DNA of 63,252 nucleotides, counting the filler, from Folioceros fuciformis (taxonomy: Eukaryota), in the NCBI GenBank assembly GCA_049999805.1. It is 15 parts of 15 records of this genome, joined end to end, with 100 filler letters (N's around TTAATTAATTAA, not from the genome) between each part and the next. Parts side by side here need not be neighbours in the genome. Positions count along the whole stretch, not along the records: positions 53,727 to 59,117 come from JBNGIO010002231.1; 14 more parts are not named here. One strand, given 5' to 3'. Every line of letters begins with the position of its first letter. Positions within the stretch are counted from its first letter, which is position 1. Shown here piece by piece: positions 1 through 63,252 of the stretch. The notes below the pieces were generated by a model. It did not search any database, was not told the origin of the DNA, and saw only the letters and a list, made by a program, of their open reading frames with translations. The translations under genes were made by a program, and so were the position numbers.

Positions 1-71
1 TTGGTATTCTAATAGTATGCCTGGGAGGTGTAGGTGGAAGAGGCGGTGGAGTCGGGGGCGCTCATGCGCGT

Positions 72-571
72 CTACAATCTTAGACTTATGTCAGGATCGG
101 CTGAGGTAGGTGCACGCGTCTCCGACTCTGGCTTGTGATCTGATTCCGAACAGGCTCGTGTGCGGGATTCTGACGGCTTCGATAGCTGTGATAACAAAGT
201 GTTAATATGTTCCAGAGATTTGCAGAAGGTATTTCTTACGGCGTCCACAGCATCAACTAAGTCCTCGAGTTGAAGACAGAGGGCTCCGTGATGCCTGCCT
301 TCATGAATTGCCTCGGACTTAGTCAGGTATGTCAATTCTAGCAACCGATCCACCTTGACCTGGAGATCTTGGATTGCCTGCTGATCTAGAGAGCTTTCCC
401 TTGCATGACTGAAAGGACAACGCGCTCTGTATTTAGAAAGCGCCTGTGCTGCTGCTGCCGGCTCTAGGTACGGTTGAACTCTTCAGCCCGTGCGAGCCAA
501 TCAAGATTGTAAGTTCTTGGAGTTCTTCGTGATCCGTGACTTCGAGTCCAGCTAAACGTGTCGTGTGACAT
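72..571 (-). pseudogene. ORF0 (extra 5' ORF) of copia element, one frameshift near 480
   Basis: ATG at 571 gives MSHDTF..PRTYNLDWLARAEEF. A second frame is open from 482 to 72 (QQAIQDLQVKVDRLLELTY..LQLEDLVDAVDAVRNTF), helical or heptad-like. Confidence 0.5.
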
Positions 572-659
572 AATTGCGCAGCAGCACTTATAGATGCAAG
601 AGGTCGTCGGCGATGATAGGTATGCTAGGTTCACAACATGGCCCAGATTGCCTGTTGAG

Positions 660-671
660 GCTCTGATACCA
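660..671 (-). other. Primer binding site (tRNA-iMet)
   Basis: GCTCTGATACCA is the reverse complement of TGGTATCAGAGC. Confidence 0.9.
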
Positions 672-824
672 TGAGCGACAGTGCTTTCACGCAAACACAC
701 ACTTCTATTGATAGAATGAATCCATTACATAGGAAGGCAGTTGGCTGTTGGATAACTAACTCGCTAAATAAATTGTTTCACATTTCTAACAGCTAAGAAA
801 TACGTAAAGCATCAACTACTTTCA

Positions 825-3653
825 CAAGGAGGATTAAGCACAGCTCGTTCATCGAAAGCAACTGTCCGAGCATGGACAACACGTCGGGAAACAGGTTCAA
901 AGAGTTTATACCCGTGAATCCGAGGTGTGTAACCTATAAACACATGTCATCTGGACTTGAATGCAAATTTCTGTCTAAGCTTGTCTAGGATATGGGCGTA
1001 GGCTGTGCTTCCAAAGACCCGAAGATGAGCAACATCGGGCTTGACTCCTGTCCATGACTCAAAGGGCGTGCTCTTCGAAAGGGAAGACACAGAGGTGCGA
1101 TTCTGCAAATAGGTTGCCACCTGAATAGCTTCAGCCTAGAAGTGTATAGGTAACCTCCCCTAGAATAGAAGAGCTCGAGCAACATCCTAAATTGTTTTGT
1201 GTCTTCGTTTAGCTCTGCCATTCATATCTGAGTGGTATGGAAGTGTAAGCTGTCTAGTAATGCCACGTTCTTGACAAAATTCCTGAAACGCATGTGACAG
1301 ATATTCCTTCCCATTATTCGAACGGATGCATTTCAACTGAAAGCTTGTCTGACGTTCGGCATATGCCAGGTATCTTTTAAAGCTGTCAAATACATCACTC
1401 TTATGTTTCAACAGCTCAGTTATTGTGAAATGGGTGTGATCATCCTCAAACACCACAAAGTATCTAGCTCCTCCCCAACTTGGTGTAGACATTGGACCAC
1501 ATATATCAGTATGCACTAAATCCAGCACTTGCGTTTGTCTCCTAGGCTTACTAGATCCAAAATGAGATTTAAATTGTTTACCGTGCACACAAGCAACACA
1601 AAGATCTAGATCTGGTAAGTTTGACTCAGAGAAACCTGTCACCATCTTTTCTTTGAGCAAACGTCTCATAGCGTGAATATTTGGATGTCCCAACCTACAG
1701 TGCCACTTAAACGCTAGGGTAGACTTACTAACTGTCGTGCAGACTGCGGAGAGACATCAGATACAAAATCAAGTATATACAAGTCATATAAGGGGGGTGC
1801 ATCTAGCAATGACATCTGTGGGTGTATCTGCTCTCATTATAATACACTGTAGACCTTCAAACAAAATTCTGTACAGGCCTATCTTTCCCAAAGCCATAGT
1901 ACTCACGAGATTCTTCTTCAATGCTGGAACATGCAACACATTTTCTAACTCCCAAGTTTTGCCATTTGGCAGAGTAATGACAACTTTTCCTATCCCTCTA
2001 ATAGGAATGTGGGAATTATCTCCCAGAACAACAACATGCTCGCTTGGAGCCTCTCTGTAGTTGAGAAAAGACTTCTTAGAAGAACACATGTGGTTAGAAG
2101 CCCCACTATCTAGGAACCACTAGTTCTTACTAGTTGTGATTGAGGAGAGACAAGACACAAGTAAACCAGGTGTGGTTGCTCTTATCACATGTATTTCGTG
2201 TTGTTTTCCTTTTCCAGCATCATCTCTTTGCTTGATTCTGCAATCTCTTGCCCAATGCCCTAGCTTGTGGCAATAGTTGCACACACTAGGTTTCTTCACT
2301 GACTGCTGTGAACTGAAGTTGGGATCAGGCCTGGACGTTTGTTCTTTGCCTCTACCAGAACCTCCACGTCCACGACCTCTTCCCTTGCCACAACCTCTGC
2401 CGCGACTTGTCCATAAAGCAGTATCACTCTGCTTATGCGAAGAGCTTGAAGAACCCTTGCTGTTCATGTATTTTCTGTTGGCTTTTGCTTGTAGCAGGGC
2501 TCCAACTAACTTCTGAACAGTCAGAGACGTAGTTGCTGGGGTAATAGTTGCTCTTGCCTGAATACTTGAACTCCAAGTTTCATAGCTTGGAGGAAGGGCC
2601 AACAGGAACTGAACGGCAGCCCGACTATCGTCGATGAGGACTCCACATGCAGCAAGCCTGGCTGTTGCTGCCCTGAATTTGGCAACAAAGCCCTTAACTG
2701 ACTCATTTTCTCTCATGCGCAGATTTTGCTAGTGAACAGTGGCTGCTCCAACACAGATCATATCTTTTGCTTCATACATATCATTCAGCAAAGTCCAGAC
2801 ATCGTGTGCATGCTTGGCCAACTTTATGTGAGGAATCATCTCTTGTGAAATAGATCCAACTAGTATGGTTTTCACTTTTCTATCTTTGTGATTCCATTCC
2901 ATTGCATCCTTTTGAGTCCAAGGCACATAATTGACACCACCTGGTGTCAATGTGCTAGATGGCTAACCAGCCACCCTCTCAGGATCAGTACCATCAGTGA
3001 CATCCATCAGAAGTTTTTCCTCAAGAATGCACCGAACCCTAAACGACCAAGCATCAAAATTGTGAGAGGTAAGTCAATCCTTCTCCTGCAGGCGGTCAGA
3101 AGACTGATCTGCCGCCATAAGTGTCTAACTTGCTTTGCTAAGAAGTTGAGGGCCTTAGATCAGCAAGTTGCTCTCTAAGGCTAATGATCTCCGCAACATG
3201 TTTCTTGACTTCCAGTTCCAAACCAAACGCTGAAATCTGCTCTGACGCTCGTTGTTTCTCCAAGCGTTCCAAGCGGGTATTCCCTGTCTATGGGCAGATG
3301 GCCAATTCTGCCTACAGATGACTTTTCTCAGCATCATGCGACCGCTACAAAAGACTATGTCTATTCTGCATTTTGTAAAAATGAATATAACCCATTTTTC
3401 AAGAACTTCAATTGTATGAAGCTCTAAATTAAAAATGAAAACAGAAAGACACAGATCAGAGATGGCCCTGATACCATGTTCACGTATAAAAAATGTGTTC
3501 TACACGTACAACTAGGAAGAATAGAAAATGAAAAGATAGTATCTGGGTCTTGCACGAGTCTCAAAAATAGCATAGGTAGTTATAACTGTCAACTTAACCT
3601 AACTACCTAAGGTTCTAGCTCTAAGCATAGCAATGTAAATTAACTACTCAACA
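825..3653 (-). mobile_element. Decayed Ty1/copia element: 5' LTR, PBS, gag (zinc knuckle), protease, integrase
   Basis: gag ATG about 3118; CNYCHKLGHWARDC; WFLDSGASNHM; GAG-pre-integrase WHCRLGH; rve DLVHTDICGP; stops and frameshifts; PBS at 3465-3476. Confidence 0.93.
3477..3653 (-). repeat. 5' LTR (177 bp)
   Basis: TGTT...AACA termini directly adjacent to the PBS. Confidence 0.75.
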
Positions 3654-3699
3654 GTACCCATAACTTTGCTTGTGAGGGAGGGGGTGCTCGAGAAAAAAA

Positions 3700-4804
3700 A
3701 ACCTTGAAAGAGAATTACGTGCACTTATTCAAGCCTAAGTCCTACCTGTGCTAATTACTATGGTCTTGGGTTTGCAGTGAGTAGACGCTGATGGTGGCTT
3801 GCAAGGTATAGCTGCCCTTGATAGCCTTCAATACATGGAGGCCCAATATTGCTTGCTACATGCAACCAACCTCCTTCCTGCTCACTAATGAAAACCACGT
3901 ACCTCGGTATTTGCTCGGCTTTGCTTCAATACCCTACGCTCTACGCCTCTTTGTTAGTTTGAGGAAGTTAGCATCATATTATTGTGAGCTATGTAAAATA
4001 AGTTGAAGAACACTGGCAACAACAACATTTCTTGTGAGTTGGGCCTTTTTGCTCCTATTTTGGCTTCTTGTTTCTTCATTTGTGATGCCTGCAATTTGGA
4101 ATCTTTCATCCTTGGTGTTGAAGAGGGTGCCCTCCCTTTGCAGGTGTGCCTAGGATTGGCTAAGGACTCTCTTTCTTCTATGGCTAGGATTGCTATGGCT
4201 TAATTTTCATCCTTTCTTGTAACGGGAATTCGGGGGCTCCAAGCCTCTCTTCTCAAAAAGGAAAACGCGCAAATGCAGCTCAATCTTCTTTGGGATTCTT
4301 TTATCTCGAGGCCCGTTCGGGTGCGGCTTCGTTTGCGCTCAGGAAAGGGTGCAAGCTCTTGGCTTGACCTAACATCCAAGCTTTCCAAATCACACCAACT
4401 ACATTCTTTACTGCGATGAGGTTTCGCCTTGGTTTGGTCCGATCTTTGGCATGCTCTCTCTCCTCTTGTAGTTGTGAGGCGCCTCTAAACAACTCTGGTA
4501 CTCATCTTGGCTGTTGCCCGGTTGGGAACCAACGGATTGCTACGCACAACGCCATGCATGATGTCATGTTTTCATTGGCTAAGGAGGCCGGCTTTCTGCC
4601 CTTACACTCTACTTACTGGCGTTCCTCTTCGGGCTGACCTTTCCTTGTTCAGGGAGATCAACAAGTTGTTATTGCTGATGTGGTCGTAAGTGACCCCACA
4701 TGAGTGACAGTCTGCGAGCATGTTGTGCTCAACTCTTCGGGTTGGGTAATACAGGGGAGTACATTGGCCAAGGTTCATAAGAACACCTTTGTACAGGCTG
4801 GACA
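3700..4804 (+). mobile_element. Non-LTR retrotransposon remnant with restriction-like endonuclease (CRE-like clade)
   Basis: MRFRLG..CSCEAPLNNSGTHLGCC..RIATHNAMHD..AKEAG followed by RADL..IADVVVSDP. This matches a CCHC + RH(N/D) + PD-(D/E)xK RLE signature. Heavily decayed; left boundary approximate. Confidence 0.65.
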
Positions 4805-4904
4805 NNNNNNNNNNNNNNNNNNNNNNNNNNNNNNNNNNNNNNNNNNNNTTAATTAATTAANNNNNNNNNNNNNNNNNNNNNNNNNNNNNNNNNNNNNNNN
4901 NNNN
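4805..4904. other. Artificial contig linker N44-TTAATTAATTAA-N44 (first of 14)
   Basis: Identical 100-bp linkers start at 4805, 7750, 11141, 14365, 26519, 33431, 37246, 40736, 43414, 47307, 49214, 53627, 59118 and 61605. The core puts stops in all six frames. Confidence 0.98.
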
Positions 4905-5580
4905 GATGAGTGGAGAAGAGAGAGCAAAGAGGGTGAGATCCTAGGGCGAGGTGAGTAACGTGTCTGGGGTATAATGAGGTGTGGCAGGTGACTGATCGCG
5001 GTGAGCCTGGAGAGGTTGTGAAGAAGTTGAATTGAGACCGCAGAGGGTGTATCTAAGGTGTGAGATCCCTCGGGTGGAAGGCGACCGGCAGATTGTTGCT
5101 GTGTGCATGTGTTTGACCCTGAGGAGTGAGGGGCGGCTTTGTGGAGAACCAAGGAAGGGAAGCGCAAAGGGAATGCGCGGAAAAGAACGGTTGGAAAGGG
5201 ACGACTCGGAGAGAGAGAAAATTCTAGAGAGAGAGAGAGAGGACCCGCGAGTGGTAGCCCGAAAGACAACGGTAGTAGTCCACTGGGGAACGGAGAGTAG
5301 CCCAGTGTGCAACCAAGAGTAGTCCAGGAGGAGGTAGTCCCTGGAGCGACCGAGTGGTAGGGGAGTCGCCTGGAGGAAGAAGTAAGGGGGCTTGGTAAGG
5401 TCCGAGCACTGGATGAGTGTGTGTGTGGGTCAGTCGAGTTTTAGGTGTTGGTTGACTTTAGAAGCTAACCTGTGTAGTTTAACACAAATCATTCCCTTGG
5501 GATCGAATCCCAGAGCTACAACGACATAGAGGGCTTGTGTGGACCTCGCGGTACCCCCGGGTACCATATTTTAACCCCAC
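4905..5580 (+). repeat. 3' part of a long LTR-like repeat (Ty3/Athila-like U5 end)
   Basis: CATTCCCTTGGGATCGAATCCC..TGTGGACCTCGCGGT..TATTTTAACCCCACA matches 46544-46634. Confidence 0.6.
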
Positions 5581-5689
5581 AGGTTCCGTCTTGCACATTC
5601 AGCATTTGTATCTATATCCTAGTGTTGTTTCCCACTACTCTGCATGTCACATATTGTAGCACAATCTGCTGCAAGTGAGGGCAATCCAT

Positions 5690-5990
5690 GTCCAGAAAAT
5701 GGAAGATTCTGATTCGAAGAGATTGCAGCAAAGACTTGCAGCAATCTGGGTTTGAAAGGAGTTGCATGACACACACAGCTTGGTGAGTCAGTAAGTTACG
5801 CCATGAACTACAACACTGGAATCAAAGGCAGTGAAAACGTTCTTCGTCCTAGCTCCCAATTCCAGATAACACAAAAATAGGGTTTGAGCTGCCTTCCCCA
5901 AGCTATAGCGCTGCGCGGCGACCTTAGGGATCCCCCCTAAGGAGAGGGTAAACATCTGGTGTTTCTTTCAAGCTTGCTTGCCTAACGCAG
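5690..5990. repeat. Dispersed repeat of unknown class
   Basis: Clearly alignable to 41878-42170. Confidence 0.8.
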
Positions 5991-5994
5991 ACTG

Positions 5995-7252
5995 ATGGGA
6001 TGGGCTGTTGGTTGCCACGAGGGAGGAGTGCTGCAGGTTATGCAACGTTGGCGCTTCTCATAAAAGCCAACACATTTTCTTTCAGTGCGAATATACACAA
6101 GGTATCTGGAACGAAGTTGGCTAGTGGCTACAGAGACTTCTTCCAGAGAGAGCCATCTTGGTTACTAAGCAAACTGCCTTGTTCGGGCTGGAAAGATAGT
6201 CGGGGAGGACACTTCTGCAATTCCAATGGTGGGGCGTGGTTTGGTCCATGTCACTGTTCTCCTTATGGCAAAATTGGACGGCAATGGTCTATGGCGGGAG
6301 TGAGCCGGTGGCTAGGAAAACTCTGTTATGGTCTATATGGGAACATGTACTTGTGGTCGCAGAAAGTATTCGAACGTCCGGGCACACTAAGTTCAGGCGG
6401 AAAGAGTGGAAACTAGCAAGCTTCCTCCGGCACAACGACCAATGGGACCACTCCTACCCGTGGAGCAGGCAAGTCTCTCAAGGGCCGGGTGGCTCTCGGC
6501 CATAGGATATTTCAGCTTTGCTCGCTTATGCAGCCTAGACTTAGAGTGCAGGCTTACGTCCCATTCAGTTGAATACGCAATTGCTATGCCTTGTTGTAGC
6601 CTTAATGGCGAATAATCAGAATTTTTCTTTGCTAAAAAAAGAGAGTTCCTCATCAAATATATAGAAACGCCAAGGCAACTACAATTGGTGCGGACTGCCT
6701 GGTCATTGGGCTCGTGAATGTCGCAAAAAGAAAGCGGGAAAATCTCAAAGTGTAGCACCTCGCCCGGCAACTGCGAATTCAACAACTCAACAAAATAAAG
6801 ATAAGCATACATTGGATTTCTCAACACCAAATTCAGGCAAGCCAGTTGTAAAGATTCTAACTATATGTCTTAAGGTTGAAAGTTGGTACTTGGACAGTGG
6901 GGCAACAGCGTACATCTGTCGGGACGAGTCTCTTTTCACTTGCCTTACTTTTTCTTCTGCTCCAGACAGAGTCTACCTTGGTGATGAGAGTAGTGCCACT
7001 AGTCTAAGTATCTTAGGATCTGGAACCTGCAAGTTCCTGTTGCATGATGACTCTGAGTTAGTGCTTCCACATGTCTTATATGTCCCAAAGATGGCAAAAA
7101 CCTTGATGTCCTTGAGCAAACTCATGAAAATGAAAAGTTTAGTACTTACTGTATCAGGGACTGTATGTTGCTTCTCTAGACGTAGTGCTCTTGATATCTG
7201 TATCTTTAAGGCCTTCTTGGAGTCAGAGTTGTATTGCCTAGACATTTCTTGT
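5995..7252 (+). pseudogene. Copia gag-protease remnant
   Basis: NWCGLPGHWARECRKKK zinc knuckle near 6683-6735; WYLDSGATAYIC protease in ORF 6812-7294; truncated by an LTR insertion. Confidence 0.85.
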
Positions 7253-7749
7253 TGTGAACCTCCAAAGTTTGGGGTAGTAGTTTGTTTTGGTTGAAACGGG
7301 TTAATAGTGGTATGGTTTGGTTTTCTTTTTCAACTTATTTTCCCTAATTTTCCTTGATTTTCTGATCATTTTTCCTATTTTTCTTTGTGCTAATTGGGTT
7401 AATTGACCAGGAAATAGTTGGTTTGGTTATAAGCGTGGGTATAGGTTTCGTCCCAGACCTGGGAAGGTTTAGGTTCGGTACCAGGCCATAGGGTTGGGTG
7501 ATTAGTTTAATATTAATTAAAGATATATAATATTAAATGATTAAATAATAATATAAGAATATTAAATAATATAATAATATAATAATGGTTTGAACATAGG
7601 AACGGGTTTCTGGGTATGTCAGTGTCAGGGGTCAAGGTCTGACGATAGGCTAGCTGATTGCTTGGCTGACATGAACGGCTGTGGAGGCGATGTCCTAGCT
7701 AGAGCTAGAGGCAGGGGTTGCAGCCGCCCCCATCTCTTTTCCCCCTTTC
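7253..7749 (+). repeat. LTR-like repeat starting TGTGAACCTCC (truncated by contig end)
   Basis: Near-identical start at 61483; both copies begin with TG and interrupt copia coding sequence. Confidence 0.7.
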
Positions 7750-8209
7750 NNNNNNNNNNNNNNNNNNNNNNNNNNNNNNNNNNNNNNNNNNNNTTAATTA
7801 ATTAANNNNNNNNNNNNNNNNNNNNNNNNNNNNNNNNNNNNNNNNNNNNACATGAAGCAAATAGAAGCCTAGTAGATATAGCAACAGGTGGGAGTGTTGA
7901 AATAGCCCTTATTAGTATATTCTCTATATCAACTAGGGTTAGGGCACGTTTCATAATTTAATTATTATATAGGTGCAACTTATGAAAAGGTGCACCCATT
8001 GATGGTAGTTATAGCCCTAATTTGGTAGTTACTATTTAAGACATATTTTTCTTTTATTATTGTTGTACTTCATGAATCATTCAATAGAATGTATATATTT
8101 TACAATTAGCTCAATGCTTTGATTATAGCAATTCCTAAAATTAAAATAAAATAGAGCATGATCCATAGTTGCCTTCACATAGCGCAACGTTCACCTTGCT
8201 ACATCCAAA

Positions 8210-8970
8210 TGTGGCTTTCTTGGTGCCTGCATAAACTAACTCTACAGTCCCACTGTATAGTTTAAATCTGGTCTGGATAGAGTGAGATATATCAAGCTAC
8301 CCACAATCTTCCTGTACATTGTTAGATCTTCAAGTGCTTCACCATCATGAGCAATGAGCTTCAGATTTTGATCCAAAGGAATCGAGATTGGCTTGCACTC
8401 AGCCATACAATACTTAGTTAGTACATCCGACGCATACTTCTGCTGTGACAGCCAAATGCCTGTGTTGGTTCATATAATTTCAATGCCCAAGAAGAACCTC
8501 AGTTCACCTAGGTCCGTCATCTCTACACGCATACAACGAATGATCTGCATCTTCCATGTTGAATCCAATATGAATCAGATGCTGAGCAAAACACTCATGC
8601 CAAGCCCTCGGGGCTTGCTTCAGTCCATACAACGTTTTTTCAGCTTGCACACATGATTTGGATGATCCAAATCCTAATAACCTGGTGGCTGGTCAATGTA
8701 TACTTCTTCCAACAATTCTCCATATAAGAACGCATTCTTCACATCCATATGATGTAGGACCCAATCTTTCGATGCTGCTAGTGCGATCACAATTCGAATT
8801 GTTGCCATTTGGCAACTGGTTTGAACGTCTCCTCAAAATCTATTCCATATGCCTGGGCATATCCCTTGGCCACAAGCCTTGCCTTGTACTCGCTAACACT
8901 ACCATCTGCGTTGTGTTTGACCTTGAACACCCATTTGCAACCTATTGGTTTCTTACCTTCAGGTAGTTGT
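8210..8970 (-). pseudogene. Copia reverse transcriptase fragment
   Basis: [39 protein letters not shown]; decayed. Confidence 0.88.
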
Positions 8971-9420
8971 TGTTGAAATAGCACCACTAGCGTAGATGGA
9001 CTCCACAGTACATTCTTATGGTGCACAAGATGCTACATATATAGCCTTCAGGCGGGGCAACCTCGATAAGGTAAGCCTTAGTCTCGAGGGTGCAATATCA
9101 TGATAACACTTAGGTGGTAGATAACTACGAGTTCAATATGGGATAATCTACACTATCCTAAGTGTTGTATGCTCTTAATAACAATTTAGTTAGAGCTTGA
9201 TTTCTAACACTCCCCCTCAAGCTCAGACTATTTGTAACACTCCAAGTAGTTCACGAAAGTGTAAGAACTTATCTCTACCTAGCGACTTAGTAAAGATATC
9301 TTCTACCTGGTCTTCGGTCTTCACGTGCCGAAGATCTATCTTCTTAGATAATACCACTTCCTTGATGAAATGATAATGTACTTCTATGTGCTTCGAACGA
9401 GCATGAAACACAAGATTAGT
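8971..9420 (-). mobile_element. Copia 3' end: RNase H tail, PPT and 239-bp LTR (8971-9209)
   Basis: FHARSKHIEVHYHFIKE; PPT TTGAGGGGGAG at 9210-9220; TGTT..AACA LTR interrupting the RT fragment. Confidence 0.8.
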
Positions 9421-9421
9421 A

Positions 9422-11140
9422 GCATGGTGAAGGAGAGGAGAGGAGGAGGCAAGGAGGAGAGGTCACACTCTCACAATAGAGTCTCTAATAGCAAGAGAGC
9501 TCAAGGGGGTATTTATACCCTCTAGAAGAGCTCCCTATGAAGCTTCACAAGAAGCGCACAGGAAGTTGCGCAAGAAGCTTCCTACACATTAGCTTAAGCT
9601 AATCTAAACTAATGATACTTAACTAGACACTATTCTTAGACTAAACACATTAGTCTAATCACATTGGATTTTAATAACCCTACAACCTCCCCCTTAAAGG
9701 CCAATTTACCTTCATAGGAGAGCGGTCTACCTCATGCCCATGAGTGTCCGAGCTTGTGCGAATTGCTCCGAAGAGAGCCCCTTTGTAAGAACATCTGCAG
9801 GGTTCTGACTGGTGTAAACTTTGACAAGTTGTACCCTCTTGTCTTCCAACACCTCTCGAATGAAGTGATACTTCACTTTCACATGTTTGGTCTTCGCATG
9901 AAACACTGGATTCTTTGCCAATTGGATAGCACTTTGGCTATCACAATGCAATACTGGCAGCTCAACCTTGATCCCCAAATCTCCCACTAAACGAGCAAGC
10001 CACACGGCTTCCTTGCACGCCTCAATTGTTGCAACAAACTCGGCCTCTATGGTAGATAGCGTTATGCACGATTGAAAACGCGATCGCCATGAGACTGCCC
10101 CTCTAGTGCACATGAAGGAATAACTTGATGTGGACCTCCTTTTGTCCATATCCCCTACATAATCAGCATCTGTATATCCCACAGCAGATGCATCTTCACT
10201 ACCAAAACATAAGCACAAAGCTTTCGTACCATTCAAGTACCTCATAACTCCTTTCACTGCCTCCCAATGCTTCCAGCCAGGGTTTGACATAAACCTGCTA
10301 ACCACTCCCACTGCAAAGGCAATGTCAGGACGTGTAGCAATCATTGCATACATCAAACTCCCTACAGCTGATGAGTATGGAAATTTCTCCATTTCAGCTT
10401 TGTCCTCCGTAGAGCTTGGGCAATCCTTGCTCGACAGTTTCACATATGAAGGCAATGGAGTACTCAGTACCTTCCCCTTCTCCACATTGAAACGTTGAAG
10501 CACCTTGTTAATGTATTCAGTGTGAGACAAGTAAAGCAAATGCTTCTATCTGTCTCGACGAATGCGCATGCCAAGATTAGGGCTTGCCTCTCCCAAGTCT
10601 GTCATGTCAAAACGACCATTCAACTTTTACTTCAACACTGAAATCTCATCACTGTTAGTCCCAACAATTAGCATATCATCCACGTAGAGGACCAGAATGA
10701 GCAAGCTTGCATCCTTAGCTTGCTTCGTATAGAGGCAAAGATCCTCATCGCTACGTTTGTAGCCTTGAGAAAGCATAAATGAGTAGAACTTGAAATACCA
10801 CTCCCTGGGTGCCTGCAACATACCTGTTAGGAGGATGTGAGATCCTTCCTGACCTACGAAGTACTGGCGTCTCGACTGGAGCTGGTTGCACTCTCTCCTC
10901 TTGTACAAGGGGAGGAACTTGTGCCTGCACATCACGACATTCAACCTGTGCGGGACGGTCAAGTCCATCTTCTTGAAAGACCACTCGTCGCACCTCCACA
11001 GTTGGAGTAGGCTTCTTGTGCATCTTGGTCTCATTGAAGAACACGTCATTGCTACAAACCGTCCTCTTGGCCTTTGGATCCCACATACGGTATCCCATCT
11101 CACCAGATTCACCATAGCCAAGAAAAATACATTTCTTGGA
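9422..11140 (-). mobile_element. Tnt1-like copia copy (integrase tail, internally deleted RT, RNase H, PPT, partial 3' LTR)
   Basis: Close paralog of 16765-19160; YVDD; GYTDADY; PPT just outside the LTR start at about 9685. Confidence 0.93.
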
Positions 11141-11316
11141 NNNNNNNNNNNNNNNNNNNNNNNNNNNNNNNNNNNNNNNNNNNNTTAATTAATTAANNNN
11201 NNNNNNNNNNNNNNNNNNNNNNNNNNNNNNNNNNNNNNNNGGTTATATATAGTTATTAGTTGTAACTGTTTCTAGATGTTTTTATGTCCTTTGACATACA
11301 CACACATTATTAGTAT

Positions 11317-12523
11317 TCAAGTTATGTAGACTCTATTGTGCATGGCCAGCGTTGTGTAAAACTCTACAGTTGCTTCAGTCTGCTGCCAATGGATGCCCTC
11401 CAAAAACTGACAAACCCATGTAATTTCTCGTGCAGCTAAGGAAAGTGCTCCATACTCAACTTCAGTGGACGATAAGCTGATAGTAGACAACTTCTTAGAC
11501 TGCCAACTAATAGCCGAGCCTTGGAGGTGAACACAATGTGCTGCAATTGATTTCCTCGAATCAACATCCCCAGCCCAGTCGGCATCTGAATATGCCATAA
11601 GTGTGTTGTCCCCTTCTCCAATGTAAGTAAGGTACATGTCCTGTGTTCCCTTCAAGTATCTTAATATCCTTTCAACGGCAACCCAATGCTTATGTCCTGG
11701 GTTATGTAGGTATCGTGATACAATTCCAACTGCTAGAGAAATATCAGGGCGTGTCCACCCAGCAAGGTAAAGCAGGCTACCGACAGCCTCTCTATATGTA
11801 ACTATCAGCATAGCTGCTTTTTCAGCATCTGTTGTAGGGCAGTCCTCAACATACAGCTTGTCACTTGTGGAAACAGGGGTGGAAACTGGATTCATAGCCT
11901 GTAAGTTAAACTTGGTAAGTAATTGCCTAATGAAGTGAGATTGATGTGTACATACGTTGGCCATTGTAGGATCGAAAATAACATGGATGCCGAGGGCAAA
12001 TTTCAAAGGGCAAACGTCAGTCATATCCCACTCATGTGACAGCTCTTGTTTGATATTAGTAAGAGTTTCCAAGTCACTGGCAAAAATAAAGTTGTTGTCA
12101 ACATAAAGTGCTTTAATGCAAATCTTGTTGTTCTTATGCCAGACGTATACACTGCAATCTGCAGCTAGTGGAACAAAACCTAGCTCACGGAGCTTTTTGT
12201 CTGCTCTTATATTCCATGCTTGAGCTGACTGCTTGAGACCGTATATAGACTTGAGTAAGTGACACACCTTTGTTGGGTCAGTAACATATCCCTCTGGTTC
12301 TGTCATATAGATAGTTTCAGTAAGATCCCCATTCAAGAAGGCGGTCTTAACATGCATTTGATGGACTAACAGCTTGTGTTTAACACCATAACAGAGAAGG
12401 ATATGTATTGAAGTTGGCTTGACCACTGGACTAAAAGTTTTGGTGTAGTCAAGACCCTGAACTTGGGTGTAACCCCTAACTACTAACCGTGCTTTGTAGC
12501 GTGCAACAGAACCATCTGGGTTA
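11317..12523 (-). pseudogene. Copia RT-RNase H fragment
   Basis: ARYKARLVVRGYTQVQGLDY, KSIYGLKQS, ALYVDN, AYSDADWAGD. Confidence 0.93.
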
Positions 12524-14364
12524 TGTTAAAATTCTAGCAGTAGAATTGCATCTAATCTAGCATGATTAGGATTGCATATAGTCTAGCATGATCAAGATGC
12601 AATGCTCAGAGAGATATTTCGTGTTAATCTCTAAAAGGTGTATACAAAGTGTGTCTTAAATAGCGTCACTGGGTGTCTCTTCCGAAGAGGCACACCCATT
12701 CGTAATTATTAAATACTATTAATTAAAGCCTACGGTAACTAGCTGGTCAGCAGGGTTACGGGCAGATTATCCATTCTGTAACACTCCCTCTTAAGTTGAA
12801 CGTGACCTGACTAGTGATGGAGGCTATCTCCCATGGAGTGCGACACTCCTCTTTGATGTGCTCCCTCTCAAGGCTAATGAGAGCCTGTACATGCTGTCTT
12901 GAGGCACAGCACTGAAGAGGCACAAGTCAAGATTTGTGGTCCTGAAAAGGTAGCATGACCCCCTTGAAGCAAGCATCTTAAGATCGCCTTGCTTCAGTAG
13001 CTAAGTCATGGAGACCAGGTTCTTGCCCATCTAAGCATAGGCTCCAAGGTAAGCACCGAACCGTCCTCGAGGGGAAATTCGCAAGTGCCTTGTCCCATGA
13101 TTGGCAGGCTAGATCTACTCTGTTCGTCACCGAGTAACACCCTTTCCTTGAGAGGACGTGTATCCAGCTTGGTGGATAGAGTACGATTGTTGCATATGTG
13201 GGCGATGGCTCCACTGTCAAGATACCACCTTGCATCTTGATGCAACTGGGTTGAGGCAAGCCGTAAGTATCTTTATGGTTCTTGTCTCCACTGGCGTTTC
13301 CCTTGACTACAATATTGGCTGCATGTCACAAGTCAGCCTTCTGCGGCTCTCCGGCCTCTTTCTTGCAGCACTCTCGTGCCCAATGGCCGGCAGCTCCGCA
13401 CCAATTGTAGTTTCCAGCTCGGCGAGGAGGGGCAACGGTTGAATCTCCTTTAGGGGTGAAGTTTGCCTTGCCCTTCGAATTCCTCCTGAGTTTGAAGCGG
13501 GTGGAAAGCGCCATGTCTGCTTTGGGCTTGGACCCTCCTGCAGAACATAAGCGGCTCTGATCCTACTGATACAGAGAACCGATGATGTCTTCCACTGTTA
13601 GAGTGGGGGCGGCACCCAGCTTACCCTGAGTTGATACCAACATCAGGCTAGTAACAAAATTCTGGTAAGACGGTGGTAAGCTCATTAGCAGCTGTGCAGC
13701 GGTATTGGTCTCCATCATGGTTGAGCCAAGGGAGGCGAGTTGCCCTCGCAGCTGTCTGAACTTCAAGGTGTGAGCAGAGATCGTATCTTTCTCCTTCATC
13801 CTTAAGGAGTTGAATTCCTGCCTTATACTATACAAGGTTAGAACATTGGTAACATTGTAGGTGTTAGACAACTGGTCCCAGATGGCAGATGCATCTGAGA
13901 GAAATTCAACACTAGGCACAAGACTTGAATCCAGGCCGCTGGTCAGGAGTGCCACAGCTATCCCATTCAAATAGTCCCATCTCTCAATGATGGCGACTGG
14001 CGGGGGTGGAGTGGCAGAAGGGTCGAGCTTTGGAAGGGTGCCGTCGACGATCTTCCAAACGCCTCGGTCAATAAGGATCGACTTCATCTGAACGCGCCAC
14101 ATAGGGTAGTGCTGGCCGTTGAATCGATCTTTCTCTCTGATGTGGTCGGTGAAGATGGGAATCGAGTTGGTGGAGAAAGTACTAGCCATGGCAGCTGGAG
14201 CGTTAATTGAAAGCGAGTTGATCCCAGAGAGTCGACGTGTTGACCGAGGTGTTTGCTTCTGTCGGCTCCTCTGCTGGGTCGAAAAGGGGTCCTTGGAAAT
14301 GCTCGGCAGCAGGTGCCAAGCTAAATCACAAGCAGGGAAGGGATCAGTAATCTGATCGCAAAAA
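12524..14364 (-). mobile_element. Non-autonomous copia element (gag + protease only) with PPT and 260-bp 3' LTR (12524-12783)
   Basis: gag at 13563-14189, zinc knuckle, WYLDSGA; then about 200 bp, PPT (TAAGAGGGAG, 12784-12793) and a TGTTA..TAACA LTR. No integrase or RT. Confidence 0.8.
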
Positions 14365-14730
14365 NNNNNNNNNNNNNNNNNNNNNNNNNNNNNNNNNNNN
14401 NNNNNNNNTTAATTAATTAANNNNNNNNNNNNNNNNNNNNNNNNNNNNNNNNNNNNNNNNNNNNGGATCGCATCGGGCTCGTGGACAACGCAGACGAGGC
14501 TAGCGGGTGCGACGCCAGGCGCCGGAGGACGGATGCTACGGGTGACGAGCACGACGCGAGCGCGAGCTAGCTGAGATCCCAGCCATGAAGCGGCGAGATC
14601 TCAATCGGAGGATTTATGCCCGTCGGGTCGGCTTGTGGACAGTCAATTCGGAATGAGATTGAGAGTAACAAAATCCACATTCTGACAGTTTCTAACTAGC
14701 ATTTTGCTTAATTTGCATCGATTTTGAAAC

Positions 14731-17700
14731 ATGACGTCCTCAGAAAACGTCATGTTCAATATCGAGAAGTTAGATGGTGCTAACTTCCCGTTCTGGAAAG
14801 AACAAGTGTATAATGTTCTAGTACAGAAGAAGCAGATCAAGCCCATCAAGCTACTAGGAGTGAAACCCATTAGCATGACTCAGGATGAGTGGCAGGATCT
14901 AGATGAGCTTGCTAGGTCTACCATCATGCTAACATTGTCGAAGTCGGTCTACTTCAACGTGAAAGACAAGACCACAAGTTTCGAGCTGTGGCAAAAGTTG
15001 TGTGACCTGTACGAGAAGCAAAGTGCGGCTTCTCAGGTGTATTGGTTGAAACAGTTGATGGGCTTGAAGATGAAGGAAGGGACGAGGATGTCTGATCATT
15101 TGAATGAGTTCAATACCATTTTCAGCCAGCTCTCATCTCAAGGTATCTCGTTCCCAGATTCCGTGAGAGCTATGTTTCTGTTGGTCACATTACCAGAGAG
15201 CTGGGACACCTTTTGTACAACTCTGAGGAATTCTGCTATGGCCAGTGGTCTTACCATTGTAAATGTAGAAGGTAGCCTGTTAACAGGGGAGGTGAACAGG
15301 AAGAATATGGAATCCTCGAAAGGTTCCAATGCCCTCATGGTGAGAGGAAGGTCCACTTCAAAGGGGAAGTACAAGGAGCGAAGTCATTCCCGTAGTAAGT
15401 CTCGTAGTCGTAACAATGTAGAGTGTTACCATTGTCACAAGAAGGGTCACATCAAAAGGGACTGCGAGAAGTTCAAGAAGGACAAAAGAAAGGAGAAGAA
15501 GCAGAGCGACAACAAGGCAAGTCCGAGTGTCAAGCGTGACGAGGTGAACTTTGTTGATGATGGAGATGTTCTGACCTCTTCTTCCTTCGATTCTGCACAA
15601 CTGACAGCCGTGGAGAGTCACTTATTCTCTAATTGGATAATTGACTCTGGAGCATCTTTCCATGTTACTCCGCATAGGGAGTGGTTTAGCACTTATGATG
15701 CTCCTAGGAAAGGATGTGTTCGGCTTGGAAATAACTACGGATGCGAGATTGCAGGCGTTGGTGATGTGCAGCTGAAGTTCGACAATGGATCTTCATTTGT
15801 ACTGAAGGATGTTAGGCATGTTCCGAAGTTGACCAAAAGCATGATTAGCGCAGGGCAGTTGGATGACGCTAGCTACCACTGTTGGTTTGGAGATCGTTCT
15901 TGGAAGATCTCCAAAGGTTCTCTTGTGTTAGCTCGTGGATCGAAGTATGGCACTTTGTACTCACTTCAGGTAACCACTGTCTAGAATCATGTGATTTGTG
16001 TAACGAAACAGCCAAGTGTTTCCTTGTGGCATAGTCAGTTAGGACATATGTCTCAAAAAGGAATGAAGATCTTATCTCGTTTTGGTTACGTCCTTGCTTT
16101 TGACTTCTCCAATTTCTCCGTGTGTGAGCACTGTTTGTATGGGAAACAAACGAAGTCACCACATGGAGCAAGAGGTAAACACAAAAGTAAACCTCTTGAG
16201 TTGGTTCACAGTAACGTTTGTGGACCTATGCCCACTGTATCGTTAGGTAGTGCATCCTATTTTGTCACTTTCATTGATGATTTCTCACACAAGGTATGGG
16301 TTTATCCTTTGAGGAAAAAGGATGATGTTCTGACAGTGTTTCAGAAATTCGTCACCCTTGTGGAGAATCAGTTTGGCCTCCGACTGAAGTGTCTAAGGAC
16401 AGGCAATGGGGGAGAGTATGTTTCGAAGGCTTTCCAGCCATTCTGTGATTCCAAGGGAATCAAGAGAGAATTGACTGCGCCATATACTCCTCCCCAGAAT
16501 GGTGTGGCTGAACGGATGAACAGGACCATCCAGGAGAGGATGCGTAGTTTGTTGTCAAACTCTGGATTGCCTAACGGATTTTGGGCAGAAGCGGTGGTTA
16601 CTGCGGTGCATTTTATTAACAGATCTCCTAATAGAGCTGTGAATGAGTAGGTTCCAGAAGAGATGTGGTCTGGAAAGAAGCCGTCTGCATCTACGAGTGT
16701 TTGGCTGCGAGGCATACTACCATGTTCTGAAGGAGTTTTGGGACAAGTTGGCTCCTAAGTCAAGAAAATGTATTTTTCTTGGCTATGGTGAATCTGGTGA
16801 GATGGGATACCGTCTGTGGGATCTAGAGACCAAGAGGATGGTTCGCAGCAATGACGTGTTCTTCAATAAGACCAACATGCACAAGAAGCCTACTCCAACT
16901 GTGGAGGTGCGACGGGTTGTCTTTCAAGAAGGATTTGACCGTCCAGCGCAGGTTGAACGTCGTGATGTGCAGGAACAAGTTCCTCCACTTGTAGAAGAGG
17001 AGAGAGTGCAACCAGCCCCGGTCGAGGCTCCAGTGCTTCGTAGGTTAGGAAGGATTTCACGTCCTCCTGACAGGTATGTTGCATCTCTTGATTATGTCAT
17101 GCTGACGGATTGTGGAGAGCCCTCGTGTTATCAAGAGGCCATGTTAGAGACTGACAAGGACAAGTGGGAGAAGGTGATGCAGTCGCAGATGGATTTGCTC
17201 CATAATAACCAAACTTCAGAGTTGGTTCGATTGCCTAGGGCAAGAAGGCGTTGCCATGCAAATGGGTATATAAGATGAAGGACATACCCCATTATGGCTA
17301 ACCCAAGTAAGGGTTTTAAGCAACAGCAAGGTATTGACTTTGATGATATTTTCTCACCGGTTGTCAAAATGACCACCTTGCGATGTGTTCTTGGTCTGGT
17401 TGCGAGGAACGACATGGAACTTGTCCAGATGAATGTGAAGTCGGCATTTCTGCTTGGTGATCTTCAGGAAGAGGTATACATGTAGCAACCAAAGGGTTTC
17501 ATTGAGAAGGGCAAAGAGAGTCTGGTGTGTAGGTGAAAGAAGAGCCTTTATGGTTTTGAAGCAGGCGCACAGGGAGTGGTATTTCAAGTTCCACTCATTT
17601 ATGCTTTCTCAAGGCTACAAGCGTAGTGATGAGGATCATTGCCTCTATACGAAGCAAGCTAAAGATGGAAGCTTGCTCATTCTGGTCCTTTATGTGGATG

Positions 17701-18815
17701 ATATGCTAATTGCTGGGACTAACACTGATGAGATTTTAGCGTTGAAGTCAAAGTTGAATGCTCGCTTTGACATGATAGACTTGGGAGAGGCAAGCCATAT
17801 TCTTGGCATGCGTATTCGTCGAGACAGACAAGCGTTTGCTGTACTTGTCTCAGACTGAATACATTAACAAGGTGCTTCAACGTTTCAATATGGAGAAGGG
17901 GAAGGTATTGAGTACGCTGTTGCCTCCATATGTGAAACTTTCAAGCAAGGATTGCCCAAGCTCTGCGGAGGACAACGCTAAAATGGAGAAGGTTCCATAC
18001 TCATCAGCTGTAGGGAGTTTGATGTATGCAATGATTGCTACACATCCTGACATTGCTTTTGCAGTAGGAGTGGTTAGCAGGTTTATGTCAAACCCTGGTA
18101 GGAAGCATTGGGAGGTAGTGAAAAGAGTTACGAGGTACTTGTATGGTACGAAAGCTTTGTGCTTATGTTTTGGTAGTGAAGATGCATCTGTCGTGGGATA
18201 TACGGATGCTGATTATGCACAAAAGGACATCAGGAGGAGGAGGTCCACATCAGGTTACGCCTTCATGTGCACTGGAAGAGCAGTCTCATGGCGATCTCGT
18301 TTGCAATCGTGCATCACACTATCTACCATAGAGGCCGAGTATGTTGCGATGACTAAGGTGTGCAAAGAAACCCTGTGGCTTGCTTGTTTAGTGGGAGATT
18401 TGGGGATTAAGGTTGAGCTGCCAGTGTTGCATTGTGATAGCCGAAGTGCTATCCAATTGGGAAAGAATCCAGTGTTTCATGCGAAGACCAAACATGTGGA
18501 AGTGAAGTATCACTTCATTCGAGAGGTGTTGGAAGACAATAGGGTACAGCTTGTCAAAGTTCACACCAGTCAGAACCCTGCAGATGTTTTTTCGCGAAGA
18601 AAATAATTCTGAGTATGAGTGGAAGACTCCTCCCACTTACAATACAATGGGAACCCCCTGCTAACGAATGTACATATATCGAGCACCAAAAGAGAGTGGG
18701 GAGGACTAGCCTTAAGTCCAAAACTCAAGACAAGGCGCAAATGTTCTTACCAAGGGGCTCTCTATAGAGCAATTCGCACAAGCTCGGACACTCATGGGCA
18801 TGAGGTAGACCACTC
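14731..18815 (+). pseudogene. gag-pol polyprotein pseudogene (Tnt1-like)
   Basis: ORF pieces 14731-15984, 15991-16650, 16643-17278, 17294-17485, 17454-17858 and 17803-18606, broken by stops and frameshifts. Confidence 0.93.
18589..18740. mobile_element. 152-bp insertion with 5-bp target-site duplication ATGTT
   Basis: Absent from the paralog at about 9785-9800; ATGTT at 18584-18588 and 18741-18745. Confidence 0.75.
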
Positions 18816-18850
18816 TCCTATGAAGGTAAATTGGCCTTTAAATGGGAGGT

Positions 18851-19235
18851 TGTAGGGTTATTAAAGCCCAATGTGCTTAGACTAATGTGTTCAGTCTAAG
18901 ATTAGTGTCTAGTTAAGTATCATTAGTTTAGATTAGCTTAAGCTAATATGTAGGAAGCTAATATGTAGGAAGCTTCTTGCGCAGCTTCTTGTGCCGTTCT
19001 TGCGCAGCTTCCTGTGCGCTTCTTGTGCAGCTTCCTAGGGAGTTCTTCTAGAGGGTATAAATATCCCCTTGAGCTCCCTTGCATATTGAGACTATGTGTG
19101 AGAGTGTGACCTCTCTTTTCTCCTCTCCTCCTTGCCTCCTCCTCTCCTCCTTCACCATGTAGCTCCTGGAGCAATCCTTCACCCCTTTTATAGAGGCTCT
19201 GCTTTGTTGTTTATGGGTTGAGCCTCCCTTTCACA
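18851..19235 (+). repeat. 3' LTR of the Tnt1-like element
   Basis: Follows PPT AAATGGGAGGT; matches the reverse complement of 9422-9685; TATAAAT box; right end approximate. Confidence 0.75.
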
Positions 19236-19239
19236 AGCG

Positions 19240-19905
19240 CTCCCCATTGTGAAAGACTAAGAGTGCGAGGATGCTATTGCGTAGCAATTTTATGGGCTCC
19301 CCATTGGGAATTGTGCGAAGAAGGAGGTAACGTTAGCTACATATGCATAGCAAGTTTATGGGCTCCCCATTGTAAATTGTGTAAAGAAGCACATGACATT
19401 ACTCCATATGTATAGCAAGTTTATGAGCTCCCCGTTGTAAATTGTGCGAAGAAAGAGGTTGTGAGTTGTGCAACAAAGGAGGTGACGTTACTCCATGTGC
19501 ATAGCAAGTTTATGGGCCCCCATTGTAAATTGTGTGCAGAAGGACATTGTGTATTAAGCGAAGGAGGGGGTTGTGTATTGTGTGAAGAAGGAGGTTGTGA
19601 ATTGTGCAAAGAAGAAGATGAAGTTACTACATAGCAAGTTTAAGGGCTCCCCGTTGTAAATTGTGTGAAGAAGAAGGTGATGTTATTGCATGGCAAGTTT
19701 ATTGGGTCGCTTGTGTGAATTGTGCCAAGAAGGAGGTGATGTTACTGCATGACAAGTTTATTGGGTCCTTGGTGTGAATTGTGCGAAGAAGGAGTGGACA
19801 TTATTGCATAGCAAGCTTATAGGCTCCCAGTTATGAATTGTGCAAAGAAGGAAGTGACGTTACTACATAGCAAGTTTATAGGCTCCTCATTGTGAATTGT
19901 GCTTG
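19240..19905 (+). repeat. Degenerate tandem repeat, unit about 58-62 bp
   Basis: Recurrent GCAAGTTTATGGGCTCCCCATTGTAAATTGTGCGAAGAAGGAGGTGACGTTA, about 9-10 copies. Confidence 0.9.
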
Positions 19906-19909
19906 GGTG

Positions 19910-21475
19910 ACAATGCCGAGTATGGTGGATCTCTAGCAAACCAAGGGGCAATTGTCGTCCCTAGACACGTACGCTGGGTACAAGCGGCCTAATGAAATTT
20001 GGGAGGATCTTAACACTCTCCTATTCATACAAACAAGACAGCTGAATCCTACCATGGACATAGTGGTACAAGATGGGCAGCTCTTCACTATTGGCGAGAT
20101 GGTTATCTCCTTTAGAAGTTGCCCAATGGGTTGGAGCGCATTGTCCCACCATCGGCTAATCGTGAGCGATTGATCCGCTGAGTGTACGATGGCATGGGCC
20201 ATTTCGGGGTCAAGCGTACCTACAACTTGCTCCTACCACAATTCCTCTGGCATGGTATGTATTCCCAAGTTAAGCAACATGTGGCTTATCGCCAAGAGTG
20301 TGATAGGTGAAGACATCCTTCACCATTCAAAACTTGTAGCTGCACCCCTTGCCAATCATGGGACTGTTTTTCAGGTGGTCTTATGATTTGTTGGGTGAAT
20401 TACCCAAGACACCACGTGGGAATGTGTACATCCTCGTCATGATGGAACACTTTTCCAAGTGGGTGGAAGTGGGGGCTCTACCGGATAAGAAATCTAGAAG
20501 TAAAGCTCAAGCTTTCCTCCGAAATATATTGTGCCACTTCGGCAATTGTGCTGAGTGTTTGACGGATTAGGGGACTGAATTCAGAGGGGAATTCCAGGAC
20601 CTTATGGATGTGGCACTCATTAACCATCTTAGGACCAGTAGGAACCACCCACAAGTTGATGGCCTTACTGAAGGCATGGTGCAGACCATCAAGAAGGGTT
20701 TGAGGAAGCTTTGCCTTCAAATGCCAAAAGTGGGATTTGGCGCTCCCTTACATTGCCATGGGCTATCACATGAGTCGCCATGCCTCATTGGTCTATTTTA
20801 CTCCGTATTTCTTGCTGTTTGGGAGGGATCCTATACCACCTAGTTCCATTGCTAAGCAACTCTATGAGGTGGTGGACTTGGATCATCTTGCAACTTGGGC
20901 AAGGGTCATGGGTCAGCGTGCAGTGCTGTTTCGGCAAGCCATGCCGATGGCCATGGCTAACCTGAGGATTGCCCAACATTGGGACACCCTGAGGTATGCC
21001 CACACACGCAGGGGTAGCTTCAGGCCCAAGCTCAAGAAGTTCCAAGTTGGGGATTTCACTTCTTTCAAAGGCAAGTGGGGGACACCCTTGACACCACTAC
21101 TAGCTGGCATGTGCTACGAGTCCAGGTGGTCAAGGAAAATGGTGTGCTGGTTTTACAGGGCTTAGATGGATGCATGACTAGGAAGCACATGAAGAATTGT
21201 GCACTATCACCATCTACCTAACCTGGATCCCACCCTTGTTACCAGCAATTGGGTGCCCCCGGCCGGCTATCCATGCCAAGTCTATAGGAGGGCCAATGAC
21301 CCCAAGCTAATGTTGCTATGTGACTCCTGCAACGATGGATATCACATGTTTTGCTTACAGCCCTCTTTGGCTAAGGTGCTAGAGCAGCTGTGGTATTGCC
21401 CCTCATGTGCCACTCCTCTTGCAGCCTTAGTGCTACGACACACAAGCTTCACCAACCGGGGGAGGGGGGGGGGAA
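19910..21475 (+). mobile_element. Ty3/gypsy integrase remnant with C-terminal PHD finger, ending in a PPT
   Basis: HDGMGHFGVKRT H2C2 domain; YILVMMEHFSKWVE and HPQVDGLTE rve core; LLFGRDP; FQVGD; PHD CQV..LLCDSCNDGYHMFCL..WYCPSC; G-rich PPT at about 21457-21474. Confidence 0.85.
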
Positions 21476-21479
21476 GTAG

Positions 21480-22350
21480 TAGGTACACCATCAGCTCTAA
21501 CTTACTCCCATGAGCATGACTCACTTTCTATTTGACAAAGATGTTCTTGAACTGCAAGATTGTTGGGATAAGGCATACTTGGGACTCTCCTTGCTGGAAC
21601 TCCCCAAATGTTGCCAACTTGTGCTTTTCACGACAGCTGACCGGAGGCCGCTAGGGAGTTCAGGATAGGTAACATGATCAATCCGCAATCAAGACTACCG
21701 GGACTCTTGAGACTACCTCAACTACTATGTTCGAGCACAAGAAGGAAGGTAAGGTGAGTTCACATCCATAGCTTTCAATTTGTCCCTTTGCACAATATGG
21801 ATAGTAGCTATTATTTCCTTTTATTCCATTAATGTAGGAACGTAGTTATTACGAATAATAGCCAGATTTAAATAGCTAGAAAAAGGCTAGACCCTAGCAA
21901 GTCTGAATTCACTGAAAAAACCCTAGAAAGGAACTAACATTGGGAGGCAAGGTGTAAGGAAGTTAGTCTTCAAAGTTGCACCTGGAGAGCGCCACAACTA
22001 GAGGCAAAAGGCCTTGTACTCGTGTGTCCAAATTACAAAGTTGGTTTTTGTGTGCCCCTCATATTGGAGTGAAGGTGTGACTGACAAGCTCCCAGCCAGT
22101 GCGTGTACCCTGTGCTGGCCTAGTTGCTTACACTGCAACTCTCATGATTTCCTCTCATTTCAAAGGAAAACACTTCGAATCAGTAGGTGCACTATCAGCT
22201 CTAACTTACTCCCATGGGCATAACTTGCTGTCTTTTTGACAAAAATGTTCCTGAACTGCAAGATTGCTAGAACAAGACATATGATACAAGGGATTGTCCT
22301 CCTTGCCAGGACTCCCGAAATCTTGCCTGCTTGTTGTTTTTCACGACACT
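21480..22350 (+). repeat. Diverged direct repeat pair (about 21480-21640 and 22183-22350)
   Basis: Shared ATCAGCTCTAACTTACTCCCATG..GAACTGCAAGATT..TTTTCACGACA. Confidence 0.75.
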
Positions 22351-22974
22351 TAGGTCATCTAATATGTAGACAACAAGTTGCTTGTACTACCATTGTGACA
22401 TGTTTTGAAACTTCTTGGAAAATTCTACAAAAAAATGTTGATATTCCCACTTGTGTCTTTGTCAGTTTGCATTTTGTTACAAAGATTCGTAGGAGCATCA
22501 TAAATATGGATCAAGTTGTCTGAAGATAGTATTAGGTTCAAACTACCTATTCCACTTGATAATCTTAGGTTGGATTAAATTGGAGAGCTTGTTGAGAAAT
22601 GTTTCAAAGATATGCCCTCCTTTGTGTCACATGTATTGGTATCTAGGAATATAATAGAAATTCAAAATAGGCAAGGCACCACAGGTGTAAATGGGTTAGC
22701 CAAAAAACTGCCATCTAAAAATAGTAATTAAATCCTACACTACAATTACAAATAATTCGAATAGTAGATAAAGAATAACACTTTTCGCAAATGTGCACCT
22801 ATCCAGTGAAAAAGCGTAAATAATAAATAAATAAACAATCACATTAGGACAAGTTCAGAAGGAGGCCGGTCATTTTCTCCGAGGCAAACAATACCATTCG
22901 AAGGCAACGCAATTCCGGATCGCGACATGCATAGCTGGCAAGGGGATGCGACAAACAGTGCCGGCAGCTGCCAT

Positions 22975-25900
22975 CTATGAAACTGCCGCAGATCCTTCTA
23001 CCATCTTCTGGGACAGGACCAAAGTGTTGAGGTCCGGAGATTGTGTCGGCAAGTTGTTGGACAGGTCAACAACCTCCAAATTCGTCAGCCCTGCGAAAGC
23101 CGCTGGGCTCAAGCCTGAGAACTTGTTGTGGGACAGGTTGAGGTAGCGCAGATCCTTGAGTTCTCCGATGGAAGGGTCGATCGATCCTGTGAAATCATTC
23201 CTTGACAAGTCCAGAGCGGTTGTGGCTTTGACCAAGGTCAAGAATCGGGTTTGGTCAGAGAAACTGAAAGCGTAAAATGGGGCCCCTGGACTATACTTCT
23301 TGTATTCGACGTCTGCAAACTTTACGGGGTAGAAGCCAGACACGAGCTGCGCAATTGGCAGATCACCTGTGAGCTTGTTGTTCGAGAGGTCCAGAATGCT
23401 CAGCGATGTCAGTTGGCTAAGGAAGGCTGGCACGTTTCCTGTGATGCGGTTGTTGCTGACGTCGAGAACTTCCAGCTGCAGAGTCAAATTCAACAGGGAA
23501 TGAGTAGACCTGGCCTGTAAGGCTGCCATACTCCTGGCTCAGGTGGTCGTCAAATCCAATGGAAGTAAAATGCAGCCTGACTTTCGAGCGGAGGCCAACA
23601 GGAAATATTACCGAGCCCAATGAGGTGATGGCCCACGGAATTTGTCCAGACAGTCGGTTGCCGCTCACGTCGTAAACCTTCAGAGCGCAGTAGCTGCCGA
23701 ACTTCGCTCCGGCAGGAAGGATCGGGCCTGTCAGCAGGTTATTCGCCACAACGAGAATGTGTATGGCGGGGCAAGCAGCGCTGAAGTCGGGGATAGGCCC
23801 TGTGAGCTTGTTGTTGCTCAGCTTCAACGCCATCACAGCGCAAGTAGTGACAAGGGTAGCAGGGAACGGGCCGGTGAGCTCGTTGTCGGAGAAATCCACG
23901 TGGTCGAAGAAGGCCTCGTGACATTCTGGGATGGGTCCCGACAGCTTGTTCTTGTTGAAGATGAGAGTACTGCTGGAAGCCTCGAAGATGTGTGAGGGGA
24001 TGGAACCTGTGAGCTGATTCTCGCCAAAGTTAAGGAAGCGAAGGAGGCACGACGATTCTGAACCAAAGCCTGTGGGGATGGACCCCCTGAACTGATTCTT
24101 GTGCAGGTCCAAGACCTCGAGATCCGGAAGCCAAGCAAATTCCTGTGGAATCTCCCCGGTGATGGCGTTGGCGGAGAGATTGATGTGACGGAGTCTCAGG
24201 AGGCCGTTGAATGTAGGCAACTTGGTGAGCTTGTTCTCTGCAAGATCAAGGACTTCTGCATTGTAGAGCTGGAACACCCATGGAGGGATTGGACCTGCAT
24301 GATCAGTCATAGAATGCACCTGTGTCAGCGACCATATTCCAACCTCAACAACAACAACAGCAACAGCAGGAACAGGAACATGTTATCCATCAGCAGTATC
24401 TGCAACCATATTCCAAGCCCTGGGCCAGCATCTACACCAATAGCATCATGTTATCTGTCCTCCGACATGTTAACATACCTTCCAGCAAGTTGGAGTGCCC
24501 GTCAAACCGGCGCACGTTGGAGTGCACATTTACAGTAAGTACAGTACAAGTTTGAGCTTCAGTACGCTGAGCGATCTGTACGTTCATCATGCACATGGCC
24601 GGAACGCTGCCATAGCCCAAACTGGTGAGCATGTTGTGGCTGAGATCGATCTCCCTTATCGCCCACAGCGAAGGAGGATTCAGAGCTCCTGAGAGCTGAT
24701 TATTGTTGAGTCTGAGGATGCGGTCACCACAGTCGCCCCCGCACCAGCTGTGATCTGGTAAGGATTCAGAAACTGCGAACCCCAGGTTTTCCGGAATCTG
24801 TCCAGACAACCGGTTGAACGACAAGTCCAGAAACCCCAGACGGAGCTGCGACAGGGAGTCGGGAATCGATCCTGAAGACGGCCACTTCCAGAGGATTACA
24901 CTATTTGCCACGAGGCTAAGACAAAAAAACCCGCACCAAGGATTGCGATGGAAGGAGAAGGAACATCCAACCGGTGAGGGAGTTCCTTGCTGCCCAGAAG
25001 AGGCGAAGCCGCTTGCCAGCACCTCCAAGAGAAGCAGGAATCTGACCGCTCAAGTCGTTGTCCTTCACAATCAGGTGGACGAGGAGTCCGTTTGCCCCGA
25101 GACCGGGAGGAAGAGAACCGGTGAGCAGGTTCCTGTATAGAGCAAGATCGGTGAGAGGCAGGCGCGCCAGGCCGGGCGGAATCGTGCCCGTCACGGAGGT
25201 GCCGCGGATGACCAGCACCTGTTCAGGACTTCTTTAAAGCATGGATGTAAGCATGTGGAGTGTGGCGCACTCAGCGCACCTGACAGGCGCTTCCACTGGA
25301 AAGGAAGAGGAACGGATTGAAGTAGAGGAGAAAGACGTAACGCGACAGGTGAGCGGCATGCCATACCTTCAAGTTGGAAAGCTTCCCTAGCTCGGGAGGG
25401 ATGGGACCAGAGATGGCACTCTTTTGTGAGTGCCGCTCGTCTTCGACTCGCCACCATTCTATGCCGTCGTCCCAGGCTCCGATCCACAGCTTCTTGAGCG
25501 AGACGAGGTTTCCAAAAGAGGGAGGGATGGCACCGGCGAAATTGGTCCCCGTCAAGTGCAGCTCCTTCAAGGCAGGAAGCTCGCCAGGGTTGATGTGCGG
25601 GAGCGGGCCGAAGAACCGGGTGCCGGTGAGCTTCAACGATCTCAGCTTCTTGAGCTGCTTCACGGCTTCAGGAAAAGGGCCAGAAATACTGTGACAGTTG
25701 TCCACCTCGAGCACCTCCAGATCTTGCAGCTCGCTGATGGATGCCGGGATGCCCGTACGTGGATCCTGAACACGCCAATCCGAAAATAACCCTGCAGACT
25801 GGAAGCTGAGCTTCACCACTTTCCCCTCGGCATTGCAGGACACGCCATCGAACTGGCAGCAGTTTCCATCGATTGTCCACGACTCCATCGACATTTTCCC

Positions 25901-26068
25901 GCCGAAGATCTGTTCTTTAACCGCCAGCAATGCTTTCCGATCCCGCGGCACGCACAGCGGAGTGGCGGCCCAGGCGGTGGAGAGGCTGAGGAGCACCCCG
26001 GCCAAAGCCAAAGCCAAAGCCACAGCCACAGCCACGGGCGGCAGTCTCCACATTCTAGCGATGTCCAT
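22975..26068 (-). CDS. Leucine-rich-repeat receptor-like or secreted LRR protein (about 5 exons)
   Basis: Signal peptide (VAVAVALALALAGVLLSLSTAWA); LRRNT_2 (C..DRKALL..W..CCQFDGVSC); many plant LxxLxLxxNxLxGxIP repeats; island-like segment. GT-AG introns at about 25219-25366, 24872-24971, 24295-24478 and 23476-23611. 3' end uncertain, no TM seen. Confidence 0.88.
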
Positions 26069-26694
26069 TGTCAGCAGGCACACACTGCGTTCTTCCCGCC
26101 TTCTCCAGAAGGACAAGGTAACGATCACCCTCAAGGTGGCACATTCAAAAGTCCATGACTCGGAAAGCTTTCTCCCCTTGCAGGGCAATCCTAAAAAAGC
26201 TTACCGTATTGGAGAAGCCATGGTCTGGGATGGGACGACGGTGGCCGGTGGCGGGGCCACCGTTAAACCCCTGTGCACCTAACCCGGATAAATTCGTCCG
26301 CCCATCTATACATCCAACATGAGCACAGCTCAATGCTTAATTCCGGCTCACTGTGCTGTGGCCGTGGGATATCAAACTTGGAGGGATAACGGAACAGCGC
26401 GACGAAACGAGGCCCCGTGCCGTCAAATCAAGAAGGATTTTTCGCCCATTCCTGAAGGAATCGTCGGTCAGAACGTCGCAGAATCTGTCAGAACGATACG
26501 CAAGGACTCAAGTCAAGCNNNNNNNNNNNNNNNNNNNNNNNNNNNNNNNNNNNNNNNNNNNNTTAATTAATTAANNNNNNNNNNNNNNNNNNNNNNNNNN
26601 NNNNNNNNNNNNNNNNNNCTGCACACCCGCGCTCACGGCGCTGCGAGCTAGCCGCCTGCGCGCCCGCTGCCCACGGGCCCGGGCTGGCCGTTGG

Positions 26695-26842
26695 CCTAAC
26701 TCGGTTAAACTCGCGACTTTTGGGTTTAGCAAACTTAACACCATAAAAGCTACAATTTTGTATTAATTAAATTAAGTTCTTTTACTGCATTATCTCAATT
26801 ATTGCTTGTTAAGATAGTTTTGAACAAATGCATAAAATAACA
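26695..26842 (+). repeat. 5' LTR (first 37 bp or so missing)
   Basis: 6 substitutions in 148 bp versus the 3' LTR; ends in CA directly before the PBS. Confidence 0.93.
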
Positions 26843-26991
26843 TGGTATCAGAGCTCTCGATGCTCTGAGTCTTCCGCTGTACTACTCCTACATATGTTTA
26901 TTGCAATGTGATTGCAAAAATGTTGGGTTTAGTGTGTCTATTCTGGTGTCCTAGCAATCACATATGACAGACATAATAGACTCATGTTCCT

Positions 26992-27561
26992 ATGCTTAAA
27001 ATGCCTAAAAGGAGTGATAGGCGTATACAACCTATCTACTCAACTCCTTGGGCTGCTAGAGTAGATTATATTAGTAGACTACACAATGACCTGCTCTCAG
27101 TTGCTAGGAAGAAGGACTGGGTGAGAGAATCTTCTGTCTCTCCCTATAGCTACTCTAGTCGAGTGGTTTTCAGGCGGATTGAGCGTCTGCAATCAAGGAT
27201 TGAATGAGAAAATTGGTTAGGAGAAGTTCTTGAAGATGGAGTACTACTTGAGCAACTGGATTCTATAGCAAGTCCTTATTCAACTGACCATCTCATCCTC
27301 AAGTTGAACAGTATCAAATTGCTTGCTGGCCATATCTTTGCCTTCACAATCTCAAAACTTGGTGAAGTGATCCAAGGTGTGGAGTCCCTGCAATCCGAAG
27401 TTGCAGAGCTTGTCTCTCAACTTACTCAATGTAGAGTTCAACAAACACATGCCTTTGTCTCTACAGTGCAACCAATTTCAGCTATGTACCTGGAATCTCT
27501 TGTTTCCATGAGGGATGGAGCGTGCGCTGAAGATCAGACAAAGAAGACCCCTCAGATCTGA
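26992..27561 (+). pseudogene. ORF0, about 189 codons, one internal TGA
   Basis: ORFs 26992-27207 and 27304-27561 are in the same frame and continuous except for TGA at 27205; heptad-like LGEVIQGVESLQSEVAELVSQLTQ. Confidence 0.6.
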
Positions 27562-27913
27562 AGGGGTGTGAGAGACAGCCTGCGAATCTACAATTTGTTG
27601 CCCTGGAGCTCTCAACAGGCACTACTAGTGGTTGCGCCTGCTGGCTGGAGTATCTAGGTGTCGTAGATGTCCTTGCGGTCTTCCTAATTCATGCTTGGGT
27701 CACGTCCCTTGCATTCTGAGAATGTCTGCAGGCACAAACGGTTATTCGTTAGAAGCCGTGTGACATGCTTAGGGTTTGTTGAAACGTTATTCATTTAAAA
27801 AAAAAAAAACTTGAAACTTAAAACTTAAAACTTGAAGAGGCATTTAAGTTTTAGGACTTACCATTTCAACTCTCTTATGGAGTCTTTCTGTTTTTCTCCA
27901 CATTCAGTAGAGC

Positions 27914-30900
27914 ATGTCCCTTTTTGCTGCAGATACTGACTCTGATAGTGATACTGATCAACTCTCCTGGCTTTTCCCAAATCCTTCAACTCCTTCGCTC
28001 TCTCCTGGTGTCACTATGACTACAGGTCAAGGACCCATGTCTATATCTGTAGGGTCATCATACTACGGTGAGTTCAAGGAAAAAGACAGGTTCGATGGAA
28101 AAGCATCACGCTTTGAAAGCTGGAAAGCACGAATGAGAGCTAACCTTGATGCTCGCGACGTTCTGGAGTATGTTGATGGCAGTATACCGAACCCTTTCCT
28201 TGTACCAGCTACAGCTGCAATTCAGCCTATGCCTGATGACAAGGCAAAGTGGAAGAAATGCAACAAGGTTGCATTTGCTATTCTTTTGTCTGGCCTGGAT
28301 GAGACCACAGTTACTGAAGTGGATTCACTGGAATCAGCCGAAGCTGTGTGGAAGCAACTTCATGACACTTATCAGGTCAGAAACATATGTACCATGATCA
28401 ATGCAAGAAACGACTTCCACAGTTTGAGGTTGAGGGAGGGGGAACCAGTTGGTGCTCATGTCACCAAGTTGAGGCACCTGCGAGCACTGCTTGCTGCGCT
28501 AGGTACCAAGATTACTGAAGTGGAGTTGACAGCACAACTGTTGACCAGCCTGCCCTCATCCTATCAATCCTTTATTTCCAGCCAAAATGCCACTTTGCGT
28601 GATGCCTACTCAGCAGCAGCAAGTGGCCAACCTTCTACACTCAACCTGAATGATATAGTTGGGGCCCTCCTGCAAGAGGAGCAGAGCCGCCAACGCTCTC
28701 ACTCTGGTTCAAGGCTGCGTGGTGAAAAAGTTCTTCTTGCTGAAAAAGGCAAGCAACAATGGAAGGGGAAGGACAATAGTAAAAAGAATTCTTCAAACAC
28801 TTATGTTACCTCTTCCTCCACCACTAAGCGCACAGGCAGTTGCAACTAGTGCCAGATTCCTGGGCACTGGGAACGTGACTGTAGAAAGAAGAAAGCTGGA
28901 GAGCCGAAAGAGATGGTTAGATCAGAGGCCCATGTTTCGTCTAAGGAAGCAAAACCTCAGAATGGCCAACAAAAACCTTGAAGCAGCAGTTCTGTACTCA
29001 CAGTTTGTCTGACTTCGACTACTGAGAACACACAGCATTGGTTTGTTGATTCGGGAGCAACTTCTCACGTCTGCAACAATCAACAAATGTTTTCTTCTTT
29101 TAACAGTCTGCAAACCCCTCAGTCTGTTTTTGTGGGTGATGCACAAGGCATTGAGGTAAAAGGGATAGGTATAGTAGACATACCACTTCTTGATGGCTCC
29201 TTTTTACATCTTCAGGAAGTCCTGTTTGTACCAACAATGAGTAGTAACTTATTATCTGTTAGAGCCATTTCTAGAATGAATAGATATGGTTTTCGTTTTG
29301 AAAATAGTACATGCTACATGTATCCCCTTACCTACCCAAAGAAGATTCTAGCCAAGGCGGTCTTAGTACACGATCTTTATCAACCGGTTCAGGAGTCTAA
29401 GTCGCGCACCAGAGTCCTTCTTGCTTCATCCAATGACAAGGCTAACCTGTGGCATTCGAGGTTGGGCCATGTAAACAAGTCGAAGTTGGATTTTATGTCG
29501 AACTCCACATTCTACAGAGAGAAGCTCCCTAGTTGTTTCAAGCATTTATCAGCCTGCTCCTCCTGCATACTATCTAAACAAAAAGAATTGCCTTTCAAGA
29601 ATAAACAACCAACCAGAGCAACTGCTGTTCTTGAACTTGTGCACGCTGATATTGCTGGAAAGCTGCCTGTGAAGTCCCTTGGTGGAGTAGAGTATTATCT
29701 CTCCTTGCCTGACGATTTTTCTCGCTATACTTGGAGCTTTCCTATCAGGCTAAAGAGTGATGTGTTCGAACACATCTCCTCCTGGATCCTCATGGTCTAG
29801 AGACAGACTGGACGTCTTGTCAGATGCTTCCGGACTGATAATGGAGGGGAGTTCATTGGTCATCGGTTTGATGACCTTTTCCAAGCTTATGGTATTCTTC
29901 GTCAGCTGTCTGTGCCCTATACACAACAACAGAATGGTGTTGCTGAGCGGAAAAATCAAACTTTGATGGGCATGACCCGCAGCATGCTCTCATGGGCTAA
30001 CTTACCTAAATCTCTCTGGGCAGAAGCCGTGGTGACAGCTACTTACATTTTGAATCGCCTTGTTACTTCAGCTCTGCCTGATTGTACCCCTTATGAAGCA
30101 TTCTGGGGTCGCAAACCAAGCTTGCTTCACTTGAGGGTCTTTGGGTCACCAGCCTTTGCTTTTGTTCCTAAAGCCAAGAGGGGAAGCTAGATGATAGGTC
30201 TCGACCCTCCATCTTTGTTGGCTATTCAGAGGAATCTAAAGCCTATAAGTTGTATGACCCTAAGACTTCCAAGATTACACTAGCCCGTAGTGTTACCTTC
30301 AAGGAGTTCTTGACTCCTCAAATAGATTCCTTGTCTACCACTCTTGAGAGTATACCTGCTGATACAAAGTCCACACAAGAATACCCACAATCAGATGGTG
30401 ATGTAGCAGTTGACGCATTCTTACAACCATTAAATGGTCAACCAGACCCACCTTTAGCACCTGGAGTTGGTATACCTCCTGTAGATCCGGATCCTCTCGT
30501 TGCTGAGCACCATGAGGGGGATTACCAATATAATGAGGAGCAGCCAGGTGGTTTTGAAGACTCGCATATCAGTGAAACTCCTAGTGATGGTGTATTGTCA
30601 GATCGTGATGAGACTGTTGATGCTGATCCTCCTCCTCGCTATCCTGTAAGGATGAGAAGATCACGAGAGTTATGGGATGAGCCACCCTATCAGTCTGAGG
30701 ATTTCAGGAGACATACTGCAGACAATGTAACAGACTTGTATGTACCTGATGTCAGACCTGATCCTCGAACACTTGATGAAGCACTGACTGGTCCTGATGG
30801 GGCTCATTGGCGAGTGGCTGTGAATGATGAGTATAATAGTCTCCTCAAAAACCAGACGTGGGAGCTAGCTGATCTGCCACCAGGCAGGAAACCTATTACC

Positions 30901-32355
30901 TGTAAATGGGTTTTTAAGACTAAACTAAAGTCAGATGGAACTATAGCAAGATACAAGAGCAGACTGGTGGCAAGAGGGTTCTCACAGATTCTTGGCATAG
31001 ACTATGGAGATACCTTCTCTCCCGTAGTGAAACCTCCGTCTGTCAGGATCCTTCTTGCACTTGCTGCCGAGTTTGACCTTGAACTCCATCAAATGGATGT
31101 TTGCACGGCCTTCCTACATGGAGAACTGGAAGAGGTTCTTTACATGAACCAACCAGAAGGGTTTGTTAGTAAGAAATGGCCAGGAAAAGTATGTAAACTT
31201 TTGAAGACAATCTATGGTTTGAAACAAAGTCCTAGAGCCTGGTACAAACGAATTATGAAATTCCTGTGTAAGGCAGGCTTCTCACAATCATCAGCAGACT
31301 CAAATGTCTTCTACTTATCTGAGTCTGAGTTGTTTGTCATCCTGGCTTTGTATGTTGACGATGCTATCTTATTAAGTAACAGCATGTCGCAAATGAACAA
31401 GGTTAAGGATCTTCTGAGGAGTGAATTTGAAATGACAGACCAGGGTGCCCTTCAGTTCTACTTGGGCATCTAGATACTCAGAAACAGGCAAGAAGGAACT
31501 ATTGTTCTTCATCAGTCAAAGTACCTTAAGGAAATACTTAAAAGATTTCACCTGGATGAAGCACGTCCTGTAACCACCCCTTCAGTGGTGGGTGAGAAGT
31601 TATCAGTTGACATGTCCCCTTAGTCTGCAGATGAAGAAAAGGATATGGCTGGCATTCCTTAAGCAGAGGCAGTTGGGTGCCTTATTTTCCTGGCAAACAG
31701 GACTAGACCAGATATAAGCTTCTCTGTTAGTATGGTAGCTCAGTTTATAAAGACTCCAGGTCGAGTCCACTGGGCTGCAGTCAAACGTATCTATCGGTAT
31801 CTAAAGGGAACAGTTAATCTAGGCCTTCACTATACTGCCAGTAGGAAGAAAAGCTTTGTTCTGACAGCTCTAGCTGATGCTGACTGGGCATCAGATTCAA
31901 ACACTCGTAAGAGTCTGTCTGCCTACGTATGTTTGCTAGCTTCTGGTGCTGTCAATTGGTCAGGTAAAAAGCAGTCCTCATTAGCCCTGTCATCTACTGA
32001 GGCTGAATACAAGGCCCTAACAGATGCCTGCAAGGAACTTGAATGGGAAAGACAGTTTTTAGAATCCATCTTTATGACACAAACCTGTGCAACTCAACTT
32101 CTATGTGATAATATGTCTGCTATAGCCCTAGTGGCTAATCCCCATTTCCATGCAAGGACAAAGCACATAGAGCTCTATCACCACGACATTAGGGACGTGG
32201 TGGAAAGAGGTGTGGCTAAGGTGGAATATGTAAGCACAGATGAAAATACAGCAGACCTACTGACAAAAGGACTTTCTAAGGTCAAGCACTATAAGCATCT
32301 GGCCTCTATGGGCTTAAGGGTATTTGCTATGCCGGTACGAAAGAGTATAGTATAA
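27914..32355 (+). pseudogene. Copia gag-pol pseudogene
   Basis: FKEKDRFDG gag, zinc knuckle, WFVDSGAT, rve, YVDD, ADADWA; several TAG/TAA stops and a frameshift. Confidence 0.95.
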
Positions 32356-32551
32356 TATGTGTGCTCTGCTAACAGGAAATGACCTAGGCGATTTACTACA
32401 GAGTTGCCTTTCCTGTCCAGCACACAAGCCATGAGGACAGTTCAGTGGATGAAGCAACCTGCATATTCAGTCGTGAACTGTTCTCTACATCAGCATAAAG
32501 CAAAGAAAAACTTAACAGCAGTCAGTTACCTCTCTCAGGCAGGCAAGGGGC

Positions 32552-32941
32552 TTAGCTATCATTAGCTTCGTGTACACCGCCGACTGCTCCATTATACCCT
32601 AGCGTGTTCAGTTCCTTCACTAGGTGCTGTATTTCACACTCTAACAATGGAAACATGGTCGGATCTCGTTGAGGGAATCTGGCGACCAGGTCTCGAAGCT
32701 CCAGGACCCGACATTTCGCAGCCATGACTGCTTCTTCAACCTCTTCGCACTTCTGAGCAGTTTGAAGCAGATGGCACACCAAGTTTTTGTCTGACTGTGT
32801 AGGCCACTCTGCAAGCGTCTTCGATGTGTGAGTCTCGCCAGGCTCAACAGAGTTGCTATGCTGCCGTGAGGACTCTTCCCTTGGACGCTTCTGACAACTC
32901 AAGCCGCCACCCCTCTTGCGTGCCATCTCTCCCTGCACCAA
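32552..32941 (-). CDS. Antisense ORF in the 3' region of the copia element, unknown helical protein
   Basis: 129 open codons between pol and the PPT; amphipathic C-terminal half; no recognised family. Confidence 0.4.
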   Translation of the reverse strand: MVQGEMARKRGGGLSCQKRPREESSRQHSNSVEPGETHTSKTLAEWPTQSDKNLVCHLLQTAQKCEEVEEAVMAAKCRVLELRDLVARFPQRDPTMFPLLECEIQHLVKELNTLGYNGAVGGVHEANDS

Positions 32942-33205
32942 AACACAGAAGACTGAGAACTTCCTACGTAGTGAGTGTTCTTATCCTTGGTATTGTGAGA
33001 GCCAGTCACCACGATTCTTCAGCCTGCTCTGAGCCTTCAAGCCTCTTCTTGTCTGAAGCTGGATCGTCCGTCATGCTCCCTTCATGATCTCCTTGCTTGT
33101 GCCACACAACAACTTCGCACGGTTGCCTCATCATGAGGGGGTGACGAGGATTATGGCCCGTTAGGGTTTAAGCACTTACTTTAACCTCGCAAGGTTAAGA
33201 GGGGG

Positions 33206-33390
33206 TGTTAAGGTTATTTTAGATAACCATTGGTTATATTAACCTAACTCGGTTAAACTCGTGACTTTTGGGTTTAGCAAACTTAACACTATAAAAGCTA
33301 CAATTTCGTATTAATTAAATTAAGTTCTTTTACTACATTATCTCAATTATTCCTTGTCAAGATAGTTTTGAACAAATGCATAAAATAACA
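33206..33390 (+). repeat. 3' LTR (185 bp)
   Basis: TGTTA...TAACA, preceded by the PPT. Confidence 0.95.
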
Positions 33391-34329
33391 GCCTGCGGGG
33401 TCTGGCGCCACTCGTTAGGGACCTAGTGCCNNNNNNNNNNNNNNNNNNNNNNNNNNNNNNNNNNNNNNNNNNNNTTAATTAATTAANNNNNNNNNNNNNN
33501 NNNNNNNNNNNNNNNNNNNNNNNNNNNNNNTCTCAGAATCGTTGAATCGTTCAACCGCAATACCGTACACGCCAACTTGTTGAGACGAGCTTCGAGTCGT
33601 CCTCTGTCTACAGTTCCTCCAGCGTGCCCACTTCCACCCGTGCGTACGAAGGGTGTCAGTCAACCAGCTTGCAGGAGTTCAATTGGATAGAATAAGTCGA
33701 CAACGGTGGAAGAGGCACGGCAGCTATTTTCCGGTGCCCAGATCTTGACTCCGTCGTTGTATCTTTATTATTTTATGTGGCTTGTGAGAAAAGACTTGCA
33801 TCCATGGGCATCAGGAGCTGCCTGGCAGTACCGAAGCAAGTTGTGCATGGCAGCAAGGATGGTGCAGCCGGGCATAGCTATGACCACTTGTTTTCCACCA
33901 AACCTTGTTTGAATTAGATTCATGAAACCTACTGATTACCACAGCGGGTGCCATGGTTGAAGTTGTCGGGCTTTCTGGGCATGTGGTCGAGGCGCAGCAG
34001 AGTGCTTTGCAGACAATGCCATTTCACCGACGATCCACACTTGGTGGAGAGTAGTGACTACAAGTGCAAGGCCCAGACCTGGTGAAGTGATGGTAAGTTG
34101 GGATTGAGCAAGTTGGTGGGATCGTAAAGGTCATTTCCTATGCATCACCAAAAGTGTAAAGAGTCAGGACTTGTTTGCCGAGGCTCGAGCCGTACCAGCA
34201 GAGGGCTCCACCAAGGTGATGAAAAGATGCCAAGGCGAGTGGCCGAGAGGGGTTGGGAAGCTCGCAGGAACATAGGTGGGAAGCTTCTCAAACGTGTTGT
34301 GGATAGCCTACAAAACAGAACAAGTGCAG

Positions 34330-36570
34330 TCAAAGGTAATCAGACGTGTATGTATTGTGTGGCACCTGGATGGATGGGCGCTGGGCCGAATGAGCTTGTG
34401 GGTGGTTGCAATTGAGTCGTCTCATGTGCTCTAGCCCAGGTACTTCGGCAACTGGCCTACTAGCTGGGGGCAATGACATTTGTTGCGAGCTGGGTAGATG
34501 CAGCGTGCGATTGATGGGACAGTGCTTTGGGAGCCCTGCCAGACTGAGTGCTGGCAATGCAGTTTAGAAGGGGCTGATAATCAATGTGTGTTGACTGGTA
34601 GGGATGTTTGTTGCATGCGAGCTGGCTAGGTTGGACCAGTGTGTTTCGGTGTGGCATTCACAGGCGTGGATGGTGTGGTTGTTAATACTATGTGTGTTAG
34701 GTGGTGCAAGGACGCTGAGCTTGCATATTGGGATACGAGTGCGCACACGAATTGGAAGGTGTTGATCACAAGTCGGACAGTCGGATTTGGTAGGCCTTCG
34801 CGCCAGGGCCTTCCTTGTTTCCCTTGGACAAGTTTTGGCATTTGAATCGATGTACGCTGGGCACATGTGGCTGGCGGGTGGTCGCGAGTGAGTCGTCTCG
34901 TGTGCTCAAGCCCAGGTACTTCGCGAACAGGCCTACTAGCTAGGGGCAATGGCGTTTGTGCGAGGATAGATGCTGTGACTGCTGGGCTCGTTCCTTGGAG
35001 AGCAGCCTTCACTAGTGCTGGCAGTGTTGAATTAAGAGCTGATGCTCCATGTTTGCTGAGCTGGATGGATGGTTTGTTGTACATTAGCGAGTGAGTTTGT
35101 TTGTTGTATGGGCAGTCGTGGGTGGTGTGGTCGCTGAGAACATGCGTGTTGCAAGGACGCTGAGCTTGCATGATCGGATACGCGTGCGCACACGAATTGG
35201 GAGTTGTTGACTCCAAGTCGGGCAGGCGGATTTCGTAGCCCTTTGGACCGAGTCCTTCCTTGTCTGCCTCTGATCAGTTTGGCATTTGGATGGATGGTCG
35301 CTGAGCAGACGTGGCTTGCGGGTGGTTGCGATTGAGTGGTCTTTTGTGCCCAAGCCCAGGTACTTTGGGAACAGGCCTAGTAGCTATGGGCAATGGCATT
35401 TGCGCAAGGCGACATACTGTGTTCGCGGGGCTATTGCGTTGGGAGCAGTAGCAGGGCTGGCAGGGTAGAGTGAGCTTATGATCCATGTGTGTCGAGTGGG
35501 ATGGATGGTTGTTGCATGTTGGCTGGCTGGGTTGGGCCAGTGTGTTCCTGTGTAGCATTGACAGGCGTGGATGGTGTGGTTGTTGATACCATGTGTGTTG
35601 GGTGGTGCAAGGACGGTGAGCTTGCATTATCGGATACGCGTGCGCTCACGAATTGGACGGTGGTGATCCCAAGTCGGACAGGCCTTCCTCGTTTCCCTTG
35701 GATCAAACTGGCATTTGGATCGATGGGCGCTGGGCAAGCGTGGCTTGCGGGTGGTTGAGAGTGAGTCGTCTCGTATGCTCAAGCCCAGGTACTATGCGAA
35801 CATGCCTACCAGCTAGGGGCAATGGCATTTGTGCGAGGATATATGCTGTGACTGCTGAGCTCGTTCTTTGGAGAGCAGCCTCCTCTAGTGCTGGCAGTGT
35901 TGAATTAAGAGCTGAAGTTCCATGTTTGTTGAGTGGGATGGATAGTCGTTGCACATTAGCGAGTGAGTTTTGTGTGTTGTATTGGCAGGCGTGGGTGGTG
36001 TTGTCGCTGAGAGCATGTGTTTTGCAAGGACGCTGTGCATGCATTATCAGTCACGCGTACGCACACGAATTGGGAGGTGGTGATTCCAAGTCGGACTGTC
36101 GGATTTGGGGGCTTCGGGCCGAGTCCTTCCTTGTTTCCGTTTGACCAGTTTAGCATTTGGATGGATGGTCGCTGGGCAGATTTGGTGTGGGTGGTTGCGA
36201 GTGAGTCGTCCCTTGTGCCCAAGCCCAGGTACTTTGGCACCAGGCCTACCAGCTAGGGCCAATGACACTTGTGCGAGGATCCATGCTGTGATAGTTGTAG
36301 CCGGGCCGGGAGTGTAGAGTGAGCTGATGATATACTTGTGTCGAGAGGGATGCATGGTGCATGTTTGTATGTTGGCTTGGTGAGTTTTTTGGGTAGCATT
36401 GGCAGGCGTGGGTGGTGGGGTTGCTGATAACATTTGTGTGGGGTGCTGCAAGGTAGCTGTGCTTTGCGCAATCAGATACCCGTGCGCGCACGAATTGGGA
36501 GGTGAGATCCCAAGTCGGGCACGCAGACTCGGCAGTCTGACCTTCGGATGGAGGCCTTCCTTGTTTCTCT
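34330..36570. repeat. Tandem repeat of about 430-475 bp units, five copies
   Basis: Anchor AGCCCAGGTACT at about 34433, 34909, 35353, 35782 and 36222; CACGAATTGG and CAAGTCGG also recur. Confidence 0.9.
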
Positions 36571-36655
36571 TTGGTCATCAGCTGAGTAGCGAGATTCATG
36601 GTGGCGGTGGTGGTGTAGTCGTGAGGAGGTGGGGCAGCGGTAGCGGTGTGAAGGC

Positions 36656-37245
36656 ATGGCGAGTTGGGAGCAGAGCAGCGGCGAGTGGCAGGACCTGGAG
36701 CCGCTTCCTGCTGGCCTGGTGAAGCTCCTGCGCGATCTTGGCGCCAGACGATGGCCAGCGTCAACCTCCGTTTCGACATCTGGCAACACTCACCCGCGTC
36801 TCACGTATTTCACAGATGTGGATCTTGGGGACAGATCGGGCAAGTACGGGCCCTTCTTCCAGCGGGATCTTGGAGAGAAATTCGTGAAGCTGACGGCGGC
36901 GGAGCAGAAGCGGTGGTTGGAAGTCCGGGTGCAGGTGTTGGCTGCCATCGCCCAATGCAAGACCCTCAAGATGATCCGGTTGCGTCGAGAATGGTGTGTC
37001 GGCGAGGACGGGCGACCGAAGGAGTGGGAAGCCATGTTGGGGGCTCTAGAGCTGGCATCCAAATCCAACAATTCCTCCTTACAAGAGCTGTATTTGAGCG
37101 ACTGTGGATCGCTGGGAGGAAGTGAGGCAGCGTGTGAGGCCCTGGCTGGCGTCCTGGCCCACAGTCGCACGCTTCTCGTGCTGGATATCCGGAGAATCTT
37201 GATGGATGTCAGCGGGCTAGTCCATCTGCGCAGTAAGCTGGAAGA
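36656..37245 (+). CDS. RNI-like LRR protein N-terminus (possibly TORNADO1-like), truncated by contig end
   Basis: SNNSSLQELYLSDC..ACEALAGVLAHSRTLLVLDIR ribonuclease-inhibitor-type repeats; GC-rich coding composition. Confidence 0.6.
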
Positions 37246-37345
37246 NNNNNNNNNNNNNNNNNNNNNNNNNNNNNNNNNNNNNNNNNNNNTTAATTAATTA
37301 ANNNNNNNNNNNNNNNNNNNNNNNNNNNNNNNNNNNNNNNNNNNN

Positions 37346-39700
37346 TGCCGATTCGGCCAGGCTCCCTGCTACCAGCCATCAACCTTATCCACGCCGGCCA
37401 GGATTCGGCCCCAATCCGCTACCATTAGCCCAGCTAGCCTGCTCATTGACAAGCCAGACCACCTGCCATGGTTGCCTGGATCCCGCCATCTCGGCCCTGT
37501 CCAATCTTAGCGATCCGGCCGGGCTTGGATTCACCTGCCAGCCTACCTGATCGGCTCGGCTATCTGGCTGAATTTCCCCTGCAGCTGGTCTACCCGCCGA
37601 CCAACCAGGCCGCCCGCAAGCCGGCTTGCTCTACCCGGCCTCGACCAGCCTACCTGCCTCCACTGGATCCTGCCCCCTGCCAGTATCCCACCAGCCCGTC
37701 ACGGCAATCCGGCGCCGGTTGCTTGCCAGCCAACCTGCTGCCGTCCTGGCTTCCTGGTTCCGCCTGCTTGGCCGGCCAGTGCCAGGATCTGCCTGCCTGG
37801 ACTCCAGCAGCCGGGCCTCCGCAACCACTCGGCCTGCTCTTGCTTGGCAACCTAGCCTCCAGCAAGAACAGCCTGCCTAACCCGCTCCGGCCTACCTGGC
37901 TGTTCGGATCCGATGCCGCCTTGGCCCGACCAGGCCACCGGCCCAACCGGATGGGTCCATTTTGGTCCACTTGCCCGACCAACTGCTAGAGACCCCTAGC
38001 TGGCCTTCAACCTCCAGATCCCGCCAGGCCTTTCTCCCCCCGCAAGCCGCCCTGGCTTTGACTAGCTCGCACACCGCCCTATAGCCGCTGCTGGCTACCT
38101 GCCGACAGCCCGATCGGCCAGGTTGCCTGCTTGCCGTCGTTCCGCTTTATACACACCAGCTAGGGTCCGGCCTCTAGAATTCCCCAGTCCAACAGCCATC
38201 CTGCTGGAGTCGCTTGCCAAGCATCAAGTTCCTCCCCCCCACAACTCCGATTTCGGCGCTTGCCTCCTAGATGCCGAGTCGTCGGCCGGGCCACCTGCCG
38301 ACCCCAGTTTGCCTCCTGCCTTTCTAGACCCCGTCGCCACTCCCCGGGCTGGAATTCGGCTGCTGCTGCTAGGCTGGTTGGCTATCTGGCAATTTGGCCA
38401 GACCCGCCGGGATCCACCTGCAGGTTCGCTTGCCCCGTCACCCGACTCGCCCAACTGTTGCCTTGCTTGCAGCCGGCCTACGAGTCCCCCTAGATGCCAA
38501 ATCGCCACCCTTGGCTATCCGGCTCCAAAAATCAACCAGCTAGGCCGCCTCTCGCCTGCAGCAAGCCTAGCTTGCTTTAGATCGGTCAGCCAGGCCAAGC
38601 GGATCCAGCGCTGCCTCTGCCTGGCGGATCCTCGCCATGGCCCAGCCAGCCCCCTGGCCAGCTATACCCCACTTGCCAGGCCCGCCGAGGCCCGGCTGCC
38701 TTCGGATCTGCCAGCCCCTCCTTCCGCTCAGCCAGAGCCTGGGCTGGCGATGCTCACAGCCCAACTGTTTGGATCCAGCCAACTTGGTCATCTGGTCCGG
38801 ATCCCGCCCGCCTGTGCTGCTGTTAGGCCTGGATCCTAACGGCACCGGCCACGGCCTGCCCTTGCAATCTGGAAGGCAACCACCCCACCTAACCTGGACC
38901 TGGCTGCTGCTGAGCGGCCAGCCTCTGCTGAGCCAGCCCGACCAGGTCCACCCCTGACAGCCGCCATGCGCTCCACCAGTCTTCCCAGCCCGAATCCACT
39001 CCTAGCCTGGGTTCAGGCCTGATTTGCTCCCACCGGCCCAACTAGCCGATCAGCCCTCCTGCCCGCTAACCCTAGCCTGGACCCCGGCTCGGATCTAGCC
39101 CCGGACCTCCTGCTTGCCATCAGCCCGAGCTGGACTGCTGGTTGGGTGGACTGACCAAGCAACTAGGACGACCCTCCTCAGCTGCCGCATGACTTTCCTT
39201 TTTGCACCTGTCTCCGGCTACCTCCTACTACTGAGCCCACCTGGATCCCGCCAGCAGCCCCCCGGCTGGGCTGCCTGCAGCTGAGACGTGTTGCCTGTCG
39301 GCAACCTCTTGATGTTCCAACCTCTAGTAGGCACGCCCTGCAACTGCTTAGCCGTGACCCCAGCCATCTTATCCCTAGCCTACTACATAGCCCAGCCGGT
39401 CCCCTCGTCGAGCTTGGCAGCTAGTCTCCTGGCCTGCCGGCCAGGCGACCTCCGGCCCTGACTAGCGTCTGCCATGAGCCTACCACCGACCCGCCTGGCT
39501 GCTAACCCAGCCACCTTTGCTCTCGTGATCCTTGCCTAGCCGGTGCACCAGGTGCCCGTCATCCCCGTCTTTTCCTCAGGAACCCGACTTGCCCTTCCCA
39601 CGCATAGTCCTAGGCTTCCACACACATCCAGACATCCTAGCCAAGGGGACCTAGACCCGTGGCCTACCTACCACACATCCCACCAAGCCCCTATCGACTC
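37346..39700. repeat. GC/C-rich degenerate low-complexity region
   Basis: Recurring CCAGCC, CGGCC, GGATCC and CCTAGC motifs; the overlapping Pro-rich ORFs look spurious. Confidence 0.6.
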
Positions 39701-40189
39701 ACCGTTAATCTAACCTCTAATCTAACCTAATCTCCTAACCACTCCTCTACGAACTTCAATTGAAAAACCAAAAAAAGCAAACTCTGCCATTTGCCAGGGG
39801 ATCTGCTCGTCATGTGGACTCCACATGTGCATAAGCAAGCGGTCACCTTGACTTTGTTGCAACGGGTTATCGCGCTTCTTTTCTTATAGGATAAAATAAA
39901 AGAAAAATAATTATAACAAAATTGATCTAAATGAGAGTGTGGCACCACACAAAAAACAAAAAAAAGAGGAGCCTTCTGGCATTTTACGGGGTTGCCACAA
40001 CAATCGGCATATGCATGAAATCATAAATGCAAAGAAAAGAAAATTAAATGATATGGACTTCATCGATGAAGAGCACTAGGTAGGAAGGTAAGATGCGATG
40101 TCGTCGACCTAGAACGTCATGGCAGTTGAGGACTTCATTTAAAAATTCGGATCCATGCAAATTTAAAACTAAAACAATATCTTATAAAA

Positions 40190-40735
40190 TCCTTTTCTTT
40201 TCTCTCTCTCTCTCTTTCTCTCTCTCTTTGGTCTCTTCCCCTTTGGTTCTCTCTCCTCTCCACTTTTTGTTTCTGTTTTTGTTGAATGTATTCTCTTTCT
40301 CCTTTGCTTGTGTTTCTCTTTTCTTTCCTAATGTGTTTTATCGATTTTGTGTGTCACATGTGTGCATTTGGTTTCTTCGATCGTTCCCTTTTTCTCTTGT
40401 TGTGTGAGTTTTCTTCTTTTTCTTAGGGTTCTTTATTGCCTCTTCTCTTTCTAATATGTTTGACCTAAGTGCTTTTTTCCTTCTTCCATTGTTTCTATTG
40501 TGTTTCCTCTCAGAGTTTTTTTGGTTTTGGTTTTTTTTTTTTTTGAGCTATTTTTTCTCTCCTTCTTTTGAGGGTTTCATTGTTTTTTGTCGTAATCCTA
40601 ATCTTAGTCTTAGTCTTAATCTTCATCTTCATGTTGTTCTTGTTCTTCATGGTGAATCTATTTCGTGCTTGATTGTTTGTTTTTGTTTTCTGCTTTTTAT
40701 TTTGTTCTATGCTTTGAATTAATCTTTATCTTATT
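40190..40735. repeat. T/C-rich low-complexity tract
   Basis: (CT)n, poly-T and TTGTTC-like runs. Confidence 0.7.
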
Positions 40736-40835
40736 NNNNNNNNNNNNNNNNNNNNNNNNNNNNNNNNNNNNNNNNNNNNTTAATTAATTAANNNNNNNNN
40801 NNNNNNNNNNNNNNNNNNNNNNNNNNNNNNNNNNN

Positions 40836-41025
40836 CCAAGAGTAACCGGGTGAAGGGACTGAGCTTCCACCCCCGGCTGCCCTGGATCTTGGCGAGCTTG
40901 CAAACGGGCATCATCCAACTTTGGGACTACCAGATGGGCACCCTCATCGATTGCTTCAACGAAAACGACGGCCCCGTGCGCAGCGTGCACTTCCACAAGT
41001 CGCATTCGCTTTTCGTTTCGGGAGG
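40836..41025 (+). pseudogene. COPA: Coatomer alpha subunit N-terminal WD40 fragment
   Basis: [51 protein letters not shown]; conserved residues are substituted and homology stops after SGG. Confidence 0.82.
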
Positions 41026-41029
41026 TACT

Positions 41030-43413
41030 GAAGTGTAATCTGGTGGGGTCTGGGCTCGTGTGTTGTGACGGAAACTTGTAAATGGGGACCAGCTGGTTGC
41101 TAGCCTTGCTGTTGAAGGTGGAGTGTCGGGGTCGAAGTTGACTTCCACAAAGTCCTGAGCTTGCTCCTGCCTCTTGGCTGCCCTCCTCTGTTGTGTGTAT
41201 GCACGTCTAGGTGGGGTGCTTTGTCCAGGGATGTCACGGGATCTCAGTCTATAACAAGGACTGGTCCCATGCTCCTTAGGTTGCATTCCCCCATAAACAT
41301 GCACAACAAACAACAAGTCAGCTAGCTAGGCTGGAAGAGGAAAAGAAGGCAAGCCAATACTGCATTCACGCTTGCTGCTAGAGCTAGAAAACCAAACCAA
41401 TCCACAACTGTGAAATGCAAAAGTCACAGCTTCAAAAAAGGACTTGTAGGGAGCCGGTCTAAAAGCTAAGCTAAGAGCTAAGCTACACGTAATGAAAGAC
41501 CTCAAATATCACTGTCCACGAGAGCCCTAGCCCCTATGCTGCAACAAGAGGAGTGTTGGCTGCAAATAGCCAACATGCCCTAACTGAAACCCTAGGTGAC
41601 CAACTCCTCCAAGGCATTTAGTCCCTGTATTTCACTCTAAATTGAACAAAAATTATACCAATGGCTTTGTCTCAGTGAGGCAAACAATCTAGTATGCAAA
41701 TTGAAAGCAACCGACCTCTGAAACCGACGCTACAAACTCTGGAAGGTTGGGAAAGCTTGCTGCAGTTGAACTGCTGTTGTTGCTGCTAGCACGATTGGGG
41801 CGTGTGGGTGATGCTGCCTTGCTGTAATTGCGTGGCCACCTCCACCTAGCTCATTCGCTCCCACATCTTGCTTCCCTGTCCAGATTGAGATAGTTGTTGA
41901 AGTGAAGAGATTGTAGCAAAACCTTGCAGCAATTTGGGTTTGAAAGGAGCTACGTGACACACGCAGCTTGGTGAGTGAATAAGTTACGCCATGGACTGCA
42001 ACACTGGAATCAAAGGCGCTGAAAACGTTCTTCATCCTAGCTCCCAATTCGAGAGAACACAAAAACATGGTTTGAGCTGCCTTCCCCCAGTTACAGTGCT
42101 GCGCGGCGCAACTTCAACAACCATCGACTTCTGCCCTGGCTGCCCCTTTTGCCTAACGCCAGCCATCTTCATGATCCAACGTCCAGCTGAGTTGGCTTCA
42201 CGCCCTTGCATCAGCACTGCTCCTTGCATGATGCCTTGCTAGCGTACCCTAAGTTCTGTTGTTTCCCCACGTTGCCACGTTGGGCAGCAGGGTTACACCA
42301 ACAACAAGTTGGGAAATACCCAACATGCGTTCAGACTCAACTTGCCTAGAAACATCTAGCTATTTCTAAGCTAGTTTGCGAAATATCTACCTAAGCTAAG
42401 TTCATTTATCCTAGCATTTAAAACATATATTTGCTATCCTATTCTAAACAACATTGGCTGAGGGTTTCTTACCTAATCGGCGGTCACCTTCATGACAAGG
42501 CTCCATACGACACCTTCCTCAACCCCACAATCTAGCTGCTCGTCTCCCTACGACCAACAAGTTTCCCTCCGAGCCTGCTCAGCTCCCTCCAACTGTGTTT
42601 ATCGTTCACCTACGACATTCAACCTTCCCTATCTCATACCTTCAACACGTCCAATCGGTAGGAAGGCACCATTCCTTCACTTGGAAGGGCCCCAGTACCT
42701 CCCCCTACCGACTTCCAACTACCTACACCCACCACCTCTCCCCACAAGTCTCCTCACAACACCTTTCACACCATCCAACTCCACGTCTCCCTACATCCAA
42801 CGACCAACAAGTTTTTCCTTGGGCCGGTTGCTGCGTGCTTGTGCCTGTTAGCAAGAACTTCAAGGGAGTCTTTCCCTAGAGTCTACCCTCAAGCCAACAG
42901 TCACACAAGTATTGCCACACACCTACAGCAGCACAACAACCATTCACAAGGGAAGCAACTTGCAGGGGTGCCCAGGAAAAATATGAACCTTCCGCCAAGC
43001 ACTTCGACCACTACAACTCTAGCCACAACCAAATGCTGTGATGGCACACAGCCGGCAACAAGATTCCTATGCTCTGCTGAGCATGAGAACTCGCCATGAG
43101 AAGAGTGCGGAATGTGGTGGTTCATTTCTTTGTGTAGCCCCTCTTTATAGGAGAGATCGACACATGAACCCTCTACTCCATGTAGGTGGTGGGCTACTCT
43201 TCTCTCATACTAGGCGCCACCAACTTTAACTGCACACACCTACCAAGAGGCTAAGTCCTACCAATAATTGTTAGGGCAGTGCGTGCCGCTAAAGATTCGG
43301 ATTGTCGGCCATAGAAGATTCGCTGACCCTCTCTCTAAAAAGGTGTGGCTAGGACTGCTCCTGAAGGGAGGCAGAGTCTGAAGGTTGAGCTACTGGGCCC
43401 CCCTCCATTATTG
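41030..43413. repeat. Unclassified dispersed element
   Basis: 41878-42170 matches 5690-5990; 42805-43413 matches 50675-51270. Confidence 0.65.
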
Positions 43414-43513
43414 NNNNNNNNNNNNNNNNNNNNNNNNNNNNNNNNNNNNNNNNNNNNTTAATTAATTAANNNNNNNNNNNNNNNNNNNNNNNNNNNNNNN
43501 NNNNNNNNNNNNN

Positions 43514-43720
43514 TTCTCCCAAGTTGAGTTGATGAGATCTTCTCTCTGGAAGAGGAGATGCCTAGCCTGGAGGAGGATTTGTCCAGTTGTGACGTTGGCC
43601 GTGTGGAAGCACACAACGTCGGCTCACTTGATGTTGAACTTGTTGTGGATGATTCGTGTTTAGTCTACTCACAAATTGTGAGAGAGCATCATTAGGACGC
43701 TGCCCACGCCTCCGTGTCAT
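43514..43720 (-). pseudogene. ORF0 N-terminus (not in the ORF track), one TAG
   Basis: MTRRRGQRPNDALSQFVSRLNTNHPQQVQHQVSRRCVLPHGQRHNWTNPPPG*ASPLPERRSHQLNLGE aligns to the ORF0 starting at 48541. Confidence 0.7.
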
Positions 43721-44085
43721 TCTGAAGATTCAACAGACTCATTTACAATCCCATTTAGTTTAGATTATGCTAACACTATCTAGAGTGCAGGCAGAGATAA
43801 GTTACTGGTCACACAATCGCACATTTTCTGAGAAAGAAATTTGTGCATTATGTGAACAGCTAAATTATCTATGTTGGCACAATTCTAGAATCAAGATAGA
43901 TCAAATATAGCTGGTGCTCTGATACCATGCTACTAATTGCGGAAGTGAACTTTGTACAAAAGTATTAAAATGATAATAAAGGAAAGCATCCTTTAAATAC
44001 AAAATTGTGTGTGTGTCTTTTGGGTTAATTAAGTAACCTCTAGCTAAACTAAGCCATAAGCTATGTTAGGGTTTTATATCCAACA
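43514..44085 (-). mobile_element. Copia 5' end: LTR 43928-44085, PBS 43916-43927, start of ORF0
   Basis: LTR and leader are homologous to 48490-48923 (TGCTACTAATTGCGGAAG). Confidence 0.85.
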
Positions 44086-44127
44086 CTCCTAGCTCAAGTC
44101 AGGGAGGCCCATGGAACCAACTAGGAA

Positions 44128-44866
44128 ATGCAACAGAAATTGTTGAGGGCCCAGGAGCAGGAGGTGGCTGTAGTGGAAAAAGTGCAGAAATTGGCGAATA
44201 GGTATAAGCGGGAGTGGGACGAAGCTCGAAGCCGGGTGAAAGGGAAAGGAAAGGCTAGGCGAAGTAGCTTAACTACGACGGAGGTAGCTGAAGAGGCTAC
44301 CGATCAGAGAGACCACGCCGGTAGGGGAAAGCCCAACCAAGGTAGAAGAGGCAGCAACCGTCGAGGAGCCCGCATCCGGCACAGCTGGAATGGCAACCCG
44401 CACTAGGAGGACAGGACAGGGCGGAGCGGCAGCTAGGGGGACGGAGGATTTTGCAGTGCCACTCGACAGCAGAAGATAGGCAGTTCGGGATAGCCCACTA
44501 GGGGAGGGGGTAAGCACCTGATCCGCTGCAGAAGGCGAGATTGTATTGCAGCATCTGGATGAGGCAACTTATGTTCTTGGCCTTTATGTGGATGGAGATC
44601 GTGTGCTAAACTTAACTGTCCATGTGCGTGTGGAACTAGGAGGGACAAGGGCCTACTGCCTGCAACTGAGGACTCGTAGGGGATCCTTCTTCCACTGTTG
44701 TCGGGTGTGGGGATTGCCCCCTTACTATTCGGAGGCAGTCCTAGAAGAATTAACGGAGGAGGAGGCACAGGCATGGGTTGAGCGAGAGCCCGTGATGGTC
44801 CTTAGCAACAGGCGACTAGAGGGAGGAAGGAGCACCCCTCGATGGGCCCACCCACGCCGCCACTAG
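44128..44866 (+). other. Unknown ORF remnants, probably TE-borne
   Basis: Coiled-coil/basic ORF at 44128-44406 and protein-like ORF at 44546-44866; no recognised family. Confidence 0.3.
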
Positions 44867-45292
44867 AAGGGTCAAGCAGCAGTGGGGAGGTAGAAATCCT
44901 GTGGGAGGATTTGTCTAACCAAAGGCGAGGGAGGAGGGCTCGAGGTTGGCGGGCGAGAGGAGCGCGACGATCGGACAAGAGGCGAGCGCGGCGATAAGAT
45001 AGGCCATAGTTATTGCATCTTAAAATAGAATACTGTAGAATCTGGAGAAGATGCTTTCTTGCACGTGATGCCGCTCATAATTAAGAGCGCCCACCTGTCC
45101 GCAAACTAGAATTAATGGTGGCTGTGGACCCACCATCGTGTACAAGAGGCATGTTGGCACCTCACTGAAGCAGCGAGAAATCGACATTCCAACCCGAGGA
45201 AGCTTGGCGGCAGCCGCTGCCTGATAGGGAGATCCGGCAGGTGAGTGCATGCGGCGTTCCTGGGAGGAGGTGTGCGCGACTTCTCTGCTCCA

Positions 45293-46634
45293 TGACGGGT
45301 GGTATTGGGGACGAATCGGTGGGGGTTCTCACCGAGTGGAAGGCAAACTTCCCCTCTATTCCCGGTAATTCGCGTTGTGTGTCGCTGTAGAAGTGAAGGG
45401 GAACGAATCCACCCACTGTGCGGAGTGAAGGGAGAACGATCCTTCCCTTATTCCCTGAATCAATGAATTGTGGCATGTGGTTGAGGTGAGGGGGACGAAT
45501 CCGCCCATAAGCGGAGTGGAAGGGGTGCCGGCTTCCCTTATTCCCTGACTCTTCAACCACTCCTCCAATACAGTGATGAGAGTGAGTGGAAGTGAAGACT
45601 GACTGTGCGTTGTAGTTGAGGGAGGGAAACGAATCCGCCCAATAAGCGGAGTGGAGGGAGCTTTCCTCCTTCCCTTATTTCCCCACTGTCGGCTGCAACC
45701 TGGCCCTAGTGTTGGTGTGAGTGAGTGTTGAGATATGATCGTGTAAGAAGGTGAGAAGTGAAGGAACGAGTGAGTCGAGACGAGAAGGAGTGAGTAACGC
45801 CGTGCTTGCAGAGAGGGGAACGAATCCACCGACTGCGGAGTGGAAGGAGCGTCTCTCCTTCCCTTATTTCCCGAACTGTTGGCTGCGGATGGGTGTGCTG
45901 CGAGACTGAGTGTTTGACAAGAGAGTTAAGGTTGCAACGAGGTTGTCGAAGAATCCCTAAAGAGACTTCGGGTGCTGGGAAATGCTGTTAAGAGATAGTG
46001 GTGCGAGGGACGATTGAGAAACCGCTTGGGAAATCGTGGATATTGCTGAGGGTTGAAGCGAGCTTGCGAGGAGCGACTGTACACCGAAGTTTGGCGTGTG
46101 TTGGAAGCGCGGTGTGGGTGTGAAGCGTGAGGTGTAATCATCCTATGGAACCGGGTTGTCTAAGTGTGTATCTGTGGTTGTGAGGAGTGTTTAATAACCC
46201 CAACCCACGACTCTTGGGGATCTAGGTAGAAACCCGTGAGTAGAAACCCGCGGTGGTACTTGTGTCGACATGTGTTAGTTAGGACCTTGGGTGGGACCCA
46301 CCACGGTAGCAGAATCCGCCACCGATTGTGGAAACCCCAACCAGTCGTAGAGGAGATAGTGGTCGTGGAGACCCCAACCCCGGTTGTAGAGTAGGGACTA
46401 GAGTCGTAGAGTAGGGTCCGTGGTAGCTAGGCTAATTGAGGGGTAGTGGTACTTGAATTGGCAGGTAGTAGAAGTGGTAGGGGATAAGGTCGAATCTACG
46501 TAAGAGCCAGTAGTAGAAGAAACCTGTGATACTCAGCACATATCATTCCCTTGGGATCGAATCCCACGGCTACAACAACATAGAGGGTTTGTGTGGACCT
46601 CGCGGTGTCCTCAGACACAATATTTTCCTCCACA
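45293..46634 (+). repeat. Long LTR-like repeat (about 1.34 kb, Ty3/Athila-like)
   Basis: Starts TGACGGGT (as at 62354) and ends TGGGATCGAATCCC..TATTTTCCTCCACA (as at about 5580); abuts a truncated Harbinger transposase; no clean TSD. Confidence 0.55.
45307..45872 (+). repeat. Array of five roughly 60-nt structured (three-way junction) units with unique spacers
   Basis: Units at about 45307, 45397, 45488, 45622 and 45813: GGGGA-CGAA-hairpin-GT-hairpin-CTTA-TTCCC. Confidence 0.8.
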
Positions 46635-47306
46635 CTAGAGCTAACAACTTCAAAGTTCAAGCACCTCACAGGTCTACCGAATATGGTTGGAGCTATAGAT
46701 GGTTCTCACATCAAGCTCGCTACACAACCTAATAAGATAGATAACCCAGGTGCATACTGGTGTCGTCATGATATTCACTCTATTGTACTACAAGGCGTAT
46801 GTGATGCTGATAAAAAATTCATTGATGTATGTTGCACTCATTCTAGTGGAGTTCATGATGCTACAATTTTGAGGGAGAGTAGCATATGGGAGAAGATGAA
46901 GACGGGTGTTATTTTAAGAGACCCTATTCTACATATCGAGGATATTGAAATGGCTCCATATATCTTAGGTGACAGTGTTTACCCATTAATGCCTTTCCTC
47001 ATAAAACCATTTTATGCAACAGGTGAAGATCGGACTAAAAAACATTTCAATTGGTCCTTGAGAAGGAGAAAAGTGAAAGTGGAAAATGCTTTTGCCTTAT
47101 TGAAAAATAAATGGCGTGTTCTAAAGAATAATAATATGCGTTTGAAGTATGCTCCGCAGGTTGTTATCGCTTGTTGCGCACTTCATAATTTTTGTATACA
47201 AGTTGGAGAGTTAGAAGCACGACAATATGATGAAGACCCATTTCCACTACATGAAACTAAGTGTAATCATACTTGGGAGGCTCTTGCAGAGCGTCAGATG
47301 CACAAC
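46635..47306 (+). mobile_element. PIF/Harbinger transposase (DDE_Tnp_4, HARBI1-like), partial
   Basis: GAIDGSHI, SIVLQGVCD, HDATILRES, ILGDSVYPL, VENAFALLKNKWRVL, ACCALHNFC. Confidence 0.93.
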
Positions 47307-47406
47307 NNNNNNNNNNNNNNNNNNNNNNNNNNNNNNNNNNNNNNNNNNNNTTAATTAATTAANNNNNNNNNNNNNNNNNNNNNNNNNNNNNNNNNNNNNN
47401 NNNNNN

Positions 47407-48923
47407 AGGTAAGCTTGCATCCGGGCTCTCCAACTTTCATAGTTGATAGACTTGCCATCAAAACAATCTTTTTCTTCAAATTCTCCAGCATAGTTACCAG
47501 CTCCAGTAGTTGTAGTCATACTGATAATTGGTGGTGCTGAAGTAGATATGAATGGAGGAGGATTGAATGCAGGAAACTGAGTTTGCAGGGATTGGACAAA
47601 CGCAAGTTCAGTTGCTAAGTCCTCATCTAGATCACTATCTGAGTCCGAAGATAACCAGCTAAGGCCAAACGACATGGAAGAAAGCGAAACGACATTAAAG
47701 GAAGGTATGTGACGTTTTGCCTAAAACCGACACACTTAGGGTTAGATATGAAAGTATCTAAATTATCATGAAATGTTGCAGATGAACGCGTTGCAGTGAC
47801 AAGTGGCAGAGCTCAGCAACCGCCATTTCTGATGAAGAGTACCGATTGAGATCTGCCAGCGTGCCCTCTCTCCAGCACTGCAACTCACGTGATCCCCCTC
47901 CAATTCTGGAGCGAGAGATCACTTTGCGCAGGGCGTCGTTACAGATCTGGCTGTCCACACGTCAGCGCCATGTACAGATCCTCACGAATGTGCAGAGAGC
48001 TCAGCAAATTAGTGGCAGCCTGATGTGACTGCGGCACTGAAGTAGTCACGGATCCAATTTCCAAGCGCTCAAGTCTCTCTGACTGAAACGAGAGTGAATT
48101 CTGCACACCGCGAATCAGGGTCTGTACCAACATCAAGCGTTCACCCTATTGCAGCAACAGAGACTGCTGCCGACGAATTTGAGTAAGAATCGATCCCTCT
48201 GAGTTGGTGATGCTTGATCGTAGTCCCTCCGACCTGAACTCAATCATGGAATCAAGGGTATCGAACCCTTCATTAGTTTCTGAATACGTTGGAGAATCTG
48301 ACCGCCTTGGTCTGTCGTGGGTATTGCAGGGAGGCGGAGACGGAGCTCTATCCCCTAAGTTGAGCTGATAAGGCCTGCGCACAGATGGTCGAGGTGTCCA
48401 CTGCTCTTGCTGGCCTTGAGGAAACCGGTGCCCACCACGATTGTTTCCTTGCCGCTCAACTTGGTGTGTTCGACTCCTGTGTTGTCTGGTCACAAATTGT
48501 GACGAAGACTCCTCGGGACGTCATCCACCTCTCCGCACCATTCATACACACAACACAGACTCATTTATGTATTCATCTCATAGTTTGTAGAAAATACTGA
48601 TGATCTCTAGAGTGCACACAGAGATGCCTTAGTAGCCACATAATCAAACATTTCTCAAGAAGAGATTTGTTCATTTTGTGGTTAGGTAAAACATCTATGT
48701 ATGCAGTATCCTAGAATCAAAGAGAATACAAATGGATCAAGTAAACTGGTGCTATGATACCATGCTACTAATTGCGGAAGCGAGCTTTGTAAAAGCATCA
48801 ATTAATTAAATAAAAAGGAAAGTGTCCTTTAAATACAAAATTGTATAGTGACTTTTGGGTTAAGTATTTAACCTCTGATTAGCAGCTAGGGTATTAAATA
48901 TGTTAGGTTTCTTACTCCTAACA
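47407..48923 (-). mobile_element. Copia 5' end: LTR 48763-48923, PBS 48751-48762, ORF0, gag start at 47675
   Basis: PBS TGGTATCATAGC; gag EFEEKDCFDGK..YESWRARM is homologous to the gag at 27914. Confidence 0.9.
47939..48541 (-). pseudogene. ORF0, about 200 codons, two internal stops
   Basis: ATG at 48541 (MVRRGG*RPEESSSQFVTRQ) is in frame with ORFs 48146-48493 and 47939-48136; helical C-terminal half. Confidence 0.7.
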
Positions 48924-49313
48924 GGAATGAAGAGAGACAATCCGAGAAATCGAACTAATGAAATGGTCACCCTAAACCTTGGCCGGTAAAGCATACATAT
49001 GGAGTGAGTGATAGGGACAATAAAAAAATCTAGATACAATTGATAAGAGGCTTATACAATCCAGTCTCTCTAAATGTGACCACTAAAAATATTATACCTC
49101 TACAAATGTTACGAGTTAGGGTACTCTCGAGTTAGAGACTAAAGTTAAATATGATTTTCTATTATTTTTATATATTACTTGTTTTAGGAAAATATGCACT
49201 CCCAATCACTACANNNNNNNNNNNNNNNNNNNNNNNNNNNNNNNNNNNNNNNNNNNNTTAATTAATTAANNNNNNNNNNNNNNNNNNNNNNNNNNNNNNN
49301 NNNNNNNNNNNNN

Positions 49314-50040
49314 ACAGCGATGCCTTCTTCCTGCATGGCACTGTAGAGCTGAAGGGCCTCTTGGTCCTTGCCCTGTAAGGAATACCCTGCAGCTAGACCA
49401 GTCCACATCACCACGTCTTTCTAACCCATTTCAAAAAACAATCTGTGGGCATCCTCTAGGCTGCCACACGTCGCATACATGTTCACCAAGCTATTGGCTA
49501 CAGACACATTAGCCAGATGTCCTTGTGCTCTAATTAGCTCATGGAGCTGGCTCCCCGTCACCAGAGCAGGAAAGCTCACACTTGCACATGCCTGCAGGAG
49601 GCAGACATAAGTCATAGAGCTGGGTACAGCCAGGCCTCCTTCCAACATAGCATTGTAGACAAGAAATGCTTCCTGGCCCAAGCCCTGCTGGGAGTACCCG
49701 GATATCATGGTAGTCCACGTCACAACGTCCTTCTCAACGAGTCCGTCAAACACCCTTCTAGCCTCTCGCAGCCTGCCACACTTCCCATACACATCCACAG
49801 GCAATTAGAAACAAACAAATCCCGCCCAAACCCACTGGCCAATACTTCGGCATGCAGCTTCTGGACAGCCATCAAATCTTCCCCCTTTGCACACACTTGG
49901 AGGGCAGCCACGAAAACATGGCTATCGGGCTCCACACCCGACCTACGCATCCTACGATATAGCTCTACAGCCTGCCTGTGCAATCCCCGTTTCACATGCA
50001 CAGAAATTATGGAAGACCACATGAAGGCATCTAGATTGGA
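49314..50040 (-). pseudogene. PLS-class pentatricopeptide repeat gene fragment, disrupted
   Basis: VDVYGKCGRLREARRVFD..KDVVTWTTMISGY, NSLVNMYATCGSLEDAHRLF; frameshift at about 49800 and TAG at 49421. Confidence 0.9.
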
Positions 50041-50082
50041 AACTATTGGGATTTACATTTTGGTAATCATGCAGTTGAAGCA

Positions 50083-50284
50083 TGTTACAAATGTAGTTTT
50101 GGTAGTTAGCATTTCCAGTTAGAACGGTTACCACTCCTGTGCTATTTAAGAATCTGATGTTACCTTACTTGACAATCAATGACAAAATCTATTCCTCTGT
50201 AGATTTTGTGCTCCCTCTTGTCAACTCCTGAGATCCACAGATAGCAGAATGCAGCTATCGCTAATTGCATTATGGTATCAGAGC
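50083..50284 (+). mobile_element. Probable LTR and tRNA-iMet PBS (50273-50284)
   Basis: TGGTATCAGAGC preceded by ..TTGCA-TTA; LTR start approximate; no gag follows. Confidence 0.6.
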
Positions 50285-50674
50285 CCAGATTTGATTTTTG
50301 GATGTTGATCGCAGGAACGTGGTGCGGACAAGTGAGTGGCATCATTTGCGAGGGAAAATGACGAAGAGAAAAGGCGTGGTCTCATCCCCAAGACGCAATG
50401 CCAAGTCAATTCCTCGCCGCCCTCTCTTGTGCCCAATGATAACAACCTCGAGCTCCTAGGAGTAATTGTTGGAGCGACAAGAAGATTTCTCAAGGATCAG
50501 AAGGCTGCCACCATTGACACAAGCAAACCCCAAGAAGACAACTCAGCACAGCTTTGTCTTGAACTCACTGAAGGCTAAACCACTTGCAGCTCCCCCTTCT
50601 GCCAGGTTGTCCACGCAGGCTTACGAAAGTTGATTCACTATTCGTCACAAAACACTCACAATCCAAAAAACGGC

Positions 50675-51270
50675 CCAACAAGTTTTTCCTTGGGCCGGTT
50701 GTTGCGTGCTTGTGCTTGTTAGCGAGAACTTCCAGGGAGTCTTTCCCTGGAGTCTACACTCAAGCCAACAGTCACAAAGGTATTGCCACACACCTATAGC
50801 AGCACAACAACCATTTACAAGGGAAGCAACTTGCAAGGGTGCCCATGGAAGAATATAAGCCCTCTTCCAAGCACTTCGACCACTGTAACTCTAGCCACAA
50901 CCAGGCGCTAAGATGGCACACAGTCGGCAACGAGATTCCTACGCTCTGTTGAGCATGAGAACTCGCCATGAGAAGAGTGCAGAATGTGGTGCTTATAGGA
51001 GAGATCAACACATGAACCCTCTCCTACATGTAGGTGATGGGCTACCCTTCTCTCACACTAGGCACCACCAAACTTTAACTGCGCACACCTACGAAGAAGC
51101 TAAGTCCTACCAATAATTGCTAGGGCAGTGCTCGCCGCTGAAGATTAGGACTATCGGCGCTGCCATAGAAGATTCGTTGACCCTCTCTCAAAAAAGGTGT
51201 GGCTAGGACTGCTCCTGAAGCTAGGGAGAGTCTGAAGGTTGAGCTATTGGACCTCCCTCTGTTATTGGGA
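50675..51270. repeat. Second copy of the unclassified dispersed element
   Basis: Aligns to 42805-43413. Confidence 0.85.
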
Positions 51271-52783
51271 TTTGTCTTCTTTTGGATCCACGAACTTCCA
51301 CCGTACCTTCCTCTGTGTGGATCTCTTAGGATATCCCTTCACCACCACCTATAGGTTTGGTAGGTAAGGGATCCACTTGTTCTTCAACTTGAGGTTCCTT
51401 CCCTATGTAGGGTGAGGATGTCCCCTTCGTAGGTAGGTTCCCTACTATTCCCACCCATTGTCGTAGGTAGGTTCCCTACCATTCCCACCCATTGTCGTAG
51501 GTAGACAGCCTACCCCATTGCCGTAGGTGGGGTGTCTACCGTATAAGTACCTTCCCTACCTACGTAGGTACCCTCTCTACGTATGTAGGTAGACATCCTA
51601 CTATGTAGATATCTTCTTATTCTAACCTACCAGAATAGAACTAAAAAACTCCATAAAAACCTTCACTAGCCACTCACTACCTAGCATGGGCACTTGCCCA
51701 GAAACCTACCTTCCACGTGCCTCCCTTCGAACCATTCTGAAAAAAAAGAAACCAAGTTAGACTTTCCTAGACTAATTACCAAACTTTTCCGTTCCACACG
51801 TAGCCAAGCGGACTAGCTCCATGTGGTCCGCATCTTCCCAAGTCTTTGGTGCCGGCCATGTGGCTAGTGCAGGAGGCAGGAAATCTTCTGGCTTCGGGCT
51901 GGTGGGTGGCGGAGCACCCCGGATTGGAATCTTCCTTCCTGCTGTCGACATGGCCTGGATGTTCCTCCACTTGGGGGAGGAGTAGAGGGTGCCACTGCTT
52001 TTTGCTTCGGAGGCTGGTTGGTGGGGGGAGTTGGGTGCTGAAGCCATCGAAGGTGAGATCGGCACGGCTCCGTGACTGTCCTCAGAGGGCTTTGAGACGG
52101 GTAAGGCACAAGATGTCTTGTGCACAAGGCTAATGTGCCTATATGTGTGGCCTAGGACCATAAGGGCATTGGCCTATGAATTAAGGCCATAGGTAGGGAG
52201 CTAAGGAGGCACCCTATAAATTTAGGTAGATAGCTACAGAGCCATGCCCAAGATTTTTTTGAGTTTATCAATGGCTTGCAAGTGCTGCAGGAAGGGGGTT
52301 GGTCTTCCTCCTTTTTGTGTGGGGGTTTTCTTTAAACAACATATGTTTATTTCCTTGTAGAGGATGTTAACCAATGTAGCATGCAAGATGATAGCAAAGG
52401 CCAAGGAGGTGGCATTTTCAACACCAATTAAAAGGTAGGGCTGTTCTTTTCCCATGCCATGATATTTCTTGAGTAGTAGGTAGTTACAAAACATGTGACT
52501 TTGGGGCTAGTTCCTCTTTGCTATGTAACCTTTAGCAAGTAGTTGTTCTTCAACTCTAGGTAAATGGAGTTTTTGATCTTATTTTTACATAAATTCTTCA
52601 TTTTCTTTGTTGTCTAACTTATTACTTGCACCTTTGTATTCAATTTGCATTTTTGAAGAGTTGGATTATTGTTTGAGATAAACACTCAAGTAATTCAAGG
52701 AAAATATCTAGCATTCTTAAGAGGCAACTAGTGGGCTATGTATACAACCATCTTATTTGTAACCTTACAAAGTGGGCTTGCAG

Positions 52784-52994
52784 CACTTCAAACAAAAAAT
52801 TTCAGTGGCGCTGAGCTAGAAGGTCTTGTAAAGAGTGCAGTCTCATTTGCACTTCATCGTCAAATCAATGTAGACGATCTTTCCAAGCCCTTAAATGATG
52901 AAAATATTAAGGTTACTATGGAAGATTTTCTTTGCGCTCTTCAAGAAGTGAAGCCTGCATTTGGTGCATCTCTAAATAGCCTTGAAATGTGCAG
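52784..52994 (+). CDS. NSF: Vesicle-fusing ATPase (NSF) internal exon
   Basis: [52 protein letters not shown], bounded by TGCAG and GT. Confidence 0.88.
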
Positions 52995-53726
52995 GTTTGG
53001 TACCTTTTTCCATAACACCTTAATTCTTAATATAAAATGATGCACATGAATTTCTCAACAAATATATTTCGTATGCACTCAAATCTATGCTTTAAGTCTA
53101 CTAGTATATCTCAAATAGACCAAAGAATTTATATTTGAATGAACTAAACAAAGTACTGATCATTAAAAAATTATTTTATAACAAATAAGAGAAAAATAAA
53201 CTAATAATTATAAGGAGTGAAAAGGAGAGAAAATTAATAAGAAAATTAAAAAAAAATGTATGAATGGGTGAGGGAAAAAGTAGAAAAAAGGCCAAGAAAA
53301 CAGGATGAAAATTTTAAGGAGGAAAAATTAAGATTAAAAAGTGAGAAAAAAGAATAGTGATTGCACACTTGCATTCACCACTTAGTAGCATTTTGCAATT
53401 TGTTTTCAGATTTTTTTTTTCGATTTTGATCTTAGGAGTGACGAATTTTAGAACAATTTTCAACATGTGAATATGGCCAAAACTATAAATCCAAAGGGGA
53501 AATATCTCCTCGATGTCTATGAAGGAAATTGTTACTGAAACTTAATTGGTGCACATCAAACTTTGAGGTGGGATTTTGAGAATATATTGGGTTTGAAAGA
53601 GTAAGGAGTGCTCTTCCAGATGGACCNNNNNNNNNNNNNNNNNNNNNNNNNNNNNNNNNNNNNNNNNNNNTTAATTAATTAANNNNNNNNNNNNNNNNNN
53701 NNNNNNNNNNNNNNNNNNNNNNNNNN

Positions 53727-56700
53727 CCTGGCGCTCCTCATCTGTCTGTGGACACTGATCATGAGAAAGCTTCAATCCTGCAACTCCAGGAGTAGACACG
53801 GGTTTAGCAGTGTCCAGGTGAAAACGGTGCAGGGTTTCAGCAATATATTTAGCTTGATGAAGCATAAGGGAGCCAGCTTCTAGATCACGAACAAGTTGGA
53901 CACCGAGGACAAAGGTAAGAGCTCCAATGTCTTTCATGTCAAACTTCTGATGGAGCATGTCTTTGACCCAAGATAACAAGCCTGGATCGTTGGATGCGAG
54001 AATGGCATCGTCGACATACAAAGCGAGAACCACGAGAGTACCATCCTTGTTGTAAAAATACACGTTGGCATCACCAGGGTTTTGAATGAAGCCGATGGAT
54101 TTAAGGTACTTGTCAATTGTTTTGTACCACTCCCGTGCTGATTGTTTTAACCCATAAATGGTCTTCTTAAGATGGCAGACCCAATCTGGATGCTCGGGGT
54201 CCACAAAACCCTCAGGCTGCGACATATAGATGTCCTCTTCCAGCTCACCGTAGAGGAAAGCTGTGCAGACATCCATCTGCTGGAGGTCCCAAGCGTTGGC
54301 TGCAGCTAGAGCAAGTATCATACGAATAGACTGGGTCTTTACCACAGGACTGAAAGTCTCTGTGAAGTCAATACCTGGAATCTGGGTGAAACCCCTAGCC
54401 ACAAGCCGAGACTTATATCGAGCAATCTCACCCTGGGCATTCAATTTGTGCTTGAAGACCCACTTGCAGCTGACAACTTTCCGACCTTTAGGTAAGGGGC
54501 ACAATTCCCATGTATCGTTCTTTATCAAGGAGTCATACTCATCCTTGATCGAGGGGATCCAGTGTGCCTTGTCAGCACCCGTGATTGCCTCCCGATATGA
54601 CTTAGGTTCAGGCTTGATGAAGAGTGGATTGCTCACAGAAGACTTGGATTTTGGCAGGGTTACTCCAGCTCTAGGGCGTCGAAAGTCAATAGAAGCATAT
54701 GGGGGTTCTGTCCACTGGGCGGGAGGATTCCTGGTGCGCTGAGGATAGCGACGTTCTTCAGGCTGTACAGCTAGAGGAACTTCAGCCACATCGTCATCAT
54801 CAGTAACGGGACCAGGTAAATTGTCATTCAAATCAGAATCAGTAGAGTGGACAGAAATATCTTCTGCAGCGAGATCATTTTCAGCCTCATCCTCTGCTGC
54901 AGGCTGTTCCCTGACATCATTAGTATCAGAAGCCTGGTCTTCTTGAACCAAGTGAGCAGGCGGTGCTACATGAGCAGCTGGATCAGGAGCCTGAAAATCT
55001 GGTACAGCAGGGTCATTGGCCTGTGGATGTGCAGGACCCGCTCCAGGGTGTTGCACGGCTGCAGGAACCTCAATGAGCACAACTCCAGGTGTGTCGTCTT
55101 GTGGAAATTCGGATGAATCTTCCATGTTTGTCAAGTCCACATGAGTGACTCTTTCACTGTTGTCTGACAGGTGATCAAAATATGGCTTGGCAGGACACAC
55201 AAGTTCTTTGAAGGTCACGCTTCTGGCAAAGACTGCTGTCGAAGTAAGTGGATCAAGCAACTTATAAGCTTTAGCCTCTTCCCCATAACCCACAAAAACA
55301 AGTGGGCGTGCTCTATCTTCTAACTTTCGTCGCCGCTCTTCAGGGATATATGCATATGCTGGGGAGCCGAATACCCGCAGATGCAGCAGGCTCGGCTTTC
55401 TTCGCCATATTACCTCAAACGGAGTTTGTCCATCCACAGCGCTTGTAAGAAGCCTGTTAAGGAGATAAGTTGCTGTAACCACTGCCTCTGCCCAGTATGC
55501 TTTGCTTAAACCTGCCCATTCTAACATGCTTCTTGTCATTCCTAGCAGAGTCTGGTTACGACGTTCAGCAACGCCGTTCTGTTGCTGAGTATACGGTACA
55601 ATCAACTGTCGTACAACTCCCTTTTCCAGCAGGAACTGGTTGAAGTGGGCATGGGTAAATTCTCCCCCGTTGTCAGTACGAAGCTGTTGTAGCAAGCATC
55701 CAGTCTGCCTCTCCGCCATCACCAACCATTCCTGAAAGATCTCAAACGTATCGGACTTCAACCGGAGAGGGTATGTCCAAGAGTATCTACTAAAGTCGTT
55801 AGTAATGGTAAGGTAATATAGGGCACCACCTAAAGAGGGGACATGAATCTTGCCTGAAATGTCCGCATGTACTAACTCTAGTACCTGTGATGCACGATGA
55901 GCCACTGATTTAGGAAAAGGAATTTCCTTTTGCTTGGCTATGACGCAGGCATCACAAAGAGGTAGGTCTTTAAAACATTTTGGCAAGGGCTCTCTATAGC
56001 AGTTCAAGTTCGACATTTTTATCAACTTGTCTCTATTAGCATGACCTAGTCTAGCATGCCATAAACTGGCTTGGGCAGACTGTGATAAGTGAGCGGCATG
56101 CACAGACTCAGGGGGAATGCATGTGAGATCAAGCTGGTACAAGTCATGAAAAAGATGTCCTTTACCTACGACCTGTCCATCCCCCCCTCGCTTCTTAAGT
56201 TCACAACTATGAGAAGTGAAGAGGAGGTCGTACTCTCTAGAAGACATTAATTGACTAACTGAAAGGAGGTGCTTGGCCATGAGGGGAACATGCAGGACGT
56301 TGTCAAGATGGAGGATGGACCCATCGTGCAACCGGAAACGACATGTGCCTGACCCAGCAATGTGCAGACCTGTACGGGTAAGTTCATCTCCCAGCAAAAC
56401 CTTATCAGACGTATGAGAAGGTCGATAGTGACTTAGCAAACTTCTGTCGTTACAGATATGGGAGGTTGCCCCAGAATCTAAGTACCAACTATGAGGGGAA
56501 GGAGGACCTGCAGACGATGCAAAACAAACGGTCATGACGACAGGAGGTTTGTTAGCAGTTGATGAAGGCTTAGCGACAGTGTGGGCCTCAGCCTGCTTAG
56601 GCTTCTCGACCTTACGAGCTTCGCCAGCTTTCTTTTTTCTGCAGTTCCTCTCCCAGTGGCCCTGGATGCCACACCAATTGCAGGATCCAGGCCGCTTGCT

Positions 56701-57558
56701 GGAAGAAGGTCCAGAAGGTGAGTCACCAGGAGTGGGTCTACCCTTCTGTCCTTTATGCTGCTTCTGTCCTTTAGTATAAAGAACCTTGTCTGTTTTTGTT
56801 TTTCCACCCTGTGGTGTATAATGAAGTCTGCTTTGCTCCTCTTGCAGGAGAGCACCGATCACGTCCATAAGGCTGATTTGTGGTGCTTTGCCAGCAGCTA
56901 CAGCTTTGTCTGCCGCGCGAATGGAAGCACCAAAGCCGGAAACAAAGGTCTGGTAGCTGGGTGGTAGGCAAGTGAGGAGTTGAGCGACTGCATCCAACTC
57001 CGGAAACTGAGATCCTAGGTTCAGAAGCTGGGCCCTTAGTTGGCGAAACTTCAAGACGAAAGGTCCCACCTTCTCGCCTTCTCTAAGTCTCATTGAAAAC
57101 AGCTCTCCACGGATTGCACACTGTGTAAGTATGTTCTTTGCCTCGTACGTTTGCAGCAATTGTGTCCAGATTTCGTTGGAGTCTGGTAGGTAAGCCACAT
57201 CGGGCAAAAGGACTTCATCAAGACCACTAATCAAGACCGCACGAGCAACGTGGTTCAGGTTGTCCCACTTCTCTATCTCATCCACTGGAGCTCCTGCAGC
57301 TGGTTTAGGGAGTGTGCCACTAACCACATTCCACACGTGCCGAGCTTGCAGGGCAGCGGTCATTCGCACACGCCATCCATGGAACTTGGAGCCATTGAAA
57401 CGGTCCTTCTCTTTAAATTCCATGGAGAAGGATGGTGCAGGTATCACTGGCACTGGTGGAAGAGATGGAACTCCTCCACCGCCACCTCCAGCACCCCCTC
57501 CGCCTCCAGCTCCAGCACCCCCTCCTCCTCCACCTCCAGCGCCCCCTCCTGTAGCCAT
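53727..57558 (-). CDS. Copia gag-pol polyprotein (partial, more than 1270 aa)
   Basis: Poly-Gly N-terminus, FKEKDRFNG, CNWCGIQGHWERNC, WYLDSGAT, rve, YVDD; no stops. Confidence 0.97.
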
Positions 57559-57902
57559 TCTGACTTACTTTGATAAGATTATCAGGTGCTCACGGGTGAT
57601 CAAGCCGATTGCATAAGGTACTCTTCTCGAGGTAGGTCGAGATGCTGTAGGAGGCTGACAGATGAAGCGTAGGAGAGGGGCACCAAGGGTCGGTGAAGAG
57701 GCGCGAGCCGCGAGGTCAGATGTCACGGGACACCACAGTGGGCGTCGGTTGACGGTTAGAGTCTGGAGATGGCTGACGTGGTGTGTCTTCGAGTGGCTGG
57801 GTGCAGAGTCGCATCCTGTGAGTTCTTGCTGCGAGCAGGCACCTGTAGGTCGAGGCGCCTCCCGCCAGAAAAACACAGCGAGCACGAATCTGCAGATGCG
57901 CC

Positions 57903-58463
57903 CTACCGCGCTGAAGGCGACGCATGGAATCTGGGCTTCTCACGGACAGGGTCCAGCGCATGGAGCAGAGCTGCTGCAGCAGGATACGGGCTCGAGTCGT
58001 GCACTGATTTGCGTTGCAATTCAGTCATGAGATCAGTGAGTTTCCTGACATCCTCTATCAGCGTCGTCTGTTTGCGCAGGAGTAGATCCACCGCTGCCAA
58101 GGTCTCTTGATGGCGCGCAGTGTGAACTTCGCCCTGTCGTGAAAGCACAGTGAATAAGGCCGATTCTGTGGTGTTCAACCTGTCATTCAGCACTCGGTAA
58201 GCTCCGACTATCTCCGGCAGGTTGGTAGCCCGAGATCGGAATGTTTCCCGCAAGTCGTCCTCTTGTGAGTCTCGAGATTTCGGATGTCTTTCAATATGCA
58301 CCCTGTTTGGAGTTCGAGAGAAATGCAATGTGTAAGGGATATCTTCCTGGCCTGCGTGATAATCTCGTACAGTCCTGGAAGCCTGATCCTGACGCCTAAT
58401 TGTGGGTCGACTGCAGGGTAACAAAGGTGTATGCTCGACGAGAGAAAGCCCCCGTCGAGTCAT
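57903..58463 (-). CDS. ORF0: intact 186-aa extra ORF upstream of gag, coiled-coil-like C-terminal half
   Basis: ATG start MTRRG; YRVLNDRLNTTESALFTVL and LAAVDLLLRKQTTLIEDVRKLTDLMTELQRK heptads; lies between PBS and gag. Confidence 0.7.
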   Translation of the reverse strand: MTRRGLSLVEHTPLLPCSRPTIRRQDQASRTVRDYHAGQEDIPYTLHFSRTPNRVHIERHPKSRDSQEDDLRETFRSRATNLPEIVGAYRVLNDRLNTTESALFTVLSRQGEVHTARHQETLAAVDLLLRKQTTLIEDVRKLTDLMTELQRKSVHDSSPYPAAAALLHALDPVREKPRFHASPSAR

Positions 58464-58747
58464 TTTATGATTAGAGTAGCATGATCTGCTGCGTTACGAC
58501 AGACAGATCCACACAGCAGAAGTCTCTTGTTTACTGTCATGCAGATTCTAAAACATATTACATTGCTAACGTGGTAATGTAGGTAGTGAGAAGGAATTTT
58601 AGACACACGATCCTAGAATCACAATTTCTGTGACTCATGGATTTTGTGTCCTATAATCCCCTTTTGCTACATGCACCTACCATAGCCGAGTATATTAATA
58701 CAGACAGTAAATCAGATCGTGTATCAAAGCCTAGTGCTCTGATACCA

Positions 58748-58946
58748 TGTTTCTAAATCAGATGTACTCATGCACGCAGGTGCTTGAAACAAAGTGAGTT
58801 ATGTTGTCATGAACATACAAAGTGTGTCTTATATATCAAAAACTGTCCAAGAGTCATGTCTATTCAAATTAACCTAGGTATAAATAACTATCAGCTAATA
58901 AGCTGCTACGTTTATACAAGAACCATAACGGGGTTCTCTTCTAACA
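58748..58946 (-). repeat. 5' LTR (199 bp)
   Basis: TGTT..AACA adjacent to the PBS. Confidence 0.85.
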
Positions 58947-59117
58947 GATGGTACGTAGACGGATTGTCCAGATCTCATACTCGCTCCCATTGAAGCGATC
59001 TCTATCCTTGAAGTCTACTTTGAAGTGTGTGACACTTGTGCGTACAGGTGCTTGTGGTTGCGGACCACCACCACCGCCACCACTCCCTCCTCCGCCTCCT
59101 CCCCCTCCACCGCCACC
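58947..59117 (-). pseudogene. N-terminus of a related copia gag, interrupted by the element above
   Basis: Minus strand reads poly-Gly-PQPQAPVRTSVTHFKVDFKDRDRFNGSEYEIWTIRLRTI. Confidence 0.85.
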
Positions 59118-59916
59118 NNNNNNNNNNNNNNNNNNNNNNNNNNNNNNNNNNNNNNNNNNNNTTAATTAATTAANNNNNNNNNNNNNNNNNNNNNNNNNNN
59201 NNNNNNNNNNNNNNNNNAGCGTGTTGCCGGTTGTGTAGTGTCTGGTAGGATCACAAGGTGTAATGACCAGGGTGAAGGGGCTTGCCCCTAGCTCTTGATT
59301 GTAAAGGGTGTATCTTTCTCTCGACCTGTCCACTCTTGTTCCTTGCTTGGTCAAGTGCTGTAGGCCGGCCATGTCTCATGGTGTCTGGTAAGGTTGTAGG
59401 GGGGAGACATCCAAGAGGGGAGTGTGTTCCCTTCTTCCTTTTGTTTGGGGTTAGTCTAGTGACTCTTGCCGGGTAGGAGGAGTCAGTAGGGAAGTGTACA
59501 AGGTAGTGGTGTCGTTGCTGGTTGCTGGTAGTTATTGGTGTTGGTGCTGGAGTGAGAGAGTGAGTGAAGTGTGTGAGGGAAGTCGCAGATCTGAGAGGTT
59601 AGAGTCGTTGTAGTGACTGGCGTGAGTTTGTCGGTTTGCGTAAGCATCAATTTGAGGATCATGCACCATCCCGACAAACTCACGCAGCATGATCCGACAA
59701 ACTCACGCGTAAGCATCAATTTGAGGATCAATGCTTGATCAGTTTGAGGATCATGCACCATTATTTTCCAGAAGAGAATTACACAAAAAGTACACAGTTG
59801 TTCTCCTAACCACCTTGTGGATTCCAAATATCGATAAGACTCAAGGTAGCGGGTCAGGTCCTAATGTCGTGTGGGCCTCTATAGGATCAGCCGGCAAATA
59901 CGGTAGGCGAGCTCTG

Positions 59917-61373
59917 CTATGTCTTCAACTGCACGTTGGAGCATATCCCAAAGCGCCGAAGAGCAAGGTTTAGGGTTTTGGGTTTAGGGATGGGGTCTTC
60001 GAACGCCGATTGATCCACAGAGGAAATGGGCTCAGTCTTCACTTGTGGAGAGAACGTGTCCTTCTGATGGCTAGCATATGCATAGACACCTCCAAGCGTC
60101 AAATCAGATGGAGGGTAAGCGGATCCAAGAGTGGCACCAGGAGTATCCCTGCACAAATCGCTTGGAGGGGGTGCCCCAAAAGATGAGGGGTCGCTTAAAA
60201 TGTCAATTGGGAGGGGGTAGGGTACCCCCTCGCCGAAGATGCACCCCATCGCGAAGACGGGTGCATTCCTGTCGGGGGCGTGCACCCCTCCATGCAAGGG
60301 GTGCGCCCGATCGCGAGGCGCCTCCTCGCGAGGAGCCCCCATGCGAGGCGCCCGGGGGTCATTGCGCCCTGCCTGATGCAGGCGCATGGGTGGCCCTATA
60401 GGGATTTGAGGGATTGTGGGCAGAAATCCACCTTTGAGGCCGATTGGAAGCCGTGGTGTCCCGATTTGGCTTCGAAATCAGCCTACACCAACGTGCTCTT
60501 CCACAATGCGCCGGATTGCGGCACTGCACTCCAACTCCGAAGCATCAATCTGATCCTCCTGCTTAGAATCTGATCCAAAAAAGCTTGGGTTTGCAAATTC
60601 GCAAGAGAGCTTCGATAGGGGCGATTGGATTGCAATCTTATGAGGTAAGGGCAATGATGCTGGGGGCGAATCCTCAATGGGCAGAGGCACTAGGCTAAGG
60701 GACGCCCCGGGGACCAGATCGTCCTCGGAGAATCCGTGGACGAAACACTCTTCTCTGAAGCCGGTGGCGGGGGTGCAAATGCACCAACGGGAAGGCCGCC
60801 ATGGCAGCGCTGTACACTGGCGTGTGGTCTGCGGCGGCAATGGCTCACGGCGTGTGGTTTGGGGCAGGCACGGCGGCGCTTAGGCCTCTAATTCCAAGAG
60901 AATTTAGTGCTTGCTCTTGGTGCCATCGCTCAGAAGTGCCTGCTCTTGGTGCCGTGATACGCTGTCTAACGGGAGAGGGGGAGGGGCCCGGCGCCTCTCC
61001 CCTCTTATTTCATTTATTTGCGTCAATACTGACTTTTTATATCTATAGGATTACAAGTATTATCATGCCAAGGACAGCGGGGCCTCATTAGCCATGTCGT
61101 TATCAAAACTCCATGGTTAAGCGCCCTTGGATGGGGAACCTGAGGATCAAACATATGTATATATATATATTTATACATCTAAACGATGCTATGATACCAT
61201 GTAAATTTTTCTATTAGTAGGAAGTCAGATTTTGTAGGTGTTCCTTTTATAGGTGCCCAGAGCACCTCTTTGGTAGGGGTGTGACCGTTCAGGGGTATTG
61301 TGGGATTAACCTAACTTGAACTGATTGCTAACTGGGGTTATGGGTTACTTAGCAGAAGAAACTATTTTTAACA
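59917..61373 (-). mobile_element. LTR element 5' end: LTR 61200-61373, PBS 61188-61199, Pro-rich leader ORF
   Basis: PBS TGGTATCATAGC; TG..CA LTR; ORFs 60478-60840 and 59917-60387 are in the same frame. Confidence 0.7.
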
Positions 61374-61482
61374 ACTTCCGCTTTGAAATGGACCTTCCTC
61401 TCACCATGAGGGCAGTGGAACCTTTCGAAGGTTCCATATTCTTTCTATTCACCTTCTCTTGTTAACATGCTACCTTCTACAT
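61374..61482 (-). pseudogene. Tnt1-like gag fragment between two inserted LTRs
   Basis: Reverse complement aligns to about 15262-15370. Confidence 0.85.
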
Positions 61483-61604
61483 TGTGAACCTCCAAAGTTT
61501 GGGGTAGTAGTTTGTTTTGGTTGAAAAAGGGTTAATAGTGGTATGGTTTGGTTTTCTTTTTCTATTTCTTTTCCCTAATTTTTTTTATTTTCTGATTATT
61601 TTTC
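61483..61604 (+). repeat. LTR-like repeat start (same family as 7253)
   Basis: TGTGAACCTCCAAAGTTTGGGGTAGTAG is identical to 7253. Confidence 0.8.
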
Positions 61605-62353
61605 NNNNNNNNNNNNNNNNNNNNNNNNNNNNNNNNNNNNNNNNNNNNTTAATTAATTAANNNNNNNNNNNNNNNNNNNNNNNNNNNNNNNNNNNNNNNN
61701 NNNNGGGGGTGGTTGGTTGTCCTTGGCCTTTGGCGGAGAGGGGGGGGTACCAGGAGGTCTATATATGCACCCCCCCCTTAAACATAAGAAATAAGAAAGG
61801 GGCCTGGGAGAAGGTAGTTGTGTACTTAGGCTGGAAAATAGGGATGCTGTGACTCGGCGACAACAGGTAGCTGAAGTTCGACGACGATCACCGAAGGACA
61901 ACGCCGGTAGCCAAAGGGGCTACCGGTAGTCGAGCGACAACGGAGGTAGCCGAAGGGACAACGCCAGTTGCTGAAGGGAGACGACGGTTGCTGAAACCCT
62001 ACCTGCACCAGGAGGCTTGGAATAGCAATAATTGCAGCCAGAGTGACAGGAGGCAACCAGCATCCTTAGAGGGCAAAGAGTGGACAGCCAGGATGGGTCA
62101 GCCAGCAGCAGGAGTGAGGAAGGATTTGCCCAATCAGCAGCAAGGAGGGAGAGCCTGAAGATTTTGTGTGGCAGGGGGAGGTAGGCCAGAAGAATAAATA
62201 GGAGGAGAGAGAGTGGCGTTGAGATAAGCCAAGAGTGGTTGCATCTGAAAATAGTATTTAGATAAGATTTGGTAAGATGCTATTCTGACCTGGTGCCGCC
62301 TACCATTAAGAGCACTTTTTTTTAAAAGTTGACTATTTTAGAGCTAGACTTTA

Positions 62354-63252
62354 TGACGGGTTGTGGCTCCCGCTCTTGGAAACTCTGTACAAAAGGGGCC
62401 TATTGGTGCCTCGCTGATTAGCCAATGTTTGAGACCCCTCCCGGTTGAGATACCCTGCGCTGTCCATGGCGAGACTAGAGAGGTCTGGGTGAGGCAGTGA
62501 GTGCGAGACGCTCCTAGGGGTAGTTGAGGATTTCTGCTCCACAACTGAAAGTGAGGGGGACGAATCCACCGTTGCTGGAGTGGAAGGAGCACCTTCTTCC
62601 CTTATTCCCTGAACGGCCAGTTGTGTTTGCAGTGGAAAGTGAGGGGGACGAATCCACCGCTGCTGGAGTGGAGGGAGAGCTTCTCCTTCCCTTATTCCCT
62701 GAGTTGGTTGACTGCATTTTTAATCTGGAGTTGAAGAGAGTGTGAGTTGAGAAGGAGAAGGAGTGTGTGAGAGAAGAGAGTGTGTGGAGAAGAAGAAGTG
62801 TTGGAGAATGCATGAGAAGAGTGAGTAAGAAGAGGAGGAGAAGGAGGCTGAGGAGCTGGAGTGAGTTGAGAAGAAGAGAGTGAGGACTGATTTTTGTCTG
62901 TAGCTGAGAAGAGGGGGACGAATCCACCGCTGCTGGAGTGGAGGGAGATTTCCTCCTTCCTTATTCCTTGAACCATCAGCTGCGTGCTAAATTTGGTGAG
63001 GAGAGAGAGCTGGAAGACTGAAGAGAACCATGGAAGATTGCTGGAGGAGATTTGTTGAGAAATCGTTGAGAAATTGCTGGGTGATTGTTTGCTGAGGTTT
63101 GGACGAGATTGATGGGGAATTTCTTAGGAATCCCTGGATGTTTGTGGAGGACTGAGGAAGGCTATTGATGTTTCTGTAAGATTGCTGGAGACATTGTTGA
63201 AGAGTTGGAGAAAACGGCTGAGAAGATTGCAGGAGAATGGAGGAGGAATGCT
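62354..63252 (+). repeat. Long LTR-like repeat 5' part with three structured units (62553, 62641, 62911)
   Basis: TGACGGGTT start; same roughly 60-nt units as 45307-45872. Confidence 0.6.

Follow-up and report, generated by a model that had tools for sequence, protein, structure and literature searches.

The window analyzed here, a 63,252-nt stretch of DNA from the Folioceros fuciformis assembly GCA_049999805.1, consists of 15 contigs spliced end to end, with N44-TTAATTAATTAA-N44 linkers at the 14 joints (4805-4904, 7750-7849 ... 61605-61704). The linkers carry stops in all six frames, and whatever spans a joint, be it an ORF, a distance between repeats, or synteny, is artificial; one listed ORF (46593-47354) extends into a linker. 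Two diverged copies of a small open reading frame, here called ORF0, lie on contig 10 (43514-47306) and contig 11 (47407-49213), one on each. Being on separate contigs, they are unlinked, and the ~5-kb spacing between them is an artifact. Position 43514 is the first base past a linker (N run 43470-43513), so that the contig-10 ORF0 ends there because the contig does, not for a biological reason. Coordinates of these copies, of their flanking features, and of three further ORF0s are collected in Table 1.

Table 1. Positions of ORF0 and associated element features along the window
Feature	Coordinates	Strand	Remarks
ORF0, contig 1, decayed	75..571	-	PBS 660-671; one in-frame stop and one frameshift near 437-422
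ORF0, contig 6	27001..27561	+	186 codons (27001-27558); one internal TGA, 27205-27207
ORF0, contig-10 copy	43514..43720	-	first 69 codons only; contig end cuts the frame
Leader, contig-10 copy	43721..43915	-	between PBS and ORF0 ATG
Primer binding site TGGTATCAGAGC, contig-10 copy	43916..43927	-	abuts LTR end ...GTAGCA
5' LTR, contig-10 copy	43928..44085	-	~158 nt, TGTTGG...GTAGCA
gag start, contig-11 copy	47407..47676	-	candidate ATG 47676 or 47518; runs into contig end
ORF0, contig-11 copy	47942..48541	-	200 codons, two in-frame stops
Primer binding site TGGTATCATAGC, contig-11 copy	48751..48762	-	1 mismatch
5' LTR, contig-11 copy	48763..48923	-	~161 nt, TGTTAGG...GTAGCA
gag-pol, contig 13, open	53727..57558	-	gag, protease barrel, integrase, RVT_2; runs into contig end
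ORF0, contig 13, intact	57903..58463	-	186 codons (58463-57906) plus TAG

The window is rich in Ty1/copia fragments, and its Pfam matches suggest a land plant. Outside the ORF0 regions, Pfam matches comprise many pieces of copia gag, integrase, and RVT_2, together with PPR repeat fragments (contig 12, 49424-50052), pieces of an LRR receptor-like gene in several frames (LRRNT_2 plus many LRRs; contig 5, 22978-26200, minus strand), and a fragment of a PIF/Harbinger-type transposase (DDE_Tnp_4, E 2e-24; Plant_tran), which closes contig 10 on the plus strand (46584-47306) at a distance of 2.5 kb from the ORF0 element. One copia family is present on both contig 3 and contig 5, in opposite orientations (9576-11134 versus 16766-18959, ~90-94% identity over ~1.6 kb), and 59-66-nt tandem repeats lie downstream of the contig-5 copia pol (19278-19902). 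On contig 7, GC-rich DNA at 34559-36600 contains ~440-nt repeats with 64-89% identity.

Both diverged ORF0 copies are on the minus strand. The contig-10 copy opens at ATG 43720 and runs to 43514; its translation begins MTRRRGQRPNDALSQFVSRL, and an in-frame TAG occupies codon 53 (43562-43564). The contig-11 copy opens at ATG 48541-48539, reads MVRRGG*RPEESSSQFVTRQ, is interrupted twice, at codon 7 by TGA (48521-48523) and at codon 132 by TAG (48146-48148), and terminates in TAA at 47939-47941. The peptides quoted in an earlier, sequence-only reading of this DNA are present from these two ATGs and their sequence is correct, but the dots used to abbreviate the contig-10 peptide concealed its stop at codon 53. 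Both copies are pseudogenes. The same reading had proposed tblastn for further copies; within the window, this search returned the two copies and none beyond them.

The host elements of the two copies appear to be short-LTR Ty1/copia retrotransposons, with ORF0 upstream of gag in sense orientation. They share the order ~160-nt LTR (TGTT...GTAGCA), primer binding site (PBS), leader of ~200 nt, and ORF0 ATG, the stretch between PBS and ATG being AT-rich and full of stops in both. The start of the contig-10 LTR was placed by alignment to the contig-11 copy, the contig-10 element having no 3' LTR for comparison. Directly after the LTR end ...GTAGCA, both copies continue with TGGTATCA(G/T)AGC, i.e., TGGTATCA(G/T)AGCACCAG, a tRNA-Met-type PBS that presumably pairs with tRNA-Met. 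The arrangement of an LTR ending in ...CA followed immediately by such a PBS is exact in contig 10 and has 1 mismatch in contig 11, and the motif occurs 12 times in the window against 5.2±2.4 expected. Pairing of this motif with the tRNA-Met 3' end is described for copia elements (PMC6317226). ORF0 occupies an unusually long leader, ~1.2 kb, 5' of gag. In contig 11, gag is in a different frame from ORF0, with its N-terminus ~860 nt 3' of the ORF0 ATG; the first ~90 codons, which are what the contig retains, match DUF4219 at 16.4 bits, under the Pfam cutoff of 27, and are 49% identical over 49 aa to the gag of contig 6 (E 6e-11). There is no gag on contig 10.

The sequence-only reading had held that ORF0 residues are retained even though the LTR and leader have visibly diverged. 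The DNA of ORF0, however, shows no more conservation than that of its flanks. A MAFFT alignment of the two copies gives identities of 121/163 (74%) at the 3' end of the LTR, 131/187 (70%) in the leader, and 115/193 (60%) in ORF0, and a pairwise aligner gives 77.9% for LTR plus PBS, 67.3% for the leader, and 66.7% for ORF0. Over both aligners, ORF0 is at 60-67%, the leader at 67-70%, and the LTR at 74-78%. Divergence no lower than in the noncoding leader was one half of the pattern that the same reading had named as evidence against coding selection, and it is what we find; the other half, an even spread of differences over codon positions, is not.

When the proposed codon comparison was run on a frame-blind DNA alignment, the differences fell 17/16/29 on first, second, and third positions over 62 codons, a third-position excess with a binomial p of 0.019. 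The in-frame BLOSUM62 sum was 150, against 92.7±19.1 for shuffled alignment columns, with 0-2 per 1000 shuffles reaching that value. None of eight control frames (two off-frames, three leader frames, and three LTR frames) gave p<0.05 on either the codon-position or the BLOSUM test. Neutral decay spread evenly over the sequence gives no third-position excess, and part of the divergence therefore probably arose under coding constraint; the signal is real but modest, and the rest of the divergence, stops included, would be postinsertion decay. The further claim that the frame survives indels depends on alignment settings. In a DNA-only alignment with stiff gap penalties, the internal gaps of ORF0 are 6, 3, and 18 nt, against 1, 5, and 1 nt in the leader and 1, 2, 1, and 1 nt in the LTR, but under laxer penalties some ORF0 gaps cease to be multiples of three.

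The alternative that survives best is that ORF0 is plain noncoding leader, in which DNA identity of ~67% brings the likeness of the peptides with it and the frames are open through an accident of base composition. In its favor, besides the lack of extra conservation and the stops in both copies, amino acid identity is 30/62 against 25.6±2.6 for shuffled columns (p 0.067), only 1.7 sd above them. The pN/pS ratio is 0.65 with a bootstrap confidence interval of 0.43-1.05 and is as low in 6.6% of column shuffles, and omega, at 0.54, is not significantly below 1. The earlier claim of coding selection is partly supported. A Smith-Waterman score of 112 for the two peptides exceeds that of shuffles (32.7±6.2; 0/300 reach it), an excess for which the DNA homology of the copies suffices. 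In two protein searches, moreover, no relatives of the contig-10/11 family were retrieved (0 hits; 0/1.84 billion representatives).

Stronger evidence for ORF0 than this pair comes from elements on contigs 13, 6, and 1, which emerged when ORFs were scanned downstream of every PBS-like site in the window. The pair had been put forward as the best evidence in the window, and that standing passes to the intact contig-13 ORF0 with its 70%-identical relative, joined by the frames at 27001-27558 and 571-75. The contig-13 ORF0 starts 273 nt past its PBS (58736-58747) and ends 345 nt ahead of the gag-pol ATG at 57558, from which a frame of more than 1270 codons is open. The contig-6 element has its PBS at 26843-26854 and gag from 27914. 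Both have copia-type gag together with the protease-integrase-RT domain order. Across all elements, ORF0 begins 150-285 nt after the PBS and spans 184-200 codons, and in all three elements that show both genes, ORF0 and gag are in different frames, separated by a spacer of 345-860 nt with gag-frame stops.

The contig-6 copia element is complete (26692-33390), with LTRs of ~150 nt that are 96% identical over 148 nt; its gag-pol is split into at least five frames, and an antisense ORF of 142 codons with no Pfam match (32552-32980) lies between pol and the 3' LTR. On contig 13, the ORF0-bearing element is inserted in the gag N-terminus of another copia copy (58944-59117, minus strand), and the interrupted gag starts with a glycine run, as does the contig-13 gag. 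On the plus strand of contig 12 (50273-50460), an exact PBS is followed 74 nt later by a 33-codon frame, MTKRKG..., and then by broken frames that overlap one another; these may be what is left of a fifth ORF0 in an advanced state of decay. Close by, the stretch 50675-51267 shares 86% identity with contig-9 DNA at 42804-43413.

In each of four elements, stops are fewer in the ORF0 frame than in the other five: 1 versus 2-7 in contig 10, 2 versus 6-11 in contig 11, 0 versus 6-8 in contig 13, and 1 versus 7-18 in contig 6. GC content is higher at first than at second codon positions in all five ORF0 frames and is flat or reversed in four noncoding controls; a known coding control, the contig-11 gag N-terminus, does not show GC1>GC2 either. 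A codon usage log-likelihood, for which 5048 copia gag-pol codons from the window served as the training set, ranked the ORF0 frame best of the three sense frames in 5/5 cases, but we rejected this measure as uninformative, given that its margins were tiny, an antisense frame scored higher in 4/5, and the contig-11 gag control failed.

Two database relatives, and only two, were found, both of ~185 aa and on contigs of 939 and 1209 nt. The first, P0001 (185 aa, intact), shares 70% identity with the contig-13 ORF0, and the two coincide in start and end; by region, identity is 75/91 (82%) in the helix described below, 39/64 (61%) at the N-terminus, and 16/31 (52%) in the tail. The second, P0003 (184 aa, intact), shares 57% identity with the contig-1 ORF0 across 118 aa. 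Both terminate exactly at the ends of the window ORF0s. These comparisons are at the protein level, and because the source collection consists of predicted ORFs, only intact external relatives could appear in it.

In intact relatives, the ORF0 product is predicted to be a soluble protein of ~185 aa, with a basic N-terminal third, probably disordered, followed by an amphipathic helix of ~75-90 residues. The AlphaFold model of the contig-13 protein, built on an alignment two sequences deep, has low confidence over residues 1-64, a helix at 65-80, and a single helix at 82-155 with pLDDT 84-96. The contig-11 model, with stops entered as X, is of low confidence (mean 53.7) and follows the same plan, with coil over 1-92 and helices to 194. 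A hydrophobic periodicity of 3.55-3.60 residues extends over 75-100 residues and is significant in five of the six sequences tested, contig 11 included (p 0.014), the exception being contig 6 (p 0.10). The first 64 residues carry a net charge of +5 to +8 in six of seven ORF0 sequences, and five of the seven (c13, P0001, c10, c11, and c6) start with M, one residue, and two or three R/K; P0003 and the contig-1 ORF0 begin MSHD. The usual transmembrane cutoff for 19-residue hydropathy is ~1.6, and no transmembrane segment was found in the seven sequences, whose maximum 19-residue Kyte-Doolittle means are 0.58-1.37. Searches for known folds and domains returned nothing usable: no ORF0 matched Pfam (sets of 8, 90, and 6 translated ORFs), Foldseek of the model against the PDB gave a best E of 0.78, the best sequence match in the PDB had an E of 0.34, and the ESM Atlas held no usable match for the contig-13 protein and, for P0003, only bacterial hypotheticals with a best score of 0.78. 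A homodimer prediction for contig-13 residues 62-160 (score 0.01, mark 0.32) is evidence neither way.

Set against these results, the purely noncoding reading can still point to the 3' half of the contig-13 ORF0, since the DNA there is GC-rich and several further frames in it also stay open over more than 100 codons. It does not account for a third-position and BLOSUM excess confined to the ORF0 frame, for frame-specific stop depletion in four elements, for the intact relatives in two other families, which have diverged yet start and stop identically, or for the long-range 3.6-residue periodicity of the products. It is disfavored by these frame-specific signals, and we regard it as unlikely.

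A second alternative, which we consider improbable, is that the conserved islands represent signals acting in cis in the RNA or DNA, such as packaging, dimerization, or protein-binding sites, rather than codons. The block encoding SQFV is a 13-nt palindrome, TCACAATTTGTGA, identical in both copies; the QV and QLNLG blocks of contig 11 form two arms of an inverted repeat, and when the contig-11 RNA is folded to minimum free energy, CCAAGUUGAGC pairs with GCUCAACUUAGG. The folds of the two copies are, however, not more stable than those of shuffled sequences (z -1.63, with 15/200 as good, and z -1.06, with 30/200), the long-range stem is absent from the contig-10 fold, no Rfam family matches, and RNA signals leave the three-base periodicity of the differences unexplained. 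Cis-acting signals and coding can coexist in this region. ARAGORN found no tRNAs and Rfam no families in the DNA searched.

Could ORF0 instead be an N-terminal extension or alternative start of Gag, reached by frameshifting, read-through, or splicing? In contig 13, the 124 codons ahead of the gag ATG are open in the gag frame, which thereby overlaps the end of ORF0 by 36 nt, and in contig 6 a pyrimidine tract and a CAG 8 nt before the gag ATG (27880-27916) were noticed by eye. But the frames of ORF0 and gag differ in 3/3 elements, with the stop-containing spacers given above, P0001 and P0003 have exactly the end points of the window ORF0s, and the 124-codon stretch has no codon-position GC pattern (0.59/0.58/0.57). 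An extension of Gag is disfavored by the frames, the spacers, and these ends, and we give it little credence. Capture of a host gene fragment by the element (transduction), a process documented for plant LTR retrotransposons (PMC7264820), is very improbable here, as no cellular homologue was found (0 Pfam matches and no PDB match with E<0.3), the only two database relatives are of ~185 aa, and the ORF sits at the same place in four element families.

How ORF0 and gag would both be translated is a problem for any reading in which each is a separate cistron. There are 7-8 ATGs ahead of the ORF0 ATG and 7-13 between it and gag, and simple scanning therefore accounts for translation of neither; given the intervening ATGs, ribosomes would have to reach gag by shunting or reinitiation, through an internal entry site, or on an alternative RNA. 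The pyrimidine tract and CAG before the contig-6 gag hint at a leader intron, a possible route to gag past ORF0. A splice-site-like GTAAGT, also noticed by eye, lies 12 nt before the contig-13 gag ATG (57559-57580). Depletion of ATGs between ORF0 and gag was considered as a sign of leaky scanning and dropped, since the counts of 7, 13, and 8 against 10.9±3.0, 16.8±3.8, and 13.3±3.2 expected are a trend only.

Homology among the ORF0 families is not demonstrable from their sequences. In cross-family Smith-Waterman comparisons, only 2/15 pairs beat 98% of shuffles, namely, contig 13 versus contig 11 (6/300 shuffles reach the score) and P0001 versus contig 1 (2/300). Leave-one-out profiles retrieved the omitted family in 0/4 cases, and a profile of the contig-13 ORF0 with P0001, run against six-frame translations of all 15 contigs, found its own locus only. 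The best cross-family signal, with a BLASTP E of 0.028, is S/T-R-x-x-E-[VI]-H-x-A-R-H-Q, which the contig-13 and contig-1 families share and carry in the same place; hhalign of these families, two sequences each, aligns a 17-residue stretch at equal positions with an E of 0.015 and a probability of 3%. Of the leader DNA, the PBS alone aligns across families. What the families have in common is position, length, basic start, and architecture, and such a shared layout without demonstrable sequence homology would fit the fast evolution reported for extra ORFs in general (PMC6317226). On these grounds, we infer that ORF0s from different families may have a common origin.

Extra ORFs of plant LTR retrotransposons are described as lineage specific, very fast evolving, and without conserved domains (PMC6317226, PMC7264820), and additional ORFs can sit upstream of gag (PMC7264820). 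ORF0 resembles the eORF-5'F class of Neumann et al. 2019 (aORFs in Vicient & Casacuberta 2020), a sense ORF between the 5' LTR and the polyprotein; that class is forward and unfused to the polyprotein, as is ORF0 in 3/3 elements showing both. The survey by Neumann et al. (REXdb) considered only ORFs of at least 250 codons (PMC6317226), a survey threshold and not a biological criterion, whereas ORF0 has 184-200 codons. For Ty1/copia, that survey reports 45 eORF groups, among which ORF0 may already figure, and highlights only the 3' ORF of SIRE (PMC6317226); unlike the latter, ORF0 lies 5' of gag and in short-LTR copia elements. Among the papers listed in our literature searches, judged largely by title and abstract, none appears to describe a copia leader ORF like ORF0.

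Small ORFs upstream of gag, sORF1 and sORF2, are also present in the Drosophila MDG1-group Ty3 elements (412 and mdg1), where they are conserved, have low dN/dS, and mediate cell-to-cell spread (PMC11952523). ORF0 is likewise a small sense ORF upstream of gag and accessory to gag-pol, but sORF2 is a ~70-aa transmembrane FAST-like protein (PMC11952523), whereas ORF0 encodes ~185 aa with no hydrophobic segment (maximum 1.37). MDG1 elements belong to another superfamily and another host kingdom, and the likeness is one of description, not sequence. The rice elements Retrosat2, RIRE3, and RIRE8 are members of the Ty3/gypsy superfamily. They too carry an ORF0, which follows the 5' LTR, precedes the enzyme ORF, and has a reported identity of 7.6-90% between families; by description, it shares with ours the name, the place, and the strong divergence between families, but these elements have LTRs of >3 kb and another internal organization, and their ORF0 is described as grass specific (PMC3485330).

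In summary, ORF0 is a real but decayed accessory ORF in contigs 10 and 11. The explanation we favor, and think probable as a whole, is that the two stretches are the 5' parts of pseudogenized copies of a small accessory gene, once translated and selected, that would form a separate sense cistron in the ~1.2-kb leader, between the tRNA-Met PBS and gag, of a land-plant short-LTR Ty1/copia element. While the family was active, ORF0 would have been translated and kept under purifying selection, which would have been weak over the N-terminal part, the only part that the contig-10 stretch covers; after insertion, both copies would have decayed neutrally and gained stops. That the 69 codons of the contig-10 copy are this basic, weakly constrained part fits the weak signal of the pair.

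What the protein would do is a more tentative matter. The proposal of a nucleic acid-binding, oligomerizing accessory protein, which we hold as a possibility short of an even chance, draws on a layout comparable to that of coiled-coil accessory proteins of other retroelements. LINE-1 ORF1p and the small coiled-coil proteins of plant pararetroviruses combine a disordered or basic region with a long and fast-evolving coiled-coil-like helix, and their genes share an RNA with the polymerase gene and lie 5' of it. The likeness is one of architecture only, as ORF0 has neither an RRM nor another fold domain and no detectable similarity to them in sequence or fold, and oligomerization is conjectural. 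By this analogy, the basic tail may bind nucleic acid and the helix may oligomerize, making ORF0 an accessory factor that acts on the element's own RNA or virus-like particle. A bolder reading, likewise tentative, is that ORF0 is an ancient, fast-evolving, and required third gene of a short-LTR plant copia clade, with a basic tail and a coiled coil, and that the four families are its descendants. The protein would then be translated from the genomic RNA leader and act on element RNA or particle or against host silencing, and it would have been missed because surveys require 250 codons and annotated proteomes mask transposons.

Extra genes are common in LTR retrotransposons, and almost none has a known function; the small ORFs of Drosophila MDG1 elements show that such genes may be important (PMC11952523). 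For annotation, ORF0 would explain the ~1.2-kb "leader" of these elements. A leader ORF of ~185 codons that recurs in four copia families, intact copies included, offers a concrete candidate, open to testing, for an accessory protein of Ty1/copia elements, whose superfamily is commonly portrayed as having gag-pol alone. If the reading as an ancient gene is true, ORF0 would be a third gene of Ty1/copia elements.

Follow-up and report, generated by a model that had tools for sequence, protein, structure and literature searches.

The strands that join the three helices of the hammerhead ribozyme are 7, 3 and 1 nucleotides long. Among the cis-acting RNA signals of retroviruses and retroelements are three-way-junction packaging signals and the export elements CTE and RRE; the repeat modules of long non-coding RNAs include ones in which short, conserved hairpin cores alternate with variable spacers; and the subterminal repeats of DNA transposons (CACTA, hAT and PIF/Harbinger) lie in both orientations at both ends of the element and are conserved in sequence without compensation. 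Hammerheads occur in the retrozymes of plants and in Penelope-like elements (PMC4918200; bioRxiv 10.64898/2026.07.22.740005), and the cis-regulatory part of the LTR of Sireviruses (Copia) contains arrays of palindromes (PMC4728375); our account of these two systems follows the accessible portions of the sources.

Like the hammerheads, as those portions present them, the units described here have a small three-way junction in which the joining bases are conserved, the stems covary and the loops vary, and they lie, sometimes as tandem copies, in non-coding repeats present many times over. They differ in that they have neither the CUGANGA box nor a match in Rfam, in their junction strands of 4, 2 and 4 nucleotides, and in the addition of a closing helix (P0) and an internal loop. 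With the Sirevirus palindromes they have in common that several spaced copies occur per element, that conservation is higher in the arms than in the centres and that the copies can form hairpins, although in the part of the source available the Sirevirus motif is a single near-perfect palindrome of 17 nt, interpreted both as DNA and as giving rise to siRNA (PMC4728375). Each of our units, in contrast, is a branched fold of four helices, 86–90 nt long, with a conserved non-palindromic junction, covarying arms and a G-U asymmetry. In architecture the units also resemble the retroelement RNA signals, which are structured, protein-recognised domains of the sense transcript in which bases of a junction or loop, held in place by helices, are needed for function and multimerisation raises activity. 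They share with the long non-coding RNA modules a structured conserved core, spacers that differ in both length and composition, and a presumed multivalent binding of proteins; those modules, however, belong to single-copy host genes, whereas here a larger branched core is found in a multi-copy repeat family.

The sequence examined (the window) is a 63-kb stretch consisting of a chain of unplaced contig pieces joined by 14 linkers. Each linker (for example 43414–43513 and 61605–61704) is made up of 44 N, a 12-base word with stops in six frames and a further 44 N, and neighbouring contig pieces have no physical linkage. The five units that the sequence-only reading had reported at 45307–45872 were found there, and were also recovered by a direct-repeat search; a search of the window yielded a second array, with three cores at 62553–62972, in an unrelated contig piece. 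Since the first array (A) lies in the piece 43514–47306 and the second (B) in the piece 61705–63252, which reaches the end of the window, the two are independent loci. In the window, the signature ACGAATCCNCC has 13 matches at up to one mismatch, against 2.3 expected, with all seven exact matches inside units, and the complete three-block pattern has six matches against 0.00 expected. Run on both strands of the window, covariance model R1, built from the 64-nt core, retrieved exactly the eight units at 48–81 bits, with the next best match at 13 bits, all of them in one orientation and in a single cluster per locus. A model including P0 (R2) returned the same eight units only, at 58–89 bits, the next match in the window scoring 12.6 bits. 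The coordinates are collected in Table 1; units A1 and B1 appear orthologous.

Table 1. Coordinates of the arrays, their units, the parts of reference unit B1 and neighbouring features (bits, score with covariance model R2; WC, Watson–Crick).
Feature	Position	Strand	Remarks
Array A	45291–45887	+	Five units; core start-to-start 92, 92, 134 and 191 nt
Unit A1	45291–45379	+	57.9 bits; most diverged unit; P0 7/8 paired; MFE is the full P0-P1-three-way-junction fold, z −3.10
Unit A2	45383–45472	+	68.1 bits; most degenerate unit; z −1.03; P0 5/8 paired and absent from MFE; A-C mismatch in P2; P3 minus one G
Unit A3	45476–45561	+	83.4 bits; z −2.75; P0 with 7 WC pairs
Unit A4	45611–45697	+	79.7 bits; z −3.23; MFE and centroid are the full P0-P1-P2-P3 fold, retained in folding of the whole array
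Unit A5	45801–45887	+	81.0 bits; z −1.22; MFE has P0, P1 and P3; A-C mismatch in P2; P0 rich in wobbles
Array B	62540–62984	+	Three units; starts 88 and 271 nt apart
Unit B1	62540–62625	+	87.6 bits; z −2.51; reference for anatomy
Unit B2	62628–62716	+	89.3 bits, top match; z −1.46; P0 6 WC + 1 wobble
Unit B3	62899–62984	+	82.3 bits; z −2.69; P0 8/8 paired (6 WC + 2 G-U)
B1 P0	62540–62547 with 62618–62625	+	8 WC pairs
B1 internal loop	62548–62554 and 62611–62617	+	
B1 P1	62555–62560 with 62605–62610	+	
B1 J12 (CGAA)	62561–62564	+	
B1 P2	62565–62569 with 62575–62579	+	
B1 J23 (GT)	62580–62581	+	
B1 P3	62582–62589 with 62593–62600	+	
B1 J31 (CTTA)	62601–62604	+	
Element left of array A	43514–44085	−	LTR of ~158 bp at 43928–44085; initiator-tRNA PBS 43916–43927
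Second copy of short-LTR element	48458–48933	−	PBS 48751–48762, 1 mismatch; ~72% identity between copies
PIF/Harbinger-type DDE_Tnp_4 transposase fragment	46566–47306	+	DDE_Tnp_4 match at 46584–47354, 2.5e-24; ~700 nt downstream of array A
Pentatricopeptide-repeat ORF fragment	49421–49804	−	PPR_2, 2.1e-19
Copia-type polyprotein	53671–57564	−	Open for 1297 aa; gag, integrase, RVT_2; no motif unit

Each unit is a closed domain of 86–90 nt in which P0 and an internal loop lead to helix P1 and to a three-way junction with two hairpins, P2 and P3. The order proposed previously for the core (P1, CGAA, hairpin 1, GT, hairpin 2, CTTA and P1′) is correct, and RNAalifold recovers the three-way junction; the core is real, but the length then given for the unit, about 60 nt, is too short, the 8-bp outer helix P0 having been overlooked. 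P0 is formed in every unit by 8 nt lying about 6 nt upstream of P1, complementary to 8 nt lying about 7 nt downstream of P1′, and its sequence varies from unit to unit. It was found on a plain MAFFT alignment lengthened by about 20 nt on each side and not fitted to structure. Nor are the spacers all unique, as had been supposed: those of about 30 nt between the short-period units are homologous, and consist mostly of the 3′ strand of one P0 and the 5′ strand of the next. The longer spacers of array A are low-complexity sequence rich in G, A and T. Across the eight units P2 has 4–6 bp and a loop of 5–8 nt and P3 has 5–9 bp and a loop of 3–9 nt, while the joining bases (ACGAAUC, GAGUG and CUUAUU) are nearly invariant. 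A GA precedes P1 and another follows P1′ in six of the eight units, in which the two could form tandem G-A pairs.

Pair statistics were obtained from the plain MAFFT alignment (207 pair cells in 27 pairs), with controls in which the partners were slid or the alignment was shuffled 500 times; the measures based on pair counts and pair types gave false positives in 0–1% of unstructured, tree-related alignments. All of the covariation and conservation statistics refer to eight related copies at two loci and, as these share ancestry, the pair cells overcount events. Over the four helices 91.8% of the cells are paired, against 45.6–58.7% when the 3′ partners are slid, and 12 of the 27 pairs are altered on both sides, compared with a shuffle mean of 4.6 and no shuffle in 500 reaching as high; further pair types number 28 against 22.7 expected (1/500 shuffles). 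P0 taken alone is 89.1% paired, against 28–56% when slid, with six of its eight pairs altered on both sides (1/500 shuffles), and three pairs of the A3 helix differ from those of B3 on both sides. Duplexes of cognate 5′ and 3′ flanks are more stable than non-cognate ones (mean −18.35 versus −13.96 kcal/mol; permutation p = 0.002), which supports P0 independently. A simple palindrome of the Sirevirus type was rejected, as the P0 arms are 45% identical yet 89% paired and the fold is a four-helix branched one.

Mean pairwise identity is 95% in the junction, 76% in the stems of P1–P3, 45% in both the P0 arms and the internal loop and 26% in the hairpin loops; between arrays A and B the same classes give, in order, 96, 75, 49, 48 and 24%. 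The pattern is typical of a functional RNA, and the motif persists in two loci whose flanks are approximately 70% alike or cannot be aligned. Against the fold stand the A-C mismatch in P2 of two of the units and the poor P0 of A2; on balance we regard the four-helix fold as likely to be real.

The covariation could instead have arisen without function, in a decaying tandem repeat of about 90 bp with chance palindromes, through CpG deamination and shared ancestry. The covariation claimed for hairpin 1 is present, but its G-C to A-T change, taken by itself, is explicable by methylation-driven decay: CpGs lie on both arms of P2 there and one-sided A-C intermediates are seen in A2 and A5. The outermost P0 pairs are likewise CpG-derived, on both arms, and nearly all of the compensatory changes are transitions. 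However, the interior P0 pairs (alignment columns 11–14 with 95–98) change on both sides outside CpGs, as does P2 of A1, which has been swapped for a different, perfect 6-bp hairpin by changes that involve transversions, and these methylation-driven decay cannot explain. Neutral decay also predicts equal numbers of A-C and G-T mismatches, where P0 shows 0 and 15, and a uniform loss rather than a junction at 95% and loops at 26%, so that an origin without function appears very unlikely. The sequence-only reading had named two results as counting against a structured RNA, a lack of significant covariation and substitutions explicable as methylation-driven transitions; covariation proved significant with an alignment made independently of the structure, and most of the compensatory changes in P0 fall outside CpGs. 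Without the evidence from P0, methylation-driven decay would be hard to exclude.

The pairs also indicate which strand carries the fold. All helices together contain 157 Watson–Crick, 33 G-U, 5 A-C and 12 other cells, and P0 contains 42, 15, 0 and 7, respectively; of the cells, 91.8% are paired on the + strand, compared with 78% on the − strand. Base composition could raise the number of G-U pairs in P1 and P3, as the + strand is rich in G and poor in C; P0, where both the U-G and the G-U orientation are present, is less affected, so that the G-richness of the + strand is insufficient on its own to explain the excess. With P0 included, the + strand units fold at −23 to −38 kcal/mol, with a mean z-score of −2.2; for the − strand the mean is −0.8 (A1 −0.72, A2 −0.28, A3 −2.45, A4 −0.46, A5 −1.08, B1 −0.70, B2 −0.52 and B3 +0.08). 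The asymmetry between G-U and A-C (33 versus 5) and the better z-scores of the + strand thus assign the fold to that strand, in agreement with the earlier proposal, which had drawn on the G-U deviations. P0 is part of the MFE structure in seven of the eight units, but the complete three-way-junction fold is the MFE in only about four, B1–B3 favouring a local GGA/UCC hairpin. The 60-nt core alone folds no better than shuffled sequences (z −1.7 to +0.2), a failure that is seen on either strand and is resolved when P0 is included, as folding then beats the shuffles. Folds of the whole arrays barely do so (z −1.2 and −1.3), and only some of the units keep the fold in them.

The same observations bear on the possibility that the repeats act as DNA, as enhancer-like modules or as transposon modules bound by a transposase or transcription factor, the palindromes being protein sites rather than RNA stems. 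Spaced palindrome arrays with arms better conserved than centres are typical of the regulatory regions of transposable elements, according to the available part of the Sirevirus study (PMC4728375), and the arms of P1–P3 are conserved in sequence besides their pairing. The P0 arms, however, vary and yet stay complementary, unlike a sequence-specific DNA site; G-T exceeds A-C by 33 to 5; the distance between the arms changes with the loops of P2 (5–8 nt) and P3 (3–9 nt); and the units keep to a single orientation and one cluster per locus. The subterminal repeats of DNA transposons offer a parallel of this kind, being irregularly spaced clusters of short motifs near a transposase gene, as DDE_Tnp_4 homology lies about 700 nt downstream here, but our units have one orientation only, and the transposase homology is truncated and lies beyond an intervening high-copy segment. 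We therefore consider it unlikely that the units function as DNA.

Comparison with known RNA classes agreed with the suggestion that the motif is undescribed, no family of Rfam 15 being matched at its gathering score anywhere in the window. The best sub-threshold match was MIR2275, at 18.7 bits (gathering score 60.5), and several lncRNA and snoRNA models scored 10–16 bits. ARAGORN predicted no tRNA genes in the window. In tRNAs and SINEs the A box precedes the B box, whereas in the units a B-box-like word in J12/P2 precedes an A-box-like word; a tRNA or tRNA-derived SINE was ruled out by the ARAGORN result and by this reversed order. In box C/D RNAs a terminal stem directly adjoins the C box (RUGAUGA) and the D box (CUGA). 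A CUGA follows P1′ in half of the units, RUGAUGA is found in none, and 5–8 unpaired bases separate GA from P0 on both strands of the unit; a box C/D snoRNA with a k-turn was ruled out, there being no RUGAUGA and the boxes not being flush with the terminal stem. A reading of the units as mini-introns of the form GUGAG...CUUAU...CAG was also rejected, as the 5′ GU and the 3′ AG are each kept in about four of the eight units and the invariant ACGAAUC and GAGUG would be left unexplained.

The longest uninterrupted helix of the consensus fold has 8–9 bp, P0 of A3 reaching 10 bp; a plant miRNA precursor was rejected, in view of the missing near-continuous duplex of about 21 bp and of the MIR2275 score. 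A wider form of this idea is that the units are hairpin precursors of small RNAs, miRNA-like or giving rise to hairpin-derived siRNAs, which would feed silencing of the repeat family. The hairpin-forming palindrome regions of Sireviruses are hotspots of 21–22-nt siRNAs, in the portion of that study at hand (PMC4728375), and the best Rfam match, though insignificant, was to a miRNA family, but the helices here, of 4–9 bp, are broken by an internal loop of 5–8 nt and by the branch, and the conserved part is the junction rather than a mature-RNA arm. Such a role seems highly improbable.

The units are not canonical hammerheads, in line with the earlier reading, the core box being absent from all eight. 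CTGANGA occurs 47 times on the two strands of the window (44.8 expected) and never within a unit, and in 45000–46200 and 61705–63252, searched on both strands at E up to 10, none of the Rfam ribozyme families, the hammerhead included, was matched. If the unit were a new self-cleaving or processing RNA, multimeric + strand transcripts would be cleaved to Y-shaped RNAs one unit long, the cutting agent being either the RNA or a structure-specific nuclease. Consistent with this are the ribozyme-like small three-way junction with joining bases about 95% conserved, the covarying stems and free loops, and the tandem, independently closed domains, in the genomic style of the hammerheads in retrozymes and Penelope-like elements as far as the accessible text describes it; the absence of any known ribozyme family and of the hammerhead box, junction strands of 4, 2 and 4 that fit no rotation of 7, 3 and 1, and an irregular spacing of 88–271 nt speak against it, and we think processing of this kind improbable. 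Slightly less probable again, in our view, is that the units represent a new kind of small RNA that is catalytic or that senses a ligand or protein; in the boldest version of this reading, a new self-cleaving ribozyme with a 4-2-4 junction core, carried in tandem by a plant mobile element, would process or circularise the transcripts of that element.

Beyond the window, the strict three-block pattern had no match in metagenome contigs or in prokaryote genome contigs, and a looser block pattern had none in viral contigs; plant DNA makes up little or nothing of these collections, and the lack of matches in them is therefore uninformative for other plants. The two-block pattern gave 30 metagenome loci, of which four reached E up to 1 with the covariance model; at 15–19 bits these are pattern-driven and were dismissed as chance. 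The articles retrieved with words from the units contained, in their accessible parts, only unrelated primer-like matches, and those on three-way junctions in the packaging of plant retrotransposons, to the same extent, nothing pertinent.

The repeat that bears the array extends over at least 44270–46100 at locus A and is collinear with locus B in patches of 69–74% identity. Many copies of the family exist: 734 contigs of run X1 align at 80% identity or more, which suggests a number between dozens and hundreds, and the summed depth of run contigs is highest over the bins that contain unit sequence. Run X5, the kind of which is only guessed as RNA and the contigs of which are strandless, has three contigs with unit-like sequence at 80–95% likeness, which are accordingly given no weight as a sign of expression. 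Pfam gave nothing on the 15 ORFs within or overlapping the visible host repeat and the indels in the loops are not multiples of three, which indicates that the host repeat is non-coding; the 189-aa frame that crosses array A on the − strand had no match when used as a query. In run X3, many C residues over 44500–46600 are read as T in all contigs, where X1 and X2 have C; X3 has the appearance of a library made from the same sample after bisulfite conversion, from which methylation of the array could be mapped.

The description of the host as an LTR-like repeat is unsupported. The apparent LTR pair, 42804–43413 and 50675–51267, spans different contig pieces, and the LTR reading was dropped as unproven because this suggestive pair lies across contig linkers. 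No LTR ends, PBS or PPT attributable to the host repeat could be established in the window; a word resembling a PBS, conserved in front of array A (about 45176) and of array B (about 62406), could not be matched to any tRNA, and the sole PBS near array A belongs to a separate short-LTR element on the − strand. In both copies of this element an LTR of approximately 158–171 bp directly abuts a PBS of the initiator-tRNA type; the element is TRIM-like or short-LTR Copia-like, and is separate from the array-bearing repeat that it borders.

Upstream of both arrays, the best conserved sequence is a flank block (44984–45088 and 62209–62313; approximately 69–72% identity) that keeps a hairpin stem of 6–7 bp in both copies, and more hairpins of 6–9 bp with purine-rich loops are seen at about 44277–44296 and 61906–61928. 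The whole host repeat may be a structured non-coding RNA. The 5′-splice-site-like word GTGAGT occurs six times around array A (45241–45795), five of these in spacers, against 0.7 expected (0/2000 simulations), and three times in array B (62742–62866) against 0.9 expected; near both arrays it is exclusively on the + strand, and is in part (GTGA)n-like low complexity.

A very-high-copy segment begins at about 46514–46537, between array A and the transposase homology. A block of about 110 bp (46514–46626), 82–85% like another in a different contig piece at 5459–5572, contains a word resembling a tRNA T-arm, and its summed depth of 4125–7193 is 10–50 times the value of approximately 100–500 around it; it could be SINE- or MITE-like, or the start of a conserved transposase exon. 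The transposase is 5′-truncated, with homology from residue ~150 of its full-length relatives and without an upstream exon, and its best matches, at 44–49% identity, are from liverwort and fern; taken with the pentatricopeptide-repeat ORF and the Copia- and Harbinger-type genes of the window, they indicate a land plant as the source. The contig piece ends at 47306, where the fragment is cut, the termini of the transposon being out of view. Elsewhere in the window, the Copia-type polyprotein is accompanied by a PBS of the initiator-tRNA type at 58736–58747, and a strongly G-skewed piece contains a tandem repeat at 34357–36577 with a period of about 430–445 bp, in three to five copies of 64–89% identity.

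From the observed fold, strand and pattern of conservation we infer a cis-acting function, and the reading that we prefer, with middling confidence, is that the units are cis-acting structured domains of + strand RNA, probably forming a multivalent platform for protein recognition. Each unit would be a domain of a putative + strand transcript of a multi-copy, non-coding interspersed repeat, closed by P0 and its internal loop and continued through P1 into the three-way junction with its two free-looped hairpins. Such domains may serve in cis as recognition sites that recur along the RNA and fold independently of one another. That the junction stays invariant on helices that vary and compensate suggests a functional surface at the junction, which would be the part recognised, with the stems as its scaffold. 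The several copies per array suggest avidity and so favour a multivalent platform, on which an RNA-binding protein could assemble. The protein might be one of the element or of an autonomous partner, acting in packaging or in recruitment of reverse transcriptase, or else a host protein concerned with export, stability or the control of silencing.

Apart from the hammerheads in retrozymes, almost no RNA structures that act in cis are known from the mobile elements of plants. The candidate motif has an invariant junction together with stems that covary, loops that are free and a clear strand signature, which is the profile of RNAs that bind a specific partner or are catalytic; each element carries several copies of it, and the family is present many times in the genome. 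Confirmation on a genome-wide scale would provide a new family for RNA databases and, should the unit cleave, a new class of ribozyme; it would also give a handle on how the RNA of a non-coding repeat family is recognised, whether for packaging, export, processing or evasion of silencing.

Follow-up and report, generated by a model that had tools for sequence, protein, structure and literature searches.

A candidate 5' accessory open reading frame between the primer-binding site and gag of a short-LTR Ty1/copia retrotransposon from Folioceros fuciformis

Copia elements are usually seen as encoding gag-pol only, and a maintained gene in front of gag in a compact copia lineage, if true, would bring an accessory function to the superfamily. 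In the window analysed here (63,252 nucleotides of Folioceros fuciformis DNA, made up of 15 separate contigs joined by linkers of the form N44-TTAATTAATTAA-N44), one copia element carries a complete open reading frame, here called ORF0, between its primer-binding site (PBS) and gag. This locus raises the question of whether ORF0 is a gene of the element, a captured fragment, a frame that merely happens to be open in a leader kept for its RNA, or a device in which the act of translation matters and the peptide does not.

A sense reading frame in front of gag in a short-LTR copia element

The focal contig (53727-59117) stops inside pol, just past the reverse transcriptase, and lacks RNase H as well as a 3' LTR. 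An earlier note on this DNA had described an intact copy with an uninterrupted gag-pol; due to the position of the contig end, this holds only for gag-pol, which is open over 1277 codons up to that end, and the element itself is truncated. Pfam matches of the focal gag-pol were Retrotran_gag_2 (residues 66-244), Pol_BBD (358-439), gag_pre-integrs (472-543), rve (558-656) and RVT_2 (1014-1258; E 1.7e-70). The order gag, protease, integrase, reverse transcriptase, with a reverse transcriptase of the RVT_2 type, is that of Ty1/copia, and with its 5' LTR of 199 nt the focal element is a short-LTR Ty1/copia element, as had been claimed. The boundary of this LTR was drawn from one LTR alone, the contig having no 3' LTR for comparison; it abuts the PBS at one end and the interrupted gag frame of a foreign element at the other. 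Residues 24-66 of the focal gag match this interrupted gag at 59081-58956 with 44% identity (tblastn, E 0.54). The traits relevant for assigning a lineage are the short LTR and a PBS of the complete tRNA-Met type, the 3' end of complete tRNA-Met being used by most copia groups (Neumann et al., 2019; PMC6317226).

Table 1. Features of the focal element and of comparable stretches in the window.
Feature	Position	Strand	Remarks
Linker	53627-53726		adjoins the focal contig
gag-pol, focal element	53727-57558	-	open to contig end; gag, protease region, integrase, reverse transcriptase
Spacer, ORF0 stop to gag ATG	57559-57902	-	344 nt; fold z = -1.41
ORF0	57903-58463	-	ATG to stop, 186 codons; Arg-rich, predicted disordered N-half; predicted helices 82-155 and 162-169
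Leader, PBS to ORF0	58464-58735	-	strongly structured; short upstream ORFs
PBS	58736-58747	-	TGGTATCAGAGC, tRNA-Met type; found by pattern search
5' LTR	58748-58946	-	ends TGTT...AACA (TG..CA); TATATAA at 58835; read from the sequence
Interrupted gag of another copia element	58947-59117	-	N-terminal fragment; poly-Gly, then FKVDFKDRDRFNGSEYEIW...; split by the focal insertion
Analogue, different copia family	26992-27561	+	189 codons, 1 stop; 137 nt past PBS 26843-26854
Analogue	47939-48541	-	200 codons, 2 stops; 209 nt past PBS 48762-48751
Relative of the 47939-48541 frame	43514-43720	-	69 codons, 1 stop; cut by contig end
Post-PBS stretch	72-571	-	PBS 671-660; 35-codon frame, then an open, helix-like frame of 135 codons in another frame

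ORF0 starts 272 nt past the PBS (58747-58736) and its stop lies 344 nt ahead of the gag ATG at 57558, in close agreement with the distances of about 270 and 345 bp reported for an intact 186-aa ORF. It is read on the same strand as gag in a different frame, with the spacer and stop codons in between, and thus lies outside the polyprotein, between 5' LTR/PBS and gag, in the position of a sense 5' extra ORF (aORF or eORF-5'F). The predicted protein has a mass of about 21 kDa, and its residues 1-64 are basic (pI 11.1) and contain 11 Arg, 6 Pro and 5 Ser, which confirms the basic R/S/P-rich N-half that had been described.

When the 1177-nt leader was shuffled with dinucleotides preserved, a sense ORF of at least 186 codons appeared in 0.28% of 5000 shuffles, and in 0.23% of 3000 shuffles in a repeat. 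ORF0 is longer than expected by chance (P about 0.003), and its frame is unlikely to have arisen by chance. With a codon score trained on gag-pol, the ORF0 frame reached -0.02, compared to -0.28 and -0.26 for the two alternative frames; six gag-pol windows held out from training scored 0.03-0.25 and spacers -0.06 to -0.45, so that the frame-specific score of ORF0 lies between those of gag-pol and spacers.

Relatives of ORF0 and the pattern of change

A word-indexed search of 5.8 billion proteins with ORF0 yielded 492 candidates, of which a single protein reached E ≤ 0.01, and HMMER, run exhaustively on 1.84 billion representatives, gave two matches at E ≤ 0.001, of which one was spurious. The relative, a public protein of 185 aa (P0001), is identical to ORF0 at 130 of 186 positions (70%) with one gap of a single codon; the match covers the full length, first and last residues are alike, and start and stop are kept. 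P0002, a TPR protein of 1030 aa that matches only residues 142-173 of ORF0, was rejected as a helical-repeat artefact. Searches among shorter proteins (8 candidates) and longer proteins (4385 candidates among 5.8 billion proteins) yielded nothing at E ≤ 0.01, and the ESM Atlas gave no usable match. No Pfam family matched ORF0 at E ≤ 1 or P0001 at E ≤ 0.1, and the domains of Ogre, Athila and Retand (plant mobile domain PF10536, Athila ORF-1 PF03078, Transposase_28 PF04195) were not detected in ORF0. A single match in PHROGs (E 0.15) and two in a sequence profile search of the PDB (E 0.34 and 0.76) were disregarded. Scanning of metagenome contigs led to 165 pattern matches with a profile of ORF0 and P0001 and to 100 with gag residues 41-480, none of which was confirmed by tblastn. 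Homology of ORF0 to gag was also considered and rejected, as hhalign gave a probability of 0.2% and only a 10-residue resemblance (REKPRF/KEKDRF).

An extra ORF is expected in all or most copies of a family, not in one or few (PMC7264820). For ORF0, one intact relative at 70% identity was found, and contigs, at least 80% alike, from two DNA runs (X1 and X2) cover all 30 bins of the element, the ORF0 bins like the rest. In one contig of each run, position 58027 is joined to 58105, which skips 77 nt inside ORF0. This coverage argues against ORF0 being a piece of a host gene or other mobile element that was captured into the leader by transduction and resides in few copies only, an origin to which the finding of a single relative would otherwise lend itself. 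We regard such a capture as very improbable, given that no host-like or longer homologue was found in 5.8 billion proteins and that the sole other match in the 1.84-billion representative set was a 32-residue helical stretch of a TPR protein. Moreover, P0001, despite a divergence of 30%, is collinear with ORF0 over its whole length, start and stop included, which indicates that the ORF travelled with a diverging lineage and not in a single copy.

The changes that separate ORF0 from P0001 are unevenly distributed. Replacements affect 16 of 91 positions in the helix region (65-155) and 40 of 95 elsewhere (Fisher P=0.0004), core changes within the helix region being L>I, L>I, M>V and F>L, and this slower helix region points to constraint on the sequence itself. 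With regard to their kind, the replacements were not significantly more conservative than neutral ones, neither by the fraction with a positive BLOSUM62 value (0.31 vs 0.27±0.06; P=0.26) nor by the mean BLOSUM62 score (-0.33 vs -0.56±0.21; P=0.14). In 3000 neutral simulations carried to the same 55 replacements, with frameshifts uncounted, the frame stayed open in 5.0%, a figure that is to be read with the ascertainment bias of P0001, which is known as a protein only and was detected because its frame is open.

Among the 12 indels listed, of 52 in related genomic contigs, ten fall in the spacers flanking ORF0, two in pol and none in ORF0. One related contig has six small indels at 58684-58729 in the leader, none a multiple of three, and one contig of run X2 has indels of 27, 1, 1 and 1 nt in the spacer between ORF0 and gag.

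A replacement pattern indistinguishable from neutral, in an orphan frame with a single relative, would also be produced if ORF0 were non-functional and open by chance or through recent origin, the long leader being kept for cis-acting RNA such as PBS-proximal structure, packaging or dimerisation signals, or translation control. This explanation is possible, though we doubt it, for it has to accommodate a chance frame of a kind seen in about 0.3% of shuffled leaders, the openness of only one simulated frame in twenty while P0001 retains start, stop and length, and the avoidance of ORF0 by the listed indels (12 of 52), which lie mostly in spacers. From sequence comparisons of this kind, ORF0 is a probable but unproven 5' accessory ORF; purifying selection on its predicted protein is likewise unproven, as is its expression.

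Predicted protein structure and the context of translation

AlphaFold2, supplied with a two-sequence alignment, predicted residues 1-64 of ORF0 with pLDDT values below 50-55 and a long helix of about 75 residues (82-155) with pLDDT 84-96; besides helices, no folded domain was predicted. Leucines occupy positions 128, 135, 142 and 149 of this helix, but no single heptad register runs throughout, and in the best register 12 of 22 a/d positions are hydrophobic. The heptad-like C-half of the earlier description is therefore upheld as a predicted long helix with leucine heptads from 128 to 149, and not as a register over the whole helix. A wide VIA-align comparison retrieved generic coiled-coil chains only (best Z 7.0-7.5; none of 48161 chains at Z 8), and Foldseek against the PDB gave two matches at E ≤ 10, neither of which reached E ≤ 0.001. 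The structural check that had been proposed thus returned a confident helix at 82-155 and no fold beyond a generic coiled coil. A two-copy prediction for residues 60-170 scored 0.02 relative to a mark of 0.32 and gives no answer either way. None of the specific functions suggested before (anti-silencing, RNA chaperone, assembly or targeting) gained support.

We give about an even chance to the reading that ORF0 is a genuine element-encoded gene, an additional sense ORF at the 5' side of elements of a short-LTR Ty1/copia family. If so, its basic tail might bind nucleic acid or direct nuclear import, while the amphipathic leucine-heptad helix might self-associate or dock on Gag, and the protein could act as a cofactor for the handling of element RNA or for particle assembly or targeting. 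Such a role would resemble that proposed for the 5' extra ORFs of Tekay and Ogre elements of the Ty3/gypsy superfamily. LINE-1 ORF1p, a small protein whose ORF precedes the enzymatic one and which has both a coiled coil and the ability to bind nucleic acid, serves as a working analogy only: ORF0 has no RRM, no C-terminal domain (Transposase_22) and no Pfam match, and the element class is unrelated.

As an accessory gene, ORF0 would have the full-length RNA as its template for translation, ahead of gag. Since about 20 ATGs precede the ATG of gag, itself in a strong context (A at -3, G at +4), gag-pol must, whatever the role of ORF0, be reached via splicing, shunting, reinitiation or internal entry. 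One candidate intron that would excise ORF0 (GT at 58680, AG at 57890) was dropped, as its acceptor has neither a pyrimidine tract nor a U-rich tract. Downstream of the TATA box, ten ATGs that open frames of 1-26 codons come before the ATG of ORF0, and folding places the ORF0 AUG inside a 14-bp hairpin; both features speak against efficient initiation by scanning.

Folding of 58464-58800 gave z = -5.19, with none of 100 shuffles as stable, and the RNA of ORF0 itself is somewhat structured (z=-2.9), so that conservation may apply at the RNA level. These z values (-5.2 for the leader in round figures), the many upstream ATGs and the sequestered AUG speak for the reading in which the leader is kept for its RNA and ORF0 is not a gene. 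No Rfam family matched in the window. Run X4, guessed to be RNA, contributed 6 records, whose listed pieces fall only on poly-Gly-coding repeats and on a 37-nt stretch of pol.

Frames at the same position in other elements and in known systems

Similar-sized ORFs had been reported at the same position in four further stretches of the window. A PBS does precede all four, and all of them contain stops or frameshifts. The frame at 26992-27561 has a length that is improbable in 3000 shuffles (P=0.0003) and belongs to an element with LTRs of 148 nt (26695-26842 and 33243-33390; 96% alike) whose gag-pol is 47% identical to the focal gag-pol and carries five stops and one frame change. Since the frame has one disruption in 0.57 kb and its own decayed gag-pol six in about 3.6 kb, a matching density, the frame was plausibly open at insertion. 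Its single-sequence fold, with X at the stop, contains a C-terminal helix (98-184; pLDDT 58-83, mean 54.7), which is too weak a prediction to be used.

For the frame at 47939-48541, 3000 shuffles gave P=0.038. In comparison with its relative at 43514-43720, the ORF part has one indel of 15 nt and the upstream leader indels of 1, 10, 1, 5 and 1 nt; the excess of third-position changes is weak (31/63 vs 46/128; one-sided P=0.055), and the ORF part is 60% conserved, less than the non-coding leader upstream of it (71%). The stretch at 72-571 has many stops in the frame given in the earlier note and is best read as two frames. Smith-Waterman comparisons with window shuffles, which are uncorrected for six tests and count as hints only, gave 6/2000 for P0001 against its 135-codon frame, 71/2000 for ORF0 against the same frame and 89/2000 for ORF0 against the 47939 frame.

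By tblastn, tblastx, HMM or profile-profile comparison, ORF0 matched none of the four other stretches; the HMM of ORF0 found only ORF0 itself in the window, and hhalign with the ORF0 profile gave probabilities of 0.8% (47939-48541) and 0.1% in cross-family tests. The gag-pol of the other elements, where present, is 30-47% identical to the focal one. At that identity, and with no detectable homology to ORF0, the stretches are not copies of the focal element family, contrary to what had been claimed, and a single ORF0 family shared by the elements of the window is not supported. Three starts of the type M(T/V)RR..G do exist (MTRRG, MVRRGG and MTRRRG), but those at 43514 and 47939 come from close relatives and count as one observation, and the supposed (P)Y.L motif amounts to a few residues only. 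What the analogues share with ORF0 is position, size and, where tested, improbable length.

If the leaders were retained for cis-acting RNA, it would be no surprise that every other example in the window is broken and that the ORF part of the 47939/43514 pair diverges faster than the leader upstream; near-open frames of 189 and 200 codons at the equivalent place in two other families fit that explanation poorly. Should the frame of ORF0 prove not to be maintained, it would serve as a warning that ORFs recurring at one position in the leaders of retroelements can be misleading. ORF0 could also be a long regulatory upstream ORF that takes ribosomes across the structured leader and determines how many arrive at gag by reinitiation or shunting, so that translation would matter and the peptide would not. 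Position and length would then recur without recurrence of sequence, as seen in three unrelated sequences with PBS-to-ORF gaps of 137-272 nt and frames of 186-200 codons, in stop-to-gag distances of 344 and 352 nt in two families (or 454 nt with a later gag ATG), in the lack of protein similarity across families and in a strong-context gag ATG behind more than 20 others. We nevertheless hold this to be improbable: the helix region is significantly better conserved between ORF0 and P0001 than the rest, a confidently predicted long amphipathic helix would be unexpected in an irrelevant peptide, and reinitiation in eukaryotes is normally inefficient after an ORF of 186 codons.

A wider form of the accessory-gene reading, which we consider unlikely, would be that a compact short-LTR clade of plant copia elements has a positionally fixed, very fast-evolving 5' gene whose product, a coiled coil joined to a basic disordered tail, the elements need to package their RNA, for nuclear targeting or to escape host silencing. 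It would be the copia counterpart of the Tekay and Ogre 5' ORFs, missed so far by surveys with a minimum of 250 codons, and would have diverged and decayed orthologues in the frames at 26992, 47939/43514 and 72-571. A fixed position with a freely diverging sequence would be compatible either with a host arms race or with a translational device.

Extra ORFs of plant LTR retrotransposons, including sense ORFs at the 5' side and some in copia, are already catalogued, and the suggestion that ORFs of this kind are undescribed in copia is not supported: the REXdb survey recorded extra ORFs of at least 250 codons in 582 Ty1/copia elements, which fell into 45 similarity groups, and scored them by 5' or 3' position and orientation (Neumann et al., 2019; PMC6317226). 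Like ORF0, which would fall into the eORF-5'F class, these are extra frames outside the polyprotein, heterogeneous, mostly domain-less and differing between related elements. With 186 codons, ORF0 lies below the size threshold of that survey and would go uncounted. In its text, SIRE is the only copia lineage said to be characterised by an eORF, which is 3' and forward; among the papers retrieved by full-text searches, no title or abstract described a copia 5' ORF of this kind, and the supplements of Neumann et al. (2019) may list some.

The env-like ORF of SIRE resembles ORF0 as an extra Ty1/copia ORF, and SIRE ORFs evolve fast and form many mutually dissimilar groups; it lies between pol and the 3' LTR, whereas ORF0 lies 5' of gag. 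Ogre elements (Ty3/gypsy, Tat clade) also have an extra sense ORF upstream of gag. They are very large with long LTRs, in contrast to the 199-nt LTR here, and the plant mobile domain is found in 57% of Ogre eORFs (PMC6317226), whereas ORF0 has no Pfam match.

The Tekay 5' ORFs of Ty3/gypsy chromoviruses, described for sunflower Tekay 13-2 and for rice RIRE3, RIRE8 and Retrosat-2 (PMC11728184), differ from ORF0 in their superfamily and in a length of about 400 aa, compared to 186 aa here. The sunflower ORF is conserved in 500 of 523 copies, ORF0 being known from one intact relative. What these ORFs do in plant retrotransposons is a question that the cited reviews leave open, and ORF0, if maintained, would be a tractable protein for asking it. 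In other respects the likeness is close: the Tekay ORFs are read in sense between 5' LTR and gag, are largely disordered and domain-less, with a biased composition and few well-predicted alpha-helices, and keep their position without amino-acid similarity between families of different species.

Anatomy of the focal element and make-up of the window

The focal element, a short-LTR Ty1/copia element on the minus strand of contig 53727-59117, carries ORF0 between its PBS and gag (table), and the coordinates and the distances to PBS and gag reported for this frame in the earlier note are correct. Gag-pol is open for 1277 codons with its Pfam domains in copia order (Retrotran_gag_2, Pol_BBD, gag_pre-integrs, rve and RVT_2), so that the description of an intact copy holds as far as the contig reaches; however, the contig ends just past the RT, short of RNase H and the 3' LTR. 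The element is nested, having inserted into the stretch that codes for the Gag N-terminus of a different copia element.

The 63,252 bases are split by 14 gaps into 15 contigs with sizes of 1.5-12 kb. Each gap consists of 44 N, TTAATTAATTAA and another 44 N, a six-frame stop linker (for example 4805-4904, 7750-7849 and 12 more). As these gaps are artificial linkers, the window is not one locus or chromosome stretch and adjacency across linkers is meaningless. Past the PBS-type sites at 50273 and 61199, 3.3 kb and 2.0 kb of contig are left, respectively, in which there is no similarity to gag-pol; these sites may have arisen by chance or represent non-autonomous derivatives. Segments 51000-51267 and 43152-43413 show 88% identity. 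The ORFs with LRR matches and the Plant_tran/DDE_Tnp_4 fragment (table) are indicative of a plant host.

Features of the focal element and of other contigs in the window
Feature	Position	Strand	Remarks
Gag N-terminus of a different copia element	59117-58947	minus	poly-Gly, then FKVDFKDRDRFNG...; frame stops at LTR start
LTR	58946-58748	minus	199 nt; TGTT...AACA ends; TATATAA at 58835
PBS	58747-58736	minus	TGGTATCAGAGC; directly after LTR
ORF0	58463-57903	minus	186 codons; start 272 nt past PBS
gag ATG	57558	minus	344 nt past ORF0 stop
Post-PBS frame	26992-27561		one stop
Post-PBS frame	47939-48541	minus	two stops
Post-PBS frame	43514-43720	minus	one stop; cut by contig end
Post-PBS stretch	72-571		split over two frames
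Three ORFs with LRRNT_2 and many LRR Pfam matches	22975-26068	minus	resembles plant LRR receptor-like protein gene
Plant_tran/DDE_Tnp_4 transposase fragment	46683-47354		Pfam
PBS-type site	50273-50284	plus	exact
PBS-type site	61199-61188	minus	1 mismatch

Coding signal, predicted structure and relatives of ORF0

Several lines of evidence say that ORF0 exceeds chance. When the 1177-nt leader was shuffled with its dinucleotide composition preserved, 0.28% of 5000 and 0.23% of 3000 shuffles contained a sense ATG-ORF at least 186 codons long, the mean longest ORF amounting to about 72 codons. When scored in bits per codon with a codon table derived from the gag-pol of the same element, the ORF0 frame reached -0.02 and its other two frames -0.28 and -0.26, as compared to 0.03-0.25 for held-out gag-pol windows in frame and -0.06 to -0.45 for the two spacers, a contrast that is due partly to the mere absence of stops. 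Also, the nucleotide use of ORF0 at codon positions 1 and 2 is like that of gag-pol.

The basic N-terminal half and the heptad-like C-terminal half that had been noticed were both borne out. The N-terminal half has a pI of 11.1, with 11 Arg among 64 residues, and AlphaFold2, run on a two-sequence alignment (mean pLDDT 66.5), predicted disorder for residues 1-64, a long helix at 82-155 (pLDDT 84-96) and a short one at 162-169. Leucines occur at 128, 135, 142 and 149 of the long helix, with no single heptad register over its full length. Foldseek gave no match to the model at E<=0.001, and a representative-wide structural search returned generic coiled-coil chains only, with Z of 7.0-7.5, which is under the tool's own meaningful level for long helices. 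As judged from the predicted model and these searches, nothing points to a known fold or family.

Among 492 candidates from a collection of 5.8 billion proteins there was a single match at E<=0.01, a protein of 185 aa (P0001) encoded on a 939-bp contig, with 130 of 186 residues identical to ORF0, one single-residue gap, and agreement in the first and last residues. P0001 also came up when 1.84 billion representatives were searched exhaustively with HMMER; the only other match, to a TPR protein, was rejected as a relative, its similarity being confined to a 32-residue helical stretch. Searches among shorter proteins, longer proteins, the ESM Atlas, Pfam, PHROGs and PDB sequences provided nothing usable, and no locus was confirmed in metagenome contigs scanned with the ORF0 profile and with gag. 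When neutral evolution of the ORF0 DNA was simulated until 55 replacements had accumulated, the number seen in P0001 (about 96 substitutions), an open frame was left in 5.0% of 3000 runs, and counting frameshifts would lower this fraction; P0001 is in the database only because its frame is open, and ascertainment thus accounts in part for its being intact. Replacements affected 16 of 91 residues in the helix region and 40 of 95 elsewhere (Fisher P=0.0004), and changes at hydrophobic positions were conservative (L>I twice, M>V, F>L). Speaking against selection, the replacements as a whole were no more conservative than under neutrality (P=0.26 for the positive-BLOSUM62 fraction, P=0.14 for the mean score).

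Post-PBS frames in other copia elements and copies of the focal family

The earlier note had placed similar-sized ORFs at the same position in four further copies. PBS-type sites indeed lie ahead of all four stretches, but none of the four is open, and the idea of one family failed, as they show no detectable homology to ORF0 and belong to elements whose gag-pol shares 30-47% identity with the focal one. Across the rest of the window tblastn with ORF0 gave no match, an HMM of ORF0 and P0001 found only itself in the six-frame translation, and profile-profile comparisons gave probabilities of 0.8% and 0.1%. Smith-Waterman comparisons with window shuffles gave hints only, the best being P0001 against a 135-codon frame of 72-571 (6 of 2000 shuffles; six tests, uncorrected).

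Elements are named here by PBS position. The post-PBS frames are improbable all the same: shuffling the 26843 leader produced a run of 189 codons broken by no more than one stop in 0.03% of cases, and shuffling the 48762 leader one of 200 codons broken by no more than two in 3.8%. Element 26843 has 148-nt LTRs that are 96% alike and a gag-pol with 5 stops and one frame change; since disruption density is the same in gag-pol and 5' frame, the latter was plausibly open at insertion. By tblastx and blastn among eight leaders, the sole link was that of 43927 with 48762. In this pair, upstream-leader indels measure 1, 10, 1, 5 and 1 nt and the only one within the frame 15 nt, whereas the frame is 60% conserved versus 71% for the upstream leader and the third-position excess is weak (31/63 versus 46/128, P=0.055). 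A more distant copia element (PBS 3465-3476, minus strand; contig 1-4804; 32% gag-pol identity to the focal one) has only about 240 nt from PBS to gag and no long frame, so that not every copia element of the window has a long, ORF-bearing leader. Ahead of the conserved gag start, 26843 (27914-28016, plus; MSLFAADTDSDSD...) and 48762 (about 47520-47700, minus; MSFGLSWLSSDSDSD...) share an in-frame N-terminal Asp/Ser-repeat extension, where the focal gag has a poly-Gly run.

X1 and X2 are DNA runs from a single sample and contain fractions of 0.82 and 0.81, respectively, of the words sampled from the focal leader. Contigs matching the whole focal contig at >=80% likeness numbered 397 and 404, with 238 and 259 of them below 90%, and all 30 bins were covered; these many, mostly diverged matches indicate that the element belongs to a multi-copy, diverged family. 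Among the 12 of 52 indel places listed, 2 lie in pol, 4 in the spacer between ORF0 and gag (57686-57885), 6 in that between PBS and ORF0 (58684-58729) and none in ORF0, a picture that the other 40 could alter. In one contig per run 58027 is joined to 58105, skipping 77 nt inside ORF0, and at least one copy is thus disrupted or unalignable there.

Leader RNA and comparison with known extra ORFs

Predicted folding gave z of -5.2 for the R-U5-PBS leader (58464-58800; very structured), -2.9 for ORF0 (moderate) and -1.4 for the downstream spacer (not structured), and an RNA-level constraint on part of this region is plausible. The main rival, in which ORF0 is a non-functional frame within a long cis-acting leader, is a less likely possibility.

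Ten ATGs, which open frames of 1-26 codons, precede the start codon of ORF0 downstream of the TATA box. This start codon has A at -3, and in the minimum-energy fold the first 33 nt of ORF0 (58431-58463, minus), AUG included, form a 14-bp hairpin. The gag ATG has a stronger context (A at -3, G at +4), yet it is about the twenty-second ATG, and simple scanning cannot reach gag, whatever ORF0 is. That ORF0 acts as a long upstream ORF with a regulatory role, its peptide being of no consequence, seems unlikely.

We consider the chances about even that ORF0 is a maintained, element-encoded 5' accessory ORF, because the frame is improbably long, has an intact, collinear relative and codes for a confidently predicted helix that evolves more slowly, because the listed indels are confined to spacers, and because improbable frames recur at the same position in two other copia families. 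By its architecture and by analogy with the Tekay 5' ORF proteins, the protein might bind nucleic acid or enter the nucleus by means of its basic tail, and might self-associate or dock on Gag by means of its helix. The observation on ORF0 is partly confirmed and its interpretation as a possibly undescribed accessory protein partly supported.

In the sections consulted, Neumann et al. (2019; PMC6317226) sort extra ORFs with 250 codons or more according to where they lie and which way they run, report 582 Ty1/copia elements with such ORFs in 45 mutually dissimilar groups, and among copia lineages single out SIRE alone, with a 3' forward ORF. The corresponding text of Vicient and Casacuberta (2020; PMC7264820) describes extra ORFs up- or downstream of gag-pol and capture events limited to one or a few copies. 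An origin of ORF0 as a captured host fragment is very improbable. According to the parts of a sunflower study seen (PMC11728184), Tekay 5' ORF proteins are disordered, have a biased composition with a few helices and are predicted to be nuclear, and the ORF is kept within the family (500 of 523 elements) with no amino-acid similarity between species, which matches the pattern in this window. Within the full-text literature covered, no copia 5' ORF of this architecture was found described, and figures and additional files of PMC6317226 may list copia 5' forward ORFs. By this comparison, ORF0 is best filed as a short, orphan 5' sense extra ORF of a compact copia family, under the size threshold of the main survey.

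In a third sequencing run, X3, differences on 53727-59117 were mostly C>T (297) and G>A (428), with 4-64 for each other type. X3 looks like a bisulfite-converted library, and its data could report the methylation state of the focal family.
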